A stretch of DNA of 64,000 bases from a virus. Both the position numbers and the translations under genes were made by a program. The notes under the pieces were generated by a model. It was not told where the DNA came from. It worked only from the letters and a program-made list of their open reading frames with translations, and searched no databases. This document shows, piece after piece, positions 1-64,000 of the stretch (position 1 is the first letter of the stretch; every line of letters starts with the position of its first letter). The DNA is taken from positions 14,575 to 78,574 of IMG/VR virus record IMGVR_UViG_3300010373_000005; one strand, written 5' to 3'.

Positions 1-3000
1 AAGAATAGTACGCGTCGTGCGACCTGTCTCGCTCGGCCATCTGCTCCGCGACATTGCCGGTGGCCTGCACCTTGCCTCCGAGCTTGCTGAACACGCTCCT
101 GAGCTTGCCCATCAGCGCGCTCGTCACCCCGTAGACGACCAGCACCGTGCCGGCGCCCGCGGCTCCGACCGCGACGCCTGCCGCAGGCACCGCGAGGGTA
201 GCAGTGAGCCCCAGGGCGATCAGCATCCTCATGGCGGTGCGCGCGACGATGCCAGAGCCGAACTTCACGGCAACTGCCGTGCCGGCACCCTTAGCTATCG
301 CGGTGCCCGCAGAGAACGACGCGGCGCGCCACTCCCCGTGGCTGTCTCGCGGGTGCTGGCTCTCGTTCCAGCCGCCGTGACCTCCGCCGGGGCGCGCGCC
401 CGATCCGGGCGGCCTGCCGGGACCCCGCCTCACCTGGGGCCCCTCGCTGTCGTAGCGAGGTTCCACCGCGTGCTGCGGGACCCCGCGGGCCTCGTGCTCC
501 CTGCGGGCGGTCTCCCGGGCCCTGTCCTGGTGGTAGTCCTGCGCATGGTCGTCCTCGATAACGCGGTTCACCTCGTTCGCGTGCGTGATCCTCGTGATCG
601 GGCCCTTGGGCACCGGCGCGGGCTTGCCCTTGAACGCCCGGGCGAGGCCCTGCACGATCTTGTACGAGGCGTAGCTCGACACCCCGAACACGAGGATGGC
701 GGTGCCGACGCCGGTCGCCACGCCCGCTGCGGCTAGTCCTGCGGTCAGTCCGAGCTGCAGCGCCCTCCGAACGACATGTCCCGCGACGCCCTTGGCGACC
801 GAGATCGCGACCTTACCCCCGGAGATCATGCCGAACTCGCACGCGTCGAAGTACTCCACGTCGTCGAACGACAGGTGTCGCCACTCTCCGTGCTCGTCCC
901 TCGGGTGTCGCTCCTCCTCCCAGCGGATCGCGTGCGCGCCGTGGTGCCTGGCGATGGCGTACACGTGCTGCGGAGGGTGGGCGTGCTGGACGTGAACCTC
1001 GTGCTCGCCCTCGTGGTCCCCCTTGGCGTGCACCATGGCCTTAAAGCCCTTGGACGCCAGGTGCTCGATCGCGGCGAGGGCCGCCACCTTGCCCGCGAAG
1101 TGCAGCACGGCCTTGCCGACGAACTTGGCGGCCGGCATGCTGATGCCGAACGCGTAGGACGCGCCCTTGCCCTTGGGCTTACTCTTCGTAGCCTGACGCG
1201 CAGCCTTACGAGCCTCCTTCGTCTTCTTGGCCCTGTCTGCGGGTGTCTCGGGCCGGAACCCGGGATGTGATTGGATCGCGTCCCACCCCGTGGGAGGCTT
1301 GGTCGCGTTTGCCGCCACGTCGTAGATGTCGTGCAGCGGGTGCTGCGGACCCGTCTCCTGGTTTGTTCCCGGCCCGCTCGGCATGAGCTGCCGGGCGTTG
1401 CGAGCCTCGCGCGCTGCTACTCTTACCTTACGCAATTGGCGCCCGTGGTAGTGCTGCACTATCGACTCGAAGACCTTCGCTAGTACTGCGGAGAGTCCCG
1501 CGGTCATGTGCCCGTACTGGTCGGTGTTCGCGTCGACGATACCCGCGTCCCTCGCGGCCTGCAGCGCCTTCTTGGCGACCACTGCTGAGCCGAAGTCGAT
1601 GGCATACATCACCGCCGCGCCCTTGGCCGACACGTCCTTCTGCTGGTACTTGCTCTGGCTCTTGGGCGAGAACGACCCTGGCATCGGGATGATGGGTCCC
1701 GACGTCTTGTACATGATGGGGACGTGGTCTACGTGCTTCTTGTCCTTAGGATCGACCGCCTCCATGATCGTGTGGTGCACGATCTCGTTGGCCTGCTCGT
1801 GAGTCATGCCCGAGAGGATGAACCCGTTGCCGATCATTGTCGGCGTGATGCCGTGCTGGTTCCTGACTGCAGTGAATGCCGCCTTGGCCCACGTCGGATA
1901 GTTGAACATCACCTTGAAGTCATAGGTGGCATCAGCGCCGTTGAGGGCGAAGGCGTGGGACATCGCCTTCACCGGCGAGCCCCTGTACTTCAGGATGGCG
2001 TAGTTCACGGCCTTCATTGGGCCTCTGACGAGCATGCGTCGCTTCTTGTCCTGTCGCGCCACGGTGCACCCCTGGTTCTCGAGGAACTTCTGCGCGTCCT
2101 CGGCGTCCTCGAGCTGCTCGAAGTAGAGCCTCAGCTTGCGCTCGGATGGTTCCTGCCGCGTCCCGTGAGGCGGATTCCGCGACTGCGAGATCTCGGAGTG
2201 CGGCTGCTGCGGAGGTGCTTGAGGCTGAGTCGCGGTATCCATGCTCATGTCCCTACCTGTTGACCCCAAGAAACGAAGTGCGGCCCTGCGCACTGTTGCC
2301 TCGTCGTTCACCGCATCGCACTGTACTGTCCATATGCCGTTCACCTTGCGATGCCAATCAAGGTCGCAGGGTGGAGACTCTTGCTTCAAGACCCATCTCA
2401 CGAAAGCTTCCGCTGCCACTTGAGAAGGAAAGTGCAGCACCACTTTTCGCTCCACTCCGAACGAGTACCAGAAGTGCGACGAATCCTCCTTCTTGCGCTT
2501 GTCAAGACCTCGAGACACTCTGAACCCGTGACCCGCCGAAGTGTGTGGAGTCTCGTTCGGTCCGATAGAGTACCCCAGAGTTCGCAGGCGATTCATGATC
2601 GCGGACATCATACCTTTATTTCGTTGCTCTTCGGCTACCGCAATACGAATGGGCGTGAGGATCTTAGATCCAGGCTTCTGCCCGAACTCAGAATGGGCCA
2701 TTGCCATTCTGTCTTCGTCATTAGGATCCTCAATATATGCTATGAGCTTACCGGGCTCTTTCTGGATCTTAACATGCTTCTCCCACTCAGCTCCGTTGAG
2801 ATTGGACTTGAAACTCATGCTCCATAGTCTTCGTACGTTCTTGCCGGGCCTGAACCTCACGATCGCCCGCTGGTGACTCAGCGTCTCGACGCCGTTCTGC
2901 GGGTTTGTAGTTATTTTAGGCTGTCGATTGACAGCTTCAAATACTCCAAAATTGCGAAACTCCACGCGCTTGCCGTCGTTCAGGTGGTACACGATCATGT

Positions 3001-3730
3001 TAAGGACGTGATCCAGGGCCATTGCCGCGCGACCCTGCGTGATACCTGTGGCAGATGCCAGAGACTTCAGGACATCGTTCTTGGTGATAGTGTTGGACTT
3101 GAGGGCCATGCTGATAGACTTATCCTGCGCCATGTACGCGTGTCTCGCCGGATCGTCGTCAGGCCCGGGCCGCCCGGGCCTGTGAACTACGCACCGGTTC
3201 AGCTGCCTGAGCGTGGCGACCTTGCACATAACGTGGTTGGCGTGTTGCTCTAGGCGCTTCACTATTCTGTGGCGCCCGTCCAGCACGTCGTCGTGAGGGC
3301 TCAGGATGATCGGCGTGTCCGGGTGCGCCCTGGCGACACGCTCCTCGCTGTAGCCTGTCTTAGGGTCCTTGTTGATCTTGTGCAGGAAGTCGCTCAGCGG
3401 GCGCTCGACCAGGGGGTTCTTCTCCGTCTCAAGCTTGAGACGGGCCACGTCGATGACAGGTACGACGCCCCTGCGTGCCTTCACCTTGTAGTGCGGCGGG
3501 ACACCCACTGTCTCCGGCTCAGCGGATGCCTCGCCCCCGCGGTGCCTGAGCTGCCTTACGCGGTACCTGTCGCCGTATGCCGCCGCGACAGCCCTCCGGG
3601 CCCGGCGTCGCCTGCGAGCCGCTCGCTCAGGGAGCTTCTTTCCCTTGGGTGTGTGCTTCTCCCAGCGGGCCGCCATCTCGGGATGAGTGGCGTGCATCCA
3701 CCGGCGCTGCGCCTGACTGACCAGCGGCAT
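1..3730 (-). CDS. Giant multidomain (polyvalent-type) protein; its C-terminus runs off the left edge (>1,240 aa in the window). Contains a ParB-like N-domain, an HU/IHF-fold domain, a GNAT-like segment, then repeated HPRD-HGEW motif plus hydrophobic-hairpin modules.
   Basis: My own minus-strand translation from ATG 3728-3730 stays open to position 1. It is absent from the ORF track because no stop lies in the window, and no other minus ORF is listed in 1-3555. Motifs: PIILSPHDDVLDGRHRIVKRL (ParB DGxHR); GKRVEFRNFGVFEAVNRQPKITTNPQNGVETLSHQRAIVRFRPGK (HU/IHF beta-arm); IAVAEEQRNKGMMSAIMNRL (GNAT motif-A-like). WEEERHPRDEHGEWR and WNESQHPRDSHGEWR are each followed by Gly/Ala-rich TM-like hairpins. 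The ATG lies 1 nt after the upstream stop. Confidence 0.75.
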   Translation of the reverse strand, partial: MPLVSQAQRRWMHATHPEMAARWEKHTPKGKKLPERAARRRRRARRAVAAAYGDRYRVRQLRHRGGEASAEPETVGVPPHYKVKARRGVVPVIDVARLKLETEKNPLVERPLSDFLHKINKDPKTGYSEERVARAHPDTPIILSPHDDVLDGRHRIVKRLEQHANHVMCKVATLRQLNRCVVHRPGRPGPDDDPARHAYMAQDKSISMALKSNTITKNDVLKSLASATGITQGRAAMALDHVLNMIVYHLNDGKRVEFRNFGVFEAVNRQPKITTNPQNGVETLSHQRAIVRFRPGKNVRRLWSMSFKSNLNGAEWEKHVKIQKEPGKLIAYIEDPNDEDRMAMAHSEFGQKPGSKILTPIRIAVAEEQRNKGMMSAIMNRLRTLGYSIGPNETPHTSAGHGFRVSRGLDKRKKEDSSHFWYSFGVERKVVLHFPSQVAAEAFVRWVLKQESPPCDLDWHRKVNGIWTVQCDAVNDEATVRRAALRFLGSTGRDMSMDTATQPQAPPQQPHSEISQSRNPPHGTRQEPSERKLRLYFEQLEDAEDAQKFLENQGCTVARQDKKRRMLVRGPMKAVNYAILKYRGSPVKAMSHAFALNGADATYDFKVMFNYPTWAKAAFTAVRNQHGITPTMIGNGFILSGMTHEQANEIVHHTIMEAVDPKDKKHVDHVPIMYKTSGPIIPMPGSFSPKSQSKYQQKDVSAKGAAVMYAIDFGSAVVAKKALQAARDAGIVDANTDQYGHMTAGLSAVLAKVFESIVQHYHGRQLRKVRVAAREARNARQLMPSGPGTNQETGPQHPLHDIYDVAANATKPPTGWDAIQSHPGFRPETPADRAKKTKEARKAARQATKSKPKGKGASYAFGISMPAAKFVGKAVLHFAGKVAALAAIEHLASKGFKAMVHAKGDHEGEHEVHVQHAHPPQHVYAIARHHGAHAIRWEEERHPRDEHGEWRHLSFDDVEYFDACEFGMISGGKVAISVAKGVAGHVVRRALQLGLTAGLAAAGVATGVGTAILVFGVSSYASYKIVQGLARAFKGKPAPVPKGPITRITHANEVNRVIEDDHAQDYHQDRARETARREHEARGVPQHAVEPRYDSEGPQVRRGPGRPPGSGARPGGGHGGWNESQHPRDSHGEWRAASFSAGTAIAKGAGTAVAVKFGSGIVARTAMRMLIALGLTATLAVPAAGVAVGAAGAGTVLVVYGVTSALMGKLRSVFSKLGGKVQATGNVAEQMAERDRSHDAYYS

Positions 3731-3731
3731 T

Positions 3732-4148
3732 CTACGCCCCCTGCTGGGCCGCGCAGGCCGCGAAGCACTCCTGGGCCGCGTCGGCGCTGCCGTCTCGCAC
3801 GGCGTCGAGCGAGTGCAGGGCGAGCGCCTGGGCCTGGGCCCGGCCGTCCTTGCCGAGGTTGCGCACGTGCCTGTCACGTCGGAGCTGCTTCTTGGACTCG
3901 ACCACCGCGGGTCCCAGCACGCTGTCGTCGTAGCTGCTGGTGTCCTCGTGGAAGGCAGCCTGCACGTGCTCCTGGGTCGTCTCGGCGGTAGCCTGAGCGG
4001 GAGCGCACTTCGAGAAGATCGACTGGAGCGCGGCAATCACCGCGCTCACCATGCCGAGGATCGTGAGTGGGTCGATGCCCGCGAGCTGGGGGTCAGCTGA
4101 CGCGTTGCTCGCGGCTGCCTGACAGATCTGAGTATCCTGCACGTTCAT
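3732..4148 (-). CDS. hypothetical protein (138 aa) with one hydrophobic helix
   Basis: This is the C-terminal part of track ORF 3732..4373. I moved the start to ATG 4146-4148 (MNVQDTQ...), which forms an ATGA overlap with the stop of 4145..4342. Hydrophobic stretch: LTILGMVSAVIAALQSIF. Confidence 0.5.
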   Translation of the reverse strand: MNVQDTQICQAAASNASADPQLAGIDPLTILGMVSAVIAALQSIFSKCAPAQATAETTQEHVQAAFHEDTSSYDDSVLGPAVVESKKQLRRDRHVRNLGKDGRAQAQALALHSLDAVRDGSADAAQECFAACAAQQGA

Positions 4149-4342
4149 ATGCTCCCCTTTCTCACGTAGGCTAGCACGAACTCTTCTGGCACCGGCATCT
4201 CGACGCTGCTGTCCTTCGGTATTACCTGCAGCTCGCTCGGCGCGCCGTCCTCGAATCTGTCGGTGATCCTCAGCGTCACGGCCTCGAAGAGCTCTCCGTT
4301 GGGCATCGTGACTTCCAGCGGCAGGTGCTTCTGTCTGGCCAT
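4145..4342 (-). CDS. hypothetical protein (65 aa)
   Basis: Track ORF on the coding strand of the operon, with an ATGA overlap to the downstream gene. No motif recognised. Confidence 0.45.
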   Translation of the reverse strand: MARQKHLPLEVTMPNGELFEAVTLRITDRFEDGAPSELQVIPKDSSVEMPVPEEFVLAYVRKGSI

Positions 4343-4372
4343 GTCTCACTCCCTCGAGAACGGTGGCCCTCA

Positions 4373-4798
4373 CTACATCTTGAACAGGCCCGACACTGCC
4401 GGTGTTCCCGACTGCTCGTCCCTGATCGGTGCGGACAGCGAGACGTCGACTCCGGTGTCGACCTCGCCTCGGTCGTCCGGGTACTCGATCCGCTCGGGGC
4501 CCAGCGGCGGGAGCGGCATGCGCCGCTTGCCCTTAGGATCCAGTCCGGCTGGCTCGGCGACCATCACGTGGACTACAGCCACGTCGTCGCCGCACTCGAA
4601 GTTCACCGAGACCTGCCCCGCGTTCAGCGCGGTGACCCAGCCGGAGCGACCCCTCGATCCTCCCTCGACGGTGACGGCGACGACGCCGGGCTCGTCGAGA
4701 GCCGCCAGCTTCGGGTCGACGGGCGACCTGAGCTCGAAGTGCACCTTCTCGCCGGGATACAGCCTCACTCCGCACTCGTGTAGCATGTCGTTCTCCAA
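4373..4798 (-). CDS. Ig-like (Big_2-type) domain protein (141 aa)
   Basis: Track ORF. GVVAVTVEGGSRGRSGWVTALNAGQVSVNFECGD resembles the strand pattern of bacterial Ig-like group 2 domains. Confidence 0.5.
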   Translation of the reverse strand: MENDMLHECGVRLYPGEKVHFELRSPVDPKLAALDEPGVVAVTVEGGSRGRSGWVTALNAGQVSVNFECGDDVAVVHVMVAEPAGLDPKGKRRMPLPPLGPERIEYPDDRGEVDTGVDVSLSAPIRDEQSGTPAVSGLFKM

Positions 4799-4837
4799 GA
4801 TTGCGAGACTACATTGACGATCGTCAAATGCGGTCTC

Positions 4838-5236
4838 TTACTTCTGCAGCAAGAGCATCTTCACCAGGCAACTGGCCGTGTTGGCCAGCAACCAGTAGGT
4901 GACTCCGGGCTCCATGTCGAGCGTCTGGGGCGCGCCGCCCACCCCTGCCGCTGGTCCGGGAGGCAGCCTGATCACCGGCTGGAACGCGGCGCTGACGACT
5001 ATGCCCAGCTGGACGTAGTTCGTCGGGTCCATGTTCTGCAGAGACAGCCTGCCCTCTGAGCCGCCGGCTACCGCGCCGATGGGCATCTGGGTGCCGGTGC
5101 CCGTCGTGACGGCCGTCACCTCGTCAGGGTGCTCTACCGCTGTCGTCTGGTTGTACTGCCCAGACGAGTGGAAGGAGTCGTTGAGGGCTCCATTCAGGAC
5201 CGAGACGTTGACGGATATGGTGATCTCGTTGGCCAT
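4838..5236 (-). CDS. hypothetical protein (132 aa)
   Basis: Track ORF on the operon strand, with an AGGAAA SD-like sequence upstream of the ATG. No motif recognised. Confidence 0.5.
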   Translation of the reverse strand: MANEITISVNVSVLNGALNDSFHSSGQYNQTTAVEHPDEVTAVTTGTGTQMPIGAVAGGSEGRLSLQNMDPTNYVQLGIVVSAAFQPVIRLPPGPAAGVGGAPQTLDMEPGVTYWLLANTASCLVKMLLLQK

Positions 5237-5276
5237 ATGATTTCCTACGAGGACTACGACCTCATAGCAGTCTTAC

Positions 5277-5798
5277 TTACCCACCGCTTACCTGCGTGAT
5301 GTTCACCTGGTCGTGCCCGCCCGTGCGCCTGCCGGCCCTGCCGCCGCTGCGCGACCCTCCCAGGTAGTCGCCCAGCATGCTGCGCACGTCGCGCATGCCC
5401 TTGAAGGTCCGGAGCTCCCTGACCTGGATGATCGGGCTCTTGGTGAGGTCTGTGACCTGCCCGAGGAATCTCAGGCGCGCGTCGATCAGCTTGTCTATGA
5501 CTGGGTCGGAGTCCCACGTGATCACGTAGACCTTCTGGACGTCCCGACCGGGGCCTCCTGAGCCTTTTCCAGGGCCCTGGGGCCTGTTGGCCCGCGCGTG
5601 CTCCTTCTTGGAGATGATGCTCCCGTCCGGCTGCAGGTAGCCGGTGTCGCCGTGCTCGTACCAGTAGCGTCGGTTCCCGCCGGAGCCTGGCCCGCCGAGG
5701 GCCACGATATGGGGCGGCAGGCCGAACGCCCGCGCGAACTCCATAGCGACCTTGCGCGCCAGGGCCTTGCCCTGCCTGCGTGACGACTGATACAGCAT
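5277..5798 (-). CDS. hypothetical Gly-rich protein (173 aa)
   Basis: Track ORF 5277..5924 trimmed to ATG 5796-5798 (MLYQSS...), which lies 2 nt after the stop (5801-5803) of the upstream gene. Confidence 0.5.
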   Translation of the reverse strand: MLYQSSRRQGKALARKVAMEFARAFGLPPHIVALGGPGSGGNRRYWYEHGDTGYLQPDGSIISKKEHARANRPQGPGKGSGGPGRDVQKVYVITWDSDPVIDKLIDARLRFLGQVTDLTKSPIIQVRELRTFKGMRDVRSMLGDYLGGSRSGGRAGRRTGGHDQVNITQVSGG

Positions 5799-5800
5799 TC

Positions 5801-6013
5801 CTAGTTCCTCTGCGCCATGGCCTGCTGGAGCACCCCCGACAATATGCCCATCTCTCGCTTGCCGGTCTCGAACTCCTCCGGGGTGAGGTCTGACTCTCTC
5901 GGAGAGATGCCTCCGCCCTGGCACAGCATCACCAGGATCAGCAGGTGTGACGTCGGCTCGTCGATCACCTCGATGGCTTTTCGTAACACCGCGCAGCAGG
6001 CCTTGCCGTCCAT
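5801..6013 (-). CDS. hypothetical protein (70 aa)
   Basis: Track ORF. It is the first gene after terminator 6060-6100 and is preceded by an ATCACTC leader motif and a GAGGGA SD. Confidence 0.45.
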   Translation of the reverse strand: MDGKACCAVLRKAIEVIDEPTSHLLILVMLCQGGGISPRESDLTPEEFETGKREMGILSGVLQQAMAQRN

Positions 6014-6059
6014 GAATCCCTCGATTTCTGAGTGATCTCCCGTAGTGAGATCATTCTGT

Positions 6060-6100
6060 AAAACGCGCGTCCCCCGGTAGTTAGGCCCCGCCGGGACGCG
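6060..6100 (-). terminator. intrinsic terminator candidate
   Basis: On the minus strand, CGCGTCCC (6093-6100) pairs with GGGACGCG (6066-6073) as an 8-bp GC stem. It is followed by CGTTTTAC (T-run 6060-6063). Confidence 0.55.
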
Positions 6101-6203
6101 GGAGCGGGCGAAGTGTACCCTGAGCTTAGGTTGTTAAGGAGTTACCGCGACGAGCGGCAGGGATTCGCCTTTAGACCCGACTTCCGGTACGGGCCCCAGA
6201 GAG

Positions 6204-6238
6204 AGGCGCCTCGCTCGCAGTCGTGCAGCGAGGCGCCT
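6204..6238 (-). terminator. 12-bp GC-rich hairpin just downstream of the stop of 6253..6768 (no U-tract)
   Basis: aggcgcctcgct (6204-6215) is the exact reverse complement of agcgaggcgcct (6227-6238), with an 11-nt loop. Confidence 0.35.
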
Positions 6239-6252
6239 CCCTGCTGGCATGG

Positions 6253-6768
6253 CTACAGCTCAGTTGTCTCCACGAACCAGTGCCCGTCCAGCTGCCTGGC
6301 CGCGTCCTCGCGCACCTCGCGCGCAGGACCCCATGTCCCGTCGGGTCGCAGCACGCTCAGGTTGAGCGACCCCGCCCGCCTGCCGGAGCTCTCGGGCCAC
6401 ACGTGCGACACCATCGCAGGCATGGGATCGGGATGCCCAGACGCCTTGAACCAGACCAGGGTGCCGACCGCGGGTGAGATACCCGAGGTCGTCGCCTTCG
6501 GGTTGACGATCCCGGTCGTCTGCTCGATCGTGGGGATCACCAGCTCGACGGTCTGGTGTCCCGCGGGGTGCGGGGTCTTGACCAGATGCGTCTCGTGCGG
6601 GATACCGAACCTGGGGTCCGGAGGTTCCGGAGCGTCGTCCTGCCCGATGTACGGCGCCGGCTCGGGACGGGTGGCCCTGCCGACGCGCACGCTCTGCTGG
6701 AGGAACTGGTCCACGCTCACCGTGCCGGCGCCAGGACCGACGACTTCTGCGACTTCAACTGTGCTCAT
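6253..6768 (-). CDS. hypothetical protein (171 aa)
   Basis: Track ORF on the operon strand. No motif recognised. Confidence 0.5.
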   Translation of the reverse strand: MSTVEVAEVVGPGAGTVSVDQFLQQSVRVGRATRPEPAPYIGQDDAPEPPDPRFGIPHETHLVKTPHPAGHQTVELVIPTIEQTTGIVNPKATTSGISPAVGTLVWFKASGHPDPMPAMVSHVWPESSGRRAGSLNLSVLRPDGTWGPAREVREDAARQLDGHWFVETTEL

Positions 6769-6849
6769 TCTTGATCTTCTCCGTTGCGGCCTTCACCAGC
6801 TCGGTTAGGGCCTCGAATAGCTCTTGGAGAGCTTTCTGGGTTGCCTCGT

Positions 6850-7071
6850 TCATTGATCGAATCCTGGAAATGCCTTGTCCCTTGCGAAGACGATCAGGAA
6901 CTCTGGTCGCTCCATTCCGGGCAAATAATACGCGTCGTCTTTGGTCTCCTGACACTGCAGCTCGGAGGGCTGACCGTTCGGGTGCTTGCAGACGACGCTC
7001 AGCACCACCGGAATATAGCGATCCTCACCTATCCGTATCTCTCGCGGCAGCCGACGCTTCTTCTTGCTCAC
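6850..7071 (-). CDS. hypothetical protein (73 aa)
   Basis: Track ORF. Its stop forms an ATGA overlap with a possible 32-aa ORF (6755..6853, MNEATQ...), which I do not call separately. Confidence 0.45.
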   Translation of the reverse strand: MSKKKRRLPREIRIGEDRYIPVVLSVVCKHPNGQPSELQCQETKDDAYYLPGMERPEFLIVFARDKAFPGFDQ

Positions 7072-7082
7072 TAGACGAGTTC

Positions 7083-7757
7083 CTAGGGAATTGCGGCGTC
7101 CATCTCCGTGACCTGCTTGTCCAGCTCCTCAGGCGTAAGGTCCGTGCCGAGGCGCTCCCTCTGCTGCTCTACCAGCTCTAGCCTGGCGCGCAGCGAGCGC
7201 TCGAACTCCGGCACCCTGTGGTCGTCGCCGAACGCCTCCGCGGCAGCCTGCATGACCTGCGTCACCAGGTGCCCCACCGCGGTGGTGAACGAGTCGATGA
7301 TCTTGGCCTTCGTCTCCTCGACGGTGGCGGCGGCCTTCACGATTTCCGACACCTCTTTCATGGAAGACTTGAGCAGCTCCGCGGCGAGCAGCTGGGCCTC
7401 GGGCTTACCAGACGCCACTGCCTCGTCGTACTGCTGCACGCTGTGCGACGCCGCGTGCCTGACGAGCAGCACCTCGTCGAGCAGCGACAGCTGCTCCGTG
7501 ATGGGCGCGTCGCGCACGGCTCCCTCCACTGCCTCCAGCAGTGTCGGCCTCAGTTTCGCCAGGTAGAACTTATGCATGAAGTTCTTCCCCCGTATGTCCA
7601 TGAGCCCCAGGTGCCTGTCGCAGCGGTCCTCTCCCGGCACGCAGTCCCTGGTGCACCTGTTGCCGCGCTTCGAGGGCGACTTCATGGCCTGGCACTGCCC
7701 GTTCGGGTAGCGCGACTGGCCAGGCACCCATGTGTCGTTGACGTGGTCCCATGACAT
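7083..7757 (-). CDS. hypothetical protein (224 aa) with an N-terminal Cys/His cluster and a helical C-terminal half
   Basis: Track ORF. GQCQAMKSPSKRGNRCTRDCVPGEDRCDRH looks like a small zinc-binding motif. Function not recognised. Confidence 0.55.
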   Translation of the reverse strand: MSWDHVNDTWVPGQSRYPNGQCQAMKSPSKRGNRCTRDCVPGEDRCDRHLGLMDIRGKNFMHKFYLAKLRPTLLEAVEGAVRDAPITEQLSLLDEVLLVRHAASHSVQQYDEAVASGKPEAQLLAAELLKSSMKEVSEIVKAAATVEETKAKIIDSFTTAVGHLVTQVMQAAAEAFGDDHRVPEFERSLRARLELVEQQRERLGTDLTPEELDKQVTEMDAAIP

Positions 7758-7781
7758 CGCTGTCTCGTTCTACGAGTTCCC

Positions 7782-8030
7782 TCAGCCTCTCTGGGCTAGG
7801 AACTCCAGGATGGTTGTGTTCGCGGCCTTGAGGATCTCGGGCGAGAGCTTGCCGCTGTCGGCCTTCCAGTTCTCACCGTCGAGCGCGAACTGGTCGTAGC
7901 CACTCGTCATGCGCAGGATGTCTAGGGACACCTCGACGCGTTTGAACTCGCGGTCCTTGGCGTTGTTCGCCTCGCACTTCTTGAGGTCCGCCTCGATCTC
8001 AGCCTTCTTCATCTCCTGCTCTGGGTTCAT
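7782..8030 (-). CDS. hypothetical protein (82 aa)
   Basis: Track ORF 7782..8114 trimmed to ATG 8028-8030 (MNPEQEM...), which makes a TGATG overlap with the upstream stop. Confidence 0.45.
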   Translation of the reverse strand: MNPEQEMKKAEIEADLKKCEANNAKDREFKRVEVSLDILRMTSGYDQFALDGENWKADSGKLSPEILKAANTTILEFLAQRG

Positions 8031-8215
8031 CACCAGCTCCCGTAAGAGTCGTAGTACTTCGCGGCCAGGGCGACGAGCTCCGACCAGTGATCCCTCGCGT
8101 ACAGGGCACCCCACAGGACGTTCGACGCCAGCGAGATGATCAGCATCATCGTGCGCCTCACGAGGGCCTTCTCGTATGCTATCTCGTCAGCCATCCGCTG
8201 CGTATAGGTGCTCAT
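8030..8215 (-). CDS. small single-pass membrane protein (61 aa); possible anti-sigma partner
   Basis: Track ORF 8030..8245 trimmed to ATG 8213-8215, which forms an ATGA overlap with the sigma-factor stop. TM-like segment: MMLIISLASNVLWGALY. Confidence 0.45.
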   Translation of the reverse strand: MSTYTQRMADEIAYEKALVRRTMMLIISLASNVLWGALYARDHWSELVALAAKYYDSYGSW

Positions 8216-8814
8216 TCGATTATCCCTTCCCCGTAGCTCGCCCACTGCGTCCCGTCGCCGTCCAGTCCGTCCGCCGCCCTCTGCGCCTGCGCGAGCGCTT
8301 CCTCCCTGAGGCGCTTAGCCTCTCCCCGGCGTATGCCGAGGTGCTTCGCTATCTCCGAGTCGTCGCACCCGTGGAGGAACGTCCACCTGAGGATGTCCGC
8401 CAGCGAGGATGGCATCCTCTCGAGAACCATACTTACCCGCAGGTGTCCCTGGTAGTCCCTCGTGCACGTGAGCTCGTCGCGGATAGTATCCTCGCCTTCG
8501 ATCGAAGGTGAGGATACGACCGTGAGAGGTACAGTCGGCACTTTCTTCTTGTACTTCCTGTCGAGCGCCCACTCGAGCGCGTACCACCCGACGTTCCTCA
8601 GCAGGAAGCTGATCGGCAGCACGGGCTGCCCGGTCTTGCTGCTGACGTGCGCCGGGTCGTAGTTCCGCATGATGTCCTGGCACCGCGCCAGCACCACGTC
8701 CCCGTAGGCGTCGTCGAGCTCACGCAGGCGGTGCCTCGGCAGGTAGTCCCGCACCTTCTGCCTGAGAAACTTCTGGTTCTGCACGACCAGCTCCCACACC
8801 TCTGCCTGCGTCAT
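8212..8814 (-). CDS. ECF-type sigma-70 family RNA polymerase sigma factor (200 aa)
   Basis: Region-4 HTH: LERMPSSLADILRWTFLHGCDDSEIAKHLGIRRGEAKRLREEAL. The N-terminal half is region-2-like. An AGGAG SD lies 7 nt upstream of ATG 8814. Confidence 0.85.
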   Translation of the reverse strand: MTQAEVWELVVQNQKFLRQKVRDYLPRHRLRELDDAYGDVVLARCQDIMRNYDPAHVSSKTGQPVLPISFLLRNVGWYALEWALDRKYKKKVPTVPLTVVSSPSIEGEDTIRDELTCTRDYQGHLRVSMVLERMPSSLADILRWTFLHGCDDSEIAKHLGIRRGEAKRLREEALAQAQRAADGLDGDGTQWASYGEGIIE

Positions 8815-10324
8815 CTTGACTCCTGTCGTCTTGACAGGCCTCCGTGATCATGTCCCGTAGTACTGTGAACTCCGCCACCGACACCGTGTGCATCCTGAGC
8901 TGCCCACGAGACCTGAGCATGTCGCCCACGTCGTGCACCGGCTGGAACGCGTGCTTGAACAGGTTCTGGTACCACGCGTCGAAGCCCTCCTGCGCGCGTG
9001 CGGACTTGCCTGGCAGCTTTACCGCGCTGCTCGTGAGCCAGCGGGAGAGGCCCTCGAGCATCCGGCGCTGGGACTCGACACCGTTCTCGACGCGAGCGAG
9101 CCTGAGATCTAGACTGAGCGGCACCTTACGCGAATCGTCATGGTCGATGACGACTACTCTGTCCGGCTGGAGCCGCTTCCCGTTCCTCGTGAAGTACACG
9201 CCCAGCAGCCTGCTGTCCTCCTCGCACTTCCACACGTCCTCGGCCGTGGCGAAGCCCTTGATCAGTGACGGCCCCTGCTGCGAGAGCCAGTTCGCGAGCC
9301 TTGCGCCCAGTGACTTCTCGTCGCCCCTCTTATAGTCGCCCTTGAATTCTCGCTCGTCGCGCGCCCACGTGTAGACGTCGCACCAGGACTGCACGCAGTG
9401 ATGTATCTCCTCCATGACGTCCGGCACCTGGTAGCTCAGCAGGTCCTCCTCGAGCACCGGCGCGAGCTGGTCCAGCAGCGTGCACCACGCGGCCGCCAGG
9501 TCGATCTGAGCGACCACCGCGTCAGACCACTCGTCGGCGAGCATGGCCTTCGGTCCCAGCTGTCCCTGGCGCGGGAGCTTGGACGTGACGCGCCCCACCG
9601 CGCGCATCCAGGCGTCGCGGTCTGACGCGACCTCAGCGGGCAGCGAGCGCGAGCCACGCAGCACCATCCCGAGCTTGTCGATGACGTGGTCCTGGTGATC
9701 GCGCACGTCGAAGCCCACCTCTGCGAGGATCTTCTTGACACGACTCCATGCGGCGTGTCCCGCGGCCATCTCGTGTCGGTAGCGCTTGGCGCTCTCGACC
9801 CGCTGCGCCTCGCCCGCCGGGTCGCAGCTCTTGCACCCGCCGTCGCAGCCACTGCACCGCGAACCGTTGAGCAGCTCCTGCACGCGGCGCTCTAGACTCT
9901 GAGCGCATCGCTCCAGCTCTGCGATGCGTGCGTCCTTCTGCGCTATCGCGGTGTCACGCTCCGCGAGCGCGCGCTCGAGGCCCGCGATCTTCTGCGCCTG
10001 CGCCTCCCTGTCCTGCCTGAGCCCATTGATCACCGCGTCGCAGTCGGCTCCCAGCGACTCCTCCTGGGCCATCTCGTCGTACGGAAACACCGCGGCCCGG
10101 AGCCGCTGGTACTGCTCGGCCCTGGCGACGAGCGTCTCAGTAGCACGATACGAGCAGATCTTCCTGATCCTCTCGACCAGGTCGCTCAGCCTCACGAGTA
10201 TCGACAGCCCGCGCAGCTCGTTGTGCTCCTGCGAGAGGTGCGCGAGGAGCGAGTCCCATGCGTCGGCCTTGTCCAGCGAGCTGGTAATGATAACAGAAAG
10301 CTTCTGTCGCTCAGTCATGGTCAT
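8720..10324 (-). CDS. hypothetical coiled-coil protein (534 aa)
   Basis: Track ORF 8720..10363, with the start placed at ATG 10322-10324 (AGGAG SD 8 nt upstream). Heptad-like segment: QAQKIAGLERALAERDTAIAQKDARIAELERCAQSLERRVQELL. The 3' end overlaps the sigma gene by 95 nt. Confidence 0.6.
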   Translation of the reverse strand: MTMTERQKLSVIITSSLDKADAWDSLLAHLSQEHNELRGLSILVRLSDLVERIRKICSYRATETLVARAEQYQRLRAAVFPYDEMAQEESLGADCDAVINGLRQDREAQAQKIAGLERALAERDTAIAQKDARIAELERCAQSLERRVQELLNGSRCSGCDGGCKSCDPAGEAQRVESAKRYRHEMAAGHAAWSRVKKILAEVGFDVRDHQDHVIDKLGMVLRGSRSLPAEVASDRDAWMRAVGRVTSKLPRQGQLGPKAMLADEWSDAVVAQIDLAAAWCTLLDQLAPVLEEDLLSYQVPDVMEEIHHCVQSWCDVYTWARDEREFKGDYKRGDEKSLGARLANWLSQQGPSLIKGFATAEDVWKCEEDSRLLGVYFTRNGKRLQPDRVVVIDHDDSRKVPLSLDLRLARVENGVESQRRMLEGLSRWLTSSAVKLPGKSARAQEGFDAWYQNLFKHAFQPVHDVGDMLRSRGQLRMHTVSVAEFTVLRDMITEACQDDRSQDDAGRGVGAGRAEPEVSQAEGAGLPAEAPPA

Positions 10325-10508
10325 ACTCGGAACTCCTATTATCATCGGTGGTAGCACCGACACCCTCAGGAGGCAGGAACACGCACCTGCGCATCGCCTC
10401 CTCGATGACGCGCACGCGGATTAACAGTCGAGACAGGAGCCGCATCACGGCGACGCACCACAACAGCCAGCCGACGATCCCGAAGATTACCAGTGCCCTG
10501 ATGATCAT
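10311..10508 (-). CDS. small membrane protein (65 aa)
   Basis: Internal ATG 10506-10508 of track ORF 10311..10778, forming an ATGA overlap with the GNAT stop. TM-like segment: IIRALVIFGIVGWLLWCVAVM. Confidence 0.4.
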   Translation of the reverse strand: MIIRALVIFGIVGWLLWCVAVMRLLSRLLIRVRVIEEAMRRCVFLPPEGVGATTDDNRSSEYDHD

Positions 10509-10897
10509 CTGTGTATGCTCCTGAAGTATCCGTCGCCGCCGGCAGACTTGACGAAGCCGAGCTTCTGAAAGGCAGGAAGAGCGGTATCTGACACCGCGTC
10601 CGTGACGAAGCTGCGCGCCTGGGGCCACTGCGTGGAGATCTCCTCGAGGAGCTTGCGCAGCAGCCCGCACCCGCGGTACTTCTCGTCGGTGTAGCAGTTC
10701 AGTATGTCGACCTCGGTGGCGTTGTGCACGAAGCGGAACCACACCATGGCGACCGGGTAGCACAGGTGTCCGCTCCACGCCTCCATGCAGTACGTGCCGT
10801 ACGTGGCGCGCTCGTGCAGCGAGACGACCAGCGACCTACCGGCCCTGAGCTCCTCGCGCAGGACGCGGGTGCCCTCCGCTATCTCATCGTCGGTCAT
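10505..10897 (-). CDS. GNAT-family N-acetyltransferase (130 aa)
   Basis: Track ORF 10505..10978 trimmed to ATG 10895-10897 (AAGGAG SD). CoA-binding motif-A-like sequence: EKYRGCGLLRKLLEEI. Confidence 0.7.
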   Translation of the reverse strand: MTDDEIAEGTRVLREELRAGRSLVVSLHERATYGTYCMEAWSGHLCYPVAMVWFRFVHNATEVDILNCYTDEKYRGCGLLRKLLEEISTQWPQARSFVTDAVSDTALPAFQKLGFVKSAGGDGYFRSIHR

Positions 10898-10934
10898 CGT
10901 GACTCCTTGCGTGTATGAGCATCGTGATAGACCT

Positions 10935-10963
10935 ATTATATCACGCGCCGGCCTGCTTGTCCA
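10935..10963 (-). promoter_or_regulatory. sigma70-like promoter: TGGACA-N17-TATAAT
   Basis: Minus strand: -35 TGGACA (10958-10963), 17-nt spacer, TGn-extended -10 TATAAT (10935-10940). One of seven sites with the same architecture. Confidence 0.55.
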
Positions 10964-11264
10964 TAGACTTCCTGACAATTTTCTTCCTTCCGAAGATTAC
11001 CCTATAGATCCGCTCGCGGGCGTCGCCCGCGTGAGCCTCTGGCACGAACGCGTAGAGCTCGCCGGGGACGCCGCGGGCCTTCTCGAGCATGCGCGCGGCT
11101 GCCTCACGCCAGTCGGGACCCTCCGGGCCGTCGAGCGCGTCCCACATGCGCTGCGCGTCGCGTATAGGGTCGGTGAAGGTGAGCCGCACGCGCCGGCGCT
11201 CGGGCTCGACCAGCTCGACCTCGACGTATGTCATGAACTGCGGGAAGGTGACGTCGATCCTCAC
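10941..11264 (-). CDS. hypothetical protein (107 aa)
   Basis: Track ORF with a 4-nt overlap to the upstream gene. Confidence 0.5.
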   Translation of the reverse strand: MRIDVTFPQFMTYVEVELVEPERRRVRLTFTDPIRDAQRMWDALDGPEGPDWREAAARMLEKARGVPGELYAFVPEAHAGDARERIYRVIFGRKKIVRKSMDKQAGA

Positions 11265-12061
11265 GGGTTCTCCCTCCGGTCGGCGCGCGTCATCGCGGTG
11301 TCGAGCATGATCTTGATCTGCGAGATGTCCCTGCGCACGAGCGCGAGGTCTCGCTTAGTCCACTTGAGCGTCTGCTTGTACTCCTTGAGCAGTCGCCGGT
11401 TACGAGCGTTCTCCACCGGCGAGTTCTTGCGCGACGCGCGGACTCGCTTGGTCTTGGGCGCGAGCTCCTCCTCGTCCATCTCGAGCTGCCGCCGCTGGGA
11501 GTCGAGTCGCCTGAAGATGTCGATCATCGAGTCCTCAGGGTCGCTCACGACCAGCTGGAGCTGCTTCACGTCGGCGATCAGTTCTTTAACGCGGGAGTAC
11601 TGCTCCTTCGCCTTCATCCGGTGGTAGTCGCGTCGCTGCGTCTCGTCGCGAGGCTCTGCGCCCGCGCCGCCGTTGAGCACCATGGGCGACTTGCGACTGT
11701 TGAAGAACGCGAGCGACGCTATCTCAGCGAGCACGCGAGAGCGCCCGTCGAGCTCCGAGTGCTCGTCGACGTGCTTCTGCATTTCCTCGACGAGCGGCGC
11801 CATCAGCGCGACCTGGCGACCACACTGGAGCGACCGCTGCGAGAAGTACGTGCGGTTGCCTCCCAGCTGACGCGCGCAGTCCGCGAGCTTGGCGAAGAGC
11901 ACCTCGTCTTCTCTCAGTTGTCGTGCTCTCATCTTCTTTAAGATGAGAGCTTCCGACAAGACGAGGGCCCCTCGCTCCAACACTTCCTGGATCTCCGGGT
12001 CGAGCTCCCCGTGCCTGACGCGGCGCCTCTGCATCTCGTACTTCTGCGCGAGATCACTCAT
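11261..12061 (-). CDS. hypothetical protein (266 aa)
   Basis: Track ORF, with a GAGGAG SD upstream of ATG 12061. It is the first gene downstream of the IR-bounded AT-rich segment. Confidence 0.55.
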   Translation of the reverse strand: MSDLAQKYEMQRRRVRHGELDPEIQEVLERGALVLSEALILKKMRARQLREDEVLFAKLADCARQLGGNRTYFSQRSLQCGRQVALMAPLVEEMQKHVDEHSELDGRSRVLAEIASLAFFNSRKSPMVLNGGAGAEPRDETQRRDYHRMKAKEQYSRVKELIADVKQLQLVVSDPEDSMIDIFRRLDSQRRQLEMDEEELAPKTKRVRASRKNSPVENARNRRLLKEYKQTLKWTKRDLALVRRDISQIKIMLDTAMTRADRRENP

Positions 12062-12098
12062 GATTCGACTCCTCGGGTCTTCTGCGGGCTGCGAGACT

Positions 12099-12350
12099 TT
12101 AGTTATTATCTGAACCGCTATTCTGCTCTAGGACTAGACTAGGTCGAGACCGGTTATAATAATCGACCTGTTATAAGAACCTGACCTGATTTCTCTCTCT
12201 GTTTCTCTGTAACTCTCTGAGATTTGAGAAGATCAAAGCTCAGTGAAAGTTCAAATTTAGTATAACTGTAGTTTGTAACATATCCTTTATAATAACTGGT
12301 TATCTACCTGTCCAGTGCTAGAGCAGAATAGCGGTTCAGATAATAACTAA
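12099..12350. repeat. 33-bp perfect inverted repeats (12099-12131 and 12318-12350) enclosing a 186-bp AT-rich segment
   Basis: ttagttattatctgaaccgctattctgctctag is the exact reverse complement of ctagagcagaatagcggttcagataataactaa. The interior is strikingly AT-rich for this genome, contains short gacctg/ttataa repeats and has no ORF. Confidence 0.9.
12286..12314 (-). promoter_or_regulatory. sigma70-like promoter inside the IR-bounded segment: TGGACA-N17-TATAAA
   Basis: Minus strand: -35 TGGACA (12309-12314), 17-nt spacer, -10 TATAAA (12286-12291). It faces gene 11261..12061. Confidence 0.45.
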
Positions 12351-12407
12351 GTTTTACCTGAACTCTCACGTGTTTTTGCCCCACTCTCGCACAGAAACTC
12401 ACCACTC

Positions 12408-12704
12408 TCAGCAGTTCTCTGCGTCGTCGCAGGGTCTCACCTCGTCGCCGAGGTCCATCTCATTGAAGTTGACCAGTCTGGTCGGACCTCCCCCGAACGT
12501 CGGGTCCCCGACCGCGCGCTCGCACCACGCGAGACCCACGCAGAGCTTGTCGCTGCCGCTGCGATAGACCGAGAGCACCTCCCAGCTGTCCGGGGGCGCG
12601 CCCCACAGTGGGTAGGCGTTGCGCGTGCCGATCAGTCGCTCGAGACGCCGGTACCTCCGGCGGTCCCACGGCTGCGCCAGGGTCATCGTGTGTCGTAGGT
12701 TCAT
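12408..12704 (-). CDS. hypothetical protein (98 aa)
   Basis: Track ORF with a 4-nt overlap to the upstream gene. Confidence 0.45.
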   Translation of the reverse strand: MNLRHTMTLAQPWDRRRYRRLERLIGTRNAYPLWGAPPDSWEVLSVYRSGSDKLCVGLAWCERAVGDPTFGGGPTRLVNFNEMDLGDEVRPCDDAENC

Positions 12705-12955
12705 CGAGGCACCTCGCTCCCAGTCGGGTGCGAGGAGCCTCCATCACCTAGAAGTCTCTTGCTCGCCTCTCGCTGCGCTATGACGTTGATCGCGTCCTCG
12801 CAGTGCACCGCGCCGCAGACCACCTTGTCGCCGTCGCGGATCACCATGACCTCCCCTCGGGTCTGGTTGTCGCGCAGCACCTTCACGAAGTGGTCGTAGG
12901 CGCTGGCAGAAGTGAATAACTTCTTCCAGCGCTCTAGGTTCAGTGTCGTTACCAT
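12701..12955 (-). CDS. hypothetical protein (84 aa)
   Basis: Track ORF on the operon strand. Confidence 0.45.
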   Translation of the reverse strand: MVTTLNLERWKKLFTSASAYDHFVKVLRDNQTRGEVMVIRDGDKVVCGAVHCEDAINVIAQREASKRLLGDGGSSHPTGSEVPR

Positions 12956-12967
12956 TGTCGTTTGTCC

Positions 12968-13219
12968 TCAAAGAGTGTCGATGACGTCTGCCGCCTTCAT
13001 GCTGAGGGCGTCGCATATCGTGATGAACCGCTGTACTGAGCACCTCACCCGACCGAGCTCTATGAAGCCCAGAGTTGACTTGTCTATGCCGGTCAGCTCG
13101 GCGAGTCTCTGTTGAGAGACTCCTCGTGCGTCACGCAGCAAGAATATCTTCTCTCCGAGAACCTCGTCAAACGGAGAGTGAGCCGTTCGTCGTCTTACAG
13201 TGTCGGGCTTATCGCTCAT
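12968..13219 (-). CDS. XRE/Cro-type helix-turn-helix transcriptional regulator (83 aa)
   Basis: Track ORF 12968..13252 trimmed to ATG 13217-13219 (AGGAGGGG SD). HTH: RGVSQQRLAELTGIDKSTLGFIELGRVRCSVQRFITICDAL. Confidence 0.7.
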   Translation of the reverse strand: MSDKPDTVRRRTAHSPFDEVLGEKIFLLRDARGVSQQRLAELTGIDKSTLGFIELGRVRCSVQRFITICDALSMKAADVIDTL

Positions 13220-13236
13220 CCTGTCACCCCTCCTTT

Positions 13237-14178
13237 CTATTCCGGCGCGCACTCGTTCTGGAACGTCTTCCTGTACTGCCGCCAGCCGCGGAAGTTGCCG
13301 GACTGCTCCACAGACCCGTCGCTCCGGCGGCTGCTGGCAGGCATCGCCTGCGCCACGTGCTCCGTGGGAGCCCAGTGCCCGAAGCCTGAGCCCCTCCTGA
13401 GCTTGTCGGCCAGTTCCAAGTCCTTCCTCCAGTCACGCTTGCCATCGTGCGTGAGGTAGCTGACGCGGGCCACGCGGGCGGCGCTGATGGCGTTGAGCAT
13501 CTCCGTCATGCCCTGTCCTGTGGCCAAGCCACTCCATGGCGCCCCAGCTCTGAATTTATTCACCAGCTCGTCGCAAGGGTCTTGCAGCGCGACTCGCAAT
13601 TCGCGAGAAAGTTCCTCCTTGTCGTTCCCCGTCACGTACGGCCTGTGCCACTCGCCCTCCTTCCTGGGCGTCGGTACGCTCGCCTCCATCGCATCTCGCC
13701 ACATGTAGGCTATCTTCTGTATGTGAGGCTCCGCGTCCGGGTGGCACCTCAGCCTGAAGAAGTTCTGCCAGTCTGTAGCAGTCACGATCACGGTTATCCA
13801 CATCCACGGCTCGACGAGACGATTACATAGGCTCTTATGTAATCCACTCTTAGCAAGCGCCCTAGCTTGTGACACCGCCATGTCCCGCGCCGCCAGCCAC
13901 TCGCACTGGCAGATCACCCTGTCGGGAGCTTCCAGCTCCGCGCCCTGCTGCATCCCCCTCGCCTCTGAGCCCCACCTGATCGGGATCACCGGGTCGTCCA
14001 GTACCGCCGCGAGCATCTTCGCCAGCGGGATCGCCCGGCTCGACGCTGAGCTCCTGCTCAGCGCCCTGTGCGTCAGCAGCTCGCTGTGGACGAACCTGGG
14101 ATAGGTGAGGACTCCCGTAGTCAATCTGACTCCTGTGGGCCCTATGCTGTCCAGCAATACCTCAGCCTTGTACGCCAT
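13237..14178 (-). CDS. thyX: FAD-dependent thymidylate synthase ThyX (313 aa)
   Basis: ThyX signature: LTHRALSRSSASSRAIP (RHR-x7-S-x-R type). Start at ATG 14176-14178 (GGAGGAG SD, TGATG overlap with the upstream stop). It looks longer than the ThyX proteins I recall (not measured against any reference). Confidence 0.8.
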   Translation of the reverse strand: MAYKAEVLLDSIGPTGVRLTTGVLTYPRFVHSELLTHRALSRSSASSRAIPLAKMLAAVLDDPVIPIRWGSEARGMQQGAELEAPDRVICQCEWLAARDMAVSQARALAKSGLHKSLCNRLVEPWMWITVIVTATDWQNFFRLRCHPDAEPHIQKIAYMWRDAMEASVPTPRKEGEWHRPYVTGNDKEELSRELRVALQDPCDELVNKFRAGAPWSGLATGQGMTEMLNAISAARVARVSYLTHDGKRDWRKDLELADKLRRGSGFGHWAPTEHVAQAMPASSRRSDGSVEQSGNFRGWRQYRKTFQNECAPE

Positions 14179-14426
14179 CACTCGCTCCTCCTGTAGTAGA
14201 GAAAAGTATGCCTCGACACCTCGTAGAACCACCCTCCCGCGTCCCTGAACCAGCCCTCGAACGGCGGCTGGTCCTCTCCCCCGCCGAACGCGTAGTGCAC
14301 CTCGACGACTTCGCCGGACTCCAGCATCACGTCGTAGTGCACCACGCGGGTGTCCCTGCCCTCAGGCATGGCCTCCGCGAACCACCAGTGGTCGGGACCG
14401 CACGGAGATGTGTCGCTCCAGGGCAT
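14178..14426 (-). CDS. hypothetical protein (82 aa)
   Basis: Track ORF. Trp-rich; no motif recognised. Confidence 0.45.
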   Translation of the reverse strand: MPWSDTSPCGPDHWWFAEAMPEGRDTRVVHYDVMLESGEVVEVHYAFGGGEDQPPFEGWFRDAGGWFYEVSRHTFLYYRRSE

Positions 14427-14450
14427 GGGGTCAAGCTCTCTTGAACGATA

Positions 14451-14735
14451 CTAAACTCGCTTGAACCACAGCTGGACGTGCCCGTTGCCGCACTTGATCT
14501 CGACGTGCAGCCGCGACTCCCTGCACCAGTCGAGCAGCAGCTCGAGCCGCTTCGCGCCGAGCTCCCCGTACCACGGCAGGCAGAGATTATCTCCAGAATC
14601 CCACCGCACGGCGGCTCTCAGCCACGACTGAGGTGTCAGCTCCTCGCAGTCCGTGAGCCAGCTCTCGGTCATGCTGGCCACCTGCCGTCCCAGACTGCTG
14701 GGCTCGGCTGGTCCCTTCCACAGTGTCAAGTTCAT
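14451..14735 (-). CDS. hypothetical protein (94 aa)
   Basis: Track ORF 14451..14858 trimmed to ATG 14733-14735, which forms an ATGA overlap with the upstream stop. Confidence 0.45.
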   Translation of the reverse strand: MNLTLWKGPAEPSSLGRQVASMTESWLTDCEELTPQSWLRAAVRWDSGDNLCLPWYGELGAKRLELLLDWCRESRLHVEIKCGNGHVQLWFKRV

Positions 14736-15145
14736 GATCTCACTCCTCGTTCTAGCGTGGTAGACCACGCGCTGAGTACCTTCAGTAGGTTGGCCAGGTC
14801 GGTGAGCTGACACGCCCACTGCCACTGGTCCCTGTCGTCCACATACGACACGCTGCATGCAGACGTGCCGCGCATGGGTGAGTCTTCAGCCTCCCACGGC
14901 ACGCGCCGGACCAGCACCGCGTGTCTGGGCCACCTCCTGTGGAGCTGCGATAGCCTATGCTCCTGCAGTTCCTCCACGGCCGTGTCCGCGTCCTTGCACT
15001 CTATCAGGCCGGACCACAGCGGATGCACAACCAGCCTGTCGGGCCAGCCCGGCTCGGTGTAGACACTGGCCTGCATGACCTGGACCATGGCGCCCTGTGA
15101 GCGCAGCACTCTCGTGAGCTCCGCGGTGAACTTGTTCTCAGCCAT
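14732..15145 (-). CDS. VRR-NUC-type (PD-(D/E)xK) nuclease (137 aa)
   Basis: GWPDRLVVHPLWSGLIECKDADTAVEELQEHRLSQL matches the G-x-PD ... (I/V)E-x-K ... Q pattern of VRR-NUC domains. Confidence 0.6.
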   Translation of the reverse strand: MAENKFTAELTRVLRSQGAMVQVMQASVYTEPGWPDRLVVHPLWSGLIECKDADTAVEELQEHRLSQLHRRWPRHAVLVRRVPWEAEDSPMRGTSACSVSYVDDRDQWQWACQLTDLANLLKVLSAWSTTLERGVRS

Positions 15146-15539
15146 GTGATCTCCTCTCAGGAGTCATTCCCAGCTTCCTCTCCCAGTCTAGGTCGAACGT
15201 CCGGTAGTCGCACGTGAGTTCGTCGCCCGGGACGAGGTCCCTGACGGCGACGTCGCGGTGAGCATGATCACTTATCAGTGAACATGCTCCCCCTTCCGCG
15301 TGGTTCATGTACCGGGCGTCGTCCATGCACAGCACGTAGTACTTGCCGGTGCGGTACGCGTAGCGCAGCACCATGTCCTGCCACAGCGGGTTCATCGCCG
15401 CCAGCTCGTCCTCGGTTATCATCTTGTCGAGCTTGTACGTTATCCCCCACACGACTGAGCCCTTCGCGACCGGCTCGAGCAGGAAGCACCCCAGGCCGTG
15501 TATGGGCGAGGGTCGCACCTCGGTCTTGTACATTAACAA
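15138..15539 (-). CDS. SET-domain protein methyltransferase (133 aa)
   Basis: SPIHGLGCFLLEPVAKGSVV (N-SET GxG), ARYMNHAEGGAC (RF/YxNHS-like) and RDLVPGDELTCDY (ELxxDY) appear in the canonical order and spacing. Confidence 0.7.
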   Translation of the reverse strand: MLMYKTEVRPSPIHGLGCFLLEPVAKGSVVWGITYKLDKMITEDELAAMNPLWQDMVLRYAYRTGKYYVLCMDDARYMNHAEGGACSLISDHAHRDVAVRDLVPGDELTCDYRTFDLDWERKLGMTPERRSHG

Positions 15540-15542
15540 GGT

Positions 15543-15776
15543 TCACTCCTTCTTGTCTGACAGGATTCGCTCGTAGCACTCGTGACAGATCGGCTCTAGG
15601 CGCTCCGTCACGCCGTGAACGACGATCTGGTAGTCCCTCGTCTCCCCGAACTTCAGCTGCCTGCCGCACCGGTGGCACCTGTCGGTCACTGGCGGACCCT
15701 TGCCGAACGCTAGCCAGACGAACAGCGCCAGGGACATCACCCCGAAGAGCGCGAAGGCGTATACTACGTATATCAC
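15543..15776 (-). CDS. small membrane-anchored zinc-ribbon protein (77 aa)
   Basis: This is the C-terminal part of track ORF 15543..16271, whose N-terminal part overlaps the GT gene. GTG 15774-15776 is preceded by AGGAGG with a 5-nt spacer. TM segment IYVVYAFALFGVMSLALFVWLAF, then CHRC...CHEC. Confidence 0.5.
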   Translation of the reverse strand: MIYVVYAFALFGVMSLALFVWLAFGKGPPVTDRCHRCGRQLKFGETRDYQIVVHGVTERLEPICHECYERILSDKKE

Positions 15777-15796
15777 GCGAACCTCCTGTATGAAAT

Positions 15797-16936
15797 TCAG
15801 ACGAAGCGTCTCACTACGTACTGCCACGTGTTCATGCTCGCCGCGGTGTCGGCCAGGAAGCAGCCCTCGCCGGCGGTGAAGACCTTCCTGTCGCCCGAGA
15901 TCACGTGCAGCCAGTACGCGAGCGAGTCGTAGGCCTCGAGCATCGTCTTGTGCCTGCCTCCCAGGTCGACGCTCGTCAGGAGCGGCATCAGCTTCTCGAT
16001 CAGCCTGATTCCCGGCAGCTCTGCCTGCAGGTCCGACAGCAGGTCGTGCTGCGTGCGCATGTGCTCCACGACCGGCGTGCCGAATCGCGCCGTCTTGCCG
16101 ACAGCCTTCGCGCACTTCAGCGTGAAGTAACCGGCAAGGATGTCGCCGAACCGGTTCACCGAATCGCTCCCCGACTCTCCGCTGACACCTTTCCCTTCCA
16201 TCCGCACGTACCAGTACGTGAGCGCAGCCTCGCGCGTCATGGCAGTGTTCTGGCTGTTGATCGGCGCCCACGTCTCAGTCGCCAGTCGCACTCCGCCGTG
16301 CGCATACTGGCCGTTCGACACCGGCCTTAGTGCCAGCCTAGTGACGGCGTCCACGTCGGGGTCTCCGGTCCACAGACCGGCGTTGATAACCACTGGCTGG
16401 TCGACGGCTTCTCGCAGCACGACGTGCCTGTAGGCTTCACGCGCCGCGTATGGCACGCCGCGGGCGAAGCATAGCCCGCACCCGTGGAGCTGGTGGACCG
16501 GGTCGAACCACGGACCCTCGGTGCCTCCGTCGAGGAGCACGGAGTCTCGACTCGACGAGACTCCCTGCAGGTGTCCCGCGAGCCACCCCGGCGTGCAGTA
16601 GTTGTCGTCGTCTATGTGTATCACGATGTCGCAGCCGTCGGCGAGAGCCATGAGCGTGCCGACATTCCTCCGATTGTCGCTGTCAAACGGGATGAAACCA
16701 TCCGGCACGCCGGCGTTTATCAGGAACTCCTCCTGCTCCTGCAGGGACGGGGACCTCAGCTGGTCCCTCAGCCCGCCCTGCCCGCGCAGGTACGAGCACG
16801 CGTTCACGGTCTCGGGCGGCGTCTTCCTGTCGCAGATGAGGTACATTGTCGCGTCGGGATGAGTTCTCAACTCATCCACGTAGCACGGCAGGAAGTCGGG
16901 CCTGTTGATCGTGGTGACTACTATCGCGGTCTTCAT
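15797..16936 (-). CDS. glycosyltransferase-like protein resembling the reversibly-glycosylated-polypeptide (GT75/RGP) family (379 aa)
   Basis: AIVVTTINRPDFL, DIVIHIDDDNYC (DxD), INAGLWTGDPDVDAVTRL and NRFGDILAGYFTLKCAKAVGKTARFGTPVVEH follow the order of RGP-family blocks as I remember them. Not verified by search. Confidence 0.5.
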   Translation of the reverse strand: MKTAIVVTTINRPDFLPCYVDELRTHPDATMYLICDRKTPPETVNACSYLRGQGGLRDQLRSPSLQEQEEFLINAGVPDGFIPFDSDNRRNVGTLMALADGCDIVIHIDDDNYCTPGWLAGHLQGVSSSRDSVLLDGGTEGPWFDPVHQLHGCGLCFARGVPYAAREAYRHVVLREAVDQPVVINAGLWTGDPDVDAVTRLALRPVSNGQYAHGGVRLATETWAPINSQNTAMTREAALTYWYVRMEGKGVSGESGSDSVNRFGDILAGYFTLKCAKAVGKTARFGTPVVEHMRTQHDLLSDLQAELPGIRLIEKLMPLLTSVDLGGRHKTMLEAYDSLAYWLHVISGDRKVFTAGEGCFLADTAASMNTWQYVVRRFV

Positions 16937-17235
16937 CAGAAGTCTCCTCCAGGGTTCCTGTGGATCGCGGCGAGGCCGTCGGCCACGTAGTCAGGTCTAT
17001 CTTTCTTCGGCCTCTCCAGCACTCTGGTCTGGAGCGCCCGCCTGACACACTCGGCGCACACGTCCAGGTGCTCGCCCTCGTCCGACTGGACGACTATGAC
17101 GACGTCTTCCCTCTGGTACTCGTCGCGGGTCCTGCGCGGGATCACGACACCGAACCCGTTGAACTCGCGGTTCGACTGGAGCTTCTCGCGCTCCACGACC
17201 CTGTCGCACACGTCGCAGTGCTGCTTGATGGCCAT
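16936..17235 (-). CDS. small zinc-ribbon protein (99 aa)
   Basis: Track ORF. CDVC ... CAEC pairs. TGATG overlap with the downstream GT gene start. Confidence 0.5.
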   Translation of the reverse strand: MAIKQHCDVCDRVVEREKLQSNREFNGFGVVIPRRTRDEYQREDVVIVVQSDEGEHLDVCAECVRRALQTRVLERPKKDRPDYVADGLAAIHRNPGGDF

Positions 17236-17251
17236 TTCTTCGTTCCTCCGA

Positions 17252-17262
17252 TACGAGTGATG
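17252..17262 (-). promoter_or_regulatory. conserved leader motif CATCACTCGTA
   Basis: Plus-strand tacgagtgatg, 17 nt upstream of ATG 17235. Same core as 20256, 22389, 27235 and 58094. Confidence 0.5.
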
Positions 17263-17272
17263 ATACTTCCAG

Positions 17273-17380
17273 CACGGACGCCAGGAATCGAACCTGGTCT
17301 TCGGGTCTTAGCCGCGTGCGCTCTCGCAGACTTCTGACGTCATCGCCTGCGCAGTCTTGTCCAGCCACACCGCGTCCGTG
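17273..17380 (-). ncRNA. tRNA-like element (108 nt). It has a canonical T-arm and an 8-9 bp acceptor-type stem, and a possible Leu(CAG)-like loop on an over-long anticodon arm. It is not a canonical tRNA.
   Basis: Minus strand: CCAGG-TTCGATT-CCTGG T-arm, immediately followed by CGTCCGTG, which pairs with CACGGACG at the 5' end. The interior can form a D-like TGT/ACA stem, a long interrupted hairpin capped by the loop G-T-CAG-A-A, and a short extra arm. It is about 20-30 nt too long for any standard tRNA. It starts about 10 nt downstream of the -10 of promoter 17390-17418. Confidence 0.35.
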
Positions 17381-17389
17381 TACGCTCTT

Positions 17390-17418
17390 ATTATACCAGA
17401 CCTATCGCCTCTTGTCCA
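17390..17418 (-). promoter_or_regulatory. sigma70-like promoter: TGGACA-N17-TATAAT
   Basis: Minus strand: -35 TGGACA (17413-17418), 17-nt spacer, TGG-TATAAT (17390-17395). It overlaps the 3' end of the GT4 gene. Confidence 0.55.
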
Positions 17419-18772
17419 TATCCAGTGCCTGCAATAGCGCCTCGCACGTCAGCCGCGGGTGGTTGTGCTTCACGAGCATCTCGCGGTTGTGCTGCACGAG
17501 CTCCTGTGTTCGCATGTCATAGGCCCTGGTGACGCACGCATGGAGCAGGCGACATCGGGCCTCTGCCATTGGATCGCTCCCGGGGTCGAGGCCGTTCTTC
17601 CCGTCCTCCCACTGCACGCCGCCCTGGTGACCGTCGAGGGGAGGTTCAAATATCTCAATTTGAAATTGATCACAGTACCACGGTGTGAACGCCCTCGCCG
17701 TTATGGGTGCGCAGCCCGCGTCCATGGCCTCGAGCGTCGAGTACTCGAACAGGCCACCCGAGTAGTCGCTGGTCGTCACGGCCACGTGTACGTCGACGCC
17801 ACTGAGGACCTCCAGCGGGTCCTCGTAGAGTCCCAGGAACGCCGCGCTCGCGTCCCAGCCGTGGAACTCCCACGGCAGCGCCCTGATCACGTCCATCGGG
17901 TCGTCGTCGGGACCGCCGCGGGTCGCGGTCCAGTGCCACAGGGCCTTGACGTGAGGGTCCTCGTCGGGTGCGGGTCGGCCCCACTGCACCTCTGCCTTCC
18001 TCACCAGCATCTCGTACATCAGGTACGTCTCGCTGGGCGCCCTGCTCTGCGCGGAGCCTCCCGCTATGACTACGTCCCAGCCGGGAAGCAGTCCCTGCGT
18101 GATCAGCCACAGCAGGTAGTGCTGGTGCTTCTGCGTGGTGACCCGGCCGATCATTCCGACCGACGGCCGAGCCCGCATGGAGAACTCTCCAAGCGGGTTC
18201 CGGACGGCGTACGGCAGCCCCACGTGCACGTGGTGGCATGCCCGCAGTCGCTCGCTGTTGCAAGTCATCACGCCCGGCGTGGCGTTGTTCACTACCAGCC
18301 CGCTGAAGCTCTTCGTGCTAAGGAGCTCGCCCAGGTAGGGCGAGCCGCGCTCGCGGGACCAGCCCTTCGGGATCTCGCGCTCCTCGAAGAAATATCGGCC
18401 CCCGAGCGTGCACGTCCACGGCGTCCGGGTCGCCATCAGCACCTCGACGTACCGCGGGAAGTCGACCAGCCCCTTGTCCGCCTCGCGGTCATGGCTGTTG
18501 CACTTCGGCTCGGGGAGCACGATTAGATCGAACTGATCTAGTACTTCTCCCCCTTCCTCGTACGAGAACGTGACGTCAGGAGCGACAAGGCTCGACATCC
18601 CGTTGCCCTTGTCCCGGACGATGCGGCCCCACTTGACCTTAGGTTTACCACTCTTAGTAAATCCTACTATATAGCACTCGTGGCCCATGGCCCTGAAGCC
18701 GTCGCGCACCTGGTTCACCCACGTGGAGATGCCGCACACGCGCGGCTCGGGGTCGTATATGGCGATTCGCAT
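17402..18772 (-). CDS. GT-B fold glycosyltransferase, GT4-like (456 aa)
   Basis: N-terminal MRIAIYDPEPRVCGISTW. C-terminal GGLFEYSTLEAMDAGCAPI matches the E-x7-E sugar-donor motif of GT4/GT1 enzymes. Confidence 0.75.
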   Translation of the reverse strand: MRIAIYDPEPRVCGISTWVNQVRDGFRAMGHECYIVGFTKSGKPKVKWGRIVRDKGNGMSSLVAPDVTFSYEEGGEVLDQFDLIVLPEPKCNSHDREADKGLVDFPRYVEVLMATRTPWTCTLGGRYFFEEREIPKGWSRERGSPYLGELLSTKSFSGLVVNNATPGVMTCNSERLRACHHVHVGLPYAVRNPLGEFSMRARPSVGMIGRVTTQKHQHYLLWLITQGLLPGWDVVIAGGSAQSRAPSETYLMYEMLVRKAEVQWGRPAPDEDPHVKALWHWTATRGGPDDDPMDVIRALPWEFHGWDASAAFLGLYEDPLEVLSGVDVHVAVTTSDYSGGLFEYSTLEAMDAGCAPITARAFTPWYCDQFQIEIFEPPLDGHQGGVQWEDGKNGLDPGSDPMAEARCRLLHACVTRAYDMRTQELVQHNREMLVKHNHPRLTCEALLQALDMDKRR

Positions 18773-18895
18773 GATCCTGCCTTGTTAAGATAGGTTAATT
18801 AGGGTCAGTTGGTAATGTCTCTCGATCACCTCGGCACGTCTAGGATCACCCTGTTAAGATGGACCTGTTCTACCAGGTAGGTCATCGGCAGTCAG

Positions 18896-19381
18896 TCAGG
18901 CATCAGGCTCGGCTTCCTCAGATTCATCCTGGAGCCTGGCCAGCTCGGACCTCAGGAACTCGATCTGCTCCAGCTTCGTCCGCCCGCCTATCGCGTAGCT
19001 CTCCATCCTCCACGCGAGATTGACGAGCGCGCAGTTATCCTCGTCGCCGTCGAGGTGGAACGCGAAGTGATCGTCAGGCCGCGGGCCAACGAACGTCTCG
19101 AGCATGAGCTCGTCGAGCCTCACGTTGTGGTACAGGTCTACCATTCCGTCGTCAGTAGGCTCGACGCGCTCGAGCGAGTTCACTCGCTGCTTTTGCCTGC
19201 GCGAGCCTCGTCCCTCCCAGGAGGTGTAGAGGTGACCGTCGACGTGAAGCCAGAAGCCGGGCAGGTCAGGCACCCTGACGAGTTCAGGTCGACGCTCGTT
19301 GCGCTTGACTCGCCTGAGCATCCGGCCCTCGAGCAGACACTCCCACTGGTCTCCGTGCTGATCGTAGAAGAGGTTTCTCAC
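18896..19381 (-). CDS. HNH endonuclease, free-standing homing type (161 aa)
   Basis: FHLDGDEDNCALVNLAW (H-x-DG-x3-N-x4-NL-x-W). Same family as 34210..34761 and 36662..37213. Confidence 0.7.
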   Translation of the reverse strand: MRNLFYDQHGDQWECLLEGRMLRRVKRNERRPELVRVPDLPGFWLHVDGHLYTSWEGRGSRRQKQRVNSLERVEPTDDGMVDLYHNVRLDELMLETFVGPRPDDHFAFHLDGDEDNCALVNLAWRMESYAIGGRTKLEQIEFLRSELARLQDESEEAEPDA

Positions 19382-19623
19382 GCCCTTGACCTCCTCTGCG
19401 CCGAGTGCGTCACCGACAGCTCGTCGAGCATACTGCCCGTGTCGAATGCGTCCTCCGGCCTGGGCGTGGGCTGCCGCCCGGCCGCGCGCTCGAGCTGGGA
19501 CGCCAGGGTCCTCGCCTCCTCCCTGGAGAGCATGGCGCCCAGCACCTCTCTGTGCTCGTGGTTCGTTACCTGCACCAGCACCTCAGGTCCGATGTTCTGC
19601 ACCGTCACCGTCGTGGTCCTCAT
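19378..19623 (-). CDS. hypothetical protein (81 aa)
   Basis: Track ORF with an AGGAGGG SD 6 nt upstream of the ATG. Confidence 0.5.
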   Translation of the reverse strand: MRTTTVTVQNIGPEVLVQVTNHEHREVLGAMLSREEARTLASQLERAAGRQPTPRPEDAFDTGSMLDELSVTHSAQRRSRA

Positions 19624-19768
19624 TCCAAGCCCTCCTGAGCTTCTCTAGGGCCCGCTTCTCCGCCAGCTGCACCGTGCGCCGGGTCATCGGGTGGCCCCTC
19701 CTCGTCATCTCCGCGGCCACGTCCGCATGGGACATAGCATAGTGTCGCTCGTCCAGCGAGCCGCTCAT
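19583..19768 (-). CDS. small sigma-70 region-4-like HTH protein (61 aa)
   Basis: MSHADVAAEMTRRGHPMTRRTVQLAEKRALEKLRR resembles a sigma region 4.2 / LuxR-type HTH. The 3' end overlaps the next gene by 41 nt. Confidence 0.4.
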   Translation of the reverse strand: MSGSLDERHYAMSHADVAAEMTRRGHPMTRRTVQLAEKRALEKLRRAWNEDHDGDGAEHRT

Positions 19769-20100
19769 CCCTGCTTCTCCAGTCTGGCTATGGCGCGCTC
19801 GATTCGTTTCTTCTCGACCCGCCTGCGCATCTCCGGGGTCAGGAGGTTCGACGACTCCGCGTCCAGCCTCACCGTGCCGTCCTGGTTAATGAGCGGGGCC
19901 GGCAGGTCAACGCTGACTCGGGATGGGTCTAGCACTGCCAGTGCGCGGTGAGCATAGAACGATGACATGTCGTCGTAGAACTTAGACAGTCTCCCACGAG
20001 TCTCCGCGAGCAGCTGCTCCTCTGTGAGGTCGCTCTCTCGCATCAGGCGGCGGATCTCCGCCTGGTGCTCCGACCAGTCAGGCCACTCGATCGAGGTCAT
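19765..20100 (-). CDS. hypothetical protein (111 aa)
   Basis: Track ORF with a 4-nt overlap to the downstream gene. Confidence 0.5.
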   Translation of the reverse strand: MTSIEWPDWSEHQAEIRRLMRESDLTEEQLLAETRGRLSKFYDDMSSFYAHRALAVLDPSRVSVDLPAPLINQDGTVRLDAESSNLLTPEMRRRVEKKRIERAIARLEKQG

Positions 20101-20101
20101 G

Positions 20102-20242
20102 TCAGCAGCCCCACTTGCAGATGTCGATCTCGTGTCTCAGCAGACCTTCGACCTCAACCGGATGCTGGCACCACACCGCGTACAGCATCTTCATGGCCAT
20201 TAACTGGTTAAGTATCTGGCGCATGGTGCTCTTGCTTATCAT
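20102..20242 (-). CDS. possible small protein (46 aa, below the track cutoff)
   Basis: My own translation gives MISKSTMRQILNQLMAMKMLYAVWCQHPVEVEGLLRHEIDICKWGC. GGAAGAGG SD. Its stop lies 1 nt before the next start. It sits between promoter 20284-20312 and the next gene. Confidence 0.35.
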   Translation of the reverse strand: MISKSTMRQILNQLMAMKMLYAVWCQHPVEVEGLLRHEIDICKWGC

Positions 20243-20255
20243 GCCTCTTCCTCTA

Positions 20256-20266
20256 TACGAGTGATG
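20256..20266 (-). promoter_or_regulatory. conserved leader motif CATCACTCGTA
   Basis: Plus-strand tacgagtgatg, 14 nt upstream of ATG 20242 and about 18 nt downstream of the -10 box. Confidence 0.5.
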
Positions 20267-20283
20267 ACTAGTGACGTCTACCT

Positions 20284-20312
20284 ATTATACCTACTCTTGG
20301 TCCTCCTGTCCA
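20284..20312 (-). promoter_or_regulatory. sigma70-like promoter: TGGACA-N17-TATAAT
   Basis: Minus strand: -35 TGGACA (20307-20312), 17-nt spacer, -10 TATAAT (20284-20289). Confidence 0.55.
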
Positions 20313-20318
20313 GCCTGA

Positions 20319-22373
20319 TCAGCCTTCCTGGCTGTCAGTTCCCTTGGAGTCTCCGCCCAGCAGCTTGCCGAGGATGCTTCTCAGGTCGCCGATGTCGTTG
20401 GCCATGCGGCGCTTGTCGATGACTCGCTCCCTGACCTCCTGGTCGATGGTCCCCATGATGATGAGGTCGGTGCATCTCACCGGGCGCCTGGTGCCTCGCC
20501 GGTGGGCCCTGTCCTCCGCCTGGGACCTCAGCACTGACGACCAGCCCTGGCTGAAGAAGATCACGCGGGTCACGTCTGTGGGGATCGACTCGTCGCCGGG
20601 CGGGTGGCCGATGAGGTTAAGGCCGGTGCCGCCCGCGGCTGGGTTGCCGAGGAAGACGCGACACTGAGGGTCATTATTAAATGACCACTCAGCGGCGCGT
20701 CTGTCATCGTCGCCCGTGTTCCCCGTGAACACCACGTGCCCGATGGATTCTTGCGACAATCTCTCGGAGATCGTCGCGATGTCCTCCATGAAGCATGCCC
20801 ACACGATCATCTTCTCGTCCTCGCCGAGCGGCTCGATCAGGTCGTCGTCGTCCTCGAACCCCTTGATCTGCTGGACGAGCGCCTCCACCTTCGGGTTGGG
20901 CGTGATCCGCTGTATCGTCTTGGGCACCACCATCTCGCCGGTGTCGAGGTCCACGATCGGGTCGAAGCTGACGAAGCCTGACGTGATCTGCGCTAGGCGC
21001 AGGAGCTTCACGAGGATATTGTTGGCGTTAACTGTCTTGGTCTGGTCCGCCATGTCGTCCTCGATCTCGATCAGTAGCTTGTTCTTCATCATCTGGTAGA
21101 ACTGCCGCTGCTCGGTTGTCATCTCCACGTCGACGAAGTCGTAGGTCTTCTTCGGCAGGTCGGGCAACGCCTCTGCCTTCGTGACGATGAACGACATGCG
21201 TGCTAACCTGTCTCTCAGGAACGGCAAGTTCTGGACGTCGACCATCCGCCGCCCACCGTCCGCCGAGATCTGGAACACGCCGTAGAAGTTCTTGAAAGCC
21301 TCGAAGTTGCTGAACCCCGAGCCGCCCTCGCGCATGAACTCGAACAGTGAGTACAGGTCGACCGGCGTGTTACACACTGGCGTGCCGGTCAGCACGCGTC
21401 TCCTCTCGGAGACGTCGCGCAGCTTGAAGGCGAACCTGGCCCGCTTCGTCTTGGGCCACTTGATGAAGTGTCCCTCGTCCAGACCTGCCAGGTGCCACTT
21501 GATGATGGACAGGTACTGCCACATGTTGCTGAGTAATTCATATGACGAGATGAACGTGGTGTAGCGCTGGCCGGGCCGCGCCTGGATGCCCTCCAGCAAT
21601 AATCTGACGCGCTCCCCCTCCCATCCCTCGAGGACGATCACCCTGCCGTCGACCTGCGAGAACCGCTGGATCTCCGACGCCCAGTTGTGCCTCACGTTCT
21701 TCGGGGCGATCAGCAGTGACTTGAACAGCTGCTGCTTCTTGGGCAGGTGGGAGCGGTCCTTCGAGGCCTCTCGGTCGATCTCCTCGACGACGCACAAGGT
21801 CTTCCCGGTGCCTGGCACCATGAAGTACCCGTAGCCGTCTGCACGCCTGGAGTTCATGGTGGCGACGACCTGGTGGAGCATCATGGGATTCTCGCCCATA
21901 GTGAGCCTCGGGACGTCGCAGTACTCGAAGCCGTCGCCGAGAGCTTCCAACTCGTCCTGGAGGGAGAGGTCACCTTCGGTGATCCTCTTCCTCAGGTCGT
22001 TCCGTCTCTCGCAGTACTCGTGGTACTTCGCCGCGCGCTCCATGTCCTTACGCTGCTGCTCCATGGTCTTCGACCAGTAGTCGAGGGCGATCCTCGCCTC
22101 GTCACTCGCCTCGAGTTGACTCGCGGGCCACAGTCCCGTGATCACCATCACGACGGCGTCAGTCACCGGTACGTGGTAGTGATTACCGAGCGAGCCGATC
22201 TCCTTCTTCTGCGGCAGCCGCTTGACGATCGCCTTCGCAGCTCCCGACACGTTCCACGCGGGGTCTCGGTAACTGAGTAAGAGATCGAAGTCCTTACCGT
22301 CGTCCGTCAGTTTGAGGCTCATCCTGTCTGTCGCCGGTATCCTCGGGGCGTTCTCCAGTACCTTGTCGATCAT
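20319..22373 (-). CDS. SNF2-family DNA/RNA helicase (684 aa)
   Basis: Motif I FMVPGTGKTL, motif II LDEGHFIK, and C-terminal helicase block VFLGNPAAGGTGLNL ... SQAEDRAHRRG. Confidence 0.9.
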   Translation of the reverse strand: MIDKVLENAPRIPATDRMSLKLTDDGKDFDLLLSYRDPAWNVSGAAKAIVKRLPQKKEIGSLGNHYHVPVTDAVVMVITGLWPASQLEASDEARIALDYWSKTMEQQRKDMERAAKYHEYCERRNDLRKRITEGDLSLQDELEALGDGFEYCDVPRLTMGENPMMLHQVVATMNSRRADGYGYFMVPGTGKTLCVVEEIDREASKDRSHLPKKQQLFKSLLIAPKNVRHNWASEIQRFSQVDGRVIVLEGWEGERVRLLLEGIQARPGQRYTTFISSYELLSNMWQYLSIIKWHLAGLDEGHFIKWPKTKRARFAFKLRDVSERRRVLTGTPVCNTPVDLYSLFEFMREGGSGFSNFEAFKNFYGVFQISADGGRRMVDVQNLPFLRDRLARMSFIVTKAEALPDLPKKTYDFVDVEMTTEQRQFYQMMKNKLLIEIEDDMADQTKTVNANNILVKLLRLAQITSGFVSFDPIVDLDTGEMVVPKTIQRITPNPKVEALVQQIKGFEDDDDLIEPLGEDEKMIVWACFMEDIATISERLSQESIGHVVFTGNTGDDDRRAAEWSFNNDPQCRVFLGNPAAGGTGLNLIGHPPGDESIPTDVTRVIFFSQGWSSVLRSQAEDRAHRRGTRRPVRCTDLIIMGTIDQEVRERVIDKRRMANDIGDLRSILGKLLGGDSKGTDSQEG

Positions 22374-22388
22374 GATCTTTGGTCTCCA

Positions 22389-22399
22389 TTCGAGTGATA
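22389..22399 (-). promoter_or_regulatory. conserved leader motif TATCACTCGAA
   Basis: Plus-strand ttcgagtgata, 16 nt upstream of the SNF2 ATG 22373. No TATAAT box upstream. Confidence 0.45.
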
Positions 22400-22430
22400 G
22401 TGATTGGTCACTGAGCTCGCGACGAGCGGC

Positions 22431-23174
22431 TCAGGTGGCATTGCCACTGAGCTGCTCTCGCAGCTCCGGGTCCAGCTCGGACATGAGCTGCTCCATCTCC
22501 TCTAGTATCGCGTCCTTCCTCTGCGTGACGTGCTCGCCGTCCGGTCCCATGTCCCGAGCTAGAACTCTCAACTCATTGAGCTGAGAGTTCAAGTCGTCCA
22601 GTAGGTCGTAGCCCCCGGCTACGTTGTCTAGGGTGTCGAAGAACTGACGGTGCGACGACTGGAGCGCCAGCAGCAGTGGCTTCTCCTCGACCTCGAAGAA
22701 CTGCTCCTCAGACAGTCGCTTGAGCCGGTGGACCGCGTCCACCTCGTGCCTGAGAGCCTTCATGAGGTTCTTCGCGTCAGTGTACTTCTCCGACGTGAGC
22801 TGGATCTTGCTCAGGCGCTCGTGGGCCTCGCCCTCCCTGACGATGCGCTCCTCGTTGTCGACGGAGGCGCCGAGCTTGTTCAGCTTCTGGACGAGCATCT
22901 TCATCCTGACGATGCGCTCGTGCTCCTTGGCGGCCCTGGCCACCTCACCGAGCTCCTCGATGCGGAGCTGCATCTGGAGCATCTCCCTGTCGCCGTTGGT
23001 GCGCTTGGCGCGGAGCCGGTCTAACTTAGCAGTTAGTCTGGCTCTCTCCTCGCGGTACTGCCTCCACTTCCTGCGGAGCCATGGCATGCCTCCCGCCATG
23101 TCGCTCCTTATCACCTTGATCCTCATCTCCAGCTTCGTCATCTCCTCCTTCACCTGACCGTACGTCCTCGCCAT
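22431..23174 (-). CDS. hypothetical coiled-coil protein (247 aa)
   Basis: Track ORF 22431..23327 trimmed to ATG 23172-23174 (AGGAGG SD, 6-nt spacer). Strongly helical and charged sequence. Confidence 0.6.
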   Translation of the reverse strand: MARTYGQVKEEMTKLEMRIKVIRSDMAGGMPWLRRKWRQYREERARLTAKLDRLRAKRTNGDREMLQMQLRIEELGEVARAAKEHERIVRMKMLVQKLNKLGASVDNEERIVREGEAHERLSKIQLTSEKYTDAKNLMKALRHEVDAVHRLKRLSEEQFFEVEEKPLLLALQSSHRQFFDTLDNVAGGYDLLDDLNSQLNELRVLARDMGPDGEHVTQRKDAILEEMEQLMSELDPELREQLSGNAT

Positions 23175-23207
23175 GAGGTGCCTCCTGCTGTGGGTAACAT
23201 GCGAATG

Positions 23208-23247
23208 ATAAAAAGAGAGGGGAGACAACACTTCGTTGTCTCCCCTC
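23208..23247 (-). terminator. strong intrinsic terminator
   Basis: Minus strand: GAGGGGAGACAAC-GAAGT-GTTGTCTCCCCTC, a perfect 13-bp stem (23217-23229 / 23235-23247), followed by TCTTTTTATC. Confidence 0.8.
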
Positions 23248-23280
23248 GCGGAGTCTCGCGACTTACGCGTCTGCAGGAAT

Positions 23281-23730
23281 TCAAGCCGCCGGTGCGGCTG
23301 TGCCCTCGGTCGAGGGTGCCGCCTCACCCGCAGCCGGAGCCTCGTCGTCGCCCTCGGCCTCGAGCTTGGCCAGCATCTCCTTCAGGCGGGCGATGCGCTT
23401 GAGCTTCGCGCGCTGGGTGGCCGAGCCGCTCTTGCGGCAGATCTCGGCCTCGGCGCGGAGCTTGACGACGCGCTCCGCCATCTGGTCCGCCATCTTCTCG
23501 AGCAGGACCGCCTCGTTCTCGAAGTCGTTCCGGCGCAGCGGCAGGTGCAGCTTCGGGTCATAGTCCGCGGGCCAGTCCTTCAGCTTGACCGTGCCCTTGT
23601 TGTCGGCGCCGGCCATGATGCCGGGATACGCCTTGCGCTCGACCTTCTCCTTCTTCGGCTTGCCGGTCGGAGCTCCCGGCTTCGTGGACTGTGCGGGCTT
23701 CGCTGCGGCGGGGGATTTCACGTGCGACAT
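23281..23730 (-). CDS. Lys/Pro/Ala-rich basic protein, paralog family member A (149 aa)
   Basis: Track ORF 23281..23841 trimmed to ATG 23728-23730. It shares KPKKEKVERKAYPG..TVKL...DYDPKLHLPLR..DFENE...KLRAEAEICRKSGSA..RAKLKRIARLKEMLAKLEAEGDDE with 27811..28293. Confidence 0.6.
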   Translation of the reverse strand: MSHVKSPAAAKPAQSTKPGAPTGKPKKEKVERKAYPGIMAGADNKGTVKLKDWPADYDPKLHLPLRRNDFENEAVLLEKMADQMAERVVKLRAEAEICRKSGSATQRAKLKRIARLKEMLAKLEAEGDDEAPAAGEAAPSTEGTAAPAA

Positions 23731-23811
23731 GGTAGTGTCTCTTTCTGTGTGTGAGTGGTGAAGTGGTAACATCAATCGCGTTTCACGGAGGATTTTCCCG
23801 TGTCCTGGTCC

Positions 23812-23840
23812 ATTATACCGAGGACAGGACAGTCTGTACA
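23812..23840 (-). promoter_or_regulatory. sigma70-like promoter: TGTACA-N17-TATAAT
   Basis: Minus strand: -35 TGTACA (23835-23840), 17-nt spacer, -10 TATAAT (23812-23817). Phased CCCAGAAAA repeats lie just upstream (23848-23875). Confidence 0.55.
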
Positions 23841-23922
23841 CCCTGAATCTGGGTTTTTCTGGGTTTTCTGGGACCTTTCCTGAAAGAACTAGGGACTTGG
23901 AAATGTTAAGATAGGTAAGATG

Positions 23923-24228
23923 CTACTCGATCTTCTGGTACGCGTACAGGTCGAAACCCTCACCGTGCAGGACTCCTGATGGTGATGCGTCGACGATCAG
24001 TCGCACGGGCGCAGCCATGCACTGGCTGCCGCAGTCCGGGCACTTCTCCAGTACACGGTCAATCGCGTGCTGCGCGTGCAGCGCGTTGACCATCCAGGCC
24101 CAGTGACCGTCCGTGACCAAGTAAGGCTCGACCCGTGACTCAGTCGTTCGCCTGAGTGCGTTCACCGCCTCGATCCGGACGCGGACGTCTGAGCTGTCGA
24201 GCGGGTCGATCTTAGGTCTTCGTGTCAT
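23923..24228 (-). CDS. hypothetical protein (101 aa)
   Basis: Track ORF with an AAGGAGAA SD. Contains a CPDCGSQC motif. Confidence 0.5.
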   Translation of the reverse strand: MTRRPKIDPLDSSDVRVRIEAVNALRRTTESRVEPYLVTDGHWAWMVNALHAQHAIDRVLEKCPDCGSQCMAAPVRLIVDASPSGVLHGEGFDLYAYQKIE

Positions 24229-24241
24229 GAGGTTCTCCTTG

Positions 24242-24628
24242 CTAGTCGGTTGACTTTACGATAGTAACGTCCATACGTCTCTGAATCTCCCTGTTCATCG
24301 ACTCGTACGAATCCATCAGCATCCGCTTGCCGCGGATGACTCGCAGATCCTCGACGAGAGCCTGCAGCTGATCAATGGTCACGTGCTGAAGCAGCACGTC
24401 GAGCAGGTCACTGGTCGTTCGTCGCTCCTCCTTGTATGGGTTAAGCGGCAGAGAGGTCTCCTCGGCCCGGATGTCGGCCAGCACCACTGGAGACCTAGTC
24501 TTGCTCGTATAGTAGCGAATGGCCGCGCACACCTGCTTAGCCGACACTCCGCGTGCGTGCTGCCAGAATTTCCACTCGCCGTCAGGATGCCTCTTGTACA
24601 CAGTGAAGGTCTTCTTTACACTGGCCAT
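24242..24628 (-). CDS. hypothetical protein (128 aa)
   Basis: Track ORF 24242..24673 trimmed to ATG 24626-24628 (GAGGAGGAG SD). Confidence 0.5.
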   Translation of the reverse strand: MASVKKTFTVYKRHPDGEWKFWQHARGVSAKQVCAAIRYYTSKTRSPVVLADIRAEETSLPLNPYKEERRTTSDLLDVLLQHVTIDQLQALVEDLRVIRGKRMLMDSYESMNREIQRRMDVTIVKSTD

Positions 24629-25434
24629 TCTCTCCTCCTCACCTTCTCTTCTAGAGTCGGGTTGTCGAGACACGTCTTCCAGTCTCTCCAGTCTATCTGC
24701 ACCAGCTTGAGCGTGTCAGTAAGGAACTCGTACCTGCGCGGGCACTTCTCCTGCAGCAGGTACGGGTTGGTGATGAACAGGCGGATCGCCTCGGCGAAGT
24801 CCTCGTCGTTCTCGGTGCGCGCGTACACCGACACCGGTTGTTCCACGCTACAACGACAATCGTAAAAGAGTCTATCTACTCTTTTACGTTTGAGCTCCTG
24901 GTGCACGTGGTGCCCGTACTCATGGGCCAGCACGCCGAGAGGTGAGTAGTCCCGCAGCCAGCGCGGCCACGACTGGTCGCTGTTCACGGGGCATCCGACC
25001 GAGTAGATCTGCACGGTCTTGCTGGACCATTTGTAGAGTCCCTCGTGCTGCCGCGCTCCCTCGGGACGATGGTCGAGCACCTCTACAGTTGGGAGTGCGA
25101 TGTTGTTCAGCAGGCACCACGAGTTCACCTGACGGTGCGCGCAGGCCACCACGTCCTCCAGGACGTCGCCGCGCTCCATCGGCTCGACCACCATGACCGG
25201 GCCCTTCGGCCCTGTCGACTCGCGCACCACGCGGATGTCGACGGGCTGCGGAGGGTTGCCAGGTCCGGGTGGTCCGCCCTCCGGGTTCGTCCACCCGAGC
25301 TTGACGCTGAGGACGTCAGCTGTGTGCTGTAATCCGACCACATGCGCCGTCACGCCGGTCTGCCCGGCGAACAGCATCGGCCGGTCGTCTGGCCAGCCGT
25401 GGATCATGTCCAGGAACTCTCGCTTAGTCATCAT
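24616..25434 (-). CDS. zincin-type metallopeptidase-like protein (272 aa)
   Basis: LGVLAHEYGHHVH (HExxH) is followed about 40 residues later by NDEDFAEAIRLF. This HExxH...E-F-AEA arrangement is what I remember from anthrax-LF-like gluzincins. The track start 25455 is a TTG; I placed the start at ATG 25432-25434. Confidence 0.55.
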   Translation of the reverse strand: MMTKREFLDMIHGWPDDRPMLFAGQTGVTAHVVGLQHTADVLSVKLGWTNPEGGPPGPGNPPQPVDIRVVRESTGPKGPVMVVEPMERGDVLEDVVACAHRQVNSWCLLNNIALPTVEVLDHRPEGARQHEGLYKWSSKTVQIYSVGCPVNSDQSWPRWLRDYSPLGVLAHEYGHHVHQELKRKRVDRLFYDCRCSVEQPVSVYARTENDEDFAEAIRLFITNPYLLQEKCPRRYEFLTDTLKLVQIDWRDWKTCLDNPTLEEKVRRREWPV

Positions 25435-25441
25435 ATGAGCA

Positions 25442-25663
25442 TCACCTCCTGTCAATCGGTTTCATCTTGCGAATGTCCTGCCAGTCTCGGCCCTCGCACT
25501 GCCGGTCGAGGGCGACCAGCGCGTCGTGGATCGTGGGACCGCAGCCCTCCAGCATCACTGCCGAGTCGTCCCACGAGAGCAATTTGGCGCAGTAGTGATC
25601 CACGAGGTACGTGACCTCGATCTCCTCGTGGAGCTGGACGCAGTTGTCAAGGTTCTCTAGCAT
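25442..25663 (-). CDS. hypothetical protein (73 aa)
   Basis: Track ORF on the operon strand. Confidence 0.45.
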   Translation of the reverse strand: MLENLDNCVQLHEEIEVTYLVDHYCAKLLSWDDSAVMLEGCGPTIHDALVALDRQCEGRDWQDIRKMKPIDRR

Positions 25664-25865
25664 GTCGTTTCCTTTCGTAGTGCCTGCACGCGCAGTGCAC
25701 CGAGCACCTGCCGCACAGGCTGCACGCGTCGCCCGAGCACGTCCTGACGCTGGTCGACGGCCCGAGCGCCCTGATAGCGCACGGCGGCGCAGGCGGCCCT
25801 AATTCGTTCACGAGCGTCTCGTACAGCGAGCGCTCCCAGTCGAGGTACCTCTGGTCACGGCTCAT
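25647..25865 (-). CDS. hypothetical Cys-rich protein (72 aa)
   Basis: Track ORF 25647..25871 trimmed to the ATG that forms an ATGA overlap (25862-25865). Confidence 0.4.
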   Translation of the reverse strand: MSRDQRYLDWERSLYETLVNELGPPAPPCAIRALGPSTSVRTCSGDACSLCGRCSVHCACRHYERKRHAREP

Positions 25866-26380
25866 TCCCACACCTCGTAGAACTGGTAGTCAGCCCAGCC
25901 CATCTCCCTGAGACCATCCGCGTCGTCGGGTCCGCGGTCCTCAGGGATGACACAGACAGTCATGATCTCAGGGTGACCCTCCTGGCCGACCTCGAGCACG
26001 TCGCAGCGCTCGCGAGGATTGCCCTCGCCGTCAGAGGGCAGCACGATCTTGTCGCCTGCCCTGAGCTCTGAGGCACGCTTGCCGCGCGGCCACGTGGCCC
26101 CGTGCACTCCGCCACTCGGCTTATACAGCACGTCGAGCGGCTGGTCCTCGAGCGCGGCCCGCTGCTGTGCCACCTTGACCTCGTGGTCGAAGGCGCCCTC
26201 TGACTTCATGCGCTCCCTCAGCAGGGAGTAGCTCTGCCACCTGTGCTTGCTCACGACGCACCTCCTCATGCAGTTAGGCTGAACTGCGTACAGGACCACC
26301 GTCGCGGGAGGCCGCGTGCCGGCTACGAGCCGGTCGCTGCACCTCCCGCTCGGGCGGTCATGGCTGACTTGGTATACCAA
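25862..26380 (-). CDS. hypothetical protein (up to 172 aa; start uncertain, TTG 26380 or ATG 26269)
   Basis: Track ORF. The TTG start has a GAGGA sequence 4 nt upstream, overlapping the previous stop. Confidence 0.45.
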   Translation of the reverse strand: MVYQVSHDRPSGRCSDRLVAGTRPPATVVLYAVQPNCMRRCVVSKHRWQSYSLLRERMKSEGAFDHEVKVAQQRAALEDQPLDVLYKPSGGVHGATWPRGKRASELRAGDKIVLPSDGEGNPRERCDVLEVGQEGHPEIMTVCVIPEDRGPDDADGLREMGWADYQFYEVWE

Positions 26381-26387
26381 ACCTTCC

Positions 26388-26777
26388 TCAAGCGTTGTCC
26401 AGATCGGCCTCGTCGAGCCCGTACCTGGCGGCTATCTCCAGCACTCCCTTGACAGCGTCAGATCCGAGGAAGAACCTTCGGTCTTTCTCGTCCGGCTCGT
26501 CTGGATAACCTCGGTGATACTTGAATGAATTAGCCTTGAGCCAGCCTTCGAACTGATCAGCGAGCTGCCAGTCGCGGTTCGTAGAGGGCGGATCACCGAG
26601 GTCTTTGTCGCAGCCGCTCCCGTAGAACTTGATGTAACCTGGGAGGCCCTCGTACTCTGGAGGTCCCTCGTCTACATGCCACAGCGTGGCTCGACACTCA
26701 GACGTGACGCCCACTGCGGCCAGGAAGTTTTTGAAGCTCTTCGACAGAGGTTCTATTTCGTCTTCTTCGTATGCCAT
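26388..26777 (-). CDS. hypothetical acidic protein (129 aa)
   Basis: Track ORF with a GAGGAGAC SD. The leader contains GTCACTATCA. Confidence 0.5.
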   Translation of the reverse strand: MAYEEDEIEPLSKSFKNFLAAVGVTSECRATLWHVDEGPPEYEGLPGYIKFYGSGCDKDLGDPPSTNRDWQLADQFEGWLKANSFKYHRGYPDEPDEKDRRFFLGSDAVKGVLEIAARYGLDEADLDNA

Positions 26778-26817
26778 GACTGTGTCTCCTCTGAAATGAT
26801 AGTGACGCGTACTCCTC

Positions 26818-27219
26818 CTAGTAGCACAGGTCCAGCAGCGCGATCACGAGGTACTTCAGCTTTATCGCGCTCGGGTGCTCCCTGGCGACGTACTCCTCGA
26901 TGAGCCGCTGGGCCTCGAACGACACGTTCTGATCAGCGGCTAGGTCGATCGCGCGCTGCAGGTGCGAGGCCTTCGTCTGCTTCTCCCTGACGTGCAGCCG
27001 CCGCATGTCCTCCCTGGTCGACGCGCCATCGTGGTAGTGGCTCATCAAGAAATTCAGAAGGTCGTCGGTCTCGCCCTCGTACCTGACGACCGGATTGCCG
27101 CCTCCCGGGCCGCAGGGGTCGACCAGTGACGCCTTGAGGTCATGGTCTCCAGCGGAGCCCCACAGTGCCGTCAGCTGCTCGAAGTTCTCTACTGACGTGT
27201 CCATGTCCGCGTGCGCCAT
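26818..27219 (-). CDS. hypothetical protein (133 aa)
   Basis: Track ORF 26818..27303 trimmed to ATG 27217-27219 (MAHADM...), which lies downstream of leader motif 27235-27245. Confidence 0.5.
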   Translation of the reverse strand: MAHADMDTSVENFEQLTALWGSAGDHDLKASLVDPCGPGGGNPVVRYEGETDDLLNFLMSHYHDGASTREDMRRLHVREKQTKASHLQRAIDLAADQNVSFEAQRLIEEYVAREHPSAIKLKYLVIALLDLCY

Positions 27220-27234
27220 GACGTGTCTCTTTCG

Positions 27235-27245
27235 TTCGAGTGATG
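27235..27245 (-). promoter_or_regulatory. conserved leader motif CATCACTCGAA
   Basis: Plus-strand ttcgagtgatg, 16 nt upstream of ATG 27219. Confidence 0.5.
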
Positions 27246-27332
27246 TGGATAAGTATGTCATACTCTCGCCTAGCCTACGGGCTCGCCCGCCGCGGCGATA
27301 CACAGTGCCTGCCGGGCGGACGGTCCCGGGTG

Positions 27333-27632
27333 CTAGACCGCGGACTCACTCGTCGGGGCGGGCTGCTCGGCCCGGAGGGCCTCCAGCTGCTTCTCGAGGA
27401 AGGCGATCCTGCGCTTCTTCTGCAGGGCCTTCTCGTCGCCGGTGGACTCCAGCGTGTCGGCGTCCTCCGTGAGCTTCTGCGCCAGGGCGCTGAACCTAGC
27501 AGCGTCCGCGCGCATCTTAGCGATCCGCTCCGGCAGCGGCAGCGGAGCGGGCCGCTCCTTCTTGGCTTTCTCCTTCTTGGCCGGGGCCTTCTTCGCGGGC
27601 TTGGCAGGTGCGTCTGTCATGTCGGTACTCAT
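27333..27632 (-). CDS. Lys/Ala/Pro-rich (histone-H1-tail-like) coiled-coil protein (99 aa)
   Basis: N-terminal APAKPAKKAPAKKEKAKKERPAP, then a helical segment ending KKRRIAFLEKQLEALRAEQ, which is related to the C-termini of 23281..23730 and 27811..28293. Confidence 0.55.
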   Translation of the reverse strand: MSTDMTDAPAKPAKKAPAKKEKAKKERPAPLPLPERIAKMRADAARFSALAQKLTEDADTLESTGDEKALQKKRRIAFLEKQLEALRAEQPAPTSESAV

Positions 27633-27762
27633 GTCTTGTCTCCTTCGATTGATGTGAACTCGATCAGCGTAAGGCCGCTACGCGCGGCACAGAAACGATG
27701 AGGAGCTTCGCCCACCCCTCTTGAGGGCCTGCCGGCAGCAGCAGGGAAGGCCCAGGGCGTGA

Positions 27763-27796
27763 TGATACTGCTCACACAATTGTGTGAGCAGTATCA
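27763..27796 (-). terminator. perfect 34-nt palindrome (hairpin or operator), 15 nt downstream of the stop of 27811..28293
   Basis: tgatactgctcacacaa|ttgtgtgagcagtatca is exactly self-complementary. A second GGGCCT/AGGCCC hairpin follows on the minus strand. There is no U-tract. Confidence 0.4.
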
Positions 27797-27810
27797 GTCA
27801 CTCACTGACA

Positions 27811-28293
27811 CTACTCCTCGTCGTCGCTCTCGGCCTCCAGCTTCGCCAGCATCTCCTTCAGGTGGTTGATGCGCTTCTTCTTGGCGCGCTCCTTGGCCGA
27901 CCCGGAGGTCTTGCAGATCTCGGCGTCCTTGCGGAGCTTGGCCGCCGCGCGCTCATAGCGCTCGGCTCTCCAGACGAGGAGGGGCCACTCGTTCTCGAAG
28001 TCCTGCGGCCTCAGCGGGAGGTGCAGCTTCTCGTCGTAGTCTGAAGGGATCGCGTCGACCAGCTTGACGGTCGCCCGCTGCTCCTGGTCGACCTGCAGGC
28101 CCGGGTAGTACACTCGCTCCTTCTTCGGCTTCTTGCCCTTCCCCTCCGGCGGCAGCTCCGTGCCCTGACGGGCGGCGAGCTGCTCCGGGGTGAGGTTGGC
28201 CAGTGCGGCCTGACGGCGCGAAGTTTGAGGGCGATCGCCCTCAGCCTTCGCTCTCACTTGTTCATGCTGCAACACGTTCTTTGCCATGATCAT
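27811..28293 (-). CDS. Lys-rich basic protein, paralog family member B (160 aa)
   Basis: Track ORF. Protein-level and visible DNA-level similarity to 23281..23730 (for example cagcatctccttcagg...gatgcgctt at 27850 versus 23370). Confidence 0.6.
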   Translation of the reverse strand: MIMAKNVLQHEQVRAKAEGDRPQTSRRQAALANLTPEQLAARQGTELPPEGKGKKPKKERVYYPGLQVDQEQRATVKLVDAIPSDYDEKLHLPLRPQDFENEWPLLVWRAERYERAAAKLRKDAEICKTSGSAKERAKKKRINHLKEMLAKLEAESDDEE

Positions 28294-28372
28294 ATCTCCT
28301 TACCAGACTAGTGATGCTCGGCTGGTACGAGCGATGAGTTTGAAGAGGTACTCATCAGACCTCGTTGAACTG

Positions 28373-28636
28373 TCAGCCGTCGCCGTAGCCGTCGCCGTAG
28401 CCAGAGCCGGAGCCGGAGCCGTCGCCGGAGCTGTCGCCGGAGCCGTCGCCGTAGCCGTCGCCGTAGCCGGAGCCGTCGCCGTAGCCGTCGCCGTAGCCGT
28501 AGCCGGAGCCGGAGCCGTCGCCGGAGCCGAAGCCGGAGCCGTCGCCGTAGCCGGAGCCGGAGCCGTAGCCGTCGCCGTCGCCGGAGCCGTCGCCGTAGCC
28601 GTCGCCGTAGCCGGAGCCGTCACTTATTCCCGCCAT
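28373..28636 (-). CDS. Gly/Tyr/Asp/Ser low-complexity repeat protein (87 aa)
   Basis: Of the three overlapping repeat-frame ORFs, only this one has a GGAGG SD 8 nt upstream of its ATG. It is also transcriptionally downstream of, and overlaps by 13 nt, gene 28624..28929. The sequence is (G[YSD]G[DS])n. Confidence 0.5.
   Translation of the reverse strand: MAGISDGSGYGDGYGDGSGDGDGYGSGSGYGDGSGFGSGDGSGSGYGYGDGYGDGSGYGDGYGDGSGDSSGDGSGSGSGYGDGYGDG
28376..28620. repeat. degenerate tandem hexamer repeat (gccgta/gccgtc/gccgga)n
   Basis: Directly visible over about 245 nt. It underlies the GYGDGS protein and creates ORFs in three frames. Confidence 0.9.
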
Positions 28637-28929
28637 ACCGGCACCTCCTCGATGCTCTTCCTAGCCTTAGCCGTAGTGTAAATGACCTCGATGACCTCAG
28701 TCAGTTCGTGTTTTGGCGTCGGGGTAGGAAACTTACATTCAGTGGGCTTAGACGTTCCGTCCACTGCCAGCTGGGATAACGTGGCAGCCCCCGCCCAGTA
28801 CCACAGTCGTCGGCAGTTAATGAGCTCTGCCTCCTTGCCTTCTCGCCTCACGAGCAGGCCCGCGAAGCATCCCGCTGAGTAGGTGCGAATGATCACGTAA
28901 GGGTACTTAACTTTCTTGGATTTCGTCAT
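28624..28929 (-). CDS. hypothetical protein (101 aa)
   Basis: Track ORF with an AAGGAGAC SD. Confidence 0.5.
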   Translation of the reverse strand: MTKSKKVKYPYVIIRTYSAGCFAGLLVRREGKEAELINCRRLWYWAGAATLSQLAVDGTSKPTECKFPTPTPKHELTEVIEVIYTTAKARKSIEEVPVWRE

Positions 28930-28970
28930 GTCACATGTCTCCTTGTGTTAGAGTTAGCGTGAATGTGGAT

Positions 28971-29150
28971 CTATTCTCCTAGCGCGTCCTCCATCTCCTT
29001 CATGATCTCCTCGCGCGTGAGCTTGCGCTCCGTCGCGCACACGTCCATCGCCTCGAGGCCGGCACCGTGCAGCGCCTCCTCGATCTCTGGCACCACGTCC
29101 ACGTCGTCGTCGACCGTCACCTCGAGCGTCACCGTGTATCTCTTCGACAT
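28971..29150 (-). CDS. small acidic protein (59 aa, just below the track cutoff)
   Basis: My own translation gives MSKRYTVTLEVTVDDDVDVVPEIEEALHGAGLEAMDVCATERKLTREEIMKEMEDALGE. GGAAGGGAG SD. It is the first ORF after promoter 29195-29223. Confidence 0.45.
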   Translation of the reverse strand: MSKRYTVTLEVTVDDDVDVVPEIEEALHGAGLEAMDVCATERKLTREEIMKEMEDALGE

Positions 29151-29194
29151 CGCGTCTCCCTTCCTGTAGGAACTTCAGTAAACGAACAGTCCTT

Positions 29195-29223
29195 ACTATA
29201 ACAACTCCCTCAGGTCTCGTCCA
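29195..29223 (-). promoter_or_regulatory. sigma70-like promoter: TGGACG-N17-TATAGT
   Basis: Minus strand: -35 TGGACG (29218-29223), 17-nt spacer, -10 TATAGT (29195-29200). Confidence 0.5.
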
Positions 29224-29232
29224 GCTTGAATC

Positions 29233-29460
29233 CTAGTCGTCGATGTCTCCCTCGTACGGGAGGTCGTCATCATCAGGCAGGAACTGGTCCGGGTCGTCGG
29301 GGTCCCTGAGGCAGCCCTCGCAGAGCGAGCTCGGGTTGTCGATCGGGAGCACAGCCCCGCACACGCACTTCATGTTGAGCTGCCGTCCGGTGTCTTCGTC
29401 GTAGTCCGGGCAGCACCCGGGCTCGTGCCCGCAGCAGGGAAAGTCTTCGCATCGTGACAT
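29233..29460 (-). CDS. small Cys-rich acidic protein (75 aa)
   Basis: This is the C-terminal part of track ORF 29233..29619, starting at ATG 29458-29460 (GAGGAGG upstream). Sequence: MSRCEDFPCCGHEPGCCPDYDED... Confidence 0.45.
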   Translation of the reverse strand: MSRCEDFPCCGHEPGCCPDYDEDTGRQLNMKCVCGAVLPIDNPSSLCEGCLRDPDDPDQFLPDDDDLPYEGDIDD

Positions 29461-29609
29461 GATTCTTCGTACCTCCTCGCCTGCTCCTTGTAGTAGGGCA
29501 CCTCGGCCCTGGTGAGGCCGGTCACGAAGACTCGGCCGTCCACCCTGACGACGTAGCAGTATCCGTCGTCGCCTCCCTCCTGCCTCGCGGTGATTTTTGG
29601 CTTGCGCAT
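29370..29609 (-). CDS. hypothetical protein (79 aa)
   Basis: Track ORF. The N-terminal 50 aa look protein-like, while the last 91 nt overlap the next gene in another frame. Confidence 0.4.
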   Translation of the reverse strand: MRKPKITARQEGGDDGYCYVVRVDGRVFVTGLTRAEVPYYKEQARRYEESCHDAKTFPAAGTSPGAARTTTKTPDGSST

Positions 29610-29612
29610 GGG

Positions 29613-30155
29613 TCACCATCCAGTCGGTTCTGACAAGTTCTTGCCGTCAGGATGATGCTCGTAGAGTATCGACGCGAGTCGACCCTCGAACTCACAGGTG
29701 TCATGCCCGTCGCCGGAATAAGCGTACATCACCTCCCCGACAGAGTCGAATCTCGAGCGCATGCTGCTCATGTCTACGTCGGCGAGTAACTCTACCAGCT
29801 CTCGGCGCACGTCGCCCGGCACCTCGCCCTTGACCACATAGTCATACACCTCCTGCGAGTCCTCGCCAAAGATCACCGCCAGACGACAGTAAGCTCTGAT
29901 GAGGTCTTCTCCGTACGGTCCGCTGAGGTATCCCAACCACGTCGTCTCGTATTCGTGCCTCTCGCAGGAGTACTTCGTCGTCACCACGGGCACGCCGTTG
30001 AGTATCAGCACGAGGCAGGGCTCGGTCCTGTCTACTCTGGTGAAGACTATCTGTATGAACTCCCCGTCGTCGCTGACGTAGTTGCGACCAAACTGCGTGA
30101 CTGAGCCTGGGCATAGGCCGAACTTATACGCATCAAAGTCTGCTGGGGGTCTCAT
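29613..30155 (-). CDS. hypothetical protein (180 aa)
   Basis: Track ORF with a 4-nt overlap to the upstream gene. Confidence 0.5.
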   Translation of the reverse strand: MRPPADFDAYKFGLCPGSVTQFGRNYVSDDGEFIQIVFTRVDRTEPCLVLILNGVPVVTTKYSCERHEYETTWLGYLSGPYGEDLIRAYCRLAVIFGEDSQEVYDYVVKGEVPGDVRRELVELLADVDMSSMRSRFDSVGEVMYAYSGDGHDTCEFEGRLASILYEHHPDGKNLSEPTGW

Positions 30156-30445
30156 GCTCTCCTCTCCTTCTTGTGAAGTGACAGCTTGATGGTCCTGCGC
30201 TCCACCTTGACGTCGAGCCCGACGGCGCGGCAGAGCTTCACGATCGAGTAGAACTGCGGGAGTCGCGTCCGGTGACTTCGCAGGTTGTACAGAGTCCCGA
30301 CGCCGAGCCGGGCCTCCTTGGACAGTTCGTCTACGGAGTCGAACGCCTCCTCCGCGAGGGCGAACGCGAGGTCCACCGTCGCGTGCAGCTCGCCCAGGTA
30401 CTGTCTGTCTACGATGCGTCTCACAGACGACACTTTCTTCGCCAT
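30152..30445 (-). CDS. helix-turn-helix DNA-binding protein (97 aa)
   Basis: Track ORF 30152..30499 trimmed to ATG 30443-30445 (GAGGAG SD). VDELSKEARLGVGTLYNLRSHRTRLPQFYSIVKLCRAVGL is Cro/C1-like. Confidence 0.55.
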   Translation of the reverse strand: MAKKVSSVRRIVDRQYLGELHATVDLAFALAEEAFDSVDELSKEARLGVGTLYNLRSHRTRLPQFYSIVKLCRAVGLDVKVERRTIKLSLHKKERRA

Positions 30446-30465
30446 GATCTTCTTCTCCTCATCAG

Positions 30466-30771
30466 TTAGTACAGTGGTACGTGCCAGTAGCGCCCACAAC
30501 GAGCGCAGGCGTGATCCATGTTGCCTGAGTCTGGACCGGCCGACGAGCAGTCCACTATCAGGTGCTCGCCGAGCATCTCACACAGCGCTTCGCCGTTGGT
30601 GGCGAAGCAGCCCGAGACGTGGCAGTCGACTCGCGTCTCGTCCGGCTCCCTGGGATAGTCTGCCTCAGAGTCACCGTAGAGCTGGTCGTAGTACTGCCAC
30701 TCGCCGAAGTTCTGAGCTGCGTCCTCGAGGGCCTCGATCGAGATGAAGTCTGCGGAGGTGCGGACGCTCAT
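30466..30771 (-). CDS. hypothetical strongly acidic protein (101 aa)
   Basis: Track ORF with a 4-nt overlap to the upstream gene. Confidence 0.5.
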   Translation of the reverse strand: MSVRTSADFISIEALEDAAQNFGEWQYYDQLYGDSEADYPREPDETRVDCHVSGCFATNGEALCEMLGEHLIVDCSSAGPDSGNMDHACARCGRYWHVPLY

Positions 30772-31148
30772 GGTATGAACACCGCCTCGAGCGCCTCACG
30801 CTGCTCGAGCGTCAGCGACACGCTGAGGTCCTTCGCCAGTTCGTGCAGCTGCTCCAGCTTCTTGAGGCGCGCTGCCCGACAACCGCGTGGGTCGTTGCAC
30901 CTCGGGTTGATGCCGTCTCCCGGCATCCATCTGCAGCCCGGGCACGCGTCGGGGTGCTGGAGCACCGACACCTCGAACTTCACGACGTTGTCGCCGTCGT
31001 TCCTGTCCTGCAGGGCCTCCTGCACGTCGTCGTTCGTGAGCGTCTCCTGCACCCAGTCGAGCACCGCGTCGAGCTCGCCCGCGAACTCCCTGAACGCGGT
31101 CTCGTCGCCGAGCATGCGGGCCGTCACCCTGTACTGTATCTTCGCCAT
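30768..31148 (-). CDS. hypothetical protein (126 aa)
   Basis: Track ORF 30768..31259 trimmed to ATG 31146-31148 (GGAGGAG SD). Confidence 0.5.
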   Translation of the reverse strand: MAKIQYRVTARMLGDETAFREFAGELDAVLDWVQETLTNDDVQEALQDRNDGDNVVKFEVSVLQHPDACPGCRWMPGDGINPRCNDPRGCRAARLKKLEQLHELAKDLSVSLTLEQREALEAVFIP

Positions 31149-31266
31149 GATCTTCTCCTCCTGATGGTCATAGACCACCTCCTGGTAGACTATGAGCCAC
31201 CTCCGGCGGAATTGCCGGCGGCCCGCGCCGCTGTACGACGCGGGGCACCGGGGACTCAACCCGAGG

Positions 31267-31548
31267 TCATCTCACACCTCCCTCCATCCTCTCCTTCCAT
31301 TCATGGAAGGTGTACTGCCTCTGACAGCCGATGGCAGCATGCCCACCGTATCCGACGAGGTACATGCTGAAATCGGCCGGCCACATCATCACACTGGCTG
31401 CATGTCGCAGGTCATCGAGCCCGATGAACGTCGACTCGTCTTCAGGCACGCGATACTCCCGACGCATGACCTTTCTCACGTAGTTGACGTCGATAGAGTC
31501 CGCTATCTTGCGCCAGAACACTGCCGGCTCGGTACGTACATACGTCAT
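31267..31548 (-). CDS. hypothetical protein (93 aa)
   Basis: Track ORF 31267..31620 trimmed to ATG 31546-31548 (GAGGAGAG SD). Confidence 0.5.
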   Translation of the reverse strand: MTYVRTEPAVFWRKIADSIDVNYVRKVMRREYRVPEDESTFIGLDDLRHAASVMMWPADFSMYLVGYGGHAAIGCQRQYTFHEWKERMEGGVR

Positions 31549-31568
31549 GATCTCTCCTCTTGTTAGGA

Positions 31569-31823
31569 CTACTCCGAGCAGGTCCTGCGAAGGTCGGGAC
31601 AGCTGCTGTACCCCGCGCACTGGCGCGGCTTCCAGCAGAACGACGGGCAGCTGGACTGCGGGCCGAGGCGCGGCTCGGCGGGGTACGGCAGGCGCTCTAC
31701 CGTTGCCTGTGACACGACCCGTCCACCTCCTTGCTGCTGCGCGATGACCCTCGCGGAGCTCGGATCATCGGCCTCCACGCAGGCCCCTGATCCGTCTGTG
31801 AAACTCACCCAGTATGGCGTCAT
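31569..31823 (-). CDS. hypothetical protein (84 aa)
   Basis: Track ORF trimmed to the ATG that forms an ATGA overlap at 31820-31823. Confidence 0.45.
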   Translation of the reverse strand: MTPYWVSFTDGSGACVEADDPSSARVIAQQQGGGRVVSQATVERLPYPAEPRLGPQSSCPSFCWKPRQCAGYSSCPDLRRTCSE

Positions 31824-32329
31824 GGTTCGTTCTCCTTGAGGTAGTTGATGATCTGTTCGTCGTCTCCGACCAGCTCGACCTGACCATCGGGCATGTGCCT
31901 GGCGGTGATCCCCCAGTCCCACAACGAGTTAAGCAGCTCGAGCCCGCCGATCGATATGAGGAGCTCCTCTGTGTCGACCTCAGTTCCGTCGGGCTGCTTG
32001 AGAGGCAACTCGCCCTCCTTGACGATCTTGCGCGTTGGCTCGCTGGTGCCCTCCACGCCCCACTCCTCGCTGAGCGCGAAGTTCCACAGCTTGCGCTCGG
32101 CTTCCTCGAGGCTCGTGAAGCAGTCTAGCCAGGGGTACCCCTGGCTAGACTGCGTGTCGAACACGCCCTCACCGATGAGGATGGCGACCCTGACGGGCTG
32201 CCTGTCGTTGTCGTACTTCGACTTCAGCCAGTACTGGAACCTCGGCTCGTTGTGGCTCGCGTCGCCCTCCCAGTCCTCCATGGGACCAGTGCAGAGCTTG
32301 CGACTCTTCTGGAACTCTTCGAACGTCAT
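31820..32329 (-). CDS. hypothetical protein (169 aa)
   Basis: Track ORF trimmed to the ATG that forms an ATGA overlap at 32326-32329. Confidence 0.5.
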   Translation of the reverse strand: MTFEEFQKSRKLCTGPMEDWEGDASHNEPRFQYWLKSKYDNDRQPVRVAILIGEGVFDTQSSQGYPWLDCFTSLEEAERKLWNFALSEEWGVEGTSEPTRKIVKEGELPLKQPDGTEVDTEELLISIGGLELLNSLWDWGITARHMPDGQVELVGDDEQIINYLKENEP

Positions 32330-32712
32330 CTCCACTCCTCCTCTGCATACACATTGCATTGCAGCGGGCAGACTGTCGCCGGCGGCGGGTCTCCCGCTGC
32401 GTGATCAGCGGCAGCATCCAGTATACCAGACGGCTGCCGCGGTGTCCAGCCCTCTATGATTAGGGGGATGCGGATCGAGTACTTCGATTGGTCGTCCCAC
32501 GTGCTCATGATGCTGTGCACCTCATGGATCGTGTTCCTCGCCGTGTTGAACACTCGGACGCGGCGTCCGTTCTTCAGCGGCAGGTACACGCAGTAGTACT
32601 CGTCGTTGTCCTCCCACTCCCTGGACACTGAGTCGAACGCGTCCCATACGTCCTTCCTGGTACCTGACACGACCAACCCCTTCTTGGGCAGCTCCTTGTA
32701 GACTGCGACCAT
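32326..32712 (-). CDS. hypothetical protein (128 aa)
   Basis: Track ORF on the operon strand. Confidence 0.5.
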   Translation of the reverse strand: MVAVYKELPKKGLVVSGTRKDVWDAFDSVSREWEDNDEYYCVYLPLKNGRRVRVFNTARNTIHEVHSIMSTWDDQSKYSIRIPLIIEGWTPRQPSGILDAAADHAAGDPPPATVCPLQCNVYAEEEWR

Positions 32713-32713
32713 G

Positions 32714-32932
32714 CTACTCGCTCACTTTCGTCAGGTACTCCTCGGCCACGAACACGAACTCCCAGCTGCGGGCTCCGGCCCTGTTGCTCACTTTGTAGAG
32801 CACGCTGCCGCAGTCCACCTCGGCGCCCTTGATCACGCCCAGGTAGCTGTGCTGTCCCGGTACCCTGATGAGGACGCGGTCGCCCTCCGAGAACTTGAAG
32901 CCCTTCACCTCACGCATCGTCTGCGTCGCCAT
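32714..32932 (-). CDS. hypothetical protein (72 aa)
   Basis: Track ORF with a GAGGAGGAAG SD. Confidence 0.5.
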   Translation of the reverse strand: MATQTMREVKGFKFSEGDRVLIRVPGQHSYLGVIKGAEVDCGSVLYKVSNRAGARSWEFVFVAEEYLTKVSE

Positions 32933-33083
32933 GACACTTCCTCCTCACCGCAGTAGCGGCTCTCGCGGAATTGCGGCCGTCGGGCAAGCAGAGCTGCTTC
33001 ACGCCCTCCGAGCTCACGACTCGGTTTGGGCCTCCACAGATGATTGCCCTCAGGCCGTCACTCGACGGTGCTGACGACGAGGA

Positions 33084-33638
33084 TCAGATGCTCACCCCGG
33101 CGCCAGTCTTGCTGTACACCACCGTGAGGCTGAACCCGATCTGCAGGTTGCAGTGCTCCCTCAGCGTGTCCTCGTCACCGAGCTTCTTGCTGTTGGTGAT
33201 CGACAGGTTGAGTCCGGCCTGGACCAGGCACTTGTGGGTGCCGACCGGCAGGTCCACCTTGGTGCTGAGATTCCAGATGCACGAGCCCTGGCTGCTGAAC
33301 GTCGGCCACGCGGCGTAGTTCCGCCCGGCGATCTGCACCTCGATCGGTCCGGCGTTCGCCAGGAAGTCCTTCTTGGCGCACTGGGCGCTCAGCTTGTGGC
33401 CCATCTGTCCGTTGAGGTACCATCCGAACGAGCCGCTGTTGAAGTCCGTCTTCACGTACGCCACCATCGGGACGCCGTTGATCTTGACGTCCACGGGCTG
33501 GGCGTTCTCCTCGAAGTACTGCCTGGAGGTCTCGTTGGACGTGCGCTCCAGCTTGTCCTGCAGCTGCGGCGCCGTGGCGGCGTGGGCGACTGCGACGGAC
33601 GCGAGACGAGCGACGGTGGTCTTGACTTGCTTCGCCAT
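33084..33638 (-). CDS. hypothetical protein with an internal duplication (184 aa)
   Basis: Track ORF. Two similar modules: VKINGVPMVAYVKTDFNSGSFGWYLNGQM and VQIAGRNYAAWPTFSSQGSCIWNLSTKV. Confidence 0.55.
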   Translation of the reverse strand: MAKQVKTTVARLASVAVAHAATAPQLQDKLERTSNETSRQYFEENAQPVDVKINGVPMVAYVKTDFNSGSFGWYLNGQMGHKLSAQCAKKDFLANAGPIEVQIAGRNYAAWPTFSSQGSCIWNLSTKVDLPVGTHKCLVQAGLNLSITNSKKLGDEDTLREHCNLQIGFSLTVVYSKTGAGVSI

Positions 33639-33639
33639 G

Positions 33640-34060
33640 ATACTACTTCTCCACGGATTACCGGCTCCGCTGGGCCGTTCCGTCTACCGCACTGGCTGAT
33701 ACCAGTGTACGGCAGCGCGGGCCAGAGGAGCCTCAGTCCTTGTGGCTGAGGCCCCGTCGTGGTTCGCGCTCCCTGTGAGTCGCTGAGGTCACCCCCTGCC
33801 GGGCGCTGTACCGGTCCACCCGTCGTGCCGACGGGCCAGGGTCGCCGTCTCAGCCATCCGCCCCGGTACGCCTCACGGCGTTCCTCTCGCGGTCATGGCC
33901 TCCACGGCCGTCTACCAGGTTGTCCCTCCAGAGCGTGGCGTGCACCGCGGCCAGGTCTCCCTGTTGGTGGCTTACCGCCGCCGGTCTCTCGTGCCAGTCA
34001 CCGGGGACGGCGGCTCGGGTCCCCACCGCCAGGTGCCTGGGGTGGCGGGCCGCCGTTCTG
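33640..34060 (-). ncRNA. candidate structured non-coding region (about 420 nt, GC-rich, no credible ORF)
   Basis: It lies between the HNH stop plus a 150-nt AT-rich spacer and gene 33084..33638. Nested helices: acggcggc 34007-14 / gccgccgt 34049-56, enclosing ccgcca 34026-31 / tggcgg 34043-48. Hairpin: gcctcag 33730-36 / ctgaggc 33746-52. The motifs GGTAGACGG and ACAGGGAG each occur twice on the minus strand. Confidence 0.3.
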
Positions 34061-34209
34061 AAAATATTTTAACATGTCTGCACTGAATAAAAATTCAAAA
34101 CAGGTTTCTGCGTAAGTGGCGGTCGGTCCGATGGTTACATAGTGAACATTTGCTAACTAAGTTCAATAATTATTTAATTATTAACTCAGTTTTTAATTTT
34201 AACGCCTTC

Positions 34210-34761
34210 TTAGAGCTGGGATGCCTCAATTAGAGCCTTACACCTAATGATAATCAGGCGCACCCCACCGAGGCTCAGGTTATAGTATTCCGCGAGAGAC
34301 CTCATGGAGAACTTGTTCGTAGCGTAGTAGTTGTAGAGTTCAAGTTCTTCTTCCGGAGTGAGCTTGTGAGGGCGACCCTTCCCAGTAGTATACATATGCC
34401 CGGCCGCTATCGCATCTTTCATATTTGAGAGATGAGTGTCCCATCTCAAGTTGGTGATAGCGCAATTCATGGAATCACTGTCATTGTGGCAGGCTTCTAG
34501 TCCCGCAGGACATAAGCCCCTAAACGCCCTCAGCACTGCTACATGAACTCGAAGAGGGTTGGCAGAGTACATCCTGGCCGCTCTGTATTTTCCAATAGTG
34601 CTCTCCTCCACTCGTACTAACTCGTCGCCTTGCTCCCAGTCTACCCAGCTGCGACCGGCGACGCGGTTGTTCCAGATGGTCCACAACGTGCCGTCAGCAC
34701 GCGCAAAGAATCCTAGCTCCCCGGGTATGGGTCTTATTTCTACTCCGTCGTGCGTCAGCAT
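34210..34761 (-). CDS. HNH homing endonuclease (183 aa), low-GC
   Basis: CHNDSDSMNCAITNLRWDTHLSN (HNH_3-type) plus a C-terminal HTH-like tail. The gene is visibly AT-richer than its neighbours. Confidence 0.8.
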   Translation of the reverse strand: MLTHDGVEIRPIPGELGFFARADGTLWTIWNNRVAGRSWVDWEQGDELVRVEESTIGKYRAARMYSANPLRVHVAVLRAFRGLCPAGLEACHNDSDSMNCAITNLRWDTHLSNMKDAIAAGHMYTTGKGRPHKLTPEEELELYNYYATNKFSMRSLAEYYNLSLGGVRLIIIRCKALIEASQL

Positions 34762-34775
34762 CTCGTTCTCCTACC

Positions 34776-36665
34776 TCAAACAAACTTTCGCTTAGCGTCA
34801 TCAGATTTAGCAATAGCCCAGTTGGGACCCCAGCCGATGGCCGCCTTGATAGGCACCCTGAACGGCCGCGACGGGCTCTCGAGCACCTTCACTATCTTGC
34901 GCAGGAAGCGCTCGTCCTGGCAGAGCTCGAGCGGGGCGTAGCCCGCCACCTCGTCGTGCACCTGCGCGAACATCTCGAACTCCGGCACCTCCTCGGCGAG
35001 GGCGACCATCCGCTCCCGGCAGAGCTCTCCCGCCGTGGACTGGCACAGGCTCGGCAGGGCCGTGTGTGCTGCCTGCTCCGGCAGGTGCCTGAGCGCGCCG
35101 TAGTGGTTGCGCACCGAGCCCCTGGCCCTGCACGCGGCGGCCGCGCGCTCCCTGACCGAGCGCAGCTCCGGCAGGTCCGCGTGATACTTGTCGAATACAG
35201 CGGTGGCGCGGTACGCGCAGGCACGCTCGACCGCGGCACGTCGGGCCTCAGGTGGGATTGTACTGTCATTGACAATTTCATCCCAGATGGTCCCGACGAA
35301 CTTCTTGTTGATGGCCAGGGCGGCGATCGTCTTCTTCTTTCCCTGCCCGAACCCGATGGCGAAGTTCAGCGTCTTGGCCGCGTCGCGGCTGCACGGTATC
35401 GAGTCGGCGATCATCTGGTGGAAGTCGGTCCACGGGTCGTCCTGGTACATCTGGATGCACCGCCGGTTCTCCAGGTAGTGCACCAGCACCCTGTACTCAA
35501 CCTGCGAATAATCCGCGCAGATGATCCCGTAGCCCTCGGGAGCCTCGACCAGCGACTTGGCCGCGGTGTCGAACTGCTGCGGGTTGGGCTCGCTCGCGCT
35601 CAGCCGGCCCGTGCGCACCCTGCCGTTGAACGTCGGGTGCAGCCTGCTGTCGTCGGAGATGTGGCCCTTCTTCTCCCACGCCCCGACGAACAGCGACTGG
35701 AACGTGGACAGCTTCCTGTAGTCCAGGATGCCCTGCACGATCTCCGTGGGCGCGTCTGGGTGGTCCAGGTAGAGCGCGAGCGCGTCAGCGTCGAACGACG
35801 GCCCTGGCTTCGACATCGTGCCGTCCGCCCTCTCGCTCGGCTCGGTCCAGGCCAGCACCGGCAGGCCGAACTGGTTGCAGAGCACGTCGTAGCAGTCCTT
35901 GTTCGAGGTGGCCGAGAAGACCCGCCCGATGAGCTTCTCTAGCTCGTAGTCCTTCTCGAGCATCTTCTTGATCGTGTCAATGTGCGCTCGCTTGACCTTC
36001 TTCCGGTCGATGAGCATCCCGCGGCGCTCCATGTCGAAGAGCACGCGTTCGAACTTCTTCGACGTCTCCCAGACCTCGTCGGAGACCGCCGGGAAGTGCT
36101 GCTCCTGCCAGACGTCTAGCTTGATGTTCGTCCTCACGTCGACGCACGCGTACTCTGCCAGGATGTCCAGCGGCACGTCGCCGTAGTCCTTGGAGTCCTC
36201 GAGGTACGGGAGCATCGCGCGCCCGTACTTGTCGATGTTCTCCTCGAGCAGCTGCTCGGAGAGGACGTCGAGCCCGTAGCCTCCCTTGTAGATCCTGTCA
36301 GAGTCGATGAGCTTCGCCCGCGTGAGCGTGCAGCGCATCTCCCTCTGGAAGACCTCATTCAGGTCGTTGGCCGACACGTGCGCGTCGTACTTGACGTGAT
36401 GGTTGGTCCAGGCGGCGGATGCCCTGAGCACGTCGCCCCACCAGCCTGACATGAGCCGCTTCGGCACGAACCAGATAGGACTGTCGCGCCCGAACGCCAC
36501 CGCGACGCCTATGGCTGAGCAGTGGTGCCAGGGATTGGTCGACTTGAGCTTCGGGTCTCCAGACGAGGTCTCAAAATCACAGTATAAGTTTGGTATTATA
36601 CTTGGAACTGATGGAAGATCTCCATGAGTTTCACAAAGCATCCCACCAGATTCAAACTTTATCAC
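34776..36665 (-). CDS. polA: family-A DNA polymerase with 3'-5' exonuclease domain (629 aa)
   Basis: ExoI LYCDFETS; Pol motif A ICADYSQVEYRVL; motif B RDAAKTLNFAIGFG; motif C AQVHDEV. The C-terminus IGWGPNWAIAK is typical of a full-length PolA. Confidence 0.92.
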   Translation of the reverse strand: MIKFESGGMLCETHGDLPSVPSIIPNLYCDFETSSGDPKLKSTNPWHHCSAIGVAVAFGRDSPIWFVPKRLMSGWWGDVLRASAAWTNHHVKYDAHVSANDLNEVFQREMRCTLTRAKLIDSDRIYKGGYGLDVLSEQLLEENIDKYGRAMLPYLEDSKDYGDVPLDILAEYACVDVRTNIKLDVWQEQHFPAVSDEVWETSKKFERVLFDMERRGMLIDRKKVKRAHIDTIKKMLEKDYELEKLIGRVFSATSNKDCYDVLCNQFGLPVLAWTEPSERADGTMSKPGPSFDADALALYLDHPDAPTEIVQGILDYRKLSTFQSLFVGAWEKKGHISDDSRLHPTFNGRVRTGRLSASEPNPQQFDTAAKSLVEAPEGYGIICADYSQVEYRVLVHYLENRRCIQMYQDDPWTDFHQMIADSIPCSRDAAKTLNFAIGFGQGKKKTIAALAINKKFVGTIWDEIVNDSTIPPEARRAAVERACAYRATAVFDKYHADLPELRSVRERAAAACRARGSVRNHYGALRHLPEQAAHTALPSLCQSTAGELCRERMVALAEEVPEFEMFAQVHDEVAGYAPLELCQDERFLRKIVKVLESPSRPFRVPIKAAIGWGPNWAIAKSDDAKRKFV

Positions 36666-37213
36666 GGAAACACCAAATGAGTATACGATTGTCTACGAAC
36701 TAGCTTATAAATAACTATGGGCAACACGTTGTATTCTTCAGCAAGTCGTGTAATATCGTCACCTGCGGCGTGACGTTGGAGTATTCGCAATGCATCTGAG
36801 TCATGAAATAGAGCTCTCCAATGTCTACCGCCTTGATTAGAAGTGCCGCATCGACGTTTGTCAAGCTCATTTGAACTATGGGTATCCCATCTCAAATTTT
36901 GAATGCTGCAGTTAGTCTCGTCACCATCGTAGTGACAGCACTCTAAACCTGGAGGCTTGGGACCAACAAAGGCCTCTAACATCACGTGGTGTAAGTACGG
37001 TTGAACACCGTACATTGATACTACTAATCTATCTGAAGCCTTGTTGTATACCGTAACACACGAGTGAAATTCTTCTCCAAGCTTCCAATCTCTTTGTGGT
37101 TGAGCTCTCCATCGTTTATACCATAACGTCCATACTGAACCTTCTTCCCTAGCGAAATAGTGAGGGAATCTGGGGATCTCTCGTATCTCAAGCCCCTCGT
37201 GCAGCTCGATCAT
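36662..37213 (-). CDS. HNH homing endonuclease (183 aa), low-GC
   Basis: Track ORF trimmed to the ATG that forms an ATGA overlap (37210-37213). CHYDGDETNCSIQNLRWDTHSSN. Paralogous to 34210..34761. Confidence 0.8.
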   Translation of the reverse strand: MIELHEGLEIREIPRFPHYFAREEGSVWTLWYKRWRAQPQRDWKLGEEFHSCVTVYNKASDRLVVSMYGVQPYLHHVMLEAFVGPKPPGLECCHYDGDETNCSIQNLRWDTHSSNELDKRRCGTSNQGGRHWRALFHDSDALRILQRHAAGDDITRLAEEYNVLPIVIYKLVRRQSYTHLVFP

Positions 37214-37770
37214 CCGACCAGCTCCCTCCATTCCTCGAACCTCGAGACGTACGCGTCGATGACGTCCTTCCAGCATGACTGGTCGGACACGACTGCGTCG
37301 ATCCTGTACCTGAACTGCATGTCGCGCATGACGAAGGTCCCGTCGAGGTCCTCAGCCATCTGGTTGAACACGCTGTTCACCATGACGATGTGCTCGATGT
37401 CGTACATGTCGTCGCCCCTCTGGGCGTGCCTCTCGCGCACGGTCGCCTCGTCCGCAGTGACCAGCACGATGAATCCGCACGCCTCCCTGATCGCAGCGTC
37501 GACCAGGTCATACTTCAGAGGAGTCAGGCTCGACTCGTGGTCGTCGCACTTCCTGTACGCGAGCGCGTCGAGGTGGAACCTGTCGTACACCACGTGCGGT
37601 CGGATCATCTCCAGGTACCCGCCGTAGTAGTCGAAGCACGCGGGCGGCCGTGACAGGTGCGCCGCCATGTGCGGCAGCCCGCAGTCGTTTATCGCGGCCA
37701 GGGCCGCCCTGCAGAACGTGGACTTCCCGACTAAATCCCCACCACTGACTATAAGTATGATTTTACCCAT
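37210..37770 (-). CDS. P-loop nucleotide/nucleic-acid kinase-like protein (186 aa)
   Basis: Track ORF trimmed to ATG 37768-37770. Walker A: IILIVSGGDLVGKSTF. Its size and neighbourhood suit a dNMP kinase or a modified-base DNA kinase. Confidence 0.6.
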   Translation of the reverse strand: MGKIILIVSGGDLVGKSTFCRAALAAINDCGLPHMAAHLSRPPACFDYYGGYLEMIRPHVVYDRFHLDALAYRKCDDHESSLTPLKYDLVDAAIREACGFIVLVTADEATVRERHAQRGDDMYDIEHIVMVNSVFNQMAEDLDGTFVMRDMQFRYRIDAVVSDQSCWKDVIDAYVSRFEEWRELVG

Positions 37771-37819
37771 CCTTTCAAACCAGAAACTGTTAGTTGAAGC
37801 TCTATTCCAGTTGGAGAGA

Positions 37820-38038
37820 CTAACATGTCGGGTCTTCTCCTTCGTTAGTGACATTCTCGTCTGGTACCACGTCGCACGACGACGGGTCCACCCACCTCCA
37901 CTTCCCGGCCGCGTCCTTGAAGTGACCGCGACCGTCCTTGGACACGAACTGCACGCGCACCTTGGTGGGCCTGACGGCCCGATCCTCTATCTGCGTGGCC
38001 ACGTACCACGTGCGCTCACTTAGCATCAGTACAGGCAT
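37820..38038 (-). CDS. hypothetical protein (72 aa)
   Basis: Track ORF. The start is uncertain (38038 or 38026). Confidence 0.4.
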   Translation of the reverse strand: MPVLMLSERTWYVATQIEDRAVRPTKVRVQFVSKDGRGHFKDAAGKWRWVDPSSCDVVPDENVTNEGEDPTC

Positions 38039-39002
38039 TGCTTCTCCTCTGCATCAGGGGTGACCGTGGCGACCACTCCAGCGCGGGCCTGAGCTTGTTG
38101 CAGCACGCCCTGAGCAGGTCGGTCCCCATGCCGCCGAGCGCCTGCGCGCGAGCCTCGACCTCGAGCGGGTTGCCACCGTGGCGCAGGAGTGACTCCAGCT
38201 CGACCGCAAGCTTGACCGAGTCGAGCGTGTCGTCGAGCTGCCAGCCGTGTGGGACCTCTGTTGAGGTTCCGCTCGCCAGGGCCTCCCGAGCTCTCGTCTC
38301 GTTCCGCGCGTACAGGTGCATGCTGCCGACCTGGTGGTGGTACTCTCCCACCTGGAGGCCAAGCTCGCAGGCCACGACCCGCTGCAGGCACGTAAAGGCA
38401 AACACGTCGTACGGGAACCCGAGCCACGCGTCGTTCGAGCGCATGGTCGTGACGATGTGGAGTGCCCCGTCGCGGGCCAAGAACTGCAGGCCGAGCGTAC
38501 ACGGCACGTCCGCGCACCCGCCTGACTCAGCGACTGACAAGTCGTGTGGGTCCCAGAACTGGAGCACAGCCTGCCTGGAGAGCGAGGACTTCCTGAGCAT
38601 GTCGACGATCCGCTCGAGCGCGGGTCGGTCGTCAGGCACCTGCGACGTGCCACTGAAGTCAGTGGTCACGTCCCAGGCCGCGAACATCCGCGGGCCGTAC
38701 GCGCCGTACGCCGTGCCGTCCTGCCTGCGGTACTTGACATAGCTGGGGGCGTATTTCTCGATCATCTCCGTGCTGCCCTCGCCCGACATGTACCAGAGGA
38801 ACTCTGCCGCCGCGTACGACGGCGAGAGGTTCCTGACATCGTTCGTGAGGAACGTCCGCTGCTTGCTGGCGTCCAGCACGCCCTTGTACCCGACGACCTC
38901 ACCGCACACTGGGCCGTCACGAGAGTCTCTATTATTTGCGCAGTTCAGGAGCACGAACAGTAGGTGCTCCCACATGTTGTCGATGCTGTCGTAGATGCTC
39001 AT
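38016..39002 (-). CDS. ThyA-fold pyrimidine C5-modifying enzyme with the cytosine-type Asp: putative dCMP hydroxymethylase (or dCMP methylase) (328 aa)
   Basis: Gap-free alignment by eye to E. coli ThyA: [38 protein letters not shown] versus VPCTLGLQFLARDGALHIVTTMRSNDAWLGFPYDVFAF. The catalytic Cys, R-S and D are conserved. ThyA Asn177 is replaced by Asp, as in T4 gp42 (Asp179). ATGA overlap with the upstream gene. Confidence 0.75.
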   Translation of the reverse strand: MSIYDSIDNMWEHLLFVLLNCANNRDSRDGPVCGEVVGYKGVLDASKQRTFLTNDVRNLSPSYAAAEFLWYMSGEGSTEMIEKYAPSYVKYRRQDGTAYGAYGPRMFAAWDVTTDFSGTSQVPDDRPALERIVDMLRKSSLSRQAVLQFWDPHDLSVAESGGCADVPCTLGLQFLARDGALHIVTTMRSNDAWLGFPYDVFAFTCLQRVVACELGLQVGEYHHQVGSMHLYARNETRAREALASGTSTEVPHGWQLDDTLDSVKLAVELESLLRHGGNPLEVEARAQALGGMGTDLLRACCNKLRPALEWSPRSPLMQRRSNACTDAK

Positions 39003-40276
39003 GCTATCTCCTTCCACTTCCTGATGAGCCGGCCCGTCTTCGGGTCGACGTTGAACCTATGACACTGCTCCTGGCACTCTGCCGGGAACCTACCGATGTC
39101 GAAGTCTCGCGGGTAGTACTGCGTGACGTCGATAACCTTCTCGTCCTGACCAGACGTGTCCTCGCCCTCGAACACACCGCGTACGTGATCGTACCGGGTG
39201 GACCAGTCCTCGGTAGGCCCACCCCACTCGTCCTCCAGGCACTTCCTGCACATCTCCGCGATCCAGGTGGCCACGTCCGGCACGACGCCCTTGGCGATCT
39301 GGCTGAACGGGTCTGGCCCTACCGGTATCTCGCCCCTCCATCCCATGATGTCGGCCAGCTCGCCGACCGTGCAGGGCCGGTGCCACCACGGGTGGAGCAG
39401 CCTGCAGCAGGAGTTGGTGAGCGTCGGGGCCGCGCACATCCACGCCGGTCGGTGCACCCCGTGCATGCTGAACGGCATGTCTGACATCCGCTCGTCCCAC
39501 TTCGCCTTGAAGGCCGGTGACAGCTTTTCGTAGTCGTACTGCGCCAGCGTGTTGGCGTCCCACCCGCTGGCCATGTGCGGCAGCGAGTGCCACTCGTCCG
39601 CGGTCAGTTGCAGGTACGAGTCCTGATCGTACCCCCCGTCCCTGATCATCGGCAGCGGGTCGACGACATTGCACTCCCGGTGTCGCCTCTCGGAGATCGC
39701 GTCCCACAGCATCGGAGCGTGCTCCAGCATCGGCGGCAGGTCGACGTTGAACTGCCTGTCTCTGGGGTAGGCCACCTGGAAGTACCGCTTGCGATTCTGC
39801 GCGTTACCGAAAGTCCGGGCGTTCACGAACACGTGCGCGACCCGGTAGCCGTTCTCGATGAATCTTCTAGTAAAAGAATCCACGAGGGGCTTCCCTGTGC
39901 GGTAGGCCTGCTGGACAGACTCCCACACGATGAGCGAGAACTCGTAGGCCAGCCCGTAGTCGACCAGCTCCTTGACGTCCTGGCACTGCCTCGCCTCGGG
40001 GCCGTGACCGGTAGAGGACAACCCCGCCGTCACGTTCGAGAACGCGGTACATCTTGGATTGCCGTAGAGCACGTCGATCCTGCCGTGACCCAGTGCCACT
40101 GGCGCGGGCCACGCGCAGGCTCCATCAGCCGGTCGGATCACTGGCACCTTCCAGACCTTCTCCACTGTGTCGTCGCCCAGCCCGTGCACCTCCAGCTGGG
40201 CCTTCACGTCGAACACGTCCTTGAAACCTGCGGTCATCCCGCCGGCGAACACGTGGCATCCTAGTGCCTTGATCAT
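38999..40276 (-). CDS. DNA (cytosine-5)-methyltransferase-like protein with variant catalytic motifs (425 aa)
   Basis: Motif I HVFAGGMTAGF; motif IV GNPRCTAFS (usual PPC becomes PRC); motif VI IVWESV (usual ENV becomes ESV); motif VIII FGNAQNRKRYF. Confidence 0.65.
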   Translation of the reverse strand: MIKALGCHVFAGGMTAGFKDVFDVKAQLEVHGLGDDTVEKVWKVPVIRPADGACAWPAPVALGHGRIDVLYGNPRCTAFSNVTAGLSSTGHGPEARQCQDVKELVDYGLAYEFSLIVWESVQQAYRTGKPLVDSFTRRFIENGYRVAHVFVNARTFGNAQNRKRYFQVAYPRDRQFNVDLPPMLEHAPMLWDAISERRHRECNVVDPLPMIRDGGYDQDSYLQLTADEWHSLPHMASGWDANTLAQYDYEKLSPAFKAKWDERMSDMPFSMHGVHRPAWMCAAPTLTNSCCRLLHPWWHRPCTVGELADIMGWRGEIPVGPDPFSQIAKGVVPDVATWIAEMCRKCLEDEWGGPTEDWSTRYDHVRGVFEGEDTSGQDEKVIDVTQYYPRDFDIGRFPAECQEQCHRFNVDPKTGRLIRKWKEIA

Positions 40277-40905
40277 GCCAGTCTCACTCCCCGGCAGTGC
40301 GACCTGCCGTGCTCGTCGAACTGCCTGAGGGCCCTGTGCAGTGACTCACCGCACAGCGCGCACTCGTCTGTGGACCTGAAGTCATGAGGACTCAACTGAA
40401 ATTGACGATAGTCTGTCAGCACTCGCAAAAAGTTCGCAGGAATGTAATTGGGTCCTTTGCGACGCACACGAGCTTTTGAAGGATCATCTTCTTGTTTGGT
40501 CTTCGTCATGTTCGACTCGTGAGCTTCTACGAAGCCCTCGGCGAGCGGCAGGTCGAGCGTCACGGCCGTGCCCTTGATGACGTACAGGGCGTCGGCCAGG
40601 GCGTCGAGCGTCTCCACCTCGTCTCGCTCGGAGAGAGCCATCAATAGCTCCTCGATCTCCTCGACGACGAGCTGGGCACGGGCCACGCGCTCGTCGTCGC
40701 TATGCTCAACCAGCATGCGCTCGAACTTGTCGGCCAGGCCCTTCAGGCTCAGCGCCGACTGGTACAGCTGCTCGTCCACCACCTCCTTGAGCCTCGGGTC
40801 GGACAGCCTCTGGGTCGGACACACCTGTAGCTTCGTGTGGAAGCCCTTCACGCAGGCCATGGCGCTGTTGATACCGGTTACTATCTCGTTTCTGAGCTCC
40901 CTCAC
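40273..40905 (-). CDS. MazG-like nucleoside-triphosphate pyrophosphohydrolase (210 aa)
   Basis: VVEEIEELLMALSERDEVETLDALADALYVIKG shows the E-x2-E-E ... D-x2-D-x-L-Y all-alpha NTP-PPase pattern. Confidence 0.6.
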   Translation of the reverse strand: MRELRNEIVTGINSAMACVKGFHTKLQVCPTQRLSDPRLKEVVDEQLYQSALSLKGLADKFERMLVEHSDDERVARAQLVVEEIEELLMALSERDEVETLDALADALYVIKGTAVTLDLPLAEGFVEAHESNMTKTKQEDDPSKARVRRKGPNYIPANFLRVLTDYRQFQLSPHDFRSTDECALCGESLHRALRQFDEHGRSHCRGVRLA

Positions 40906-41153
40906 GGTGTCACCTCCCCTCTGTACTCGCTGGTCTGCCTCTCGCAGAACTCAGCTATGGTGAACAGGCAGTCGGCATCGAACGTCGACTGCTGTGCTGG
41001 AAAGAAGTTATACCTTCGCCAAGAAGCATACCACTTCACCTCTCCTAAGAAGTGACCGGTCACAGCTTCGACGTGCCAGGTCTTGGTCTTCTTACCTGCA
41101 TTCTCGTTGGCATGACTCACGTCCCTGAACAGTATGTGATCGCTCGTCTTCAT
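40902..41153 (-). CDS. hypothetical protein (83 aa)
   Basis: Track ORF with a 4-nt overlap to the downstream gene. Confidence 0.5.
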   Translation of the reverse strand: MKTSDHILFRDVSHANENAGKKTKTWHVEAVTGHFLGEVKWYASWRRYNFFPAQQSTFDADCLFTIAEFCERQTSEYRGEVTP

Positions 41154-41154
41154 G

Positions 41155-44004
41155 TCAGAACTTCTTCTCCTTTCCGTCCTTGTCGGTCTCCTTCTTGAGG
41201 TGGTCGGGACGATCGACGATCGTCGTCCTGTTCAACCACTCGATGAACTCCGGTGTCTTCACGTACGTGCGCCCGATCTTCTTGAGCGCCTGCTTCCTCA
41301 CCAGCACCGACAGCAGGTTGCCGGCTATGCCGTAGTCACCTCCCACCCAGTCCCGCAGGTCATGCTGGTCCACGTAGTCGGAGAACAGCAGGTGCTGGTG
41401 CAGGTCCTTCGGATTGATCGTCGACTCGATGGCGGACTTGATCTCAGCCGGGTCGCGCAGGACGTGCGTCTGCTGCAGGGCCCTCGAGTAGTACTCGTAC
41501 CCGAAGATCTTGGACGAGTAGACCCTGTCGAGGAGCGCCACCACGAACTTGACGTGGCACCTCCTCACGCGCACCTTTGTCTCGTCCTCGTCCTGCGTCG
41601 AGAAGGTCCGGCACGCCACTGACGCGGCGAGCCTCGAGAGCTTCTCAGGCATAGAGCCTGCATCGACCAGTGGTATCTGCGCGCTGTACTTCTTGGACAA
41701 ACTGACTGCTTCTTCGTGCGCGTGCTCTGACGCGTCCTCGTCGAACAGCACGTCACCGCGCTTACGAGTCCAGGCCCACAGGATCAGGGAGTGGCACAGC
41801 TCGCTAGTGTACACGTGCGGCACGTCCGGCGGGTTGCGCCTGAGCTCGTCGAGGACTCCCGGATCGACCTCCTCCTTGCTGACTATCAGTGCTGCGTCGA
41901 ACCTGCGGATGTCCTCGGGCGCACCGATCAGGTCCCTGACCGCTTCCACGCCGAACGCGTAGGATGACACGGTCCTGTCGTGCCTGCAGTTCGAAAGACC
42001 GACCAGTCTGGTCCTGGCGAGCGTTCGCTTCTTCTCGATCTTGGTAATCTCAGCCACACCGGACGACCGCATGTCGGTGCACTTGCTGAAAGCCTCTGTA
42101 GACATGCCCTTCATCTCCTCGAGCCCGACGAGTCGCCGGTCGTGGGTCGGTATGACGCCCCAGGAGATGATCCACTGCTCGCCCACCTTCTTGACGCCGC
42201 CCAACAGGCCGGCCGGAGTGGCGCCCTTGCAGACCAGCTTCTCCCCGACGCGGTAGTGCCTCAGTAGGTTGTCGAAGACGTAACTCTTGCCCTGGGCTGA
42301 GTCCCCGACAATGAGCGTCTCGACCCACCCCTTGACCTCCTTGCCGTCCAGGTCGAGCAGCAGCGGCGAGTGGTACGCCAGGTCGACGAACAGGTGGACG
42401 TCGTGCCGCATGAAGATCCTGGTGACGTTGCGCTCCAGGTCAGAATAGAGGTGATGGAGCTTCGTCTCGATACCCTCCCTGGACCACTCGTCGGGCCTGA
42501 AGACGCGGAGCTTCTCGAGGTCAGTGGGCACGTACGTGCTGAGGGCATCGTGGGCGGCCTCGGCCTCTGATAGGACCAGCGTCGCCTGTTGGTTCTGCGG
42601 GTGCGGGAACATCCTGCCGGTGAACTCGTAGGACGCGTTCAGCTCTCCTGTGCAGCTGACGCACAGGCCGCGCCTGGCGGACTTGTCCACGTCCTGATTG
42701 GAGATCTCGAGTGACGGTGCTATCTGTACGTCCTCCACGTCGAAGTGGCCGGTCACGTCGAGCTGCGCGTCCTTGCACGCACGCGGGACTCTTATGGCGT
42801 CGCGCATGGCGCCGTCGAGGTGCTGACTCGCTGCGTGCACCATCTGCAGTATGGAGGGCGACTCTGGGCTCACGTCGAACTCAGTGGCGTCGGACGCGTA
42901 CACCGCGCACAGCGGGCAGCAGTTCTGCATCTTCCCACACTTGACCTTGACCCTGCGCGGTACCACGTAGTGACCGACCACCGACGCCGACACCACGCCG
43001 CTGAACCTCATCCGGCGCCCGACGTTGGTCGCTCTCACCGTCTCGTGCAGCCTGCAGGACAGCACCGACTCTTCGCCATTCACCTGATGATCAGGTACGG
43101 CATCTGGGAGCCACTGTGGAGTACCGAGGACGAGGGCGACCAGGTCACCGCTCTCCGCAGCCACGAAGTCGTTGACGTCTCCCTTGGGATGCTTGTCCCT
43201 GTCGAGGGGCAGCTGCACCCAACCGAGCCAAGAGGCGACCAGTCTCAGTCGCATCAGGTGCGCCTCTGCTGCCTTGACTCCCGCGTCATCCACGTCCATC
43301 ATGACGTAGACCTTCTTGCCCTTGAACTCCATAGTCAGCTCGGGCTCCCAGTTGCCCTCGCCTGCCGTGGCACACACCGCGCCTATCCCGTGTGAGTTAA
43401 GCAGTCGCGCTGCCAGTATGGCCTTCATCTCGCCCGCGCAAAGCACGATCGTCTCGTATTCCATCTGTTCTATCGGGTACAGGCGGGTCTGCCCGCGCCC
43501 GCTGAGATTTCGCATCTTCTCAGGACCGGGGGCTCCAGGAAGATACTTGCGGATGTTCACGAACAGCCCGTGGGCGTTCTTGACTGGGATGGTGACCCGG
43601 CCGTCCTGATACCCGATGCGGTACTTCCGCAGGTCCTCGTCCGTGATGCCCCGGTCCCTGAGCGCCTTCAGCAGGTGGGGCTGGGACGGGAGCATCTGGA
43701 ACGCAGTCTCCACCACGCTCACGTCGACGGTCTTGACCTCCTCGAGGTCGTACATTGTCGACAGAAACTTGAAGACGGTGGAACGGTTCTTCCCGGTGGC
43801 CAGCGAGTAGAACTGGACGAAGTCTCCCTTAGCAGGACACACCTTACAATTCCACAGACCGCTCTCCACGTTCATCGTGGCCGAGGGGTCCTTGTCATCA
43901 TGCCCGGGATCTGGACACTGTAGCTTCACCTCTGAGTCTGACAGTGGTTTGAAGGTCCACTTCAGGCGCTCGAGCTCGGCTAGTACTGAGATCCTTGACG
44001 CCAT
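41155..44004 (-). CDS. bifunctional DNA primase / P-loop helicase (949 aa)
   Basis: zf-CHC2-like CPDPGHDDKDPSATMNVESGLWNCKVCPAKGD; TOPRIM IVLCAGEMKA ... YVMMDVDDAG; Walker A LIVGDSAQGKSY in the C-terminal half. Confidence 0.8.
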   Translation of the reverse strand: MASRISVLAELERLKWTFKPLSDSEVKLQCPDPGHDDKDPSATMNVESGLWNCKVCPAKGDFVQFYSLATGKNRSTVFKFLSTMYDLEEVKTVDVSVVETAFQMLPSQPHLLKALRDRGITDEDLRKYRIGYQDGRVTIPVKNAHGLFVNIRKYLPGAPGPEKMRNLSGRGQTRLYPIEQMEYETIVLCAGEMKAILAARLLNSHGIGAVCATAGEGNWEPELTMEFKGKKVYVMMDVDDAGVKAAEAHLMRLRLVASWLGWVQLPLDRDKHPKGDVNDFVAAESGDLVALVLGTPQWLPDAVPDHQVNGEESVLSCRLHETVRATNVGRRMRFSGVVSASVVGHYVVPRRVKVKCGKMQNCCPLCAVYASDATEFDVSPESPSILQMVHAASQHLDGAMRDAIRVPRACKDAQLDVTGHFDVEDVQIAPSLEISNQDVDKSARRGLCVSCTGELNASYEFTGRMFPHPQNQQATLVLSEAEAAHDALSTYVPTDLEKLRVFRPDEWSREGIETKLHHLYSDLERNVTRIFMRHDVHLFVDLAYHSPLLLDLDGKEVKGWVETLIVGDSAQGKSYVFDNLLRHYRVGEKLVCKGATPAGLLGGVKKVGEQWIISWGVIPTHDRRLVGLEEMKGMSTEAFSKCTDMRSSGVAEITKIEKKRTLARTRLVGLSNCRHDRTVSSYAFGVEAVRDLIGAPEDIRRFDAALIVSKEEVDPGVLDELRRNPPDVPHVYTSELCHSLILWAWTRKRGDVLFDEDASEHAHEEAVSLSKKYSAQIPLVDAGSMPEKLSRLAASVACRTFSTQDEDETKVRVRRCHVKFVVALLDRVYSSKIFGYEYYSRALQQTHVLRDPAEIKSAIESTINPKDLHQHLLFSDYVDQHDLRDWVGGDYGIAGNLLSVLVRKQALKKIGRTYVKTPEFIEWLNRTTIVDRPDHLKKETDKDGKEKKF

Positions 44005-44081
44005 CCGAATGATCCTGCTTTGGTTCTACCAAAAACAGACTACGTCGTGTAGAAATCGAGGGCCGGCAGCTCAGGAGGGTC

Positions 44082-44109
44082 AGTATAATGGGGGCATCCC
44101 ACTTCGCAA
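44082..44109 (-). promoter_or_regulatory. possible sigma70-like promoter: TTGCGA-N16-TATACT
   Basis: Minus strand: -35 TTGCGA (44104-44109), -10 TATACT (44082-44087), upstream of the primase gene. It deviates from the main promoter family. Confidence 0.3.
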
Positions 44110-44153
44110 CCACTGGCCGCCGGCTACCTCAAAGAGAAGCCTAGGCAGCTAGC

Positions 44154-45035
44154 CTAGAACTGCGTCTCGTTCGCGCCTGCAGGGGCGAAGTCTTCCTCGT
44201 CGGCGAGGTCTGGTCGCAGCTGGTCGAGCTTAGCCTGGATGACCAGCTCGTCGTGCATCTTCGTCAGGGCAGCGAACTCATCCCTGTTCTGCACGAACTT
44301 CGGCACATCGGGACTCGACGGGTTGTCGACGTCAATGCCGAACCACGCGCCCTCACTGTTGCGCCGCTCGGTCTTGGGCACCCGGCCCTCGAAGATGCAG
44401 CCCCACATGGCGCACCCTCGCGCGTCGACCTTGAGGCCGAAAGACGAGCCGACCTTGTGCTCACCCTTGGCGAACGACACGGTAACCATCATGCCGGTGT
44501 ACTCCGGGTGACCGACGATCACGATAACGTACGTCAGGAACTCGATGTGCTTGAGGTAGCACTCCTTTCCCTTGCTGTCGAGCTTCGGGTTGCCGGCGGG
44601 GTCGAGGCACTTGTCGGCATCCCGGAGATCAGCATCTCTCGCCCTGCGCGCCACGTCGCTGGCCGGGTCCCGCGTACGCGAGCCCTTGACGAACATTGGC
44701 AGCTGGTCCTTCAGCGCCCACGGGTTGGCTGTCGCCCACTCCGGGTAGAACAGCAGCGGGATGAAGTAGAACGGCTCCTCGTTCCTGGCGAACAGCATCG
44801 CCTGCGGGGCCAGCACCAGTTCTCCCGGGTTGAAGTCCTTGTACTTCTCTGTCCTCTGGCCCTGGATCACCTTGAGCCGCGGCGGCGTGATGTACTTCCG
44901 CAGCTCGCTCGTGCCGTGGTCCTGCACCTCCGCGATGAAGTCTGGGACTTCCTTGTTCGCGGGACGCGACAGCAGCGATATCGCGTTGATCGGGGCGGCC
45001 ACCTCGGCCAGCTCTGTCGTAGTTGCCTTACTCAT
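44154..45035 (-). CDS. hypothetical replication-module protein (293 aa); possibly an ssDNA-binding protein
   Basis: Track ORF located next to the primase-helicase. The acidic C-terminal tail ends in Phe (DLADEEDFAPAGANETQF), as in T7 gp2.5. No fold-level evidence. Confidence 0.55.
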   Translation of the reverse strand: MSKATTTELAEVAAPINAISLLSRPANKEVPDFIAEVQDHGTSELRKYITPPRLKVIQGQRTEKYKDFNPGELVLAPQAMLFARNEEPFYFIPLLFYPEWATANPWALKDQLPMFVKGSRTRDPASDVARRARDADLRDADKCLDPAGNPKLDSKGKECYLKHIEFLTYVIVIVGHPEYTGMMVTVSFAKGEHKVGSSFGLKVDARGCAMWGCIFEGRVPKTERRNSEGAWFGIDVDNPSSPDVPKFVQNRDEFAALTKMHDELVIQAKLDQLRPDLADEEDFAPAGANETQF

Positions 45036-45125
45036 AGTCTCTTTCCTCTTTCATTCTTAAGCTATCAGGGTCACTAGTGAACTGCCGTCGCGAGCGGTGA
45101 CCGTGCGCGGGGACGGTGGCTTCAG

Positions 45126-45854
45126 CTAGAAGGGAGCTTCCTCCTGCGCCTCTGTCATGAACGACGGGGCCGCAGACTTCCGTGGTTTCACCTCTTCCTC
45201 CTCGACCCGTCGATCCTCGTCGAACGTGTCCTGCAGGCCAATGACCTCGGGGTAGTCTGCCAGCTCCGGTCTGAGGATGAGATCTCTGACGTAATCGTAC
45301 ATCCGCCGCAGCAGGTCGGGCCTCTGCACGTCGGGAGCCTCGCCGTCGTCAAGAATTGGTCGCTTCTTTCGGATTACCATCTTCGGCAAGATGTACATCT
45401 TGCTCGGGTCGCACCCCTTCGGACAGGGTTTTCCCTCGGCAAGATCCGCCTCGACTCGTTCTATCATCTTGTTCCAGTCGGGGCTGAACGGCGCGTCCTT
45501 CGGCACGCCGAAGTAGTCCATCAGCTGCTGGTACTCGGGTGAGTCCTTTTTGGGCAGCTTGACCGTCGGCTTGGCGTCAGGAGACGCAGTACAGTACTCT
45601 GTCCTGATCGGGTCGCCGTCGCCCGCCAGCACGTACAGGTGACAGCCTTGTCTGATAAGGTCCTCGGAGATTCCCTTGATCTCCTTGCGCGCGTCCTCGA
45701 GGAGCTTCTCCACCTCCTTGAGGGCGTAGATGTCGTCTGCGATCTCCCTAAGGTCTGCGGACTCCGCGATCCTCTTGAGCTGCACTGCCTTGGTGCAGGC
45801 CTCCCAGTGCAGCGCCCTCGCTGCGGCATAGATCTCCTTAGCTAGTGGCTTCAT
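45126..45854 (-). CDS. hypothetical protein (242 aa) with an acidic C-terminal tail ending in Phe
   Basis: Track ORF. The C-terminus is ...SFMTEAQEEAPF. Confidence 0.55.
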   Translation of the reverse strand: MKPLAKEIYAAARALHWEACTKAVQLKRIAESADLREIADDIYALKEVEKLLEDARKEIKGISEDLIRQGCHLYVLAGDGDPIRTEYCTASPDAKPTVKLPKKDSPEYQQLMDYFGVPKDAPFSPDWNKMIERVEADLAEGKPCPKGCDPSKMYILPKMVIRKKRPILDDGEAPDVQRPDLLRRMYDYVRDLILRPELADYPEVIGLQDTFDEDRRVEEEEVKPRKSAAPSFMTEAQEEAPF

Positions 45855-46192
45855 GTCATGGCTCCTTCAAGTGATTGTGGGCCCATCTCCACTTCTCTGT
45901 AGTCGCGGATGTCGTCCCGCGCGTCCCAGATCAGGGCACGCGCCGATCCCCACTCTGCCACTACGGCAGCCACCATGGTGATCAGCGCAGTCATCCTGCC
46001 AGACAGTATGAGGTAGTCCTCAGAGTGGTCGAAGCCGAGGTTCTTGAGCTTAGCCACTACCCTCACCTGGAACTCAGCCGAGAAGGGATTCGGGTGCATG
46101 CTGACGTGGTCGTACATGAGCACAATCTGCCCGAACTTCTCTGCCTTGTCGGTGGGCAGCGACGTTGGTTCTAGTAAGAATGCGCGACTCAT
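45851..46192 (-). CDS. hypothetical protein (113 aa)
   Basis: Track ORF. It is the first gene after promoter 46216-46244 and has a GGAGG SD. Confidence 0.5.
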   Translation of the reverse strand: MSRAFLLEPTSLPTDKAEKFGQIVLMYDHVSMHPNPFSAEFQVRVVAKLKNLGFDHSEDYLILSGRMTALITMVAAVVAEWGSARALIWDARDDIRDYREVEMGPQSLEGAMT

Positions 46193-46215
46193 GAAGACCT
46201 CCGAATGATAGGTCT

Positions 46216-46244
46216 ATTATAACAAGTGCTAGGACAGTTGTACA
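46216..46244 (-). promoter_or_regulatory. sigma70-like promoter: TGTACA-N17-TATAAT
   Basis: Minus strand: -35 TGTACA (46239-46244), 17-nt spacer, TGT-TATAAT (46216-46221). It overlaps the 3' end of the last island gene. Confidence 0.55.
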
Positions 46245-47134
46245 CCATCTTCACGTCTTTTTTGAAAATATTCCTGAACTTTCCGCCTGAAGGCCTCCGG
46301 CGCTGTCAGCGACCACTTGAGCAGGCCCTGCTCGTCGTTCTCGACGTGCTCGCGCGGGCTGAAGCCAGGAAGCATGAGCCTGCGCCCGCGAGTGTCTCTG
46401 TCCTGAAGAGATCCGTGGTGCATGTGTACGATCGAGCCCATGACGAACCCGAATGACAGCAACTCGCCGTTCGCCCAGCGGCGCACGTCGTTCTGCACCG
46501 TGCTGCCTACCTCCGACGTCCGGAACGGGTCGACGCCCGTGAAGGCCCTGAGCATCAGGGTGTCACCGTTGCCTGTGACGGCCCGGTCGTACAGCCTGAA
46601 GCCACGCCTGAGGTGACTCGCGCGCATCGCCCAGGCCATGCCGGGGTGACTCTGCGCGAAGTCGCACCACATCTTGGCGTACGTCGACCAGTGCCAGCCC
46701 GTGGACTTCACGGGCGTCGTGATCCTCTCGTCAGAGTCCGTCAGTGACGCGTCGCTGAACATCTGCACGACGTCGTATCGTTCCAGCTCCCTGAGCGTGT
46801 CGGCCTCCCACCTCGGATTGACGAAGATCACGTCCGCGTCGACCCACGCGACGGCCGTGACCTCCGGGTCTCGCAGTGCCTTCGCGAAGCCAACGTTGAG
46901 CAATGCCTCCTTCTGCCACATCCAGTTCTCGGCTCGGGTGCCACGGAGCGTCGTCCAGGCGTGCAGGCCTCGGCTGATGACGTCATTGTCATTGACACTG
47001 ACGTCATCGTCGAGGACTAGTTCCACTATGTGTACCGGCCTGTCGATGACGTGCAGGAACCTCTTCAAGTTCTCGACGGGTCGCCGGTACTGGCACGGGT
47101 TGAAGTGACACGCTACCACAGCTAGCTTCGGCAT
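46229..47134 (-). CDS. GT-A-like nucleotide-sugar transferase (301 aa)
   Basis: AVVACHFNPCQYRRPVENL N-terminus and AWVDADVIFVNPRW (DxD-type) motif. The family was not identified by search. Confidence 0.5.
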   Translation of the reverse strand: MPKLAVVACHFNPCQYRRPVENLKRFLHVIDRPVHIVELVLDDDVSVNDNDVISRGLHAWTTLRGTRAENWMWQKEALLNVGFAKALRDPEVTAVAWVDADVIFVNPRWEADTLRELERYDVVQMFSDASLTDSDERITTPVKSTGWHWSTYAKMWCDFAQSHPGMAWAMRASHLRRGFRLYDRAVTGNGDTLMLRAFTGVDPFRTSEVGSTVQNDVRRWANGELLSFGFVMGSIVHMHHGSLQDRDTRGRRLMLPGFSPREHVENDEQGLLKWSLTAPEAFRRKVQEYFQKRREDGVQLS

Positions 47135-47766
47135 CGCGCCTCCTGCCAGGAGAGCTTCTCAGGAGAAGTCTCCTCGCCGGGGAGCGACACGAACTTGGCA
47201 CGTGGGCGCTGGCACTCGTGCGGCACTGCCTCCCAGAAGTACACGGCCAGCGACTTCCTGAGCACGCCCGGAGGGCACGGGATGGGTCGTGGCACACCGT
47301 GGTAGGAGAAGTCGTTCGTCTGGAACGCGACCAGCCTGTTACGCCTGGGCAGCACGCTGGCCTGCTTCTTGCCCTCCCAGAACTCGAGCCCACCGCCCCA
47401 CTCTGCCGACCACTCGCCGACGAAGAGCACGAGGTTGAGGGCCCGCCTGAAGCCGGTCCTCGGGTGCACGTCGCAGTCGAGATGCAGGTCGAGCACCCCG
47501 CCCGACGGCATCGCGTGCATGCCACCGCCGTGCAGCGTCTCGTCTGTGGTCAGTCCCGCGGGGCAAAGAAGCTGCAGCTGGGCAAGAAGGGAAGCACATA
47601 CGGGTGGTACTGCCTTATTAGCCGCGAGCTTTCGCTCGCCAGGGCTGTCGTACTTGACCCACCCCTCCCAAGACTCGTCCGGAAATTCCTCCGAAGCTTG
47701 AGCGACCAGTCCGGCATCGAGCGCCCCGTCGTAGACATCCCAATAGAAGTCATCGCCTCCCGCCAT
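47122..47766 (-). CDS. 2OG-Fe(II) oxygenase, prolyl-hydroxylase-like (214 aa)
   Basis: Track ORF 47122..47880 trimmed to ATG 47764-47766. GGVLDLHLDCD (HxD) ... GGGLEFW ... NRLVAFQTNDFSYHGV (distal His) ... RKSLAVYFW (Arg). Confidence 0.7.
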   Translation of the reverse strand: MAGGDDFYWDVYDGALDAGLVAQASEEFPDESWEGWVKYDSPGERKLAANKAVPPVCASLLAQLQLLCPAGLTTDETLHGGGMHAMPSGGVLDLHLDCDVHPRTGFRRALNLVLFVGEWSAEWGGGLEFWEGKKQASVLPRRNRLVAFQTNDFSYHGVPRPIPCPPGVLRKSLAVYFWEAVPHECQRPRAKFVSLPGEETSPEKLSWQEARCRS

Positions 47767-48479
47767 GACTCGAAGAGGGGCCAGACCCGCTCCCTCCAGT
47801 ATGGCAGGTCGTACGGGTTGCGGTCCCCCTGCTCGAACAGGCATGCCGTCTCCTTCCTCGTGAAGTGCCTCGAGGGCCATATCTCTACTCCATGTGAGTT
47901 CTGATCAATTTCCTCCCAGTCTCGCGACCGGACTGCCTCGTTGTCGAACCAGAAGAACGTGCCCGAGTAGTGCCACGGCACCACCTGCTGCACCCCGCTG
48001 AAGTAGCACTGCGGGCGTCGGAAACACCCGGCCATGTGGTGCTCTTCCATGGCCGCGTCTAGTAATTTAGGCCAGTCCAGGCACACGTGCGTCATGACGT
48101 CGACCCACAGCCTGACAGACTCGTAGCACGCCTGCTGGTGCGTGTGCGTGACTCCCTTCGCGTGACAGTAGAAAGTCCTGCCCGGCTGGTCGACTACGGC
48201 GCGCACCAGCGGACGCCACGTCACCACCTCCCTGAGCTGCGGGTCGTTGTCGTAGATCTCTATCTCCGCGTCGGGAGGAAGCTCGTCTGCCACCTCCTGC
48301 GGGTCGGCCGTCTCGACCGTTATGTCTTCGGTGACAACCACGGGCTCGGCAGACGTGACCACTGCGACGACCTTCTTCCCGTCGAACTGGTCCCAGCGCT
48401 CCGCCAGCATGCGCAGCAGGCGCTGCCACTCGGAGCTGGTCTTCACCGGCCAGACGTGAACCAGGAGATGACTCTTCAC
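47550..48479 (-). CDS. conserved unknown, island paralog 1 (309 aa as read to its stop)
   Basis: GTG 48477-48479 forms a GTGA overlap with the methyltransferase stop. Paralogous to 50622..51332 (FDGKKVVAV, FYCHAKGVTH, WHYSGTFFWF, GVEIWPS). The reading frame continues about 80 codons past the paralog's end point and overlaps the oxygenase gene by 217 nt. Confidence 0.6.
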   Translation of the reverse strand: MKSHLLVHVWPVKTSSEWQRLLRMLAERWDQFDGKKVVAVVTSAEPVVVTEDITVETADPQEVADELPPDAEIEIYDNDPQLREVVTWRPLVRAVVDQPGRTFYCHAKGVTHTHQQACYESVRLWVDVMTHVCLDWPKLLDAAMEEHHMAGCFRRPQCYFSGVQQVVPWHYSGTFFWFDNEAVRSRDWEEIDQNSHGVEIWPSRHFTRKETACLFEQGDRNPYDLPYWRERVWPLFESWREAMTSIGMSTTGRSMPDWSLKLRRNFRTSLGRGGSSTTALASESSRLIRQYHPYVLPFLPSCSFFAPRD

Positions 48480-49003
48480 AGGCTGCACTCCTCCACCCGG
48501 AGGTGGAACCTGTTCTCGTGCCTCGTCCTGGGAAGCCACGTCATTATGTCGAGGTCACTCCACTGCCTGAACAGCGGGTTGGCACGCGCCATAGGGAACC
48601 AGTAGTCGTCGCAGCCTGGCTCGATGCGCTCGATGCGCAGCCTGCGCGGGTATCCCCCGAAGAAGATCTGCGGGAATACGTCGCTCATGTGACGAAAGAA
48701 GTTGATCGACACGACGCCCTCGTGGCCGATCACCATGGCCATCTCGCTGGTCGCGTCTGGGCACCGGATCTCGACGGTAGCTCCTACCTTGCAGACGCGG
48801 GCCACCTCGCGCAGGAACGTGATAGGGCACCTGACGTGCTCGATGCAGTGGCTGGAGTACAGCTGGTCGACGGACGCGTCCTCGAACGGCCACGGGGTGT
48901 CGTTAAGGTCGTGCACCATGTCGGCGCACGCCAGCATGTCTACGTTCACGAAGCCCTCGCCCCTGGGCCTGTCACCGCCGCCTATCTCGATCTTGAGTGT
49001 CAA
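48476..49003 (-). CDS. class I SAM-dependent methyltransferase (175 aa)
   Basis: LKIEIGGGDRPRGEGFVNVD (motif I) ... FEDASVDQLYSSHCIEHV ... VCKVGATVEIRCP (Methyltransf_11-like order). Confidence 0.7.
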   Translation of the reverse strand: MTLKIEIGGGDRPRGEGFVNVDMLACADMVHDLNDTPWPFEDASVDQLYSSHCIEHVRCPITFLREVARVCKVGATVEIRCPDATSEMAMVIGHEGVVSINFFRHMSDVFPQIFFGGYPRRLRIERIEPGCDDYWFPMARANPLFRQWSDLDIMTWLPRTRHENRFHLRVEECSL

Positions 49004-49031
49004 CGCTCACCTCCTGTATATGCTTGATCCA

Positions 49032-49991
49032 TCACGGAAACTCCCGATGCCTGGGGCCTTCGACATCCCCTGCCACTATTGCTAATGCTTTATTGAATTC
49101 ATGAAGACGACAGCAGTGCTGACACTCCGGTATGACGTCGACGCCGTTCCTGACCATGTCGCACCGGCGCTCTCCGAGCCATATCTCGTCGAACCTCTCG
49201 TCGTGCAGGTTACCGAACGTGAAGGCCTCCTGACCTCGGTGGTACGCGCACACGGATACACTACCATCATGCCAGACAAACGGAATAATCCTATGACCAT
49301 GACATTTAGGATACTCGTGAGGCTTGAGATAGTCCTTCCACTTATAAGAAGTAGACTCGATCTCGACTCCGCAATTCACGTACTCCTCCAGCCATGTCGG
49401 GAATGTCACTGGCTGCTGCAGCGCGACGTTGTCGGCCAGGGCGGGCCTGAACTGGAAGTACGCCACGCCCGCGCCGATGGCCTCGTCCAGCATCCTCCTG
49501 CACTGGTCCTGGTTGTCGTTCGTCAGGTTGAAGTTCACCCCGACGTGCGTAGCCCTCGCGTACTCCGCCACGTACTTGGTCAGCACGAACTTCTCGGTGA
49601 CGGTGACCCTGATCCACTCCAGCCTGTCTGGACGCGCTATCCGCCTGTACGCGTTGGTGAACATCCCCTGCTTCAGCCCCAGCCGGTGCGCGTAGGCGAT
49701 CGCATGGTCTATGCCAGAGTACTCGCACGGGTCACCGCCGCCGGTCCACGTCACGGACTGCGAGCCCATCATCCGCATGTCGTCCAGAAGGCCAAGCAGG
49801 TAGTCGAGCTGCAGCTCCTCGCGGGAGTGGTGGCCCTTACGCGCAGATGCGACGTAGAAGCACCATGGGCACTCAGCGCCGCAGTGGTTGGTCGGGCTAA
49901 CCTCCACCGAGACTGGAGCCTTCTTCCAGTTATCGAGCACACCGGAGTGCACGAGCAGCTTCAGCTGCGGGTCGAACTGGGTCGTATGCAT
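49032..49991 (-). CDS. radical SAM enzyme with a Cys-rich C-terminal (SPASM/twitch-like) extension (319 aa)
   Basis: SPTNHCGAECPWCFY (CxxxCxxC), TWTGGGDP (GGE-like), and C-terminal CAYHRGQEAFTFGNL ... RRCD ... PECQHCC. Confidence 0.8.
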   Translation of the reverse strand: MHTTQFDPQLKLLVHSGVLDNWKKAPVSVEVSPTNHCGAECPWCFYVASARKGHHSREELQLDYLLGLLDDMRMMGSQSVTWTGGGDPCEYSGIDHAIAYAHRLGLKQGMFTNAYRRIARPDRLEWIRVTVTEKFVLTKYVAEYARATHVGVNFNLTNDNQDQCRRMLDEAIGAGVAYFQFRPALADNVALQQPVTFPTWLEEYVNCGVEIESTSYKWKDYLKPHEYPKCHGHRIIPFVWHDGSVSVCAYHRGQEAFTFGNLHDERFDEIWLGERRCDMVRNGVDVIPECQHCCRLHEFNKALAIVAGDVEGPRHREFP

Positions 49992-50007
49992 GATAGGTAC
50001 CTACCTC

Positions 50008-50625
50008 TCACCCGTGCACCATGATGTGACCGCTGACGTGCGCTCGCCTGTTAGTCTTCTTCATCATCTCTGCCACGTGCTTGCCGTCTGCGGTCTCCCC
50101 GAAGTCCGCGTACGGCGTGGACTCGACCAGCTTCCTGCGCGCCAACCACCCGCCTATGCCGATACTGCCCTCTTGCGGAATCGCCGTAAACGGCTTCCAG
50201 TTGGCGTGGTTGTGCACGAAGTTGCAGAAGACGAAGTCTGCCGACTTCTCGATGGCTTCTGAAAGAAGCCATTCTAAATATACCGGGCAGCACCAGTCGT
50301 CGTCTGCGAAGCCTCCGACCCACTCGCCGGTGCACCGCGTCCGCTCGTACAGGTCGCGTATCGGGTAGCCCCACTGCCCCACGTGCCTCGGGTGCTCCTC
50401 GAAGGTGAACCGTGGATCGCTGTCGATGCTGGTCTTCAGTACGGAAGACCAGTCTCTGTCAGCGGGACCGTCGTGCGCTACGAGCACCTCGAAGTCCTCG
50501 TGCGTCTGGGCGCGCAGGGCCCACAGCAGCGACACGAGCTGTCGGTGCCTGTGATGCGTCACGATGACCAGCGATACCTTGTTACCCGGCGGGATGACCC
50601 GCGTCTTCCAGTGCGTGAACCTCAC
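50008..50625 (-). CDS. GT2-family (GT-A) glycosyltransferase (205 aa)
   Basis: This is the C-terminal part of track ORF 50008..50994. GTG 50623-50625 forms a GTGA overlap with the upstream stop. VSLVIVTHHRHRQLVSLLWALRAQTHEDFEVLVAHDGP and FADDDW (DxD). Confidence 0.7.
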   Translation of the reverse strand: MRFTHWKTRVIPPGNKVSLVIVTHHRHRQLVSLLWALRAQTHEDFEVLVAHDGPADRDWSSVLKTSIDSDPRFTFEEHPRHVGQWGYPIRDLYERTRCTGEWVGGFADDDWCCPVYLEWLLSEAIEKSADFVFCNFVHNHANWKPFTAIPQEGSIGIGGWLARRKLVESTPYADFGETADGKHVAEMMKKTNRRAHVSGHIMVHG

Positions 50626-51332
50626 CCTGTCATGCACAGCGAGCCCTCCACTGACCTGCGCCAGCACTCGAGGCTGGGCGTTATGGTACTGTCCCACTCG
50701 CGTCGGTCGTACAGCTGACCCGCGTTGGCCCGCTCGTAGAACAGGCAGAACGCCTCTTCTCGCGGGAAGATGCCCGGCCATCCCTCGACGCCCATGAACG
50801 TCTGGTGCACATCGCGCCAGTTGAGCGACCGGGCACGCTCGTTCCTGAACCAGAACCACGTCCCGGAGAAGTGCCACCCGTGGTCTCGTATCCCGTCGGC
50901 CATGAACGCGCCGCAGACGTGCTTGCCCGAGCTGAACGCGCACTCGACCAGCTCGGGGTACTCCAGGCACGCTGCAGCCATAGCCTCGCGCCACAGGTGA
51001 GGGGCCTCACGCGGGCTCTCGTGCGTGGCGCCCTTGGCGTGGCAGAAGAACGTGATCCCTGGCTGGTCGATGACCTGCTCTAGAGCAGGGAGGAAGTATC
51101 TCGTCTCGCGCAGGTTCGGGTCGTTCTTGCCTAGCATGAACTCCGTGTCGGTGCTGAACGCGCGCAGCGAGTCGACCACTTCCGCGTGTTCCACGCAGCA
51201 CTGGTCGGTGGCCACGGCGATCACCTTCCTGCCGTCGAACTGGTGCCAGTGCCGTGACAGGTGCTCTGCCGTGCGGCGCCAGTGCCCGTTCTTTCGCGGG
51301 TAGAAGTAAGCTATCAGGTTGCGCTGGAGCAT
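50622..51332 (-). CDS. conserved unknown, island paralog 2 (236 aa)
   Basis: Track ORF 50622..51380 trimmed to ATG 51330-51332 (TGATG overlap with the upstream stop). This start aligns with the GTG start of paralog 1. Confidence 0.6.
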   Translation of the reverse strand: MLQRNLIAYFYPRKNGHWRRTAEHLSRHWHQFDGRKVIAVATDQCCVEHAEVVDSLRAFSTDTEFMLGKNDPNLRETRYFLPALEQVIDQPGITFFCHAKGATHESPREAPHLWREAMAAACLEYPELVECAFSSGKHVCGAFMADGIRDHGWHFSGTWFWFRNERARSLNWRDVHQTFMGVEGWPGIFPREEAFCLFYERANAGQLYDRREWDSTITPSLECWRRSVEGSLCMTG

Positions 51333-51718
51333 CAGTACCTTCTTTGCTTGCGTGTGATCCACCTGGTAAACGTCGGACACGGGTTGGGCAACAGTGGACA
51401 GTAGTAGTTAAGCCATGCCTTTCTGGAGCCGCACCTACAACCAGGCCAAGGTCTTACCTTATTGAGAGTGATAATCGTTATAGCTATTGCGACTATATCT
51501 CCTAGTCCAAGAGACCAGACACCTGGCACCGCGTCTACGCACGGGGCTCCCCCAACTTGCTCCCAATGATTGTAATATCCCAAGTTTGTCTTGCACAATG
51601 AATGCCCATGCGCGTTCAATGTGCAGCCTATGCGAGAGCAATAACCAGGCTTCTCGCACGCGCACGGCGTGACGTGCGTAGCTGCCTCTAATACATTATC
51701 ACAAGGCGTGCAGCTCAA
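51332..51718 (-). CDS. Cys-rich protein with one TM-like segment (128 aa), low-GC
   Basis: Track ORF 51332..51829, with the start placed at TTG 51716-51718 (TTGA overlap with the upstream stop). About a dozen Cys residues. LGLGDIVAIAITIITL followed by GCRCGSRKAWLN. Confidence 0.45.
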   Translation of the reverse strand: MSCTPCDNVLEAATHVTPCACEKPGYCSRIGCTLNAHGHSLCKTNLGYYNHWEQVGGAPCVDAVPGVWSLGLGDIVAIAITIITLNKVRPWPGCRCGSRKAWLNYYCPLLPNPCPTFTRWITRKQRRY

Positions 51719-52461
51719 AACGTCACCGTAGCTGTGTGAGCTGGGCACGCGATTCCATGTGTCGTCGCACAGTTTGGGGCTGGGTTTGGTAGTTGCCCAT
51801 ACGTGAATACCACATTGAATGGGCTGCACGAGCAGCTAGTCTGCGAGTACGCGCATGCAGCTGGATAGCTGACCCCTTGGCACGCCGGAAAATTGGCAGG
51901 GCTCATACACCCGTAGCACGCGAATGAGCACACGCATGGCGGAGGACCGAGAGTGTCAAGTATGGAGACACTGAGCGTCCAATGTGCACACCCGGTGGCT
52001 CCTGCCAATCCCGATGTACATGTGAATGTGTAGTTTACATAGCATATAGAACCGGTCAGAGGCCCTATCCAACCGAAGCCTGGAGGGTTATGACGAGTGT
52101 CTGCGTTCGACCACGAGAACGGGTCTCCCGCCTTGTTGTTTATCAAAGCTATAGTCTGTCCGCTTGTCAGTGCGTCACAGTTCCCGTTGGCAGATAATGT
52201 CAGATGCAGAGTGCTGGGCAATCCTACGCCAGGACAGCACGCGTTCTGTATACCAGAGATACTGCTCGATGCTGCCGCGGCTCCGCACGTGCAGCACGAC
52301 GCGCTTCCTGCAGGGTCCCTCCAGATCTTCTTCCAGTTGCGTGGGTCGAGTCGGTCGCGCCACAGGCGCAGCTTGTTGTCGAGGTCTGACTCGTCGTGCC
52401 AGAACCTGCGCTCGGGCAGACGCGAGGCCCTCGGTGCTCGTAGGGGTATGAGCGATCTCAT
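51715..52461 (-). CDS. Cys-rich protein (248 aa), low-GC; possible fibre-associated or receptor-binding component
   Basis: Track ORF immediately downstream of the fibre gene. About 20 Cys residues, several in CxC/CC clusters (PPCVCSFACYGC, SCSCS). Confidence 0.5.
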   Translation of the reverse strand: MRSLIPLRAPRASRLPERRFWHDESDLDNKLRLWRDRLDPRNWKKIWRDPAGSASCCTCGAAAASSSISGIQNACCPGVGLPSTLHLTLSANGNCDALTSGQTIALINNKAGDPFSWSNADTRHNPPGFGWIGPLTGSICYVNYTFTCTSGLAGATGCAHWTLSVSILDTLGPPPCVCSFACYGCMSPANFPACQGVSYPAACAYSQTSCSCSPFNVVFTYGQLPNPAPNCATTHGIACPAHTATVTF

Positions 52462-52474
52462 TCCAACACCATTG

Positions 52475-54283
52475 TCATTGCGAGTGGAACCAGTCTATTA
52501 TCCACTGCTTGCCGGCCTTGCGGAACTTCACGCCGCACACCTTGCCGGCCTTCACCGTGCAGCTCGTGTAGTTCGTTACTGGGTTGATCGTAGTGCTGCT
52601 GGCAGTGCCCAGGTTGGTGCCAGTGTATATCGTCAGCGTCCCGGTGCCGTCAGGCGCCACGTCTGCCGTGGTCTGACCGAAGCACTCGTAGTCAGGGTCC
52701 TCCACCTCGTAGTCCACCTTGGCCTGACACACGCATATCCGGTACGTGGTCGACGGAAGGCACACCCCATACCGGATGTTAGCGTTGAGCGTGAGTCCCG
52801 TGTCCGTCTCAGCGTCCACCGTCCCGTTGAAGATCTTGAAACTCTGCGTGGCGGCGGGCCCGACGACTGGGCTGCTGCTCACGAGCTGGCCGACGACTGT
52901 AAGCTCTGGGTCTATCACCTCGAACTGCTTCGGGCCCCACACCAGCGTGTACGTCTCTCCAGTGAAGACCAGCCCGTCGCGCAGGTACGCTAGCGTGGTG
53001 ACGCCCGTGGACGTCTCAGCCCCGATAGTGCCGGAGTAGATAGTGGCCGTGAGGTTGTTGCCGGCCTTGTACGCGGTGATGCTGCCCGTGGCGGAGAATT
53101 GCGCGTACACCGCTGTCTCTGGGTCCAGCACCTCCCACCCTCCGGTGGTCCATCCGAGGGTGTACACCACGGTAGTCACAACGGCGCCTCGTCGCACGAA
53201 CGCGTTCACGGTGGGACTGCCTGTGACCGGAGACTCAGAGCCCATGGACCCGTCGTAGATGGTTGCCGTCCCGCTGTTCCCTGCTGCCACGGCCCCGCCC
53301 AAGAACTGGGCGAAGCACAGCACGTGCGGGTCGAGCACGTACATGGCACCGAGCGCGTCGAACCCGATCTGGTAGTTCTTCCCGAACAGGCAGATCCCTG
53401 CCGCGACATTCACGCCCGTGACGGTGAACGGGGTACCAGTCCCGTTGGCCACCGTGAACGAACCAGTGTTACCTGCGGTCACCCCACTTGCCGACGCCGG
53501 GGTACCCGTCATGATCTCACCGTAGGACTCGACCACCTCCCATCCGCGGGTGCCGTAGTCCCACTCGCACCTGACCCACATCCCGGCCGGGATGTTGTAG
53601 AACCTGCTGTACACGTTGGAGACGTTCGCCCCAGTCGATGTCTCGCTGCCCGGCGTGCCTGGCGCTCCAGTGTAGACCGTCACCCTGCCGGCAGCGCCCT
53701 GCCCTATGGCGTCGAGCGTCTGGCCGACGAACTGCAGCATCTGCTCAGACACTACGGCCACGTAGTGCCTCGTGGTGTCCGTCACGCCAAGGACTATGAA
53801 CCCTCCGGTGTTCTTCTTGAGCAGGTTGGTCCCTGACCGCGGGCCCCAGCACTCTCCCGCCGCGGGAGTCCCGTCCCCACTGTCGTATGCCACTACGTAC
53901 GTAGGGCCCTTCTGGGCCCTGCCGGAGGTCTGGTGCTTGATGCCTGATGGTCCCGCGACGAAGAAGTCCGCCTGACACCCGTAAACGTCCGGCTGCTTGG
54001 TCTTTGGGAGTACTCGCGGGGCGCTCCCGTTCACACCGTTGGCCAACATCACACCGAACGCCGGGCAGTCCGCGCTCGCCTCACCGTTGAACACGAGCTG
54101 CCATGGGGAGGCATTCCGCAGCGAGGGTCTCTGCACGTCGGCGAACTGGTCGCTGTAGTTCGTGCGAGAGGCCGGGTATCCGTCCGACTTGCATATGTCG
54201 ACCATGCCGTTGTACGTCGACAGGTCGACGTATGAGTCCGACTCTCTCGCTGATCGCAGCTTGTCGCGTGAATTGTTGTGCAT
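52475..54283 (-). CDS. tail fibre / side-fibre protein built from about six tandem ~60-aa repeats (602 aa)
   Basis: Recurrent module G-T-(A/L)-T-I-Y-x-G-x-x-G-x-E-(T/S)-x-T-G ... Y-x-L-x-W ... W/F-E-V-x-D-P-E. Its position is after the tape-measure and distal tail genes. Confidence 0.55.
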   Translation of the reverse strand: MHNNSRDKLRSARESDSYVDLSTYNGMVDICKSDGYPASRTNYSDQFADVQRPSLRNASPWQLVFNGEASADCPAFGVMLANGVNGSAPRVLPKTKQPDVYGCQADFFVAGPSGIKHQTSGRAQKGPTYVVAYDSGDGTPAAGECWGPRSGTNLLKKNTGGFIVLGVTDTTRHYVAVVSEQMLQFVGQTLDAIGQGAAGRVTVYTGAPGTPGSETSTGANVSNVYSRFYNIPAGMWVRCEWDYGTRGWEVVESYGEIMTGTPASASGVTAGNTGSFTVANGTGTPFTVTGVNVAAGICLFGKNYQIGFDALGAMYVLDPHVLCFAQFLGGAVAAGNSGTATIYDGSMGSESPVTGSPTVNAFVRRGAVVTTVVYTLGWTTGGWEVLDPETAVYAQFSATGSITAYKAGNNLTATIYSGTIGAETSTGVTTLAYLRDGLVFTGETYTLVWGPKQFEVIDPELTVVGQLVSSSPVVGPAATQSFKIFNGTVDAETDTGLTLNANIRYGVCLPSTTYRICVCQAKVDYEVEDPDYECFGQTTADVAPDGTGTLTIYTGTNLGTASSTTINPVTNYTSCTVKAGKVCGVKFRKAGKQWIIDWFHSQ

Positions 54284-54301
54284 GCGACTGATACTTCAAG
54301 T

Positions 54302-55084
54302 TCAATATGGGAACTGCACGGCCAGGATGTTGGAGAAGTCGGCGAGAGGATAGCTAAGCACCGCTCCGCCCGTGGCCTTCAGCAGGATGCGCTGCCATGT
54401 TCCGGTGTCGGCTCGGTAGTAGGTGTTCCAACCGTTCGGGTTGTAGGTGAACCTCTTCACCATGTCGAACTGCAGGTCGCCGATCGAGTTGTACTTCGAG
54501 TTGATGACGGGCGGCGCGAACAGCAGCGTCTCCGCGTCGAAAGTCCAGCCGGTCAGACCGCTCGTGAACGCCGCGACGTTCACGCTGCCGGGAAGCGTGA
54601 TCAGATCGTTCGTCAGAGGGGGGTTGACGTACAGTTCCGTGCGCGTGAGGTTCAGACCGCGCTTCAGGACGCCGGGAGCCTCGTCGTCGTCCAGCGCCGT
54701 TCCGTCAGACCACGTGAAGAACTCGGGCGGCAGGTTGACGAATTCTGTAGTGGGTTCCAGCGACTCAGTGATCAGCTCCACCTTCTTGGTAGAGTAGTGG
54801 ATCGTCACCAGCGCGTCGGTAGGCATGATCATCTGCCCGCTGATCGCGCCTGCCTGGTCGGAGGCCGGGGCAATTCCCGCGCCGTACGCGAGCGGCGTGA
54901 GCGACGCAGTCCCCTTCGGCCACGGCCTGTGGTTGAACAGGATGTCGCTGGCTATCGTGTGCCTGTCGCCCCACGCGCAGCGCAGCGTGACGGACGCGGT
55001 CATCAGGCCGCGCTCGTCGTCGTACGCCTCGTTGCACGAGTTGATCTCCTCCGCGCACGGAGCTGCAGACGTGTAGGCCCCCAT
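54302..55084 (-). CDS. tail protein (distal-tail position) (260 aa)
   Basis: Track ORF directly after the tape-measure gene (stop/start adjacent). The function is inferred from synteny only. Confidence 0.45.
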   Translation of the reverse strand: MGAYTSAAPCAEEINSCNEAYDDERGLMTASVTLRCAWGDRHTIASDILFNHRPWPKGTASLTPLAYGAGIAPASDQAGAISGQMIMPTDALVTIHYSTKKVELITESLEPTTEFVNLPPEFFTWSDGTALDDDEAPGVLKRGLNLTRTELYVNPPLTNDLITLPGSVNVAAFTSGLTGWTFDAETLLFAPPVINSKYNSIGDLQFDMVKRFTYNPNGWNTYYRADTGTWQRILLKATGGAVLSYPLADFSNILAVQFPY

Positions 55085-57475
55085 CTAGAACCCTCCCCCT
55101 GGGAACGTGACAGGGACGTCCCTGAACAAGGCGCCACGACCCATGGCTGGTGCTATGCCACCGTCTGCCATCCTGCGCGGATTCGCCTCCTTCACGGCGT
55201 CCTTCACATCCTTGAGCACCGCGATCGTGTCGTTCGCCTTGCCCAGGTCCTCCGCGTGCCACTTGGCCATGTAACCAGTCTGCTTGTCGATGGCCCTGGC
55301 TTCCGCCGACTGCAGCGCAGCTCCCTGGATGCGCCGGTTGAGCTCCAGCAGCTCGGTGAACGGTCCGGGTCCTCCGCCACCACCCTTGGAGTCTCCTGCG
55401 CCCTTCTTGCCGAAGAAGAAGTCAGCCTTGGAAGGCGTATTGAGGAACGAGTCCTGAGCCTTCGTGGCGTCCTTGATGTCCTTCAGGAACTGGTCCAGGC
55501 GCGCCTGGTTGTCCTTCAGGTTCTTGTCGAAGCCGGCTCCGAACCCAGCGTCACCGTTTCCATGAAGGTCATCGAGCTTCTTTTTCAACCCGTCAACTAG
55601 ATTACCCGCGCCCCCTCCACCGTTTCCGAACGCCCCTGCGAACTTGTTCTTGGCATCATCCGCCATCTTGGCGGCTTTATCTCTAGCATCATCGAACGCC
55701 TTGCCGACCTTATCCATGGCGTCAAATGCCGGCTTCATGGCATCCTTCACCTTCGTACCCAGGGCGAACATCACGTTGACACCGAGCAGGCGGAACCATT
55801 CGAATATCTCCTCAAATACGGTGCCTGCACCACTCTCCATCCCGCCGAAGAAATTCATCACGACGTCTAGCATCCCTCCGAACACATCTTGCGCAGTCCT
55901 GAACATGCCCTTAAGCTCTTGCCCAACGAGCCCTCCCATGAGTTCGAACGTCTTTATAGTCAGAGACGCGAGGCCTTCGAACACTATCTTAACTGCCTGC
56001 AGCAGCTCGTAAAAAGCTCCTACGATGTGTTTAATGACGAAGCGAGGCACTGCTAGCAGGTAGTCCCAGTAGAACTTAGCTGCGTAATACCCCATCTTCC
56101 ACCCAGTAACTGAAAGATCGATGAACAGGTCAAACATCGCCTTGAACATCACCACAGCGAACGCGGTAAAGCCGACTAACGCATGAAACCAGTCCATCAT
56201 AGGGATGCCTATCATTTCCCACGCCTTACCCGCGATGTCTACCATAGAGTTCCACATCTTAGAGAAGAACTCCGACACTGAGCCCCATACATTCAGAAGT
56301 AATCCTGCAGCAACGGTCCCTGCTGCGGCGATACTCTTCCATACCTCCTTAGACCACTCGAGCACGCGTCCTAGTAGTCGAGTAGACTGCTCTACTAGCC
56401 ATTGAACCCCCTGCACGACGAAGATGAGTGACTGCAATGCGACAGCCTGGGCGTCCCTCCATAGTACCTTCCAGAACACGCCCCAGTTCTGCGCAAGAGT
56501 CTGTATGTACGTGAAAGTCCGTAGCCCAGCCTTGAGCAGGTAGTCGAACGCGATCTTGGAGACCTTCATCAGCTCGTCGAATATTTTCCCGCTGATGCCC
56601 GTAGGCTTAATTTTTCCGACCAAGAAATCGACAACTCGCGCAGCCTTCTCCATAATCGGGATCAGTTTCTCCTGGATCACCGGCACGAGCAACGACCCGA
56701 GCTTCATGAAGATGTTGTCGATCGCATTGCCGAGCTTTGCCATTTGCCCCACGAACGTCTTAGTAGCTGCCTGCCCGGCTCCACCGTAGAGCTCGTTCAG
56801 CTTCTCCAGGACCATTCGCTGCAGGCCCATCACGTCCTTATTCTTGAGCGCCACGTTGATCATCTCCTTCTGGCGCTTCGTGAACTCGATACCCTGCTCG
56901 TCGAGGTCCTTCAGGGCCTGGATCGGGTCGTTGAGCTGCTTGCCGAGATCTCCCACAGCAGAGGACAGCGACCCACCGATGACCGCTGCCAGGTCGCTCG
57001 CCGTCTTGAGCGCATCGAGGAACACGTCCCCGCGCACGTTCTTGAACTGCAGCAGGGTCTGCTGCGCATTGCGCCATGCCTCTGCGCCGTGTACCGACAT
57101 CTCCTGCAAGTGACGGTTCATCTTCTCGAGCGCGTCGGCCGCGAATCCAGCAGCACTCTGGGTCGCCTTGATGTTGGCGACCAGCTGGGTTATATCGGCC
57201 TGCGCGGCCGTGAACTGCCTCGTGCCCGTCTTGAGCTTGTCCCACACGGTGTCGATGAGAGTCTGCACGTAGTCGACGGCAGTCTGCCACGCCTGCCTGC
57301 CGAGCACCGCGGCTGCCACGATAGCCTCGCCCACCTTGCGCCACTTGTCCTGGGCTGCCTCGCCGACCGAGTTGACGTGCTGGCCGAGCTTGGTCCAGGT
57401 GTCCTCCACCTGCGAGATGGCGTCGTCCATCTCGTCCTTCTTAAGGCCTAGCTCGACTTCCGACTTGTCCGCCAC
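55085..57475 (-). CDS. tail tape measure protein (796 aa)
   Basis: Long, helical and Gly/Ala/Lys-rich, with hydrophobic central helices. It follows the G/GT chaperone pair. Confidence 0.8.
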   Translation of the reverse strand: MADKSEVELGLKKDEMDDAISQVEDTWTKLGQHVNSVGEAAQDKWRKVGEAIVAAAVLGRQAWQTAVDYVQTLIDTVWDKLKTGTRQFTAAQADITQLVANIKATQSAAGFAADALEKMNRHLQEMSVHGAEAWRNAQQTLLQFKNVRGDVFLDALKTASDLAAVIGGSLSSAVGDLGKQLNDPIQALKDLDEQGIEFTKRQKEMINVALKNKDVMGLQRMVLEKLNELYGGAGQAATKTFVGQMAKLGNAIDNIFMKLGSLLVPVIQEKLIPIMEKAARVVDFLVGKIKPTGISGKIFDELMKVSKIAFDYLLKAGLRTFTYIQTLAQNWGVFWKVLWRDAQAVALQSLIFVVQGVQWLVEQSTRLLGRVLEWSKEVWKSIAAAGTVAAGLLLNVWGSVSEFFSKMWNSMVDIAGKAWEMIGIPMMDWFHALVGFTAFAVVMFKAMFDLFIDLSVTGWKMGYYAAKFYWDYLLAVPRFVIKHIVGAFYELLQAVKIVFEGLASLTIKTFELMGGLVGQELKGMFRTAQDVFGGMLDVVMNFFGGMESGAGTVFEEIFEWFRLLGVNVMFALGTKVKDAMKPAFDAMDKVGKAFDDARDKAAKMADDAKNKFAGAFGNGGGGAGNLVDGLKKKLDDLHGNGDAGFGAGFDKNLKDNQARLDQFLKDIKDATKAQDSFLNTPSKADFFFGKKGAGDSKGGGGGPGPFTELLELNRRIQGAALQSAEARAIDKQTGYMAKWHAEDLGKANDTIAVLKDVKDAVKEANPRRMADGGIAPAMGRGALFRDVPVTFPGGGF

Positions 57476-57645
57476 TTCAGGTACTCCTCGTAGTTGGCAA
57501 ACGTCTCCGTGTTCGGCAGCTTGTCTGGCGACTTATCGCTGCTCTGCAGGAAGTGCCACTGGTCTGTCGGAGACAGGCTCGCTATCTGATCCCTGCTCCA
57601 CTTGTACCGCTCCGCCAGCTCGCGATACACGTCCTCCTTGGTCAT
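57448..57645 (-). CDS. tail assembly chaperone T-frame segment (expressed as a G-T fusion by -1 frameshift)
   Basis: This ORF is in the -1 frame relative to 57642..58094 and overlaps its stop (ATGA). See the slippery site at 57648-57654. Confidence 0.55.
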   Translation of the reverse strand: MTKEDVYRELAERYKWSRDQIASLSPTDQWHFLQSSDKSPDKLPNTETFANYEEYLKWRTSRKSS

Positions 57646-58094
57646 TCTTTTGGGGACCCCTCCGACGGGGCCGACACCTCCTCCTTCGAGGAGTCTGGAG
57701 GAGGCGCATTCTGCTCTGCGAACTTCTCGTTGAACTCCAGGACGCTGGTGGGGTCCTGAAGGAGAGAGATCACCTTCTGGTGCGTCAATCTCGGGTGCGC
57801 CTTCTTGAGGGTCTGCAGCACGATACGTGCCACGCCCTCGATCGAGAAAAGGTACTGCTTGCAGACGGGCTGCATCCAGCTGGTCACCTTGCGGGACTCG
57901 GCGATGGCGGCCCTCATGACGTCGTCGCGGTAGTCCGCGTCCGCGTCCGGTGGTATCAGGTCGCGGGCCATCTTGACGATGGATGAGCGCACCCAGTTGG
58001 TGAGCTCATCGTTGTCCTTGTCGGACAGCGTGTGCATCGTGTACTCTTGACCGCCCAGGAATATGGGCATGCCTGCGCCGCTTATCTGCGACAT
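57642..58094 (-). CDS. tail assembly chaperone (gpG-like) (150 aa)
   Basis: Located between the major tail and tape-measure genes. It ends with the slippery heptamer followed by GAA TGA. Confidence 0.6.
   Translation of the reverse strand: MSQISGAGMPIFLGGQEYTMHTLSDKDNDELTNWVRSSIVKMARDLIPPDADADYRDDVMRAAIAESRKVTSWMQPVCKQYLFSIEGVARIVLQTLKKAHPRLTHQKVISLLQDPTSVLEFNEKFAEQNAPPPDSSKEEVSAPSEGSPKE
57648..57654 (-). promoter_or_regulatory. -1 programmed ribosomal frameshift heptamer C CCA AAA
   Basis: Minus strand in the G frame: GGG TCC CCA AAA GAA TGA. A -1 slip reads CCC AAA AGA ATG ACC AAG..., which is in frame with 57448..57645. Confidence 0.6.
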
Positions 58095-58104
58095 TCGAGT
58101 GATC
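58094..58104 (-). promoter_or_regulatory. leader motif GATCACTCGAA, abutting the start codon
   Basis: Plus-strand ttcgagtgatc. Here the motif overlaps the ATG 58092-58094 and follows GGAGGA. Confidence 0.35.
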
Positions 58105-58124
58105 CTCCGATTGACGAACTAGTA

Positions 58125-58994
58125 CTACGACTGCGCGACCGGCCACCAGGTCGTGCCGTCAGGCTTGAGTATCTCGCCGAGAGTTCCGTCGCTGACGTCG
58201 GCGCAGTTCCACTCGAGCGCCACCGTCTGCTGAATGATGGCCCCAGAGTCCCTGTCGACGGTGATGCCGGTGAAGTCCTTCACCAGCACGTACGCGATGA
58301 GGAAGTAATGGGTGGCGTCGACGAAGCACTTGAGCGTGAGCTGCTGACCCTTGATGAAGCGCGCCCTGTCGACGCTCTGCTCGACCACGCTGGCAGTCAA
58401 GTCGATAGGTCCAGACCGCCTGCCCTTCCACTGGTGCGGGGCGACATACGTGCTCGAGTTGCTGAACTCCTGTACCGCGTTCATGATTGTCAGGTTCGCC
58501 TGGACCATGTTCGTCCAGTCGGTGAACGGTCCCGCGATGCCGGCAGTCGAGTACTGCCACTTGGTGCCGATCACGGACGGGATGACCGGCACAGACGCGT
58601 CCAGCACAGGCCCGGTGGAAGGAGTCGCAGTGAGCGCGAGGTCTCCGTCGAAGTCGAACGTGTAGTTGATGATGTCGCCGCCGGCCCAGTTCCAGTCGAT
58701 GGCGAGCTGCTTGATCATCGCGTTGCCGGAGTACTCTTCGCCCACCCCGTACGAGTCGTTGTCGGGAGCCTCGTAACCGACGAACGCGATCAGGTCGCCC
58801 GGCATGAAGACCGGGTCGATGGCGCTCTGGATGAACTGGCCGTTCCACTCCTCGACACCCGGCTTGCGGGCCGTGCCGAACGCGGTCGCGCTCGTGACTG
58901 CGCGCGCCAGTGTCTGCGCGTCGTTGATCGACCACTTGCGGATCGAGGGCACGCCGTTGACCGTCCCGAACTTACCACCGTGTGTTCCTGGCAT
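58125..58994 (-). CDS. major tail protein (by position) (289 aa)
   Basis: Track ORF located between the tail-completion gene and the chaperones. No named motif. Confidence 0.5.
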   Translation of the reverse strand: MPGTHGGKFGTVNGVPSIRKWSINDAQTLARAVTSATAFGTARKPGVEEWNGQFIQSAIDPVFMPGDLIAFVGYEAPDNDSYGVGEEYSGNAMIKQLAIDWNWAGGDIINYTFDFDGDLALTATPSTGPVLDASVPVIPSVIGTKWQYSTAGIAGPFTDWTNMVQANLTIMNAVQEFSNSSTYVAPHQWKGRRSGPIDLTASVVEQSVDRARFIKGQQLTLKCFVDATHYFLIAYVLVKDFTGITVDRDSGAIIQQTVALEWNCADVSDGTLGEILKPDGTTWWPVAQS

Positions 58995-58995
58995 C

Positions 58996-59538
58996 CTAGT
59001 TCCCCATGAGGAGGTTGTCGTTCTGTGCTATGCAGTCGGAGGTGGCGAACTGCGCGTACACCTCGCATGACCAGATGGAGCTGAAGCCCCGTATCCCGCG
59101 ATTCTTCTCCAGGTCGGTGAGTCCGATCGAGGCCTGCCCGACGTTGGCCAGCTTAGTGAAAGACTTACCCTGCCAGGTCATGTCGTTGATGGCCTTCTGC
59201 CACCCGCACATGGCGCAGTAGATCGCCCACATCACCGGAAGTATGTTGCGTACCACGTTCACGTCGCCGGTAGCGATCCACCACTCGAACGTGATCCTGA
59301 AGTCCGACGTGCTGCTCGTGCAGTGGATGTTGCCGCTGCCCTGGGAGACGACCAGCGTCACCTCCGGCAGGTCACCGTCAGACACCTCGTTCTTGTCCAT
59401 CGGCGTCCACGTCGGGTCGTTGAACTTGATCCGATTGTTCATCCGTACCAGGCTCTTGAACAGCACGCTGGACTCAGCCATGTCCCACAGCTTGTTGTAG
59501 ATCATGGAGAGAGGGTCTTGCGCAGGAGTAGGAGGCAT
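58996..59538 (-). CDS. tail completion / terminator-position protein (180 aa)
   Basis: Called from synteny only. Confidence 0.4.
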   Translation of the reverse strand: MPPTPAQDPLSMIYNKLWDMAESSVLFKSLVRMNNRIKFNDPTWTPMDKNEVSDGDLPEVTLVVSQGSGNIHCTSSTSDFRITFEWWIATGDVNVVRNILPVMWAIYCAMCGWQKAINDMTWQGKSFTKLANVGQASIGLTDLEKNRGIRGFSSIWSCEVYAQFATSDCIAQNDNLLMGN

Positions 59539-60014
59539 CAGCGAAGCCTCCTTACCATGATGGACCTGAGGTCCATGACTTGCCGTTCGCGCGCGGCATC
59601 GTCCGGAGTGACTAGGATCGGGCGCTGCGGGACGCTGCCGAGCCCCTCGTTGTGGATGGTCAGCAGCTCAGCTATCGACATCTGGGCGTCGGGATGCATC
59701 ACGTTACTGATGAACCCCATGGTGACTGACTTCGGACCGCGACGGATCACCTTGAGGGCTGCCTCCAGGTGCAGTCGCATGAACTTGGTGTCGACCAGTA
59801 TGCGTCGGCTTCTCTTGCGCCTAGCAGTGGCGGGCTTGAGCTCACGCCACGTTCCACCGCCGTGCGAGAACACGTCGAACCTGCGTACCACGAACTTGCG
59901 GTATGAGTCCACGAGCGAGTCAAGCAGCTCGACGGCGGTTCCCTTACCGTACCTGAGGTCGTCACGGAGCTTCTGCAGCTTCGTGAGATTTATCCTGAGT
60001 TTGGAAGTGAACAC
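59538..60014 (-). CDS. head-tail adaptor, HK97 gp10-like (158 aa)
   Basis: Track ORF 59538..60074 (TTG) trimmed to GTG 60012-60014, which has a GAGGAG SD and lies downstream of the 14-bp hairpin. GGGTWRELKPATARRKRSRRILVDTKFM resembles the W-x-x-L-x-P-x-T gp10 motif. Confidence 0.5.
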   Translation of the reverse strand: MFTSKLRINLTKLQKLRDDLRYGKGTAVELLDSLVDSYRKFVVRRFDVFSHGGGTWRELKPATARRKRSRRILVDTKFMRLHLEAALKVIRRGPKSVTMGFISNVMHPDAQMSIAELLTIHNEGLGSVPQRPILVTPDDAARERQVMDLRSIMVRRLR

Positions 60015-60033
60015 CGATGGCTCCTCGTGCGAT

Positions 60034-60065
60034 GAGATCACGCTCTTGATAAAGAGCGTGATCTC
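60034..60065 (-). terminator. perfect 14-bp stem / 4-nt loop hairpin, 10 nt after the capsid stop (no U-tract)
   Basis: gagatcacgctctt (60034-60047) and aagagcgtgatctc (60052-60065) are exact reverse complements. Confidence 0.45.
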
Positions 60066-60074
60066 AAATCTCAA

Positions 60075-61166
60075 CTAGGAGACCAGGTTGGCGAACTCGA
60101 CGGTCGGGATGTTGATGCCGGTGACGCCGATGAGGGCGGCAGGTCTCGTGCAGAGGAACAGGATGTTCGACTCCGTGTAGAGCTCGATGCCCATGTCGAA
60201 CTTCATCCGTTCCTGCTTCACGTAGATCGGCCGACCCGGCGTGTTGACCGTCTCGACGAAGTCCGCGGGACCCGGGGCCTCGATGAAGAGACCCTTGACG
60301 CCCTCCGGGATGATCACTGCGGAGGTATCCGCGAAGAACGGCACGTTGCCGATGAAGCCGCGGTAATTCTCCCACGTGATCTCGCCGAACTCGAACGTCT
60401 TGGCGTTGCCCATCCCATCCGGGACCTGGTTCTCGCGCAGCCAGAGGTTGCGCTCGCCGGTCTGCTGGTATTCCCAGGCCTTCTTGACGGTCGCGTGCGT
60501 CACGAACGCGTCGAAGAACAGATTGCCGCAGAAGCCGTGCAGCCCAGAGAACGTGGATGCGCCCAGGGCCTTCTGCATGGTGCGGACTACCGCGGTGCAG
60601 AACACCTTCATGTCGACCACCGGCTGCGGCGCCGAGTACGTGCCGTTGTCCGTGAAGTCGAGATTGACGGTCGTCTGGGTGACGCCCCAGTCCGTGAAGT
60701 AGTTCGCGATCTGCGTCGAGCCGTCGGCGTCGAGCACGATCCCGTTGATGCACCCGATACGCTGGTACTCCCAGGTCGCCTCGTGGTTCTGCTTCATGTC
60801 AGCGAGACGCTCGTTCACCAGGCTGGCGAACACCTCGGCCTCCGACTCAGAACCGAAGGCCCGTCTGCCCACCAGGTCGGCCGCGTAGACCGCGTCGGTC
60901 TGCGGCACGTGGGGGATCTGGAACGAGTGCAGCTTCCTGCGCTTCGGGCCCTTGGCCGTCATGTTGTACTGGCCGCGAGGCTGTACTGGCAAGAGCGACA
61001 GGATGCCCTGCTTGTCCTCGACCGTGGCGAACTGCGTGGTCTGGGGCTTCGACTCGAAGATGCCCAGCTCGCCGAGACGCGACGGCTTGTACGGCAGCTT
61101 GTCGATCGCCATCGTCAGCGACCGCATGTTGAACGCGTCCGTCTCGAATACGTCTAAGATTGACAT
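60075..61166 (-). CDS. major capsid protein, lambda gpE-type family (363 aa)
   Basis: N-terminal MSILDVFETDAFNMRSLTMAIDKLPYKPSRLGELGIFESKPQTTQFATVEDKQGILSLLP is characteristic of the phage major capsid protein E family. Size and position also fit. Confidence 0.85.
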   Translation of the reverse strand: MSILDVFETDAFNMRSLTMAIDKLPYKPSRLGELGIFESKPQTTQFATVEDKQGILSLLPVQPRGQYNMTAKGPKRRKLHSFQIPHVPQTDAVYAADLVGRRAFGSESEAEVFASLVNERLADMKQNHEATWEYQRIGCINGIVLDADGSTQIANYFTDWGVTQTTVNLDFTDNGTYSAPQPVVDMKVFCTAVVRTMQKALGASTFSGLHGFCGNLFFDAFVTHATVKKAWEYQQTGERNLWLRENQVPDGMGNAKTFEFGEITWENYRGFIGNVPFFADTSAVIIPEGVKGLFIEAPGPADFVETVNTPGRPIYVKQERMKFDMGIELYTESNILFLCTRPAALIGVTGINIPTVEFANLVS

Positions 61167-61197
61167 CCTGCCTGCTCCTGTGGAGTTGAGCCGTGTT

Positions 61198-61224
61198 ACT
61201 GCACTGCACTACAGTGAGTGCAGT
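61198..61224 (-). other. 8-bp hairpin between the decoration and capsid genes
   Basis: actgcact (61198-61205) pairs with agtgcagt (61217-61224). Confidence 0.4.
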
Positions 61225-61241
61225 CACACCGATTAAGTCTC

Positions 61242-61754
61242 TTACGTCGTCTGGGTTCCCGTGGTGGCGGGCGACTGGACCACGCCGATCGGCGGGCTGA
61301 GTGCGGCCAAGGCCGTGACGATGGTGGCCAGGGTATACGAGCCGCCAGCGGGGTCGGTCAGGGGAATGACGCTCTGGTTGATGAGCGCCGGACCGCGCCA
61401 CAGGATCGGATACTTCAGCGCGGTGATGCCGTTGTTCGCCAGAGCCTCTGGGATGCCGGTCGAGTCGTGCCCGAGGAACAGGGCCGTCGTACTGGCCTCG
61501 TCGCCCGACATGACCACCTCCCACTGCGCGCCCGACTTTTTGAGCGGGTGCCCCACCTGGAGCCATCCGACCAGTACCGAGACGCCTGAGGCGTTCTTGA
61601 CGGTGACGGCGTCTCGCTCGTAGCGCGGGTCCCACTCGCTCTTGAGCAGGTCGGACACCCTGACCCGGTCAGGTCCGAGCGCCTGCGCGGCGAACATCAC
61701 GCCCACCATGACGAAGGGGAGGGCCATCATGAGCGTGGTCAAGATCTCGTTCAT
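61242..61754 (-). CDS. head decoration-position protein with a hydrophobic N-terminus (170 aa)
   Basis: Track ORF 61242..61928 trimmed to ATG 61752-61754 (AGGAAA SD). It lies directly upstream of the E-type capsid gene, as lambda gpD does. The N-terminal ILTTLMMALPFVMVGVMFAAQALG is unusual for such a protein. Confidence 0.45.
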   Translation of the reverse strand: MNEILTTLMMALPFVMVGVMFAAQALGPDRVRVSDLLKSEWDPRYERDAVTVKNASGVSVLVGWLQVGHPLKKSGAQWEVVMSGDEASTTALFLGHDSTGIPEALANNGITALKYPILWRGPALINQSVIPLTDPAGGSYTLATIVTALAALSPPIGVVQSPATTGTQTT

Positions 61755-61794
61755 CTCTGTGTTTCCTGGTGGAAAGATGAGTACTCGTTCGATG

Positions 61795-63045
61795 TTAGCG
61801 ACGTGACGCCTTGGCCGCAGCGGCCTTCTTCTCGGCGTCGCGGAGCAGCGGGTTCTGGTCGTCCGGAACTTCCTGCACCTTGGTCTGCTCGCCCGTCCGG
61901 ATGTCCGGCAGGAGTGACAGCGAGGCACAGACGAAGTCGAAGTCGTCGGCGTTCTCGCCCAGCTCCTCCATGGAGAGGGCGAACCCGACGGCCCTGGGCG
62001 TGACGTACTTGTCGCGCAGGGCCTTGTACGCGGGCGCGGTGAGCTTGGGCCGAAGTGCGTCGAGCTGCGCCTTGCGGCCGTTGGTGACGAGCTTGACCAC
62101 TGCCGGACTGGGAGCGTGGGAGAGACTCATGGGAGAAGGTTCGTCCTCTTCGATGGGTTGAGACGGGCCCTTCTTGCGACGTCGCTCGGGCTCCATCGGG
62201 TCCTGCATGTCGGACGGGTAGTCCGCGTGTTCATCCTCGGCGCCTTCTTCTTCGAAGCCCTCGTCGCCGCCGGCAGTCGGGTCGTCGAGAGTCTCCGTGT
62301 CGGCGTGCTCGCCGGAAGGGTGCTCTCCGCCCCATGCCTCGGTGACGGCGGCCTCTGCGGCAGCCTCGTCTGCGTCTGGCGGCAGCTCCACCCCGAGGGT
62401 CTCGGCCACCTTCGCCCACGTCAGGGGTTCTTCGTCCATCTCTGCGCCTTCCTGTGATGAGTCGTCCAGTGCGAATTCGAAGCCAGCCGCGATAGGTTTG
62501 AACTTACCCAAAGCGGGGATCACCGGGTAGTCGGTGATGGCAACGTGCCGAATCGGGCGCTTGTAGGTCTTGCCGAAGCCGTTGTGGGCCCTCGGCGGCA
62601 TGAAGAGCGAGACGTCACTGTTGCTCAGCGCGGCCGCGATCTTCCTACTGTGGAATCTGGTATAGCAGAAAAGCGCGGGCTGCCCGTAGCGTGGACCAGG
62701 AGTATCCGAGGGCTCCACCGCCATGCGCTCGATCGTGCCCCGACGGGCCTCCGGGTGCGTCACGTGCCCGATGGGCAGCGGCACCTTGACACCGTCATTC
62801 TTCATCTCGTCGAAGGTACGGACCCAGTGATGAAGATCCTTCTGCCGGATGGTCAGCTCGAACTCGACGTTGCCGTAGTCGTCCTTCTTGACGAAGTGAC
62901 CAGGGTACGCGAGCTCCTTCCTGTAGAGCGTCCCGTCCCCTCGGTCCTCGCGCGCGAGCGCGAAGGGCCCGCAGTCTCCCGGAGTCCGGAAGAACCAATT
63001 ATTGCTCTCGAGGGCAACTCTTCGTGTACGCGCGGGTGCGACCAT
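61795..63045 (-). CDS. prohead protease/scaffold-like protein (Mu gpI-like) (416 aa)
   Basis: N-terminal domain LAYPGHFVKKDDYGNVEFELTIRQKDLHHWVRTFDEM...PLPIGH, followed by an acidic, Ala-rich scaffold-like C-terminal half. It lies between the MuF-like and decoration genes. Confidence 0.5.
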   Translation of the reverse strand: MVAPARTRRVALESNNWFFRTPGDCGPFALAREDRGDGTLYRKELAYPGHFVKKDDYGNVEFELTIRQKDLHHWVRTFDEMKNDGVKVPLPIGHVTHPEARRGTIERMAVEPSDTPGPRYGQPALFCYTRFHSRKIAAALSNSDVSLFMPPRAHNGFGKTYKRPIRHVAITDYPVIPALGKFKPIAAGFEFALDDSSQEGAEMDEEPLTWAKVAETLGVELPPDADEAAAEAAVTEAWGGEHPSGEHADTETLDDPTAGGDEGFEEEGAEDEHADYPSDMQDPMEPERRRKKGPSQPIEEDEPSPMSLSHAPSPAVVKLVTNGRKAQLDALRPKLTAPAYKALRDKYVTPRAVGFALSMEELGENADDFDFVCASLSLLPDIRTGEQTKVQEVPDDQNPLLRDAEKKAAAAKASRR

Positions 63046-63060
63046 ACCTGTAGACTTACC

Positions 63061-64000
63061 CTAGTAGAACACTCCGTGCATCGTACCGCCATTCCATACC
63101 TTGTACTCACCTAGCATCTTTCCGTGTCGAGTTACGAATCGCTTAGTATAATCTCTGCGAGAAATAGGTCCGATCGCGTTGACCACTAAGTGATCATTTC
63201 GATCATGCAATGAGACCCAGTTATGCTGATACGCCCAAATACGCGCGCGATCTACATTGTGCGCGTCCTTTGCAATGTCGTCTGGCACATGACCTCCCCA
63301 GACTAATGCTTCTGCGTGATTATATTGTCCATGAATCCATGACCCGTCCGGCTTCAACCAGCCTGTGAGTTCTGTGCCTGTCTTCTCCTCATCATGAGAC
63401 ATCCTCTTGGGCATCAGTTTCGAGAGCACCAGTCCAGGATTCCAGAGGAACTCCGAATCGACGTCCGGGACGCCGCCGAACCTCCTGGCCCTGGCCTGCA
63501 CGGACCCCCGGTAGATAGGTATCAGCACGCACCTGCAGTTCCAGCCGTTGGGAGGCGCGTACTTCTTCCAGAACGGGTCCTCCTTCTTGTATCGCTTCCC
63601 GTCCAGTGCTGCGTGCCCCGGCCTGACCCGGTCGTCCTCTGCCGTACGATACTCGTAACCCCACACGGCAGGATCTCTGTACGTCCTGAGCCACGTCGCG
63701 GCATTCCTGCCGATGTACGCGTGCGTCCTCTTCAGCGTCTCGAACACGCTCCCGTCGTCGTCGGTGATGCCCACCTCGTTCAGGGCGCGCTTGATCTCCT
63801 TAACCCTGTGCCCCGGCGGAACCTTCGCGGTGTCGACCAGCGCTCTCAGCAAGGCGTCGCGCACGTTGGCCCGTGTCGCGTCGGCGCTGGACCTCGCCAT
63901 CGTCTCGTAGAACTGGTCGACCCTCTTCTTCTGGTTCTTAGGCAGCCCGCGGAAGCCGCTGAGGGCCATGGCCGCGCAGTCTGAGGCGACTGACTCCCAC
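63061..64000 (-). CDS. Mu-F / SPP1 gp7-like minor head protein with a low-GC C-terminal extension; the 5' end may lie beyond the right edge
   Basis: EDDRVRPGHAALDGKRYKKEDPFWKKYAPPNGWNCRCV is the MuF signature. The frame stays open from ATG 63969 to the window edge, and there is no SD before that ATG. Confidence 0.75.
   Translation of the reverse strand, partial: WESVASDCAAMALSGFRGLPKNQKKRVDQFYETMARSSADATRANVRDALLRALVDTAKVPPGHRVKEIKRALNEVGITDDDGSVFETLKRTHAYIGRNAATWLRTYRDPAVWGYEYRTAEDDRVRPGHAALDGKRYKKEDPFWKKYAPPNGWNCRCVLIPIYRGSVQARARRFGGVPDVDSEFLWNPGLVLSKLMPKRMSHDEEKTGTELTGWLKPDGSWIHGQYNHAEALVWGGHVPDDIAKDAHNVDRARIWAYQHNWVSLHDRNDHLVVNAIGPISRRDYTKRFVTRHGKMLGEYKVWNGGTMHGVFY

Follow-up and report, generated by a model that had tools for sequence, protein, structure and literature searches.

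Which product do the enzyme genes behind the tail-fibre module of an uncultured phage build, and to which molecule is it attached? The question arose from an initial annotation of the window analyzed here, a stretch of 64,000 nt (IMG/VR record IMGVR_UViG_3300010373_000005, positions 14,575 to 78,574), which had described seven chained minus-strand genes and had named 5-hydroxymethylcytosine (hmC) DNA, virion proteins and the host envelope as targets without ranking them. All seven ORFs were recovered at the same coordinates. The unit, however, consists of eight tightly packed minus-strand genes, since the Cys-rich ORF upstream (orf165) is the split-off N-terminal domain of the first enzyme. 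In order of transcription these are orf165, paralog A, a GT2 glycosyltransferase, a radical SAM enzyme, a methyltransferase, paralog B, a 2OG-Fe(II) oxygenase and G7. The island forms the 3' end of the tail-gene (late) operon, where it follows the tape-measure, tail and fibre genes. With pI values of 5.2-6.8 its enzymes range from acidic to neutral, and they have no membrane segments; both properties were counted in favour of a virion acceptor.

The four reported stop/start overlaps were confirmed: TGATG (51334-51330), GTGA (50625-50622), GTGA (48479-48476) and 13 nt (47134-47122). Furthermore, the TTG start of orf165 and the TGA stop of the Cys-rich gene before it overlap as TTGA. Overlaps span the stretch from this Cys-rich fibre gene to GT2 and also link the methyltransferase to paralog B and the oxygenase to G7. 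The remaining junctions are not stop/start overlaps. The GT2 gene is followed by a gap of 16 nt and the radical SAM gene by one of 28 nt, both containing a Shine-Dalgarno sequence, and the paralog B ORF extends 217 nt into the oxygenase gene (47550 versus the ATG at 47766).

The island ends at the promoter that starts the replication/nucleotide module (46216..46244, minus strand; TGTACA, 17 nt, TATAAT, with an upstream TG), and this boundary proved to be real. The motif TGTAC-N17-19-TATAAT occurred twice in 64 kb, both times on the coding strand (second copy at 23840-23812), against 0.00 expected, and an equivalent -35/-10 pair directly follows the G7 homolog in the five relatives L006, L013, L054, L154 and L010. 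A generic sigma-70 scan gave 2 sites against 2.0 expected, by which measure the promoter is not separable from chance. Between the tail/fibre genes and the island no promoter-like site was found. Judged from promoter motifs only, the island would be expressed late.

G7 (301 aa, 46229..47134, minus strand) had been called a second GT-A-like transferase from its DxD motif (VDADV); it also carries C-terminal His motifs. Its AF2 model (pLDDT 87.6, pTM 0.89) has a GT-A fold, and a Foldseek search against the PDB returned a Leptospira glycosyltransferase (6p61, 3e-8), K4CP, the LH3 glycosyltransferase domain, B4GalT1, ppGalNAcT2 and TarP. The top BFVD matches were two uncharacterised viral proteins (TM 0.83-0.87), and relatives are encoded in 383 IMG/VR loci. 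G7 belongs to an unnamed family of GT-A glycosyltransferases that is rich in viral members.

Paralog A (236 aa, 50622..51332) and paralog B (309-aa ORF, 47550..48479; both minus strand) are indeed paralogous (36% identity, E 3e-46). They had been considered unassignable, but both can be assigned as divergent GT-A-fold, nucleotide-sugar transferase-like proteins. Paralog A had no match in Pfam or NCBIfam. Its AF2 model (pLDDT 75, pTM 0.80) matched dolichyl-phosphate mannose synthase (3e-5), GtrB, ColGalT1, GlcAT-P and ArnC in the PDB by Foldseek, with TM about 0.43. At the end of strand beta4, the usual site of the DxD, it carries H98-A-K100. Having H-A-K instead of DxD, the two paralogs may be metal-independent, and since the GT-A match is moderate and the DxD is missing, transferase activity of paralog A is uncertain. 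The family is large (1646 representatives at 50% clustering) and in bacteria includes fusions with Methyltransf_24, GT2 or Glyco_trans_1_2 domains. In paralog B the family homology stops near 47745, and the last ~66 codons overlie the oxygenase gene in another frame. Such a tail overlap is present in L014 and L154 as well; synonymous resampling gave chance probabilities of 0.32, 0.056 and 0.36 for the open frame of the tail.

The eighth gene, orf165 (128 aa, TTG start at 51718; 51332..51718, minus strand), encodes a Cys/His-rich accessory domain with the motif GLGD-hydrophobic helix-CxC..R...LN (Kyte-Doolittle 2.03 for the helix) and matched nothing in Pfam or PHROG. In L146-L151 a homolog with 39-45% identity immediately precedes the paralog-A homolog, and in L163 both domains are fused in one ORF; in the window the two genes share the TGATG overlap. 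From these sequence relationships, orf165 is the detached N-terminal domain of a paralog-A-type transferase. Of the two upstream Cys-rich proteins proposed as targets, orf165 is therefore dropped as an enzyme domain, and the other remains a candidate acceptor.

For the four remaining enzymes the motif calls agree with Pfam domains. The GT2 glycosyltransferase (205 aa, 50008..50625, minus strand; PF00535 1.7e-10, DxD in FADDDW) has weak EpsD/PglI matches in NCBIfam and a homolog of 38% identity in L154; its start was taken as GTG 50625, the gene caller favouring 50667. The radical SAM enzyme (319 aa, 49032..49991, minus strand; CxxxCxxC as CGAECPWC) carries a C-terminal SPASM-type auxiliary Fe-S domain (1.5e-8), with the Pfam Radical_SAM match (5.3e-5) under the gathering score. 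It shows only weak, core-region matches to peptide maturases, heme enzymes and DesII. Its L154 homolog is 52% identical, and homologs of 25-26% identity adjoin paralog-A and methyltransferase genes in L152 and L155. The small class I SAM-dependent methyltransferase (175 aa, 48476..49003, minus strand; Methyltransf_11 7.5e-7, phrog_6636 1.8e-9) starts with TTG behind an AGGAGG Shine-Dalgarno sequence, and homologs (53-64% identity) adjoin paralog-A-type genes in several phage loci. The prolyl-hydroxylase-like 2OG-Fe(II) oxygenase (214 aa, ATG 47766; 47122..47766, minus strand; 2OG-FeII_Oxy_3 6e-12, HxD...H...R) had no Tet_JBP match in Pfam. The 214-aa model is backed by full-length homologs of 215-240 aa, which span 96-100% of it. 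Members of the paralog-A family have a gene of this oxygenase family as neighbour in 13 of 40 viral loci and in 5 of 22 bacterial ones.

Comparison with relatives showed that the island is no conserved seven-gene system but a swappable cassette in which G7 alone is constant among six or seven related phages. G7 orthologs (29-48% identity) hold the same position in L006, L010, L013, L014, L054 and L154. Nearly the same enzyme set is found in L154 (34-53% identity), and the trio of paralog, methyltransferase and oxygenase recurs in at least 10 phage loci as well as in bacteria, beside NDP-6-deoxysugar enzymes. The co-occurrence in phages on which the initial annotation had let its reading depend is thus present, and NCBIfam gave no match of island proteins to characterised host LPS or capsule enzymes. 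Viral neighbours of both unnamed families include GDP-mannose 4,6-dehydratase/epimerases, a dTDP-sugar epimerase, O-methyltransferases and additional 2OG and radical SAM/SPASM genes. Relatives of G7 and paralog A are also present in giant-virus bins, once beside a major capsid gene, which was counted for a virion acceptor.

The proposal that these enzymes make a sugar-like group, tailor it and attach it is upheld by domains, folds and neighbours, and it is now stronger because four proteins are GT-A-fold transferases. With regard to the target, the evidence leans to virion proteins and away from hmC DNA, although the ranking is not settled. We tentatively favour a cytoplasmic glycan assembly and tailoring cassette that decorates a distal-tail protein of the virion; for tail or fibre proteins as the acceptor we would be marginally more guarded still. 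A virion acceptor is favoured because of the late-operon position, the coupling to fibre genes and the persistence beside fibre genes in temperate phages. The four soluble transferases (G7, GT2, paralogs A and B) would add sugars from nucleotide-sugar donors. The methyltransferase, the oxygenase and the radical SAM/SPASM enzyme would tailor these by O-methylation, hydroxylation and radical chemistry, or prepare the acceptor. What we infer here is that the products act in a single pathway, which reaction each tailoring enzyme carries out, and the identity of donor and acceptor; the acceptor would most likely be the fibre or the Cys-rich protein, resulting in a particle with a variable glycan coat.

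The tail fibre (602 aa, 52475..54283, minus strand) lies immediately upstream of the island in the same operon, after the genes for the tape-measure protein and for a conserved tail protein of 260 aa, and is a candidate acceptor. In L147-L151 the orf165/paralog-A pairs are accompanied by a conserved N-domain of this fibre. The temperate L147 and L148 retain the fibre N-domain, the Cys-rich protein, orf165 and paralog A as a block, and an integrase adjoins it, a position that also fits lysogenic conversion. The 248-aa Cys-rich protein (51715..52461, minus strand; 7.7% Cys) is probably a distal fibre component: weak homologs lie between the fibre N-domain and an orf165-like gene in L146 and L148, and in L006 the fibre itself ends in the equivalent Cys-rich module. 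The cassettes of L006, L013 and L010 adjoin fibre genes that encode very long poly-Thr/Ser tracts, which was counted for a virion acceptor. Counted against it were the window phage, in which no frame encodes a Ser/Thr-rich tract or a collagen-like repeat, and L054, where a four-gene cassette is kept with a short fibre lacking poly-Ser/Thr tracts and Cys-rich modules.

A donor may come from outside the island. A GT75 NDP-sugar pyranose/furanose mutase homolog (15797..16936, minus strand; Pfam RGP 3.2e-10) matches the MtdL structures 7xpr/7yua over its full length (E 4e-67). MtdL interconverts GDP-L-fucopyranose and GDP-L-fucofuranose, and likewise the GDP-L-galactose forms (PMC9937993). A GDP-L-furanose supply is possible, the link to the island being conjectural.

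Alternatively, cytosine would be replaced by hmC and the transferases would build a tailored oligosaccharide on it that evades restriction; the sugar next to the base would come from G7, and the variable enzymes would extend and modify it. In the thymidylate synthase homolog at 38016-39017, Asp stands at the positions matching N177 and L143 of E. coli, and D169 is retained, which by the criteria of PMC13326640 predicts a dCMP hydroxymethylase; a MazG-type pyrophosphatase adjoins it. Wherever enough sequence is at hand, phages of the group have both this module and G7, the replication module is always next to G7, and a dNMP kinase adjoins 2 of 23 G7 clusters. Gene clusters for phage DNA glycosylation are described, and phage GT-A enzymes put mono- to trisaccharides on 5hmC (bioRxiv 10.1101/2023.12.21.572611); RL38J1, RB69 and DLP3 employ furanose sugars from phage mutases on their DNA (PMC13326640). 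Of these points, the place of G7 beside the replication module in phages that all carry a predicted dCMP hydroxymethylase, the dNMP kinases and the GT-A enzymes acting on 5hmC were also counted against a virion acceptor. However, the island lies on the tail-operon side of the conserved promoter, outside the replication unit, and its enzymes are not basic. In temperate L147 and L148 the orf165/paralog-A pair is kept beside fibre genes with no thymidylate synthase homolog in view, and in 40 viral loci neither a thymidylate synthase nor a TET family was among the genes next to paralog-A family members. A TET-associated glycosyltransferase (TM 0.40) resembles G7 no more closely than any other GT-A enzyme does. 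A GT-B-like gene (17402-18772) is the better-placed candidate DNA glycosyltransferase. Its homolog in Micrococcus phage Kurnik is clustered with MazG, a C5-methylase-like gene and two other glycosyltransferases inside the replication module. A separate candidate set for glycosylating the predicted hmC DNA is thereby present outside the island, which was counted for a virion acceptor. We regard DNA as an unlikely target, though one of some weight.

Even less probable, though still a serious rival, is that the cassette remodels a glycan on the surface of infected or lysogenic host cells (LPS, capsule or cell-wall glycoprotein), so that superinfection is blocked or progeny are kept from binding debris. 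Integrase-adjacent positions are the classic site of conversion genes, and the paralog-A gene has this position in L147, L148 and L001. Bacterial members of the family occur in multidomain glycan synthases, twice beside ABC-2 exporters, the hydrophobic helix of orf165 could bind membrane, and GtrB, ArnC and TarP are among the fold matches. However, the island contains no flippase, GT-C or other membrane protein, and the genes to which it is tightly coupled are those of the fibre. A lytic lifestyle is suggested for the window phage by its nucleotide genes of hmC type and by the lack of an integrase among minus-strand ORFs of at least 70 aa scanned against Pfam, and the giant-virus relatives have no bacterial envelope to modify.

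SPASM enzymes act mostly on peptides or proteins, and in eukaryotes pairs of a prolyl/lysyl-hydroxylase-type oxygenase and a GT-A enzyme act on proteins. That the radical SAM/SPASM enzyme cross-links the 248-aa Cys-rich protein (thioether or other), as in ribosomal peptide maturation, and that the transferases glycosylate residues hydroxylated by the 2OG oxygenase, would suit the top NCBIfam/PDB matches (the maturases WgkB, PqqE and SkfB), ColGalT1 and LH3 among the fold matches, and the place of the Cys-rich gene two genes upstream in the same coupled chain, but is improbable: the maturase matches are limited to the generic core (E 1e-7 to 1e-2), relatives with Cys-rich fibres have a non-homologous radical SAM enzyme, which L054 has without a Cys-rich fibre, and the 2OG and radical SAM families also adjoin NDP-sugar enzymes, which fits sugar tailoring.

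Glycosylation of virion proteins, the reading we prefer, has a precedent. In cluster O mycobacteriophages an O-methyltransferase and three glycosyltransferases modify capsid and tail tube (PMC11600133). The proposed variable glycan coat resembles that of glycosylated mycobacteriophages and chloroviruses. The statement that no phage system of such composition has been described holds for the enzyme mix and two of its enzyme families, but the kind of system is known (PMC11600133; bioRxiv 10.1101/2023.12.21.572611).

All seven minus-strand ORFs that had been proposed as an enzyme island were present, and together with orf165 at their 5' end they form a real, coherent glycan cassette (51718-46229, minus strand). 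The order is orf165, paralog A, a family 2 glycosyltransferase gene (GT2), a radical SAM/SPASM enzyme (rSAM), a methyltransferase (MT), paralog B, a 2OG-Fe(II) oxygenase (2OG) and G7. The window (62% GC, nearly all genes on the minus strand) falls within a 78.5-kb metagenomic contig with two independent assemblies. The junctions quoted in the initial annotation were exact: TGATG at 51334-51330, GTGA at 50625-50622 and 48479-48476 and a 13-nt overlap at 47134-47122. However, the chain of stop/start overlaps is not continuous, as GT2 and rSAM are separated by 16 nt and rSAM and MT by 28 nt, each gap carrying a Shine-Dalgarno sequence, and paralog B and 2OG overlap by 217 nt (47550-47766, minus strand).

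For 2OG we take ATG 47766 as the start codon, since the resulting 214-aa model is covered to 96-100% by homologs of 215-240 aa; a public gene call shortens the protein to 132 aa. The ORF of paralog B stays open to 47550 and its family homology stops near 47745. A like overlap with the same -1 frame relation was found in two other phage loci, L014 (2595-2853) and L154 (15018-15303), and in all three phages the ORFs of paralog B type extend 56-68 codons beyond the family homology into the 2OG gene. We rejected both dual coding of the tail and programmed -1 frameshifting, since no slippery heptamer was seen in the window's overlap when read by eye and the open frame is compatible with chance (0.06-0.36; 0.32, 0.056 and 0.36 by synonymous resampling, one value per genome). 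We treat the overlap as a lost stop codon and read no function into it.

The motif-based calls for GT2, rSAM, the methyltransferase and 2OG were all confirmed by Pfam. The GT2 gene (50008-50625) matched PF00535 with 41.6 bits (cut-off 23.3, E 1.7e-10) and, with the DxD (FADDDW) after strand beta4, is predicted to encode a glycosyltransferase family 2 member. In rSAM the SPASM profile reached 35.2 bits (cut-off 21.5, E 1.5e-8) and the Radical_SAM profile stayed below its cut-off (23.9 versus 29.5 bits); the CxxxCxxC motif is present as CGAECPWC and, with the C-terminal SPASM domain, marks a putative radical SAM/SPASM enzyme. MT matched Methyltransf_11 at 7.5e-7. The predicted prolyl-4-hydroxylase (P4H)-like 2OG-Fe(II) oxygenase was recognized by PF13640 (2OG-FeII_Oxy_3; 46.8 bits, cut-off 27, E 6e-12) and by the HxD...H facial triad, with HLD and a later His and Arg. 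Only the 2OG-FeII_Oxy_3 and Oxy_4 profiles matched this protein, with no Tet_JBP match at E<=0.1. A role as TET-like partner of the C5-methylase-like gene was discarded, since 2OG is P4H-like, occurs in L014 without the methylase and is missing from methylase-bearing relatives.

Both paralogs and G7 lacked any Pfam, PHROG or NCBIfam match and their folds were therefore predicted. The paralogy of A and B holds (36% identity, E 3e-46). All of the top 24 PDB matches of the paralog A model (AF2, pLDDT 75, pTM 0.80) were GT-A glycosyltransferases (24/24; E 3e-5 to 2e-3, TM 0.37-0.45), among them dolichyl-phosphate mannose synthase, GtrB, ColGalT1, GlcAT-P and ArnC (E 3e-5 to 1e-3, TM ~0.43). By predicted fold the paralogs would thus be divergent GT-A nucleotide-sugar transferase-like proteins. 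The DxD motif is absent from both, its position being occupied by an invariant C97-H98-x-K100-G101 (7 sequences aligned), and they may accordingly be metal-independent GT-A enzymes or non-transferases. The paralog A family comprises 1646 representatives at 50% clustering and is without a Pfam model. Its bacterial domains are embedded in proteins of 700-1400 aa with Glyco_trans_1_2, GT2 and Methyltransf_24, and many of the carriers are Planctomycetota, besides Burkholderiales, Elusimicrobia and Omnitrophota. A tblastn search of GenBank phages with paralog A gave no match.

The second GT-A-like transferase, previously recognized by VDADV, could be substantiated. The AF2 model of G7 (pLDDT 87.6) has a GT-A fold with DxD, and GT-A enzymes lead its 319 PDB matches at E<=1e-3, the best being a Leptospira GT, chondroitin polymerase, the LH3 GT domain, B4GalT1, ppGalNAcT2 and TarP. 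All 14 sequences compared share D99-A-D101, H237 and H240. Based on modelled fold, DxD and C-terminal His residues, G7 is a GT-A glycosyltransferase. Its close structural relatives are only two uncharacterised viral proteins, and relatives were found in at least 383 IMG/VR contigs, giant-virus bins among them. The only tblastn match in GenBank phages was to a jumbo Xanthomonas phage with uninformative context.

The start of orf165, TTG 51718, forms a TTGA overlap with the TGA stop of the gene for the 248-aa Cys-rich protein, located between tail fibre and island, and agrees with the MSCC... N-termini of orf165 homologs. These lie directly 5' of paralog A homologs in the loci L146-L151 and are joined to them in a single 376-aa ORF in L163. 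Many paralog A family members are extended by 110-230 aa at the N-terminus, and in at least one of them (P0043) the extension has a related G.G..L..C.C..R...MN motif. Because of the coupled start, the adjacency of the homologs, the fusion and the extensions we consider orf165 a detached accessory domain of paralog A. Its earlier listing as a Cys-rich candidate target, or a role as virion protein, was rejected because of the L163 fusion.

A generic sigma-70 scan recovers the promoter proposed at the island end (46244-46216), but the total number of sites is no more than chance. The more specific TGTAC-N17-19-TATAAT is present in two copies within the window, at 46244-46216 and 23840-23812, both on the coding strand, where shuffles expect 0.00. 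Both copies have TGTACA..CTGTCCT in common, and the phage-specific form of the motif is TGTACA(G)ACTGTCCT...TATAAT (23812-23840 and 46216-46244, minus strand). An equivalent -35/-10 pair is located 3' of the G7 ortholog in five relatives (L006, L013, L054, L154 and L010), whose proteins are only 30-50% identical. Since the motif exceeds chance and its position after G7 is conserved, the promoter is regarded as real; the island therefore represents the 3' end of a unit with the tape-measure gene, a conserved 260-aa tail protein, the fibre and the Cys-rich protein. The two motif copies split the window into three co-directional transcription units.

The DNA of 46000-52500 had no match in GenBank phages. 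Six to seven diverged phages nevertheless share a common synteny of tail genes, island, G7, promoter, gp32-like gene, primase/helicase, MazG, C5-methylase-like gene and thymidylate synthase homolog, in which G7 is the only island gene orthologous throughout. L006, L010, L013 and L054 carry a non-homologous cassette with another radical SAM enzyme, another methyltransferase and a GT-A of ~260 aa, sometimes also a GT2-methyltransferase fusion and a further GT2. The window's rSAM, MT and GT2 showed no homology at E 1e-4 to those of L006, L010 and L013, and judged by sequence these cassettes are analogous to the window's, not orthologous. In L014, genes for a GT-B and a methyltransferase are joined by a paralog and 2OG. 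In L154 almost the whole set of the window is present, namely paralog, MT (53% identity), GT2 (38%), rSAM (52%), second paralog, 2OG (42%) and G7 (34%). Co-occurrence of the seven genes, a point raised by the initial annotation, is thus approached in L154, but across the relatives only G7 is constant and the rest is swapped. In L006 (19728-20876) the family A DNA polymerase contains an intein, the precomputed Pfam annotation placing Intein_splicing between two stretches of DNA_pol_A.

Outside this group the order paralog-MT-2OG or paralog-2OG occurs in at least 18 phage loci, with methyltransferases at most 64% identical, and paralog-rSAM-MT in two. For 40 viral loci left after dereplication, genes up to two positions from the paralog were counted. 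The 25 commonest of 46 neighbour families included 2OG-FeII_Oxy_3 (13 members), methyltransferases (11), GDP-mannose dehydratase/epimerase (6), dTDP-sugar epimerase (2) and rSAM/SPASM (2), and no nucleotide-modification family was among these 25. The neighbours of G7 (23 clusters) resemble those of paralog A, with tail-fibre domains and a giant-virus capsid gene in addition; a dNMP kinase was found in 2 and ThyX in 1. Based on the relatives' cassettes and these neighbour families, the cassette is a mosaic of recurrent glycan-pathway modules, exchanged between relatives as surface-glycan loci are.

Proteins with a prepilin-type N-terminal methylation motif were found inside or beside the cassette in L154 (11589-12344) and L147 (10783-12888), and the best bacterial matches of the paralog family were Schlesneria and other Planctomycetaceae. 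Taken together, this hints at a Planctomycetota host. A Pfam sweep of minus-strand ORFs outside the island revealed two structural proteins, major capsid protein E and a Mu F-like head protein, besides three HNH_3 endonucleases, a GNAT acetyltransferase and an SNF2-type helicase. The minus-strand ORFs of at least 70 aa scanned in the window gave no integrase.

Regarding the donor sugar, the window encodes a full-length homolog (15797-16936, minus strand) of the GT75 mutase MtdL (PDB 7xpr/7yua, E 4e-67), which converts GDP-L-fucopyranose or GDP-L-galactopyranose into the furanose form (PMC9937993). The phage is thus probably able to make a GDP-L-furanose sugar donor. Weak homologs occur in Synechococcus T4-like phages and huge uncultured phages. 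As GDP-mannose dehydratases accompany both transferase families in other viruses, the presence of the mutase suggests a GDP-L-6-deoxyhexose or furanose donor for the island.

As acceptors, 5hmC DNA, virion proteins and the host envelope had been listed. Weighing the evidence on all three together, we favour glycosylation of a virion (distal tail) protein, at somewhat less than even confidence. In one coupled chain, the tape-measure, tail and fibre genes lead straight into the island. Fibres beside the cassette in L006 (2016-5039), L013 (1987-3876) and L010 (3364-4053) contain very long tracts of poly-Thr/Ser in alternation with Cys-rich modules. Such fibres appear mucin-like and are possible O-glycosylation substrates. 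Against a virion acceptor, L054 has kept a cassette alongside a short plain fibre. Neither a Ser/Thr-rich tract nor a collagen-like repeat was found in the window, its own fibre included.

DNA as acceptor of the island glycan is a serious candidate, although an unlikely one. The proposed synthesis of 5hmC by the module at 37-41 kb is supported: in the thymidylate synthase homolog Asp replaces both N177 and L143 (E. coli numbering) and D169 is retained, so that by published criteria (PMC13326640) it is predicted to be a dCMP hydroxymethylase, not a 5-hydroxy-dCMP synthase. Adjoining it (38016-40905, minus strand) are a MazG-type pyrophosphatase and a protein of 425 aa that matches C5 DNA methylases only in part. 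Glycosylation of 5hmC by phage GT-A enzymes is known (bioRxiv 10.1101/2023.12.21.572611). The genes for the thymidylate synthase of the D/D type, MazG and the C5-methylase-like protein are located 5-9 kb downstream of the island and past the promoter; no dNMP kinase was found near the island. Against DNA as its acceptor, the island lies on the tail side of this promoter. The block of fibre N-domain, Cys-rich gene, orf165 and paralog is kept beside integrases in temperate phages with no thymidylate synthase homolog in view. Furthermore, the island enzymes are soluble and acidic to neutral, and the similarity of G7 to a TET-associated GT does not exceed that to other GT-A enzymes. Better-placed DNA candidates exist elsewhere in the genome. 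One is a GT-B-like protein of 456 aa (17402-18772, minus strand) with a weak Glyco_trans_1_4 match, which for any glycosylation of hmC is a stronger candidate than the island. Its homolog in Micrococcus phage Kurnik (L226, 7001-11847) is part of the replication module, with two other GTs, MazG and a homolog of the window's C5-methylase-like gene, a group which looks like a DNA-modification cluster. Besides the ThyA-type homolog, the window contains a ThyX-like flavin-dependent thymidylate synthase (13237-14232, minus strand; Thy1, 1.2e-8).

Less probable again is a modification of the host surface. It is conceivable because the paralog gene adjoins an integrase in temperate relatives, bacterial paralog homologs lie near ABC-2 exporters and orf165 has a hydrophobic helix. 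This single helix is, however, the only 19-residue window with a Kyte-Doolittle value >1.5 in the island proteins, and the island is without flippase or membrane transferase.

The trio of DxD-less GT-A, small methyltransferase and P4H-like 2OG recurs across many phages and also occurs in bacteria, Planctomycetota and Burkholderiales among them. It is a rather remote prospect that it constitutes an undescribed hydroxy-amino-acid-linked glycosylation system of a tail or receptor-binding protein. The oxygenase would first hydroxylate Pro or Lys of this protein, and the paralog A-type transferase would then add a methylated, possibly furanose, sugar to the hydroxylated residue. If true, protein glycosylation through a hydroxy-amino acid would be seen here for the first time in a bacterial virus, and cassette swapping would diversify the virion glycan coat. 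Least probable of all is a protein-maturation variant, as rSAM reached at best 29.9 bits against RiPP/peptide maturases (PqqE, SkfB, WgkB, anSME; NCBIfam equivalog cut-off 650), with all matches to NCBIfam maturases limited to residues ~20-115.

To our knowledge, phage virion glycosylation has been demonstrated for only a few actinobacteriophages, where it alters antibody recognition. The locus suggests that uncultured phages, probably infecting Planctomycetota, exchange much more elaborate glycan-tailoring cassettes, which include radical SAM, 2OG and methyl chemistry and lie directly beside receptor-binding genes. It also defines a recurrent transferase-methyltransferase-oxygenase trio and two large transferase families without name, the paralog family with ~1,650 representative clusters and G7 with at least 383 viral loci. 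If hmC DNA were the acceptor, known DNA sugar hypermodification would be extended to radical SAM- and 2OG-tailored glycans. The initial annotation knew of no described system of this composition. This still applies to the combination of radical SAM/SPASM enzyme, P4H-like oxygenase, methyltransferase and four GT-A, two of them without DxD, and equally to the detached accessory domain, the recurrent trio and the cassette swapping anchored by G7. The kind of system, in contrast, is already known from phage DNA glycosylation clusters and from virus glycan machinery beside structural genes, such as the O-methyltransferase and three GTs of cluster O mycobacteriophages (PMC11600133).

Compared with the collagen LH3/ColGalT1 systems, the island likewise pairs a 2OG-Fe(II) hydroxylase with GT-A enzymes, and LH3 and ColGalT1 are among the fold matches. 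A further collagen lysyl hydroxylase/glycosyltransferase system is L230 of mimivirus. Here, however, the GT-A matches are generic (TM 0.36-0.45) and collagen-like repeats are absent from the window.

The capsid glycosylation of chlorovirus PBCV-1 involves A064R, a GT-GT-methyltransferase, and a virus GDP-mannose dehydratase. As in this machinery, virus GT-A enzymes occur with methyltransferases and NDP-6-deoxysugar enzymes, families of the kind that surround the G7 and paralog A relatives, some of which belong to giant-virus bins. In contrast to PBCV-1, ours is a bacterial virus and its window holds a GT75 mutase rather than a dehydratase.

With GtrABC and TarP conversion the island shares phage-encoded GT-A folds, GtrB and TarP being among the fold matches. 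Unlike GtrABC, it has no GtrA flippase, GtrC membrane transferase or membrane segments, and the phage appears lytic.

Known clusters for glycosylation of 5-hydroxymethyl- or 5-hydroxy-cytosine include the T4 alpha/beta-GT, the MT/5mYOX-associated GT-A and GT-B (bioRxiv 10.1101/2023.12.21.572611) and those of RB69, DLP3 and RL38J1 (PMC13326640), with multiple GTs building di-/trisaccharides and phage-made furanose donors (bioRxiv 10.1101/2023.12.21.572611; PMC13326640). Like these, our phage encodes a putative dCMP hydroxymethylase together with a dCTPase-like MazG. Here, however, a promoter and ~5 kb separate the island from the nucleotide genes, and the island GTs are without the R...DDD...EDY/F signature of DNA GT-A enzymes (bioRxiv 10.1101/2023.12.21.572611). 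Moreover, they are not specifically similar to TET-associated GTs, and 2OG is P4H-like, not TET/JBP.

For cluster O mycobacteriophages an O-methyltransferase and three GTs are described together with virion glycosylation (PMC11600133). The genes of the cluster O and F phages (Corndog, Che8; Freeman et al. 2023, summarised in PMC11600133) resemble the island in encoding tandem GTs and a methyltransferase, soluble and placed among or after structural genes. Action on virion proteins was shown for the mycobacteriophage enzymes, whereas for the island such an acceptor is a prediction. To Corndog and Che8 there is no detectable sequence relationship, as there was no DNA match in GenBank phages, and Ser/Thr-rich C-terminal tails were not seen in the window. 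Not shared with the mycobacteriophage set are the island's radical SAM/SPASM enzyme, its 2OG oxygenase and the two GT-A paralogs without DxD.
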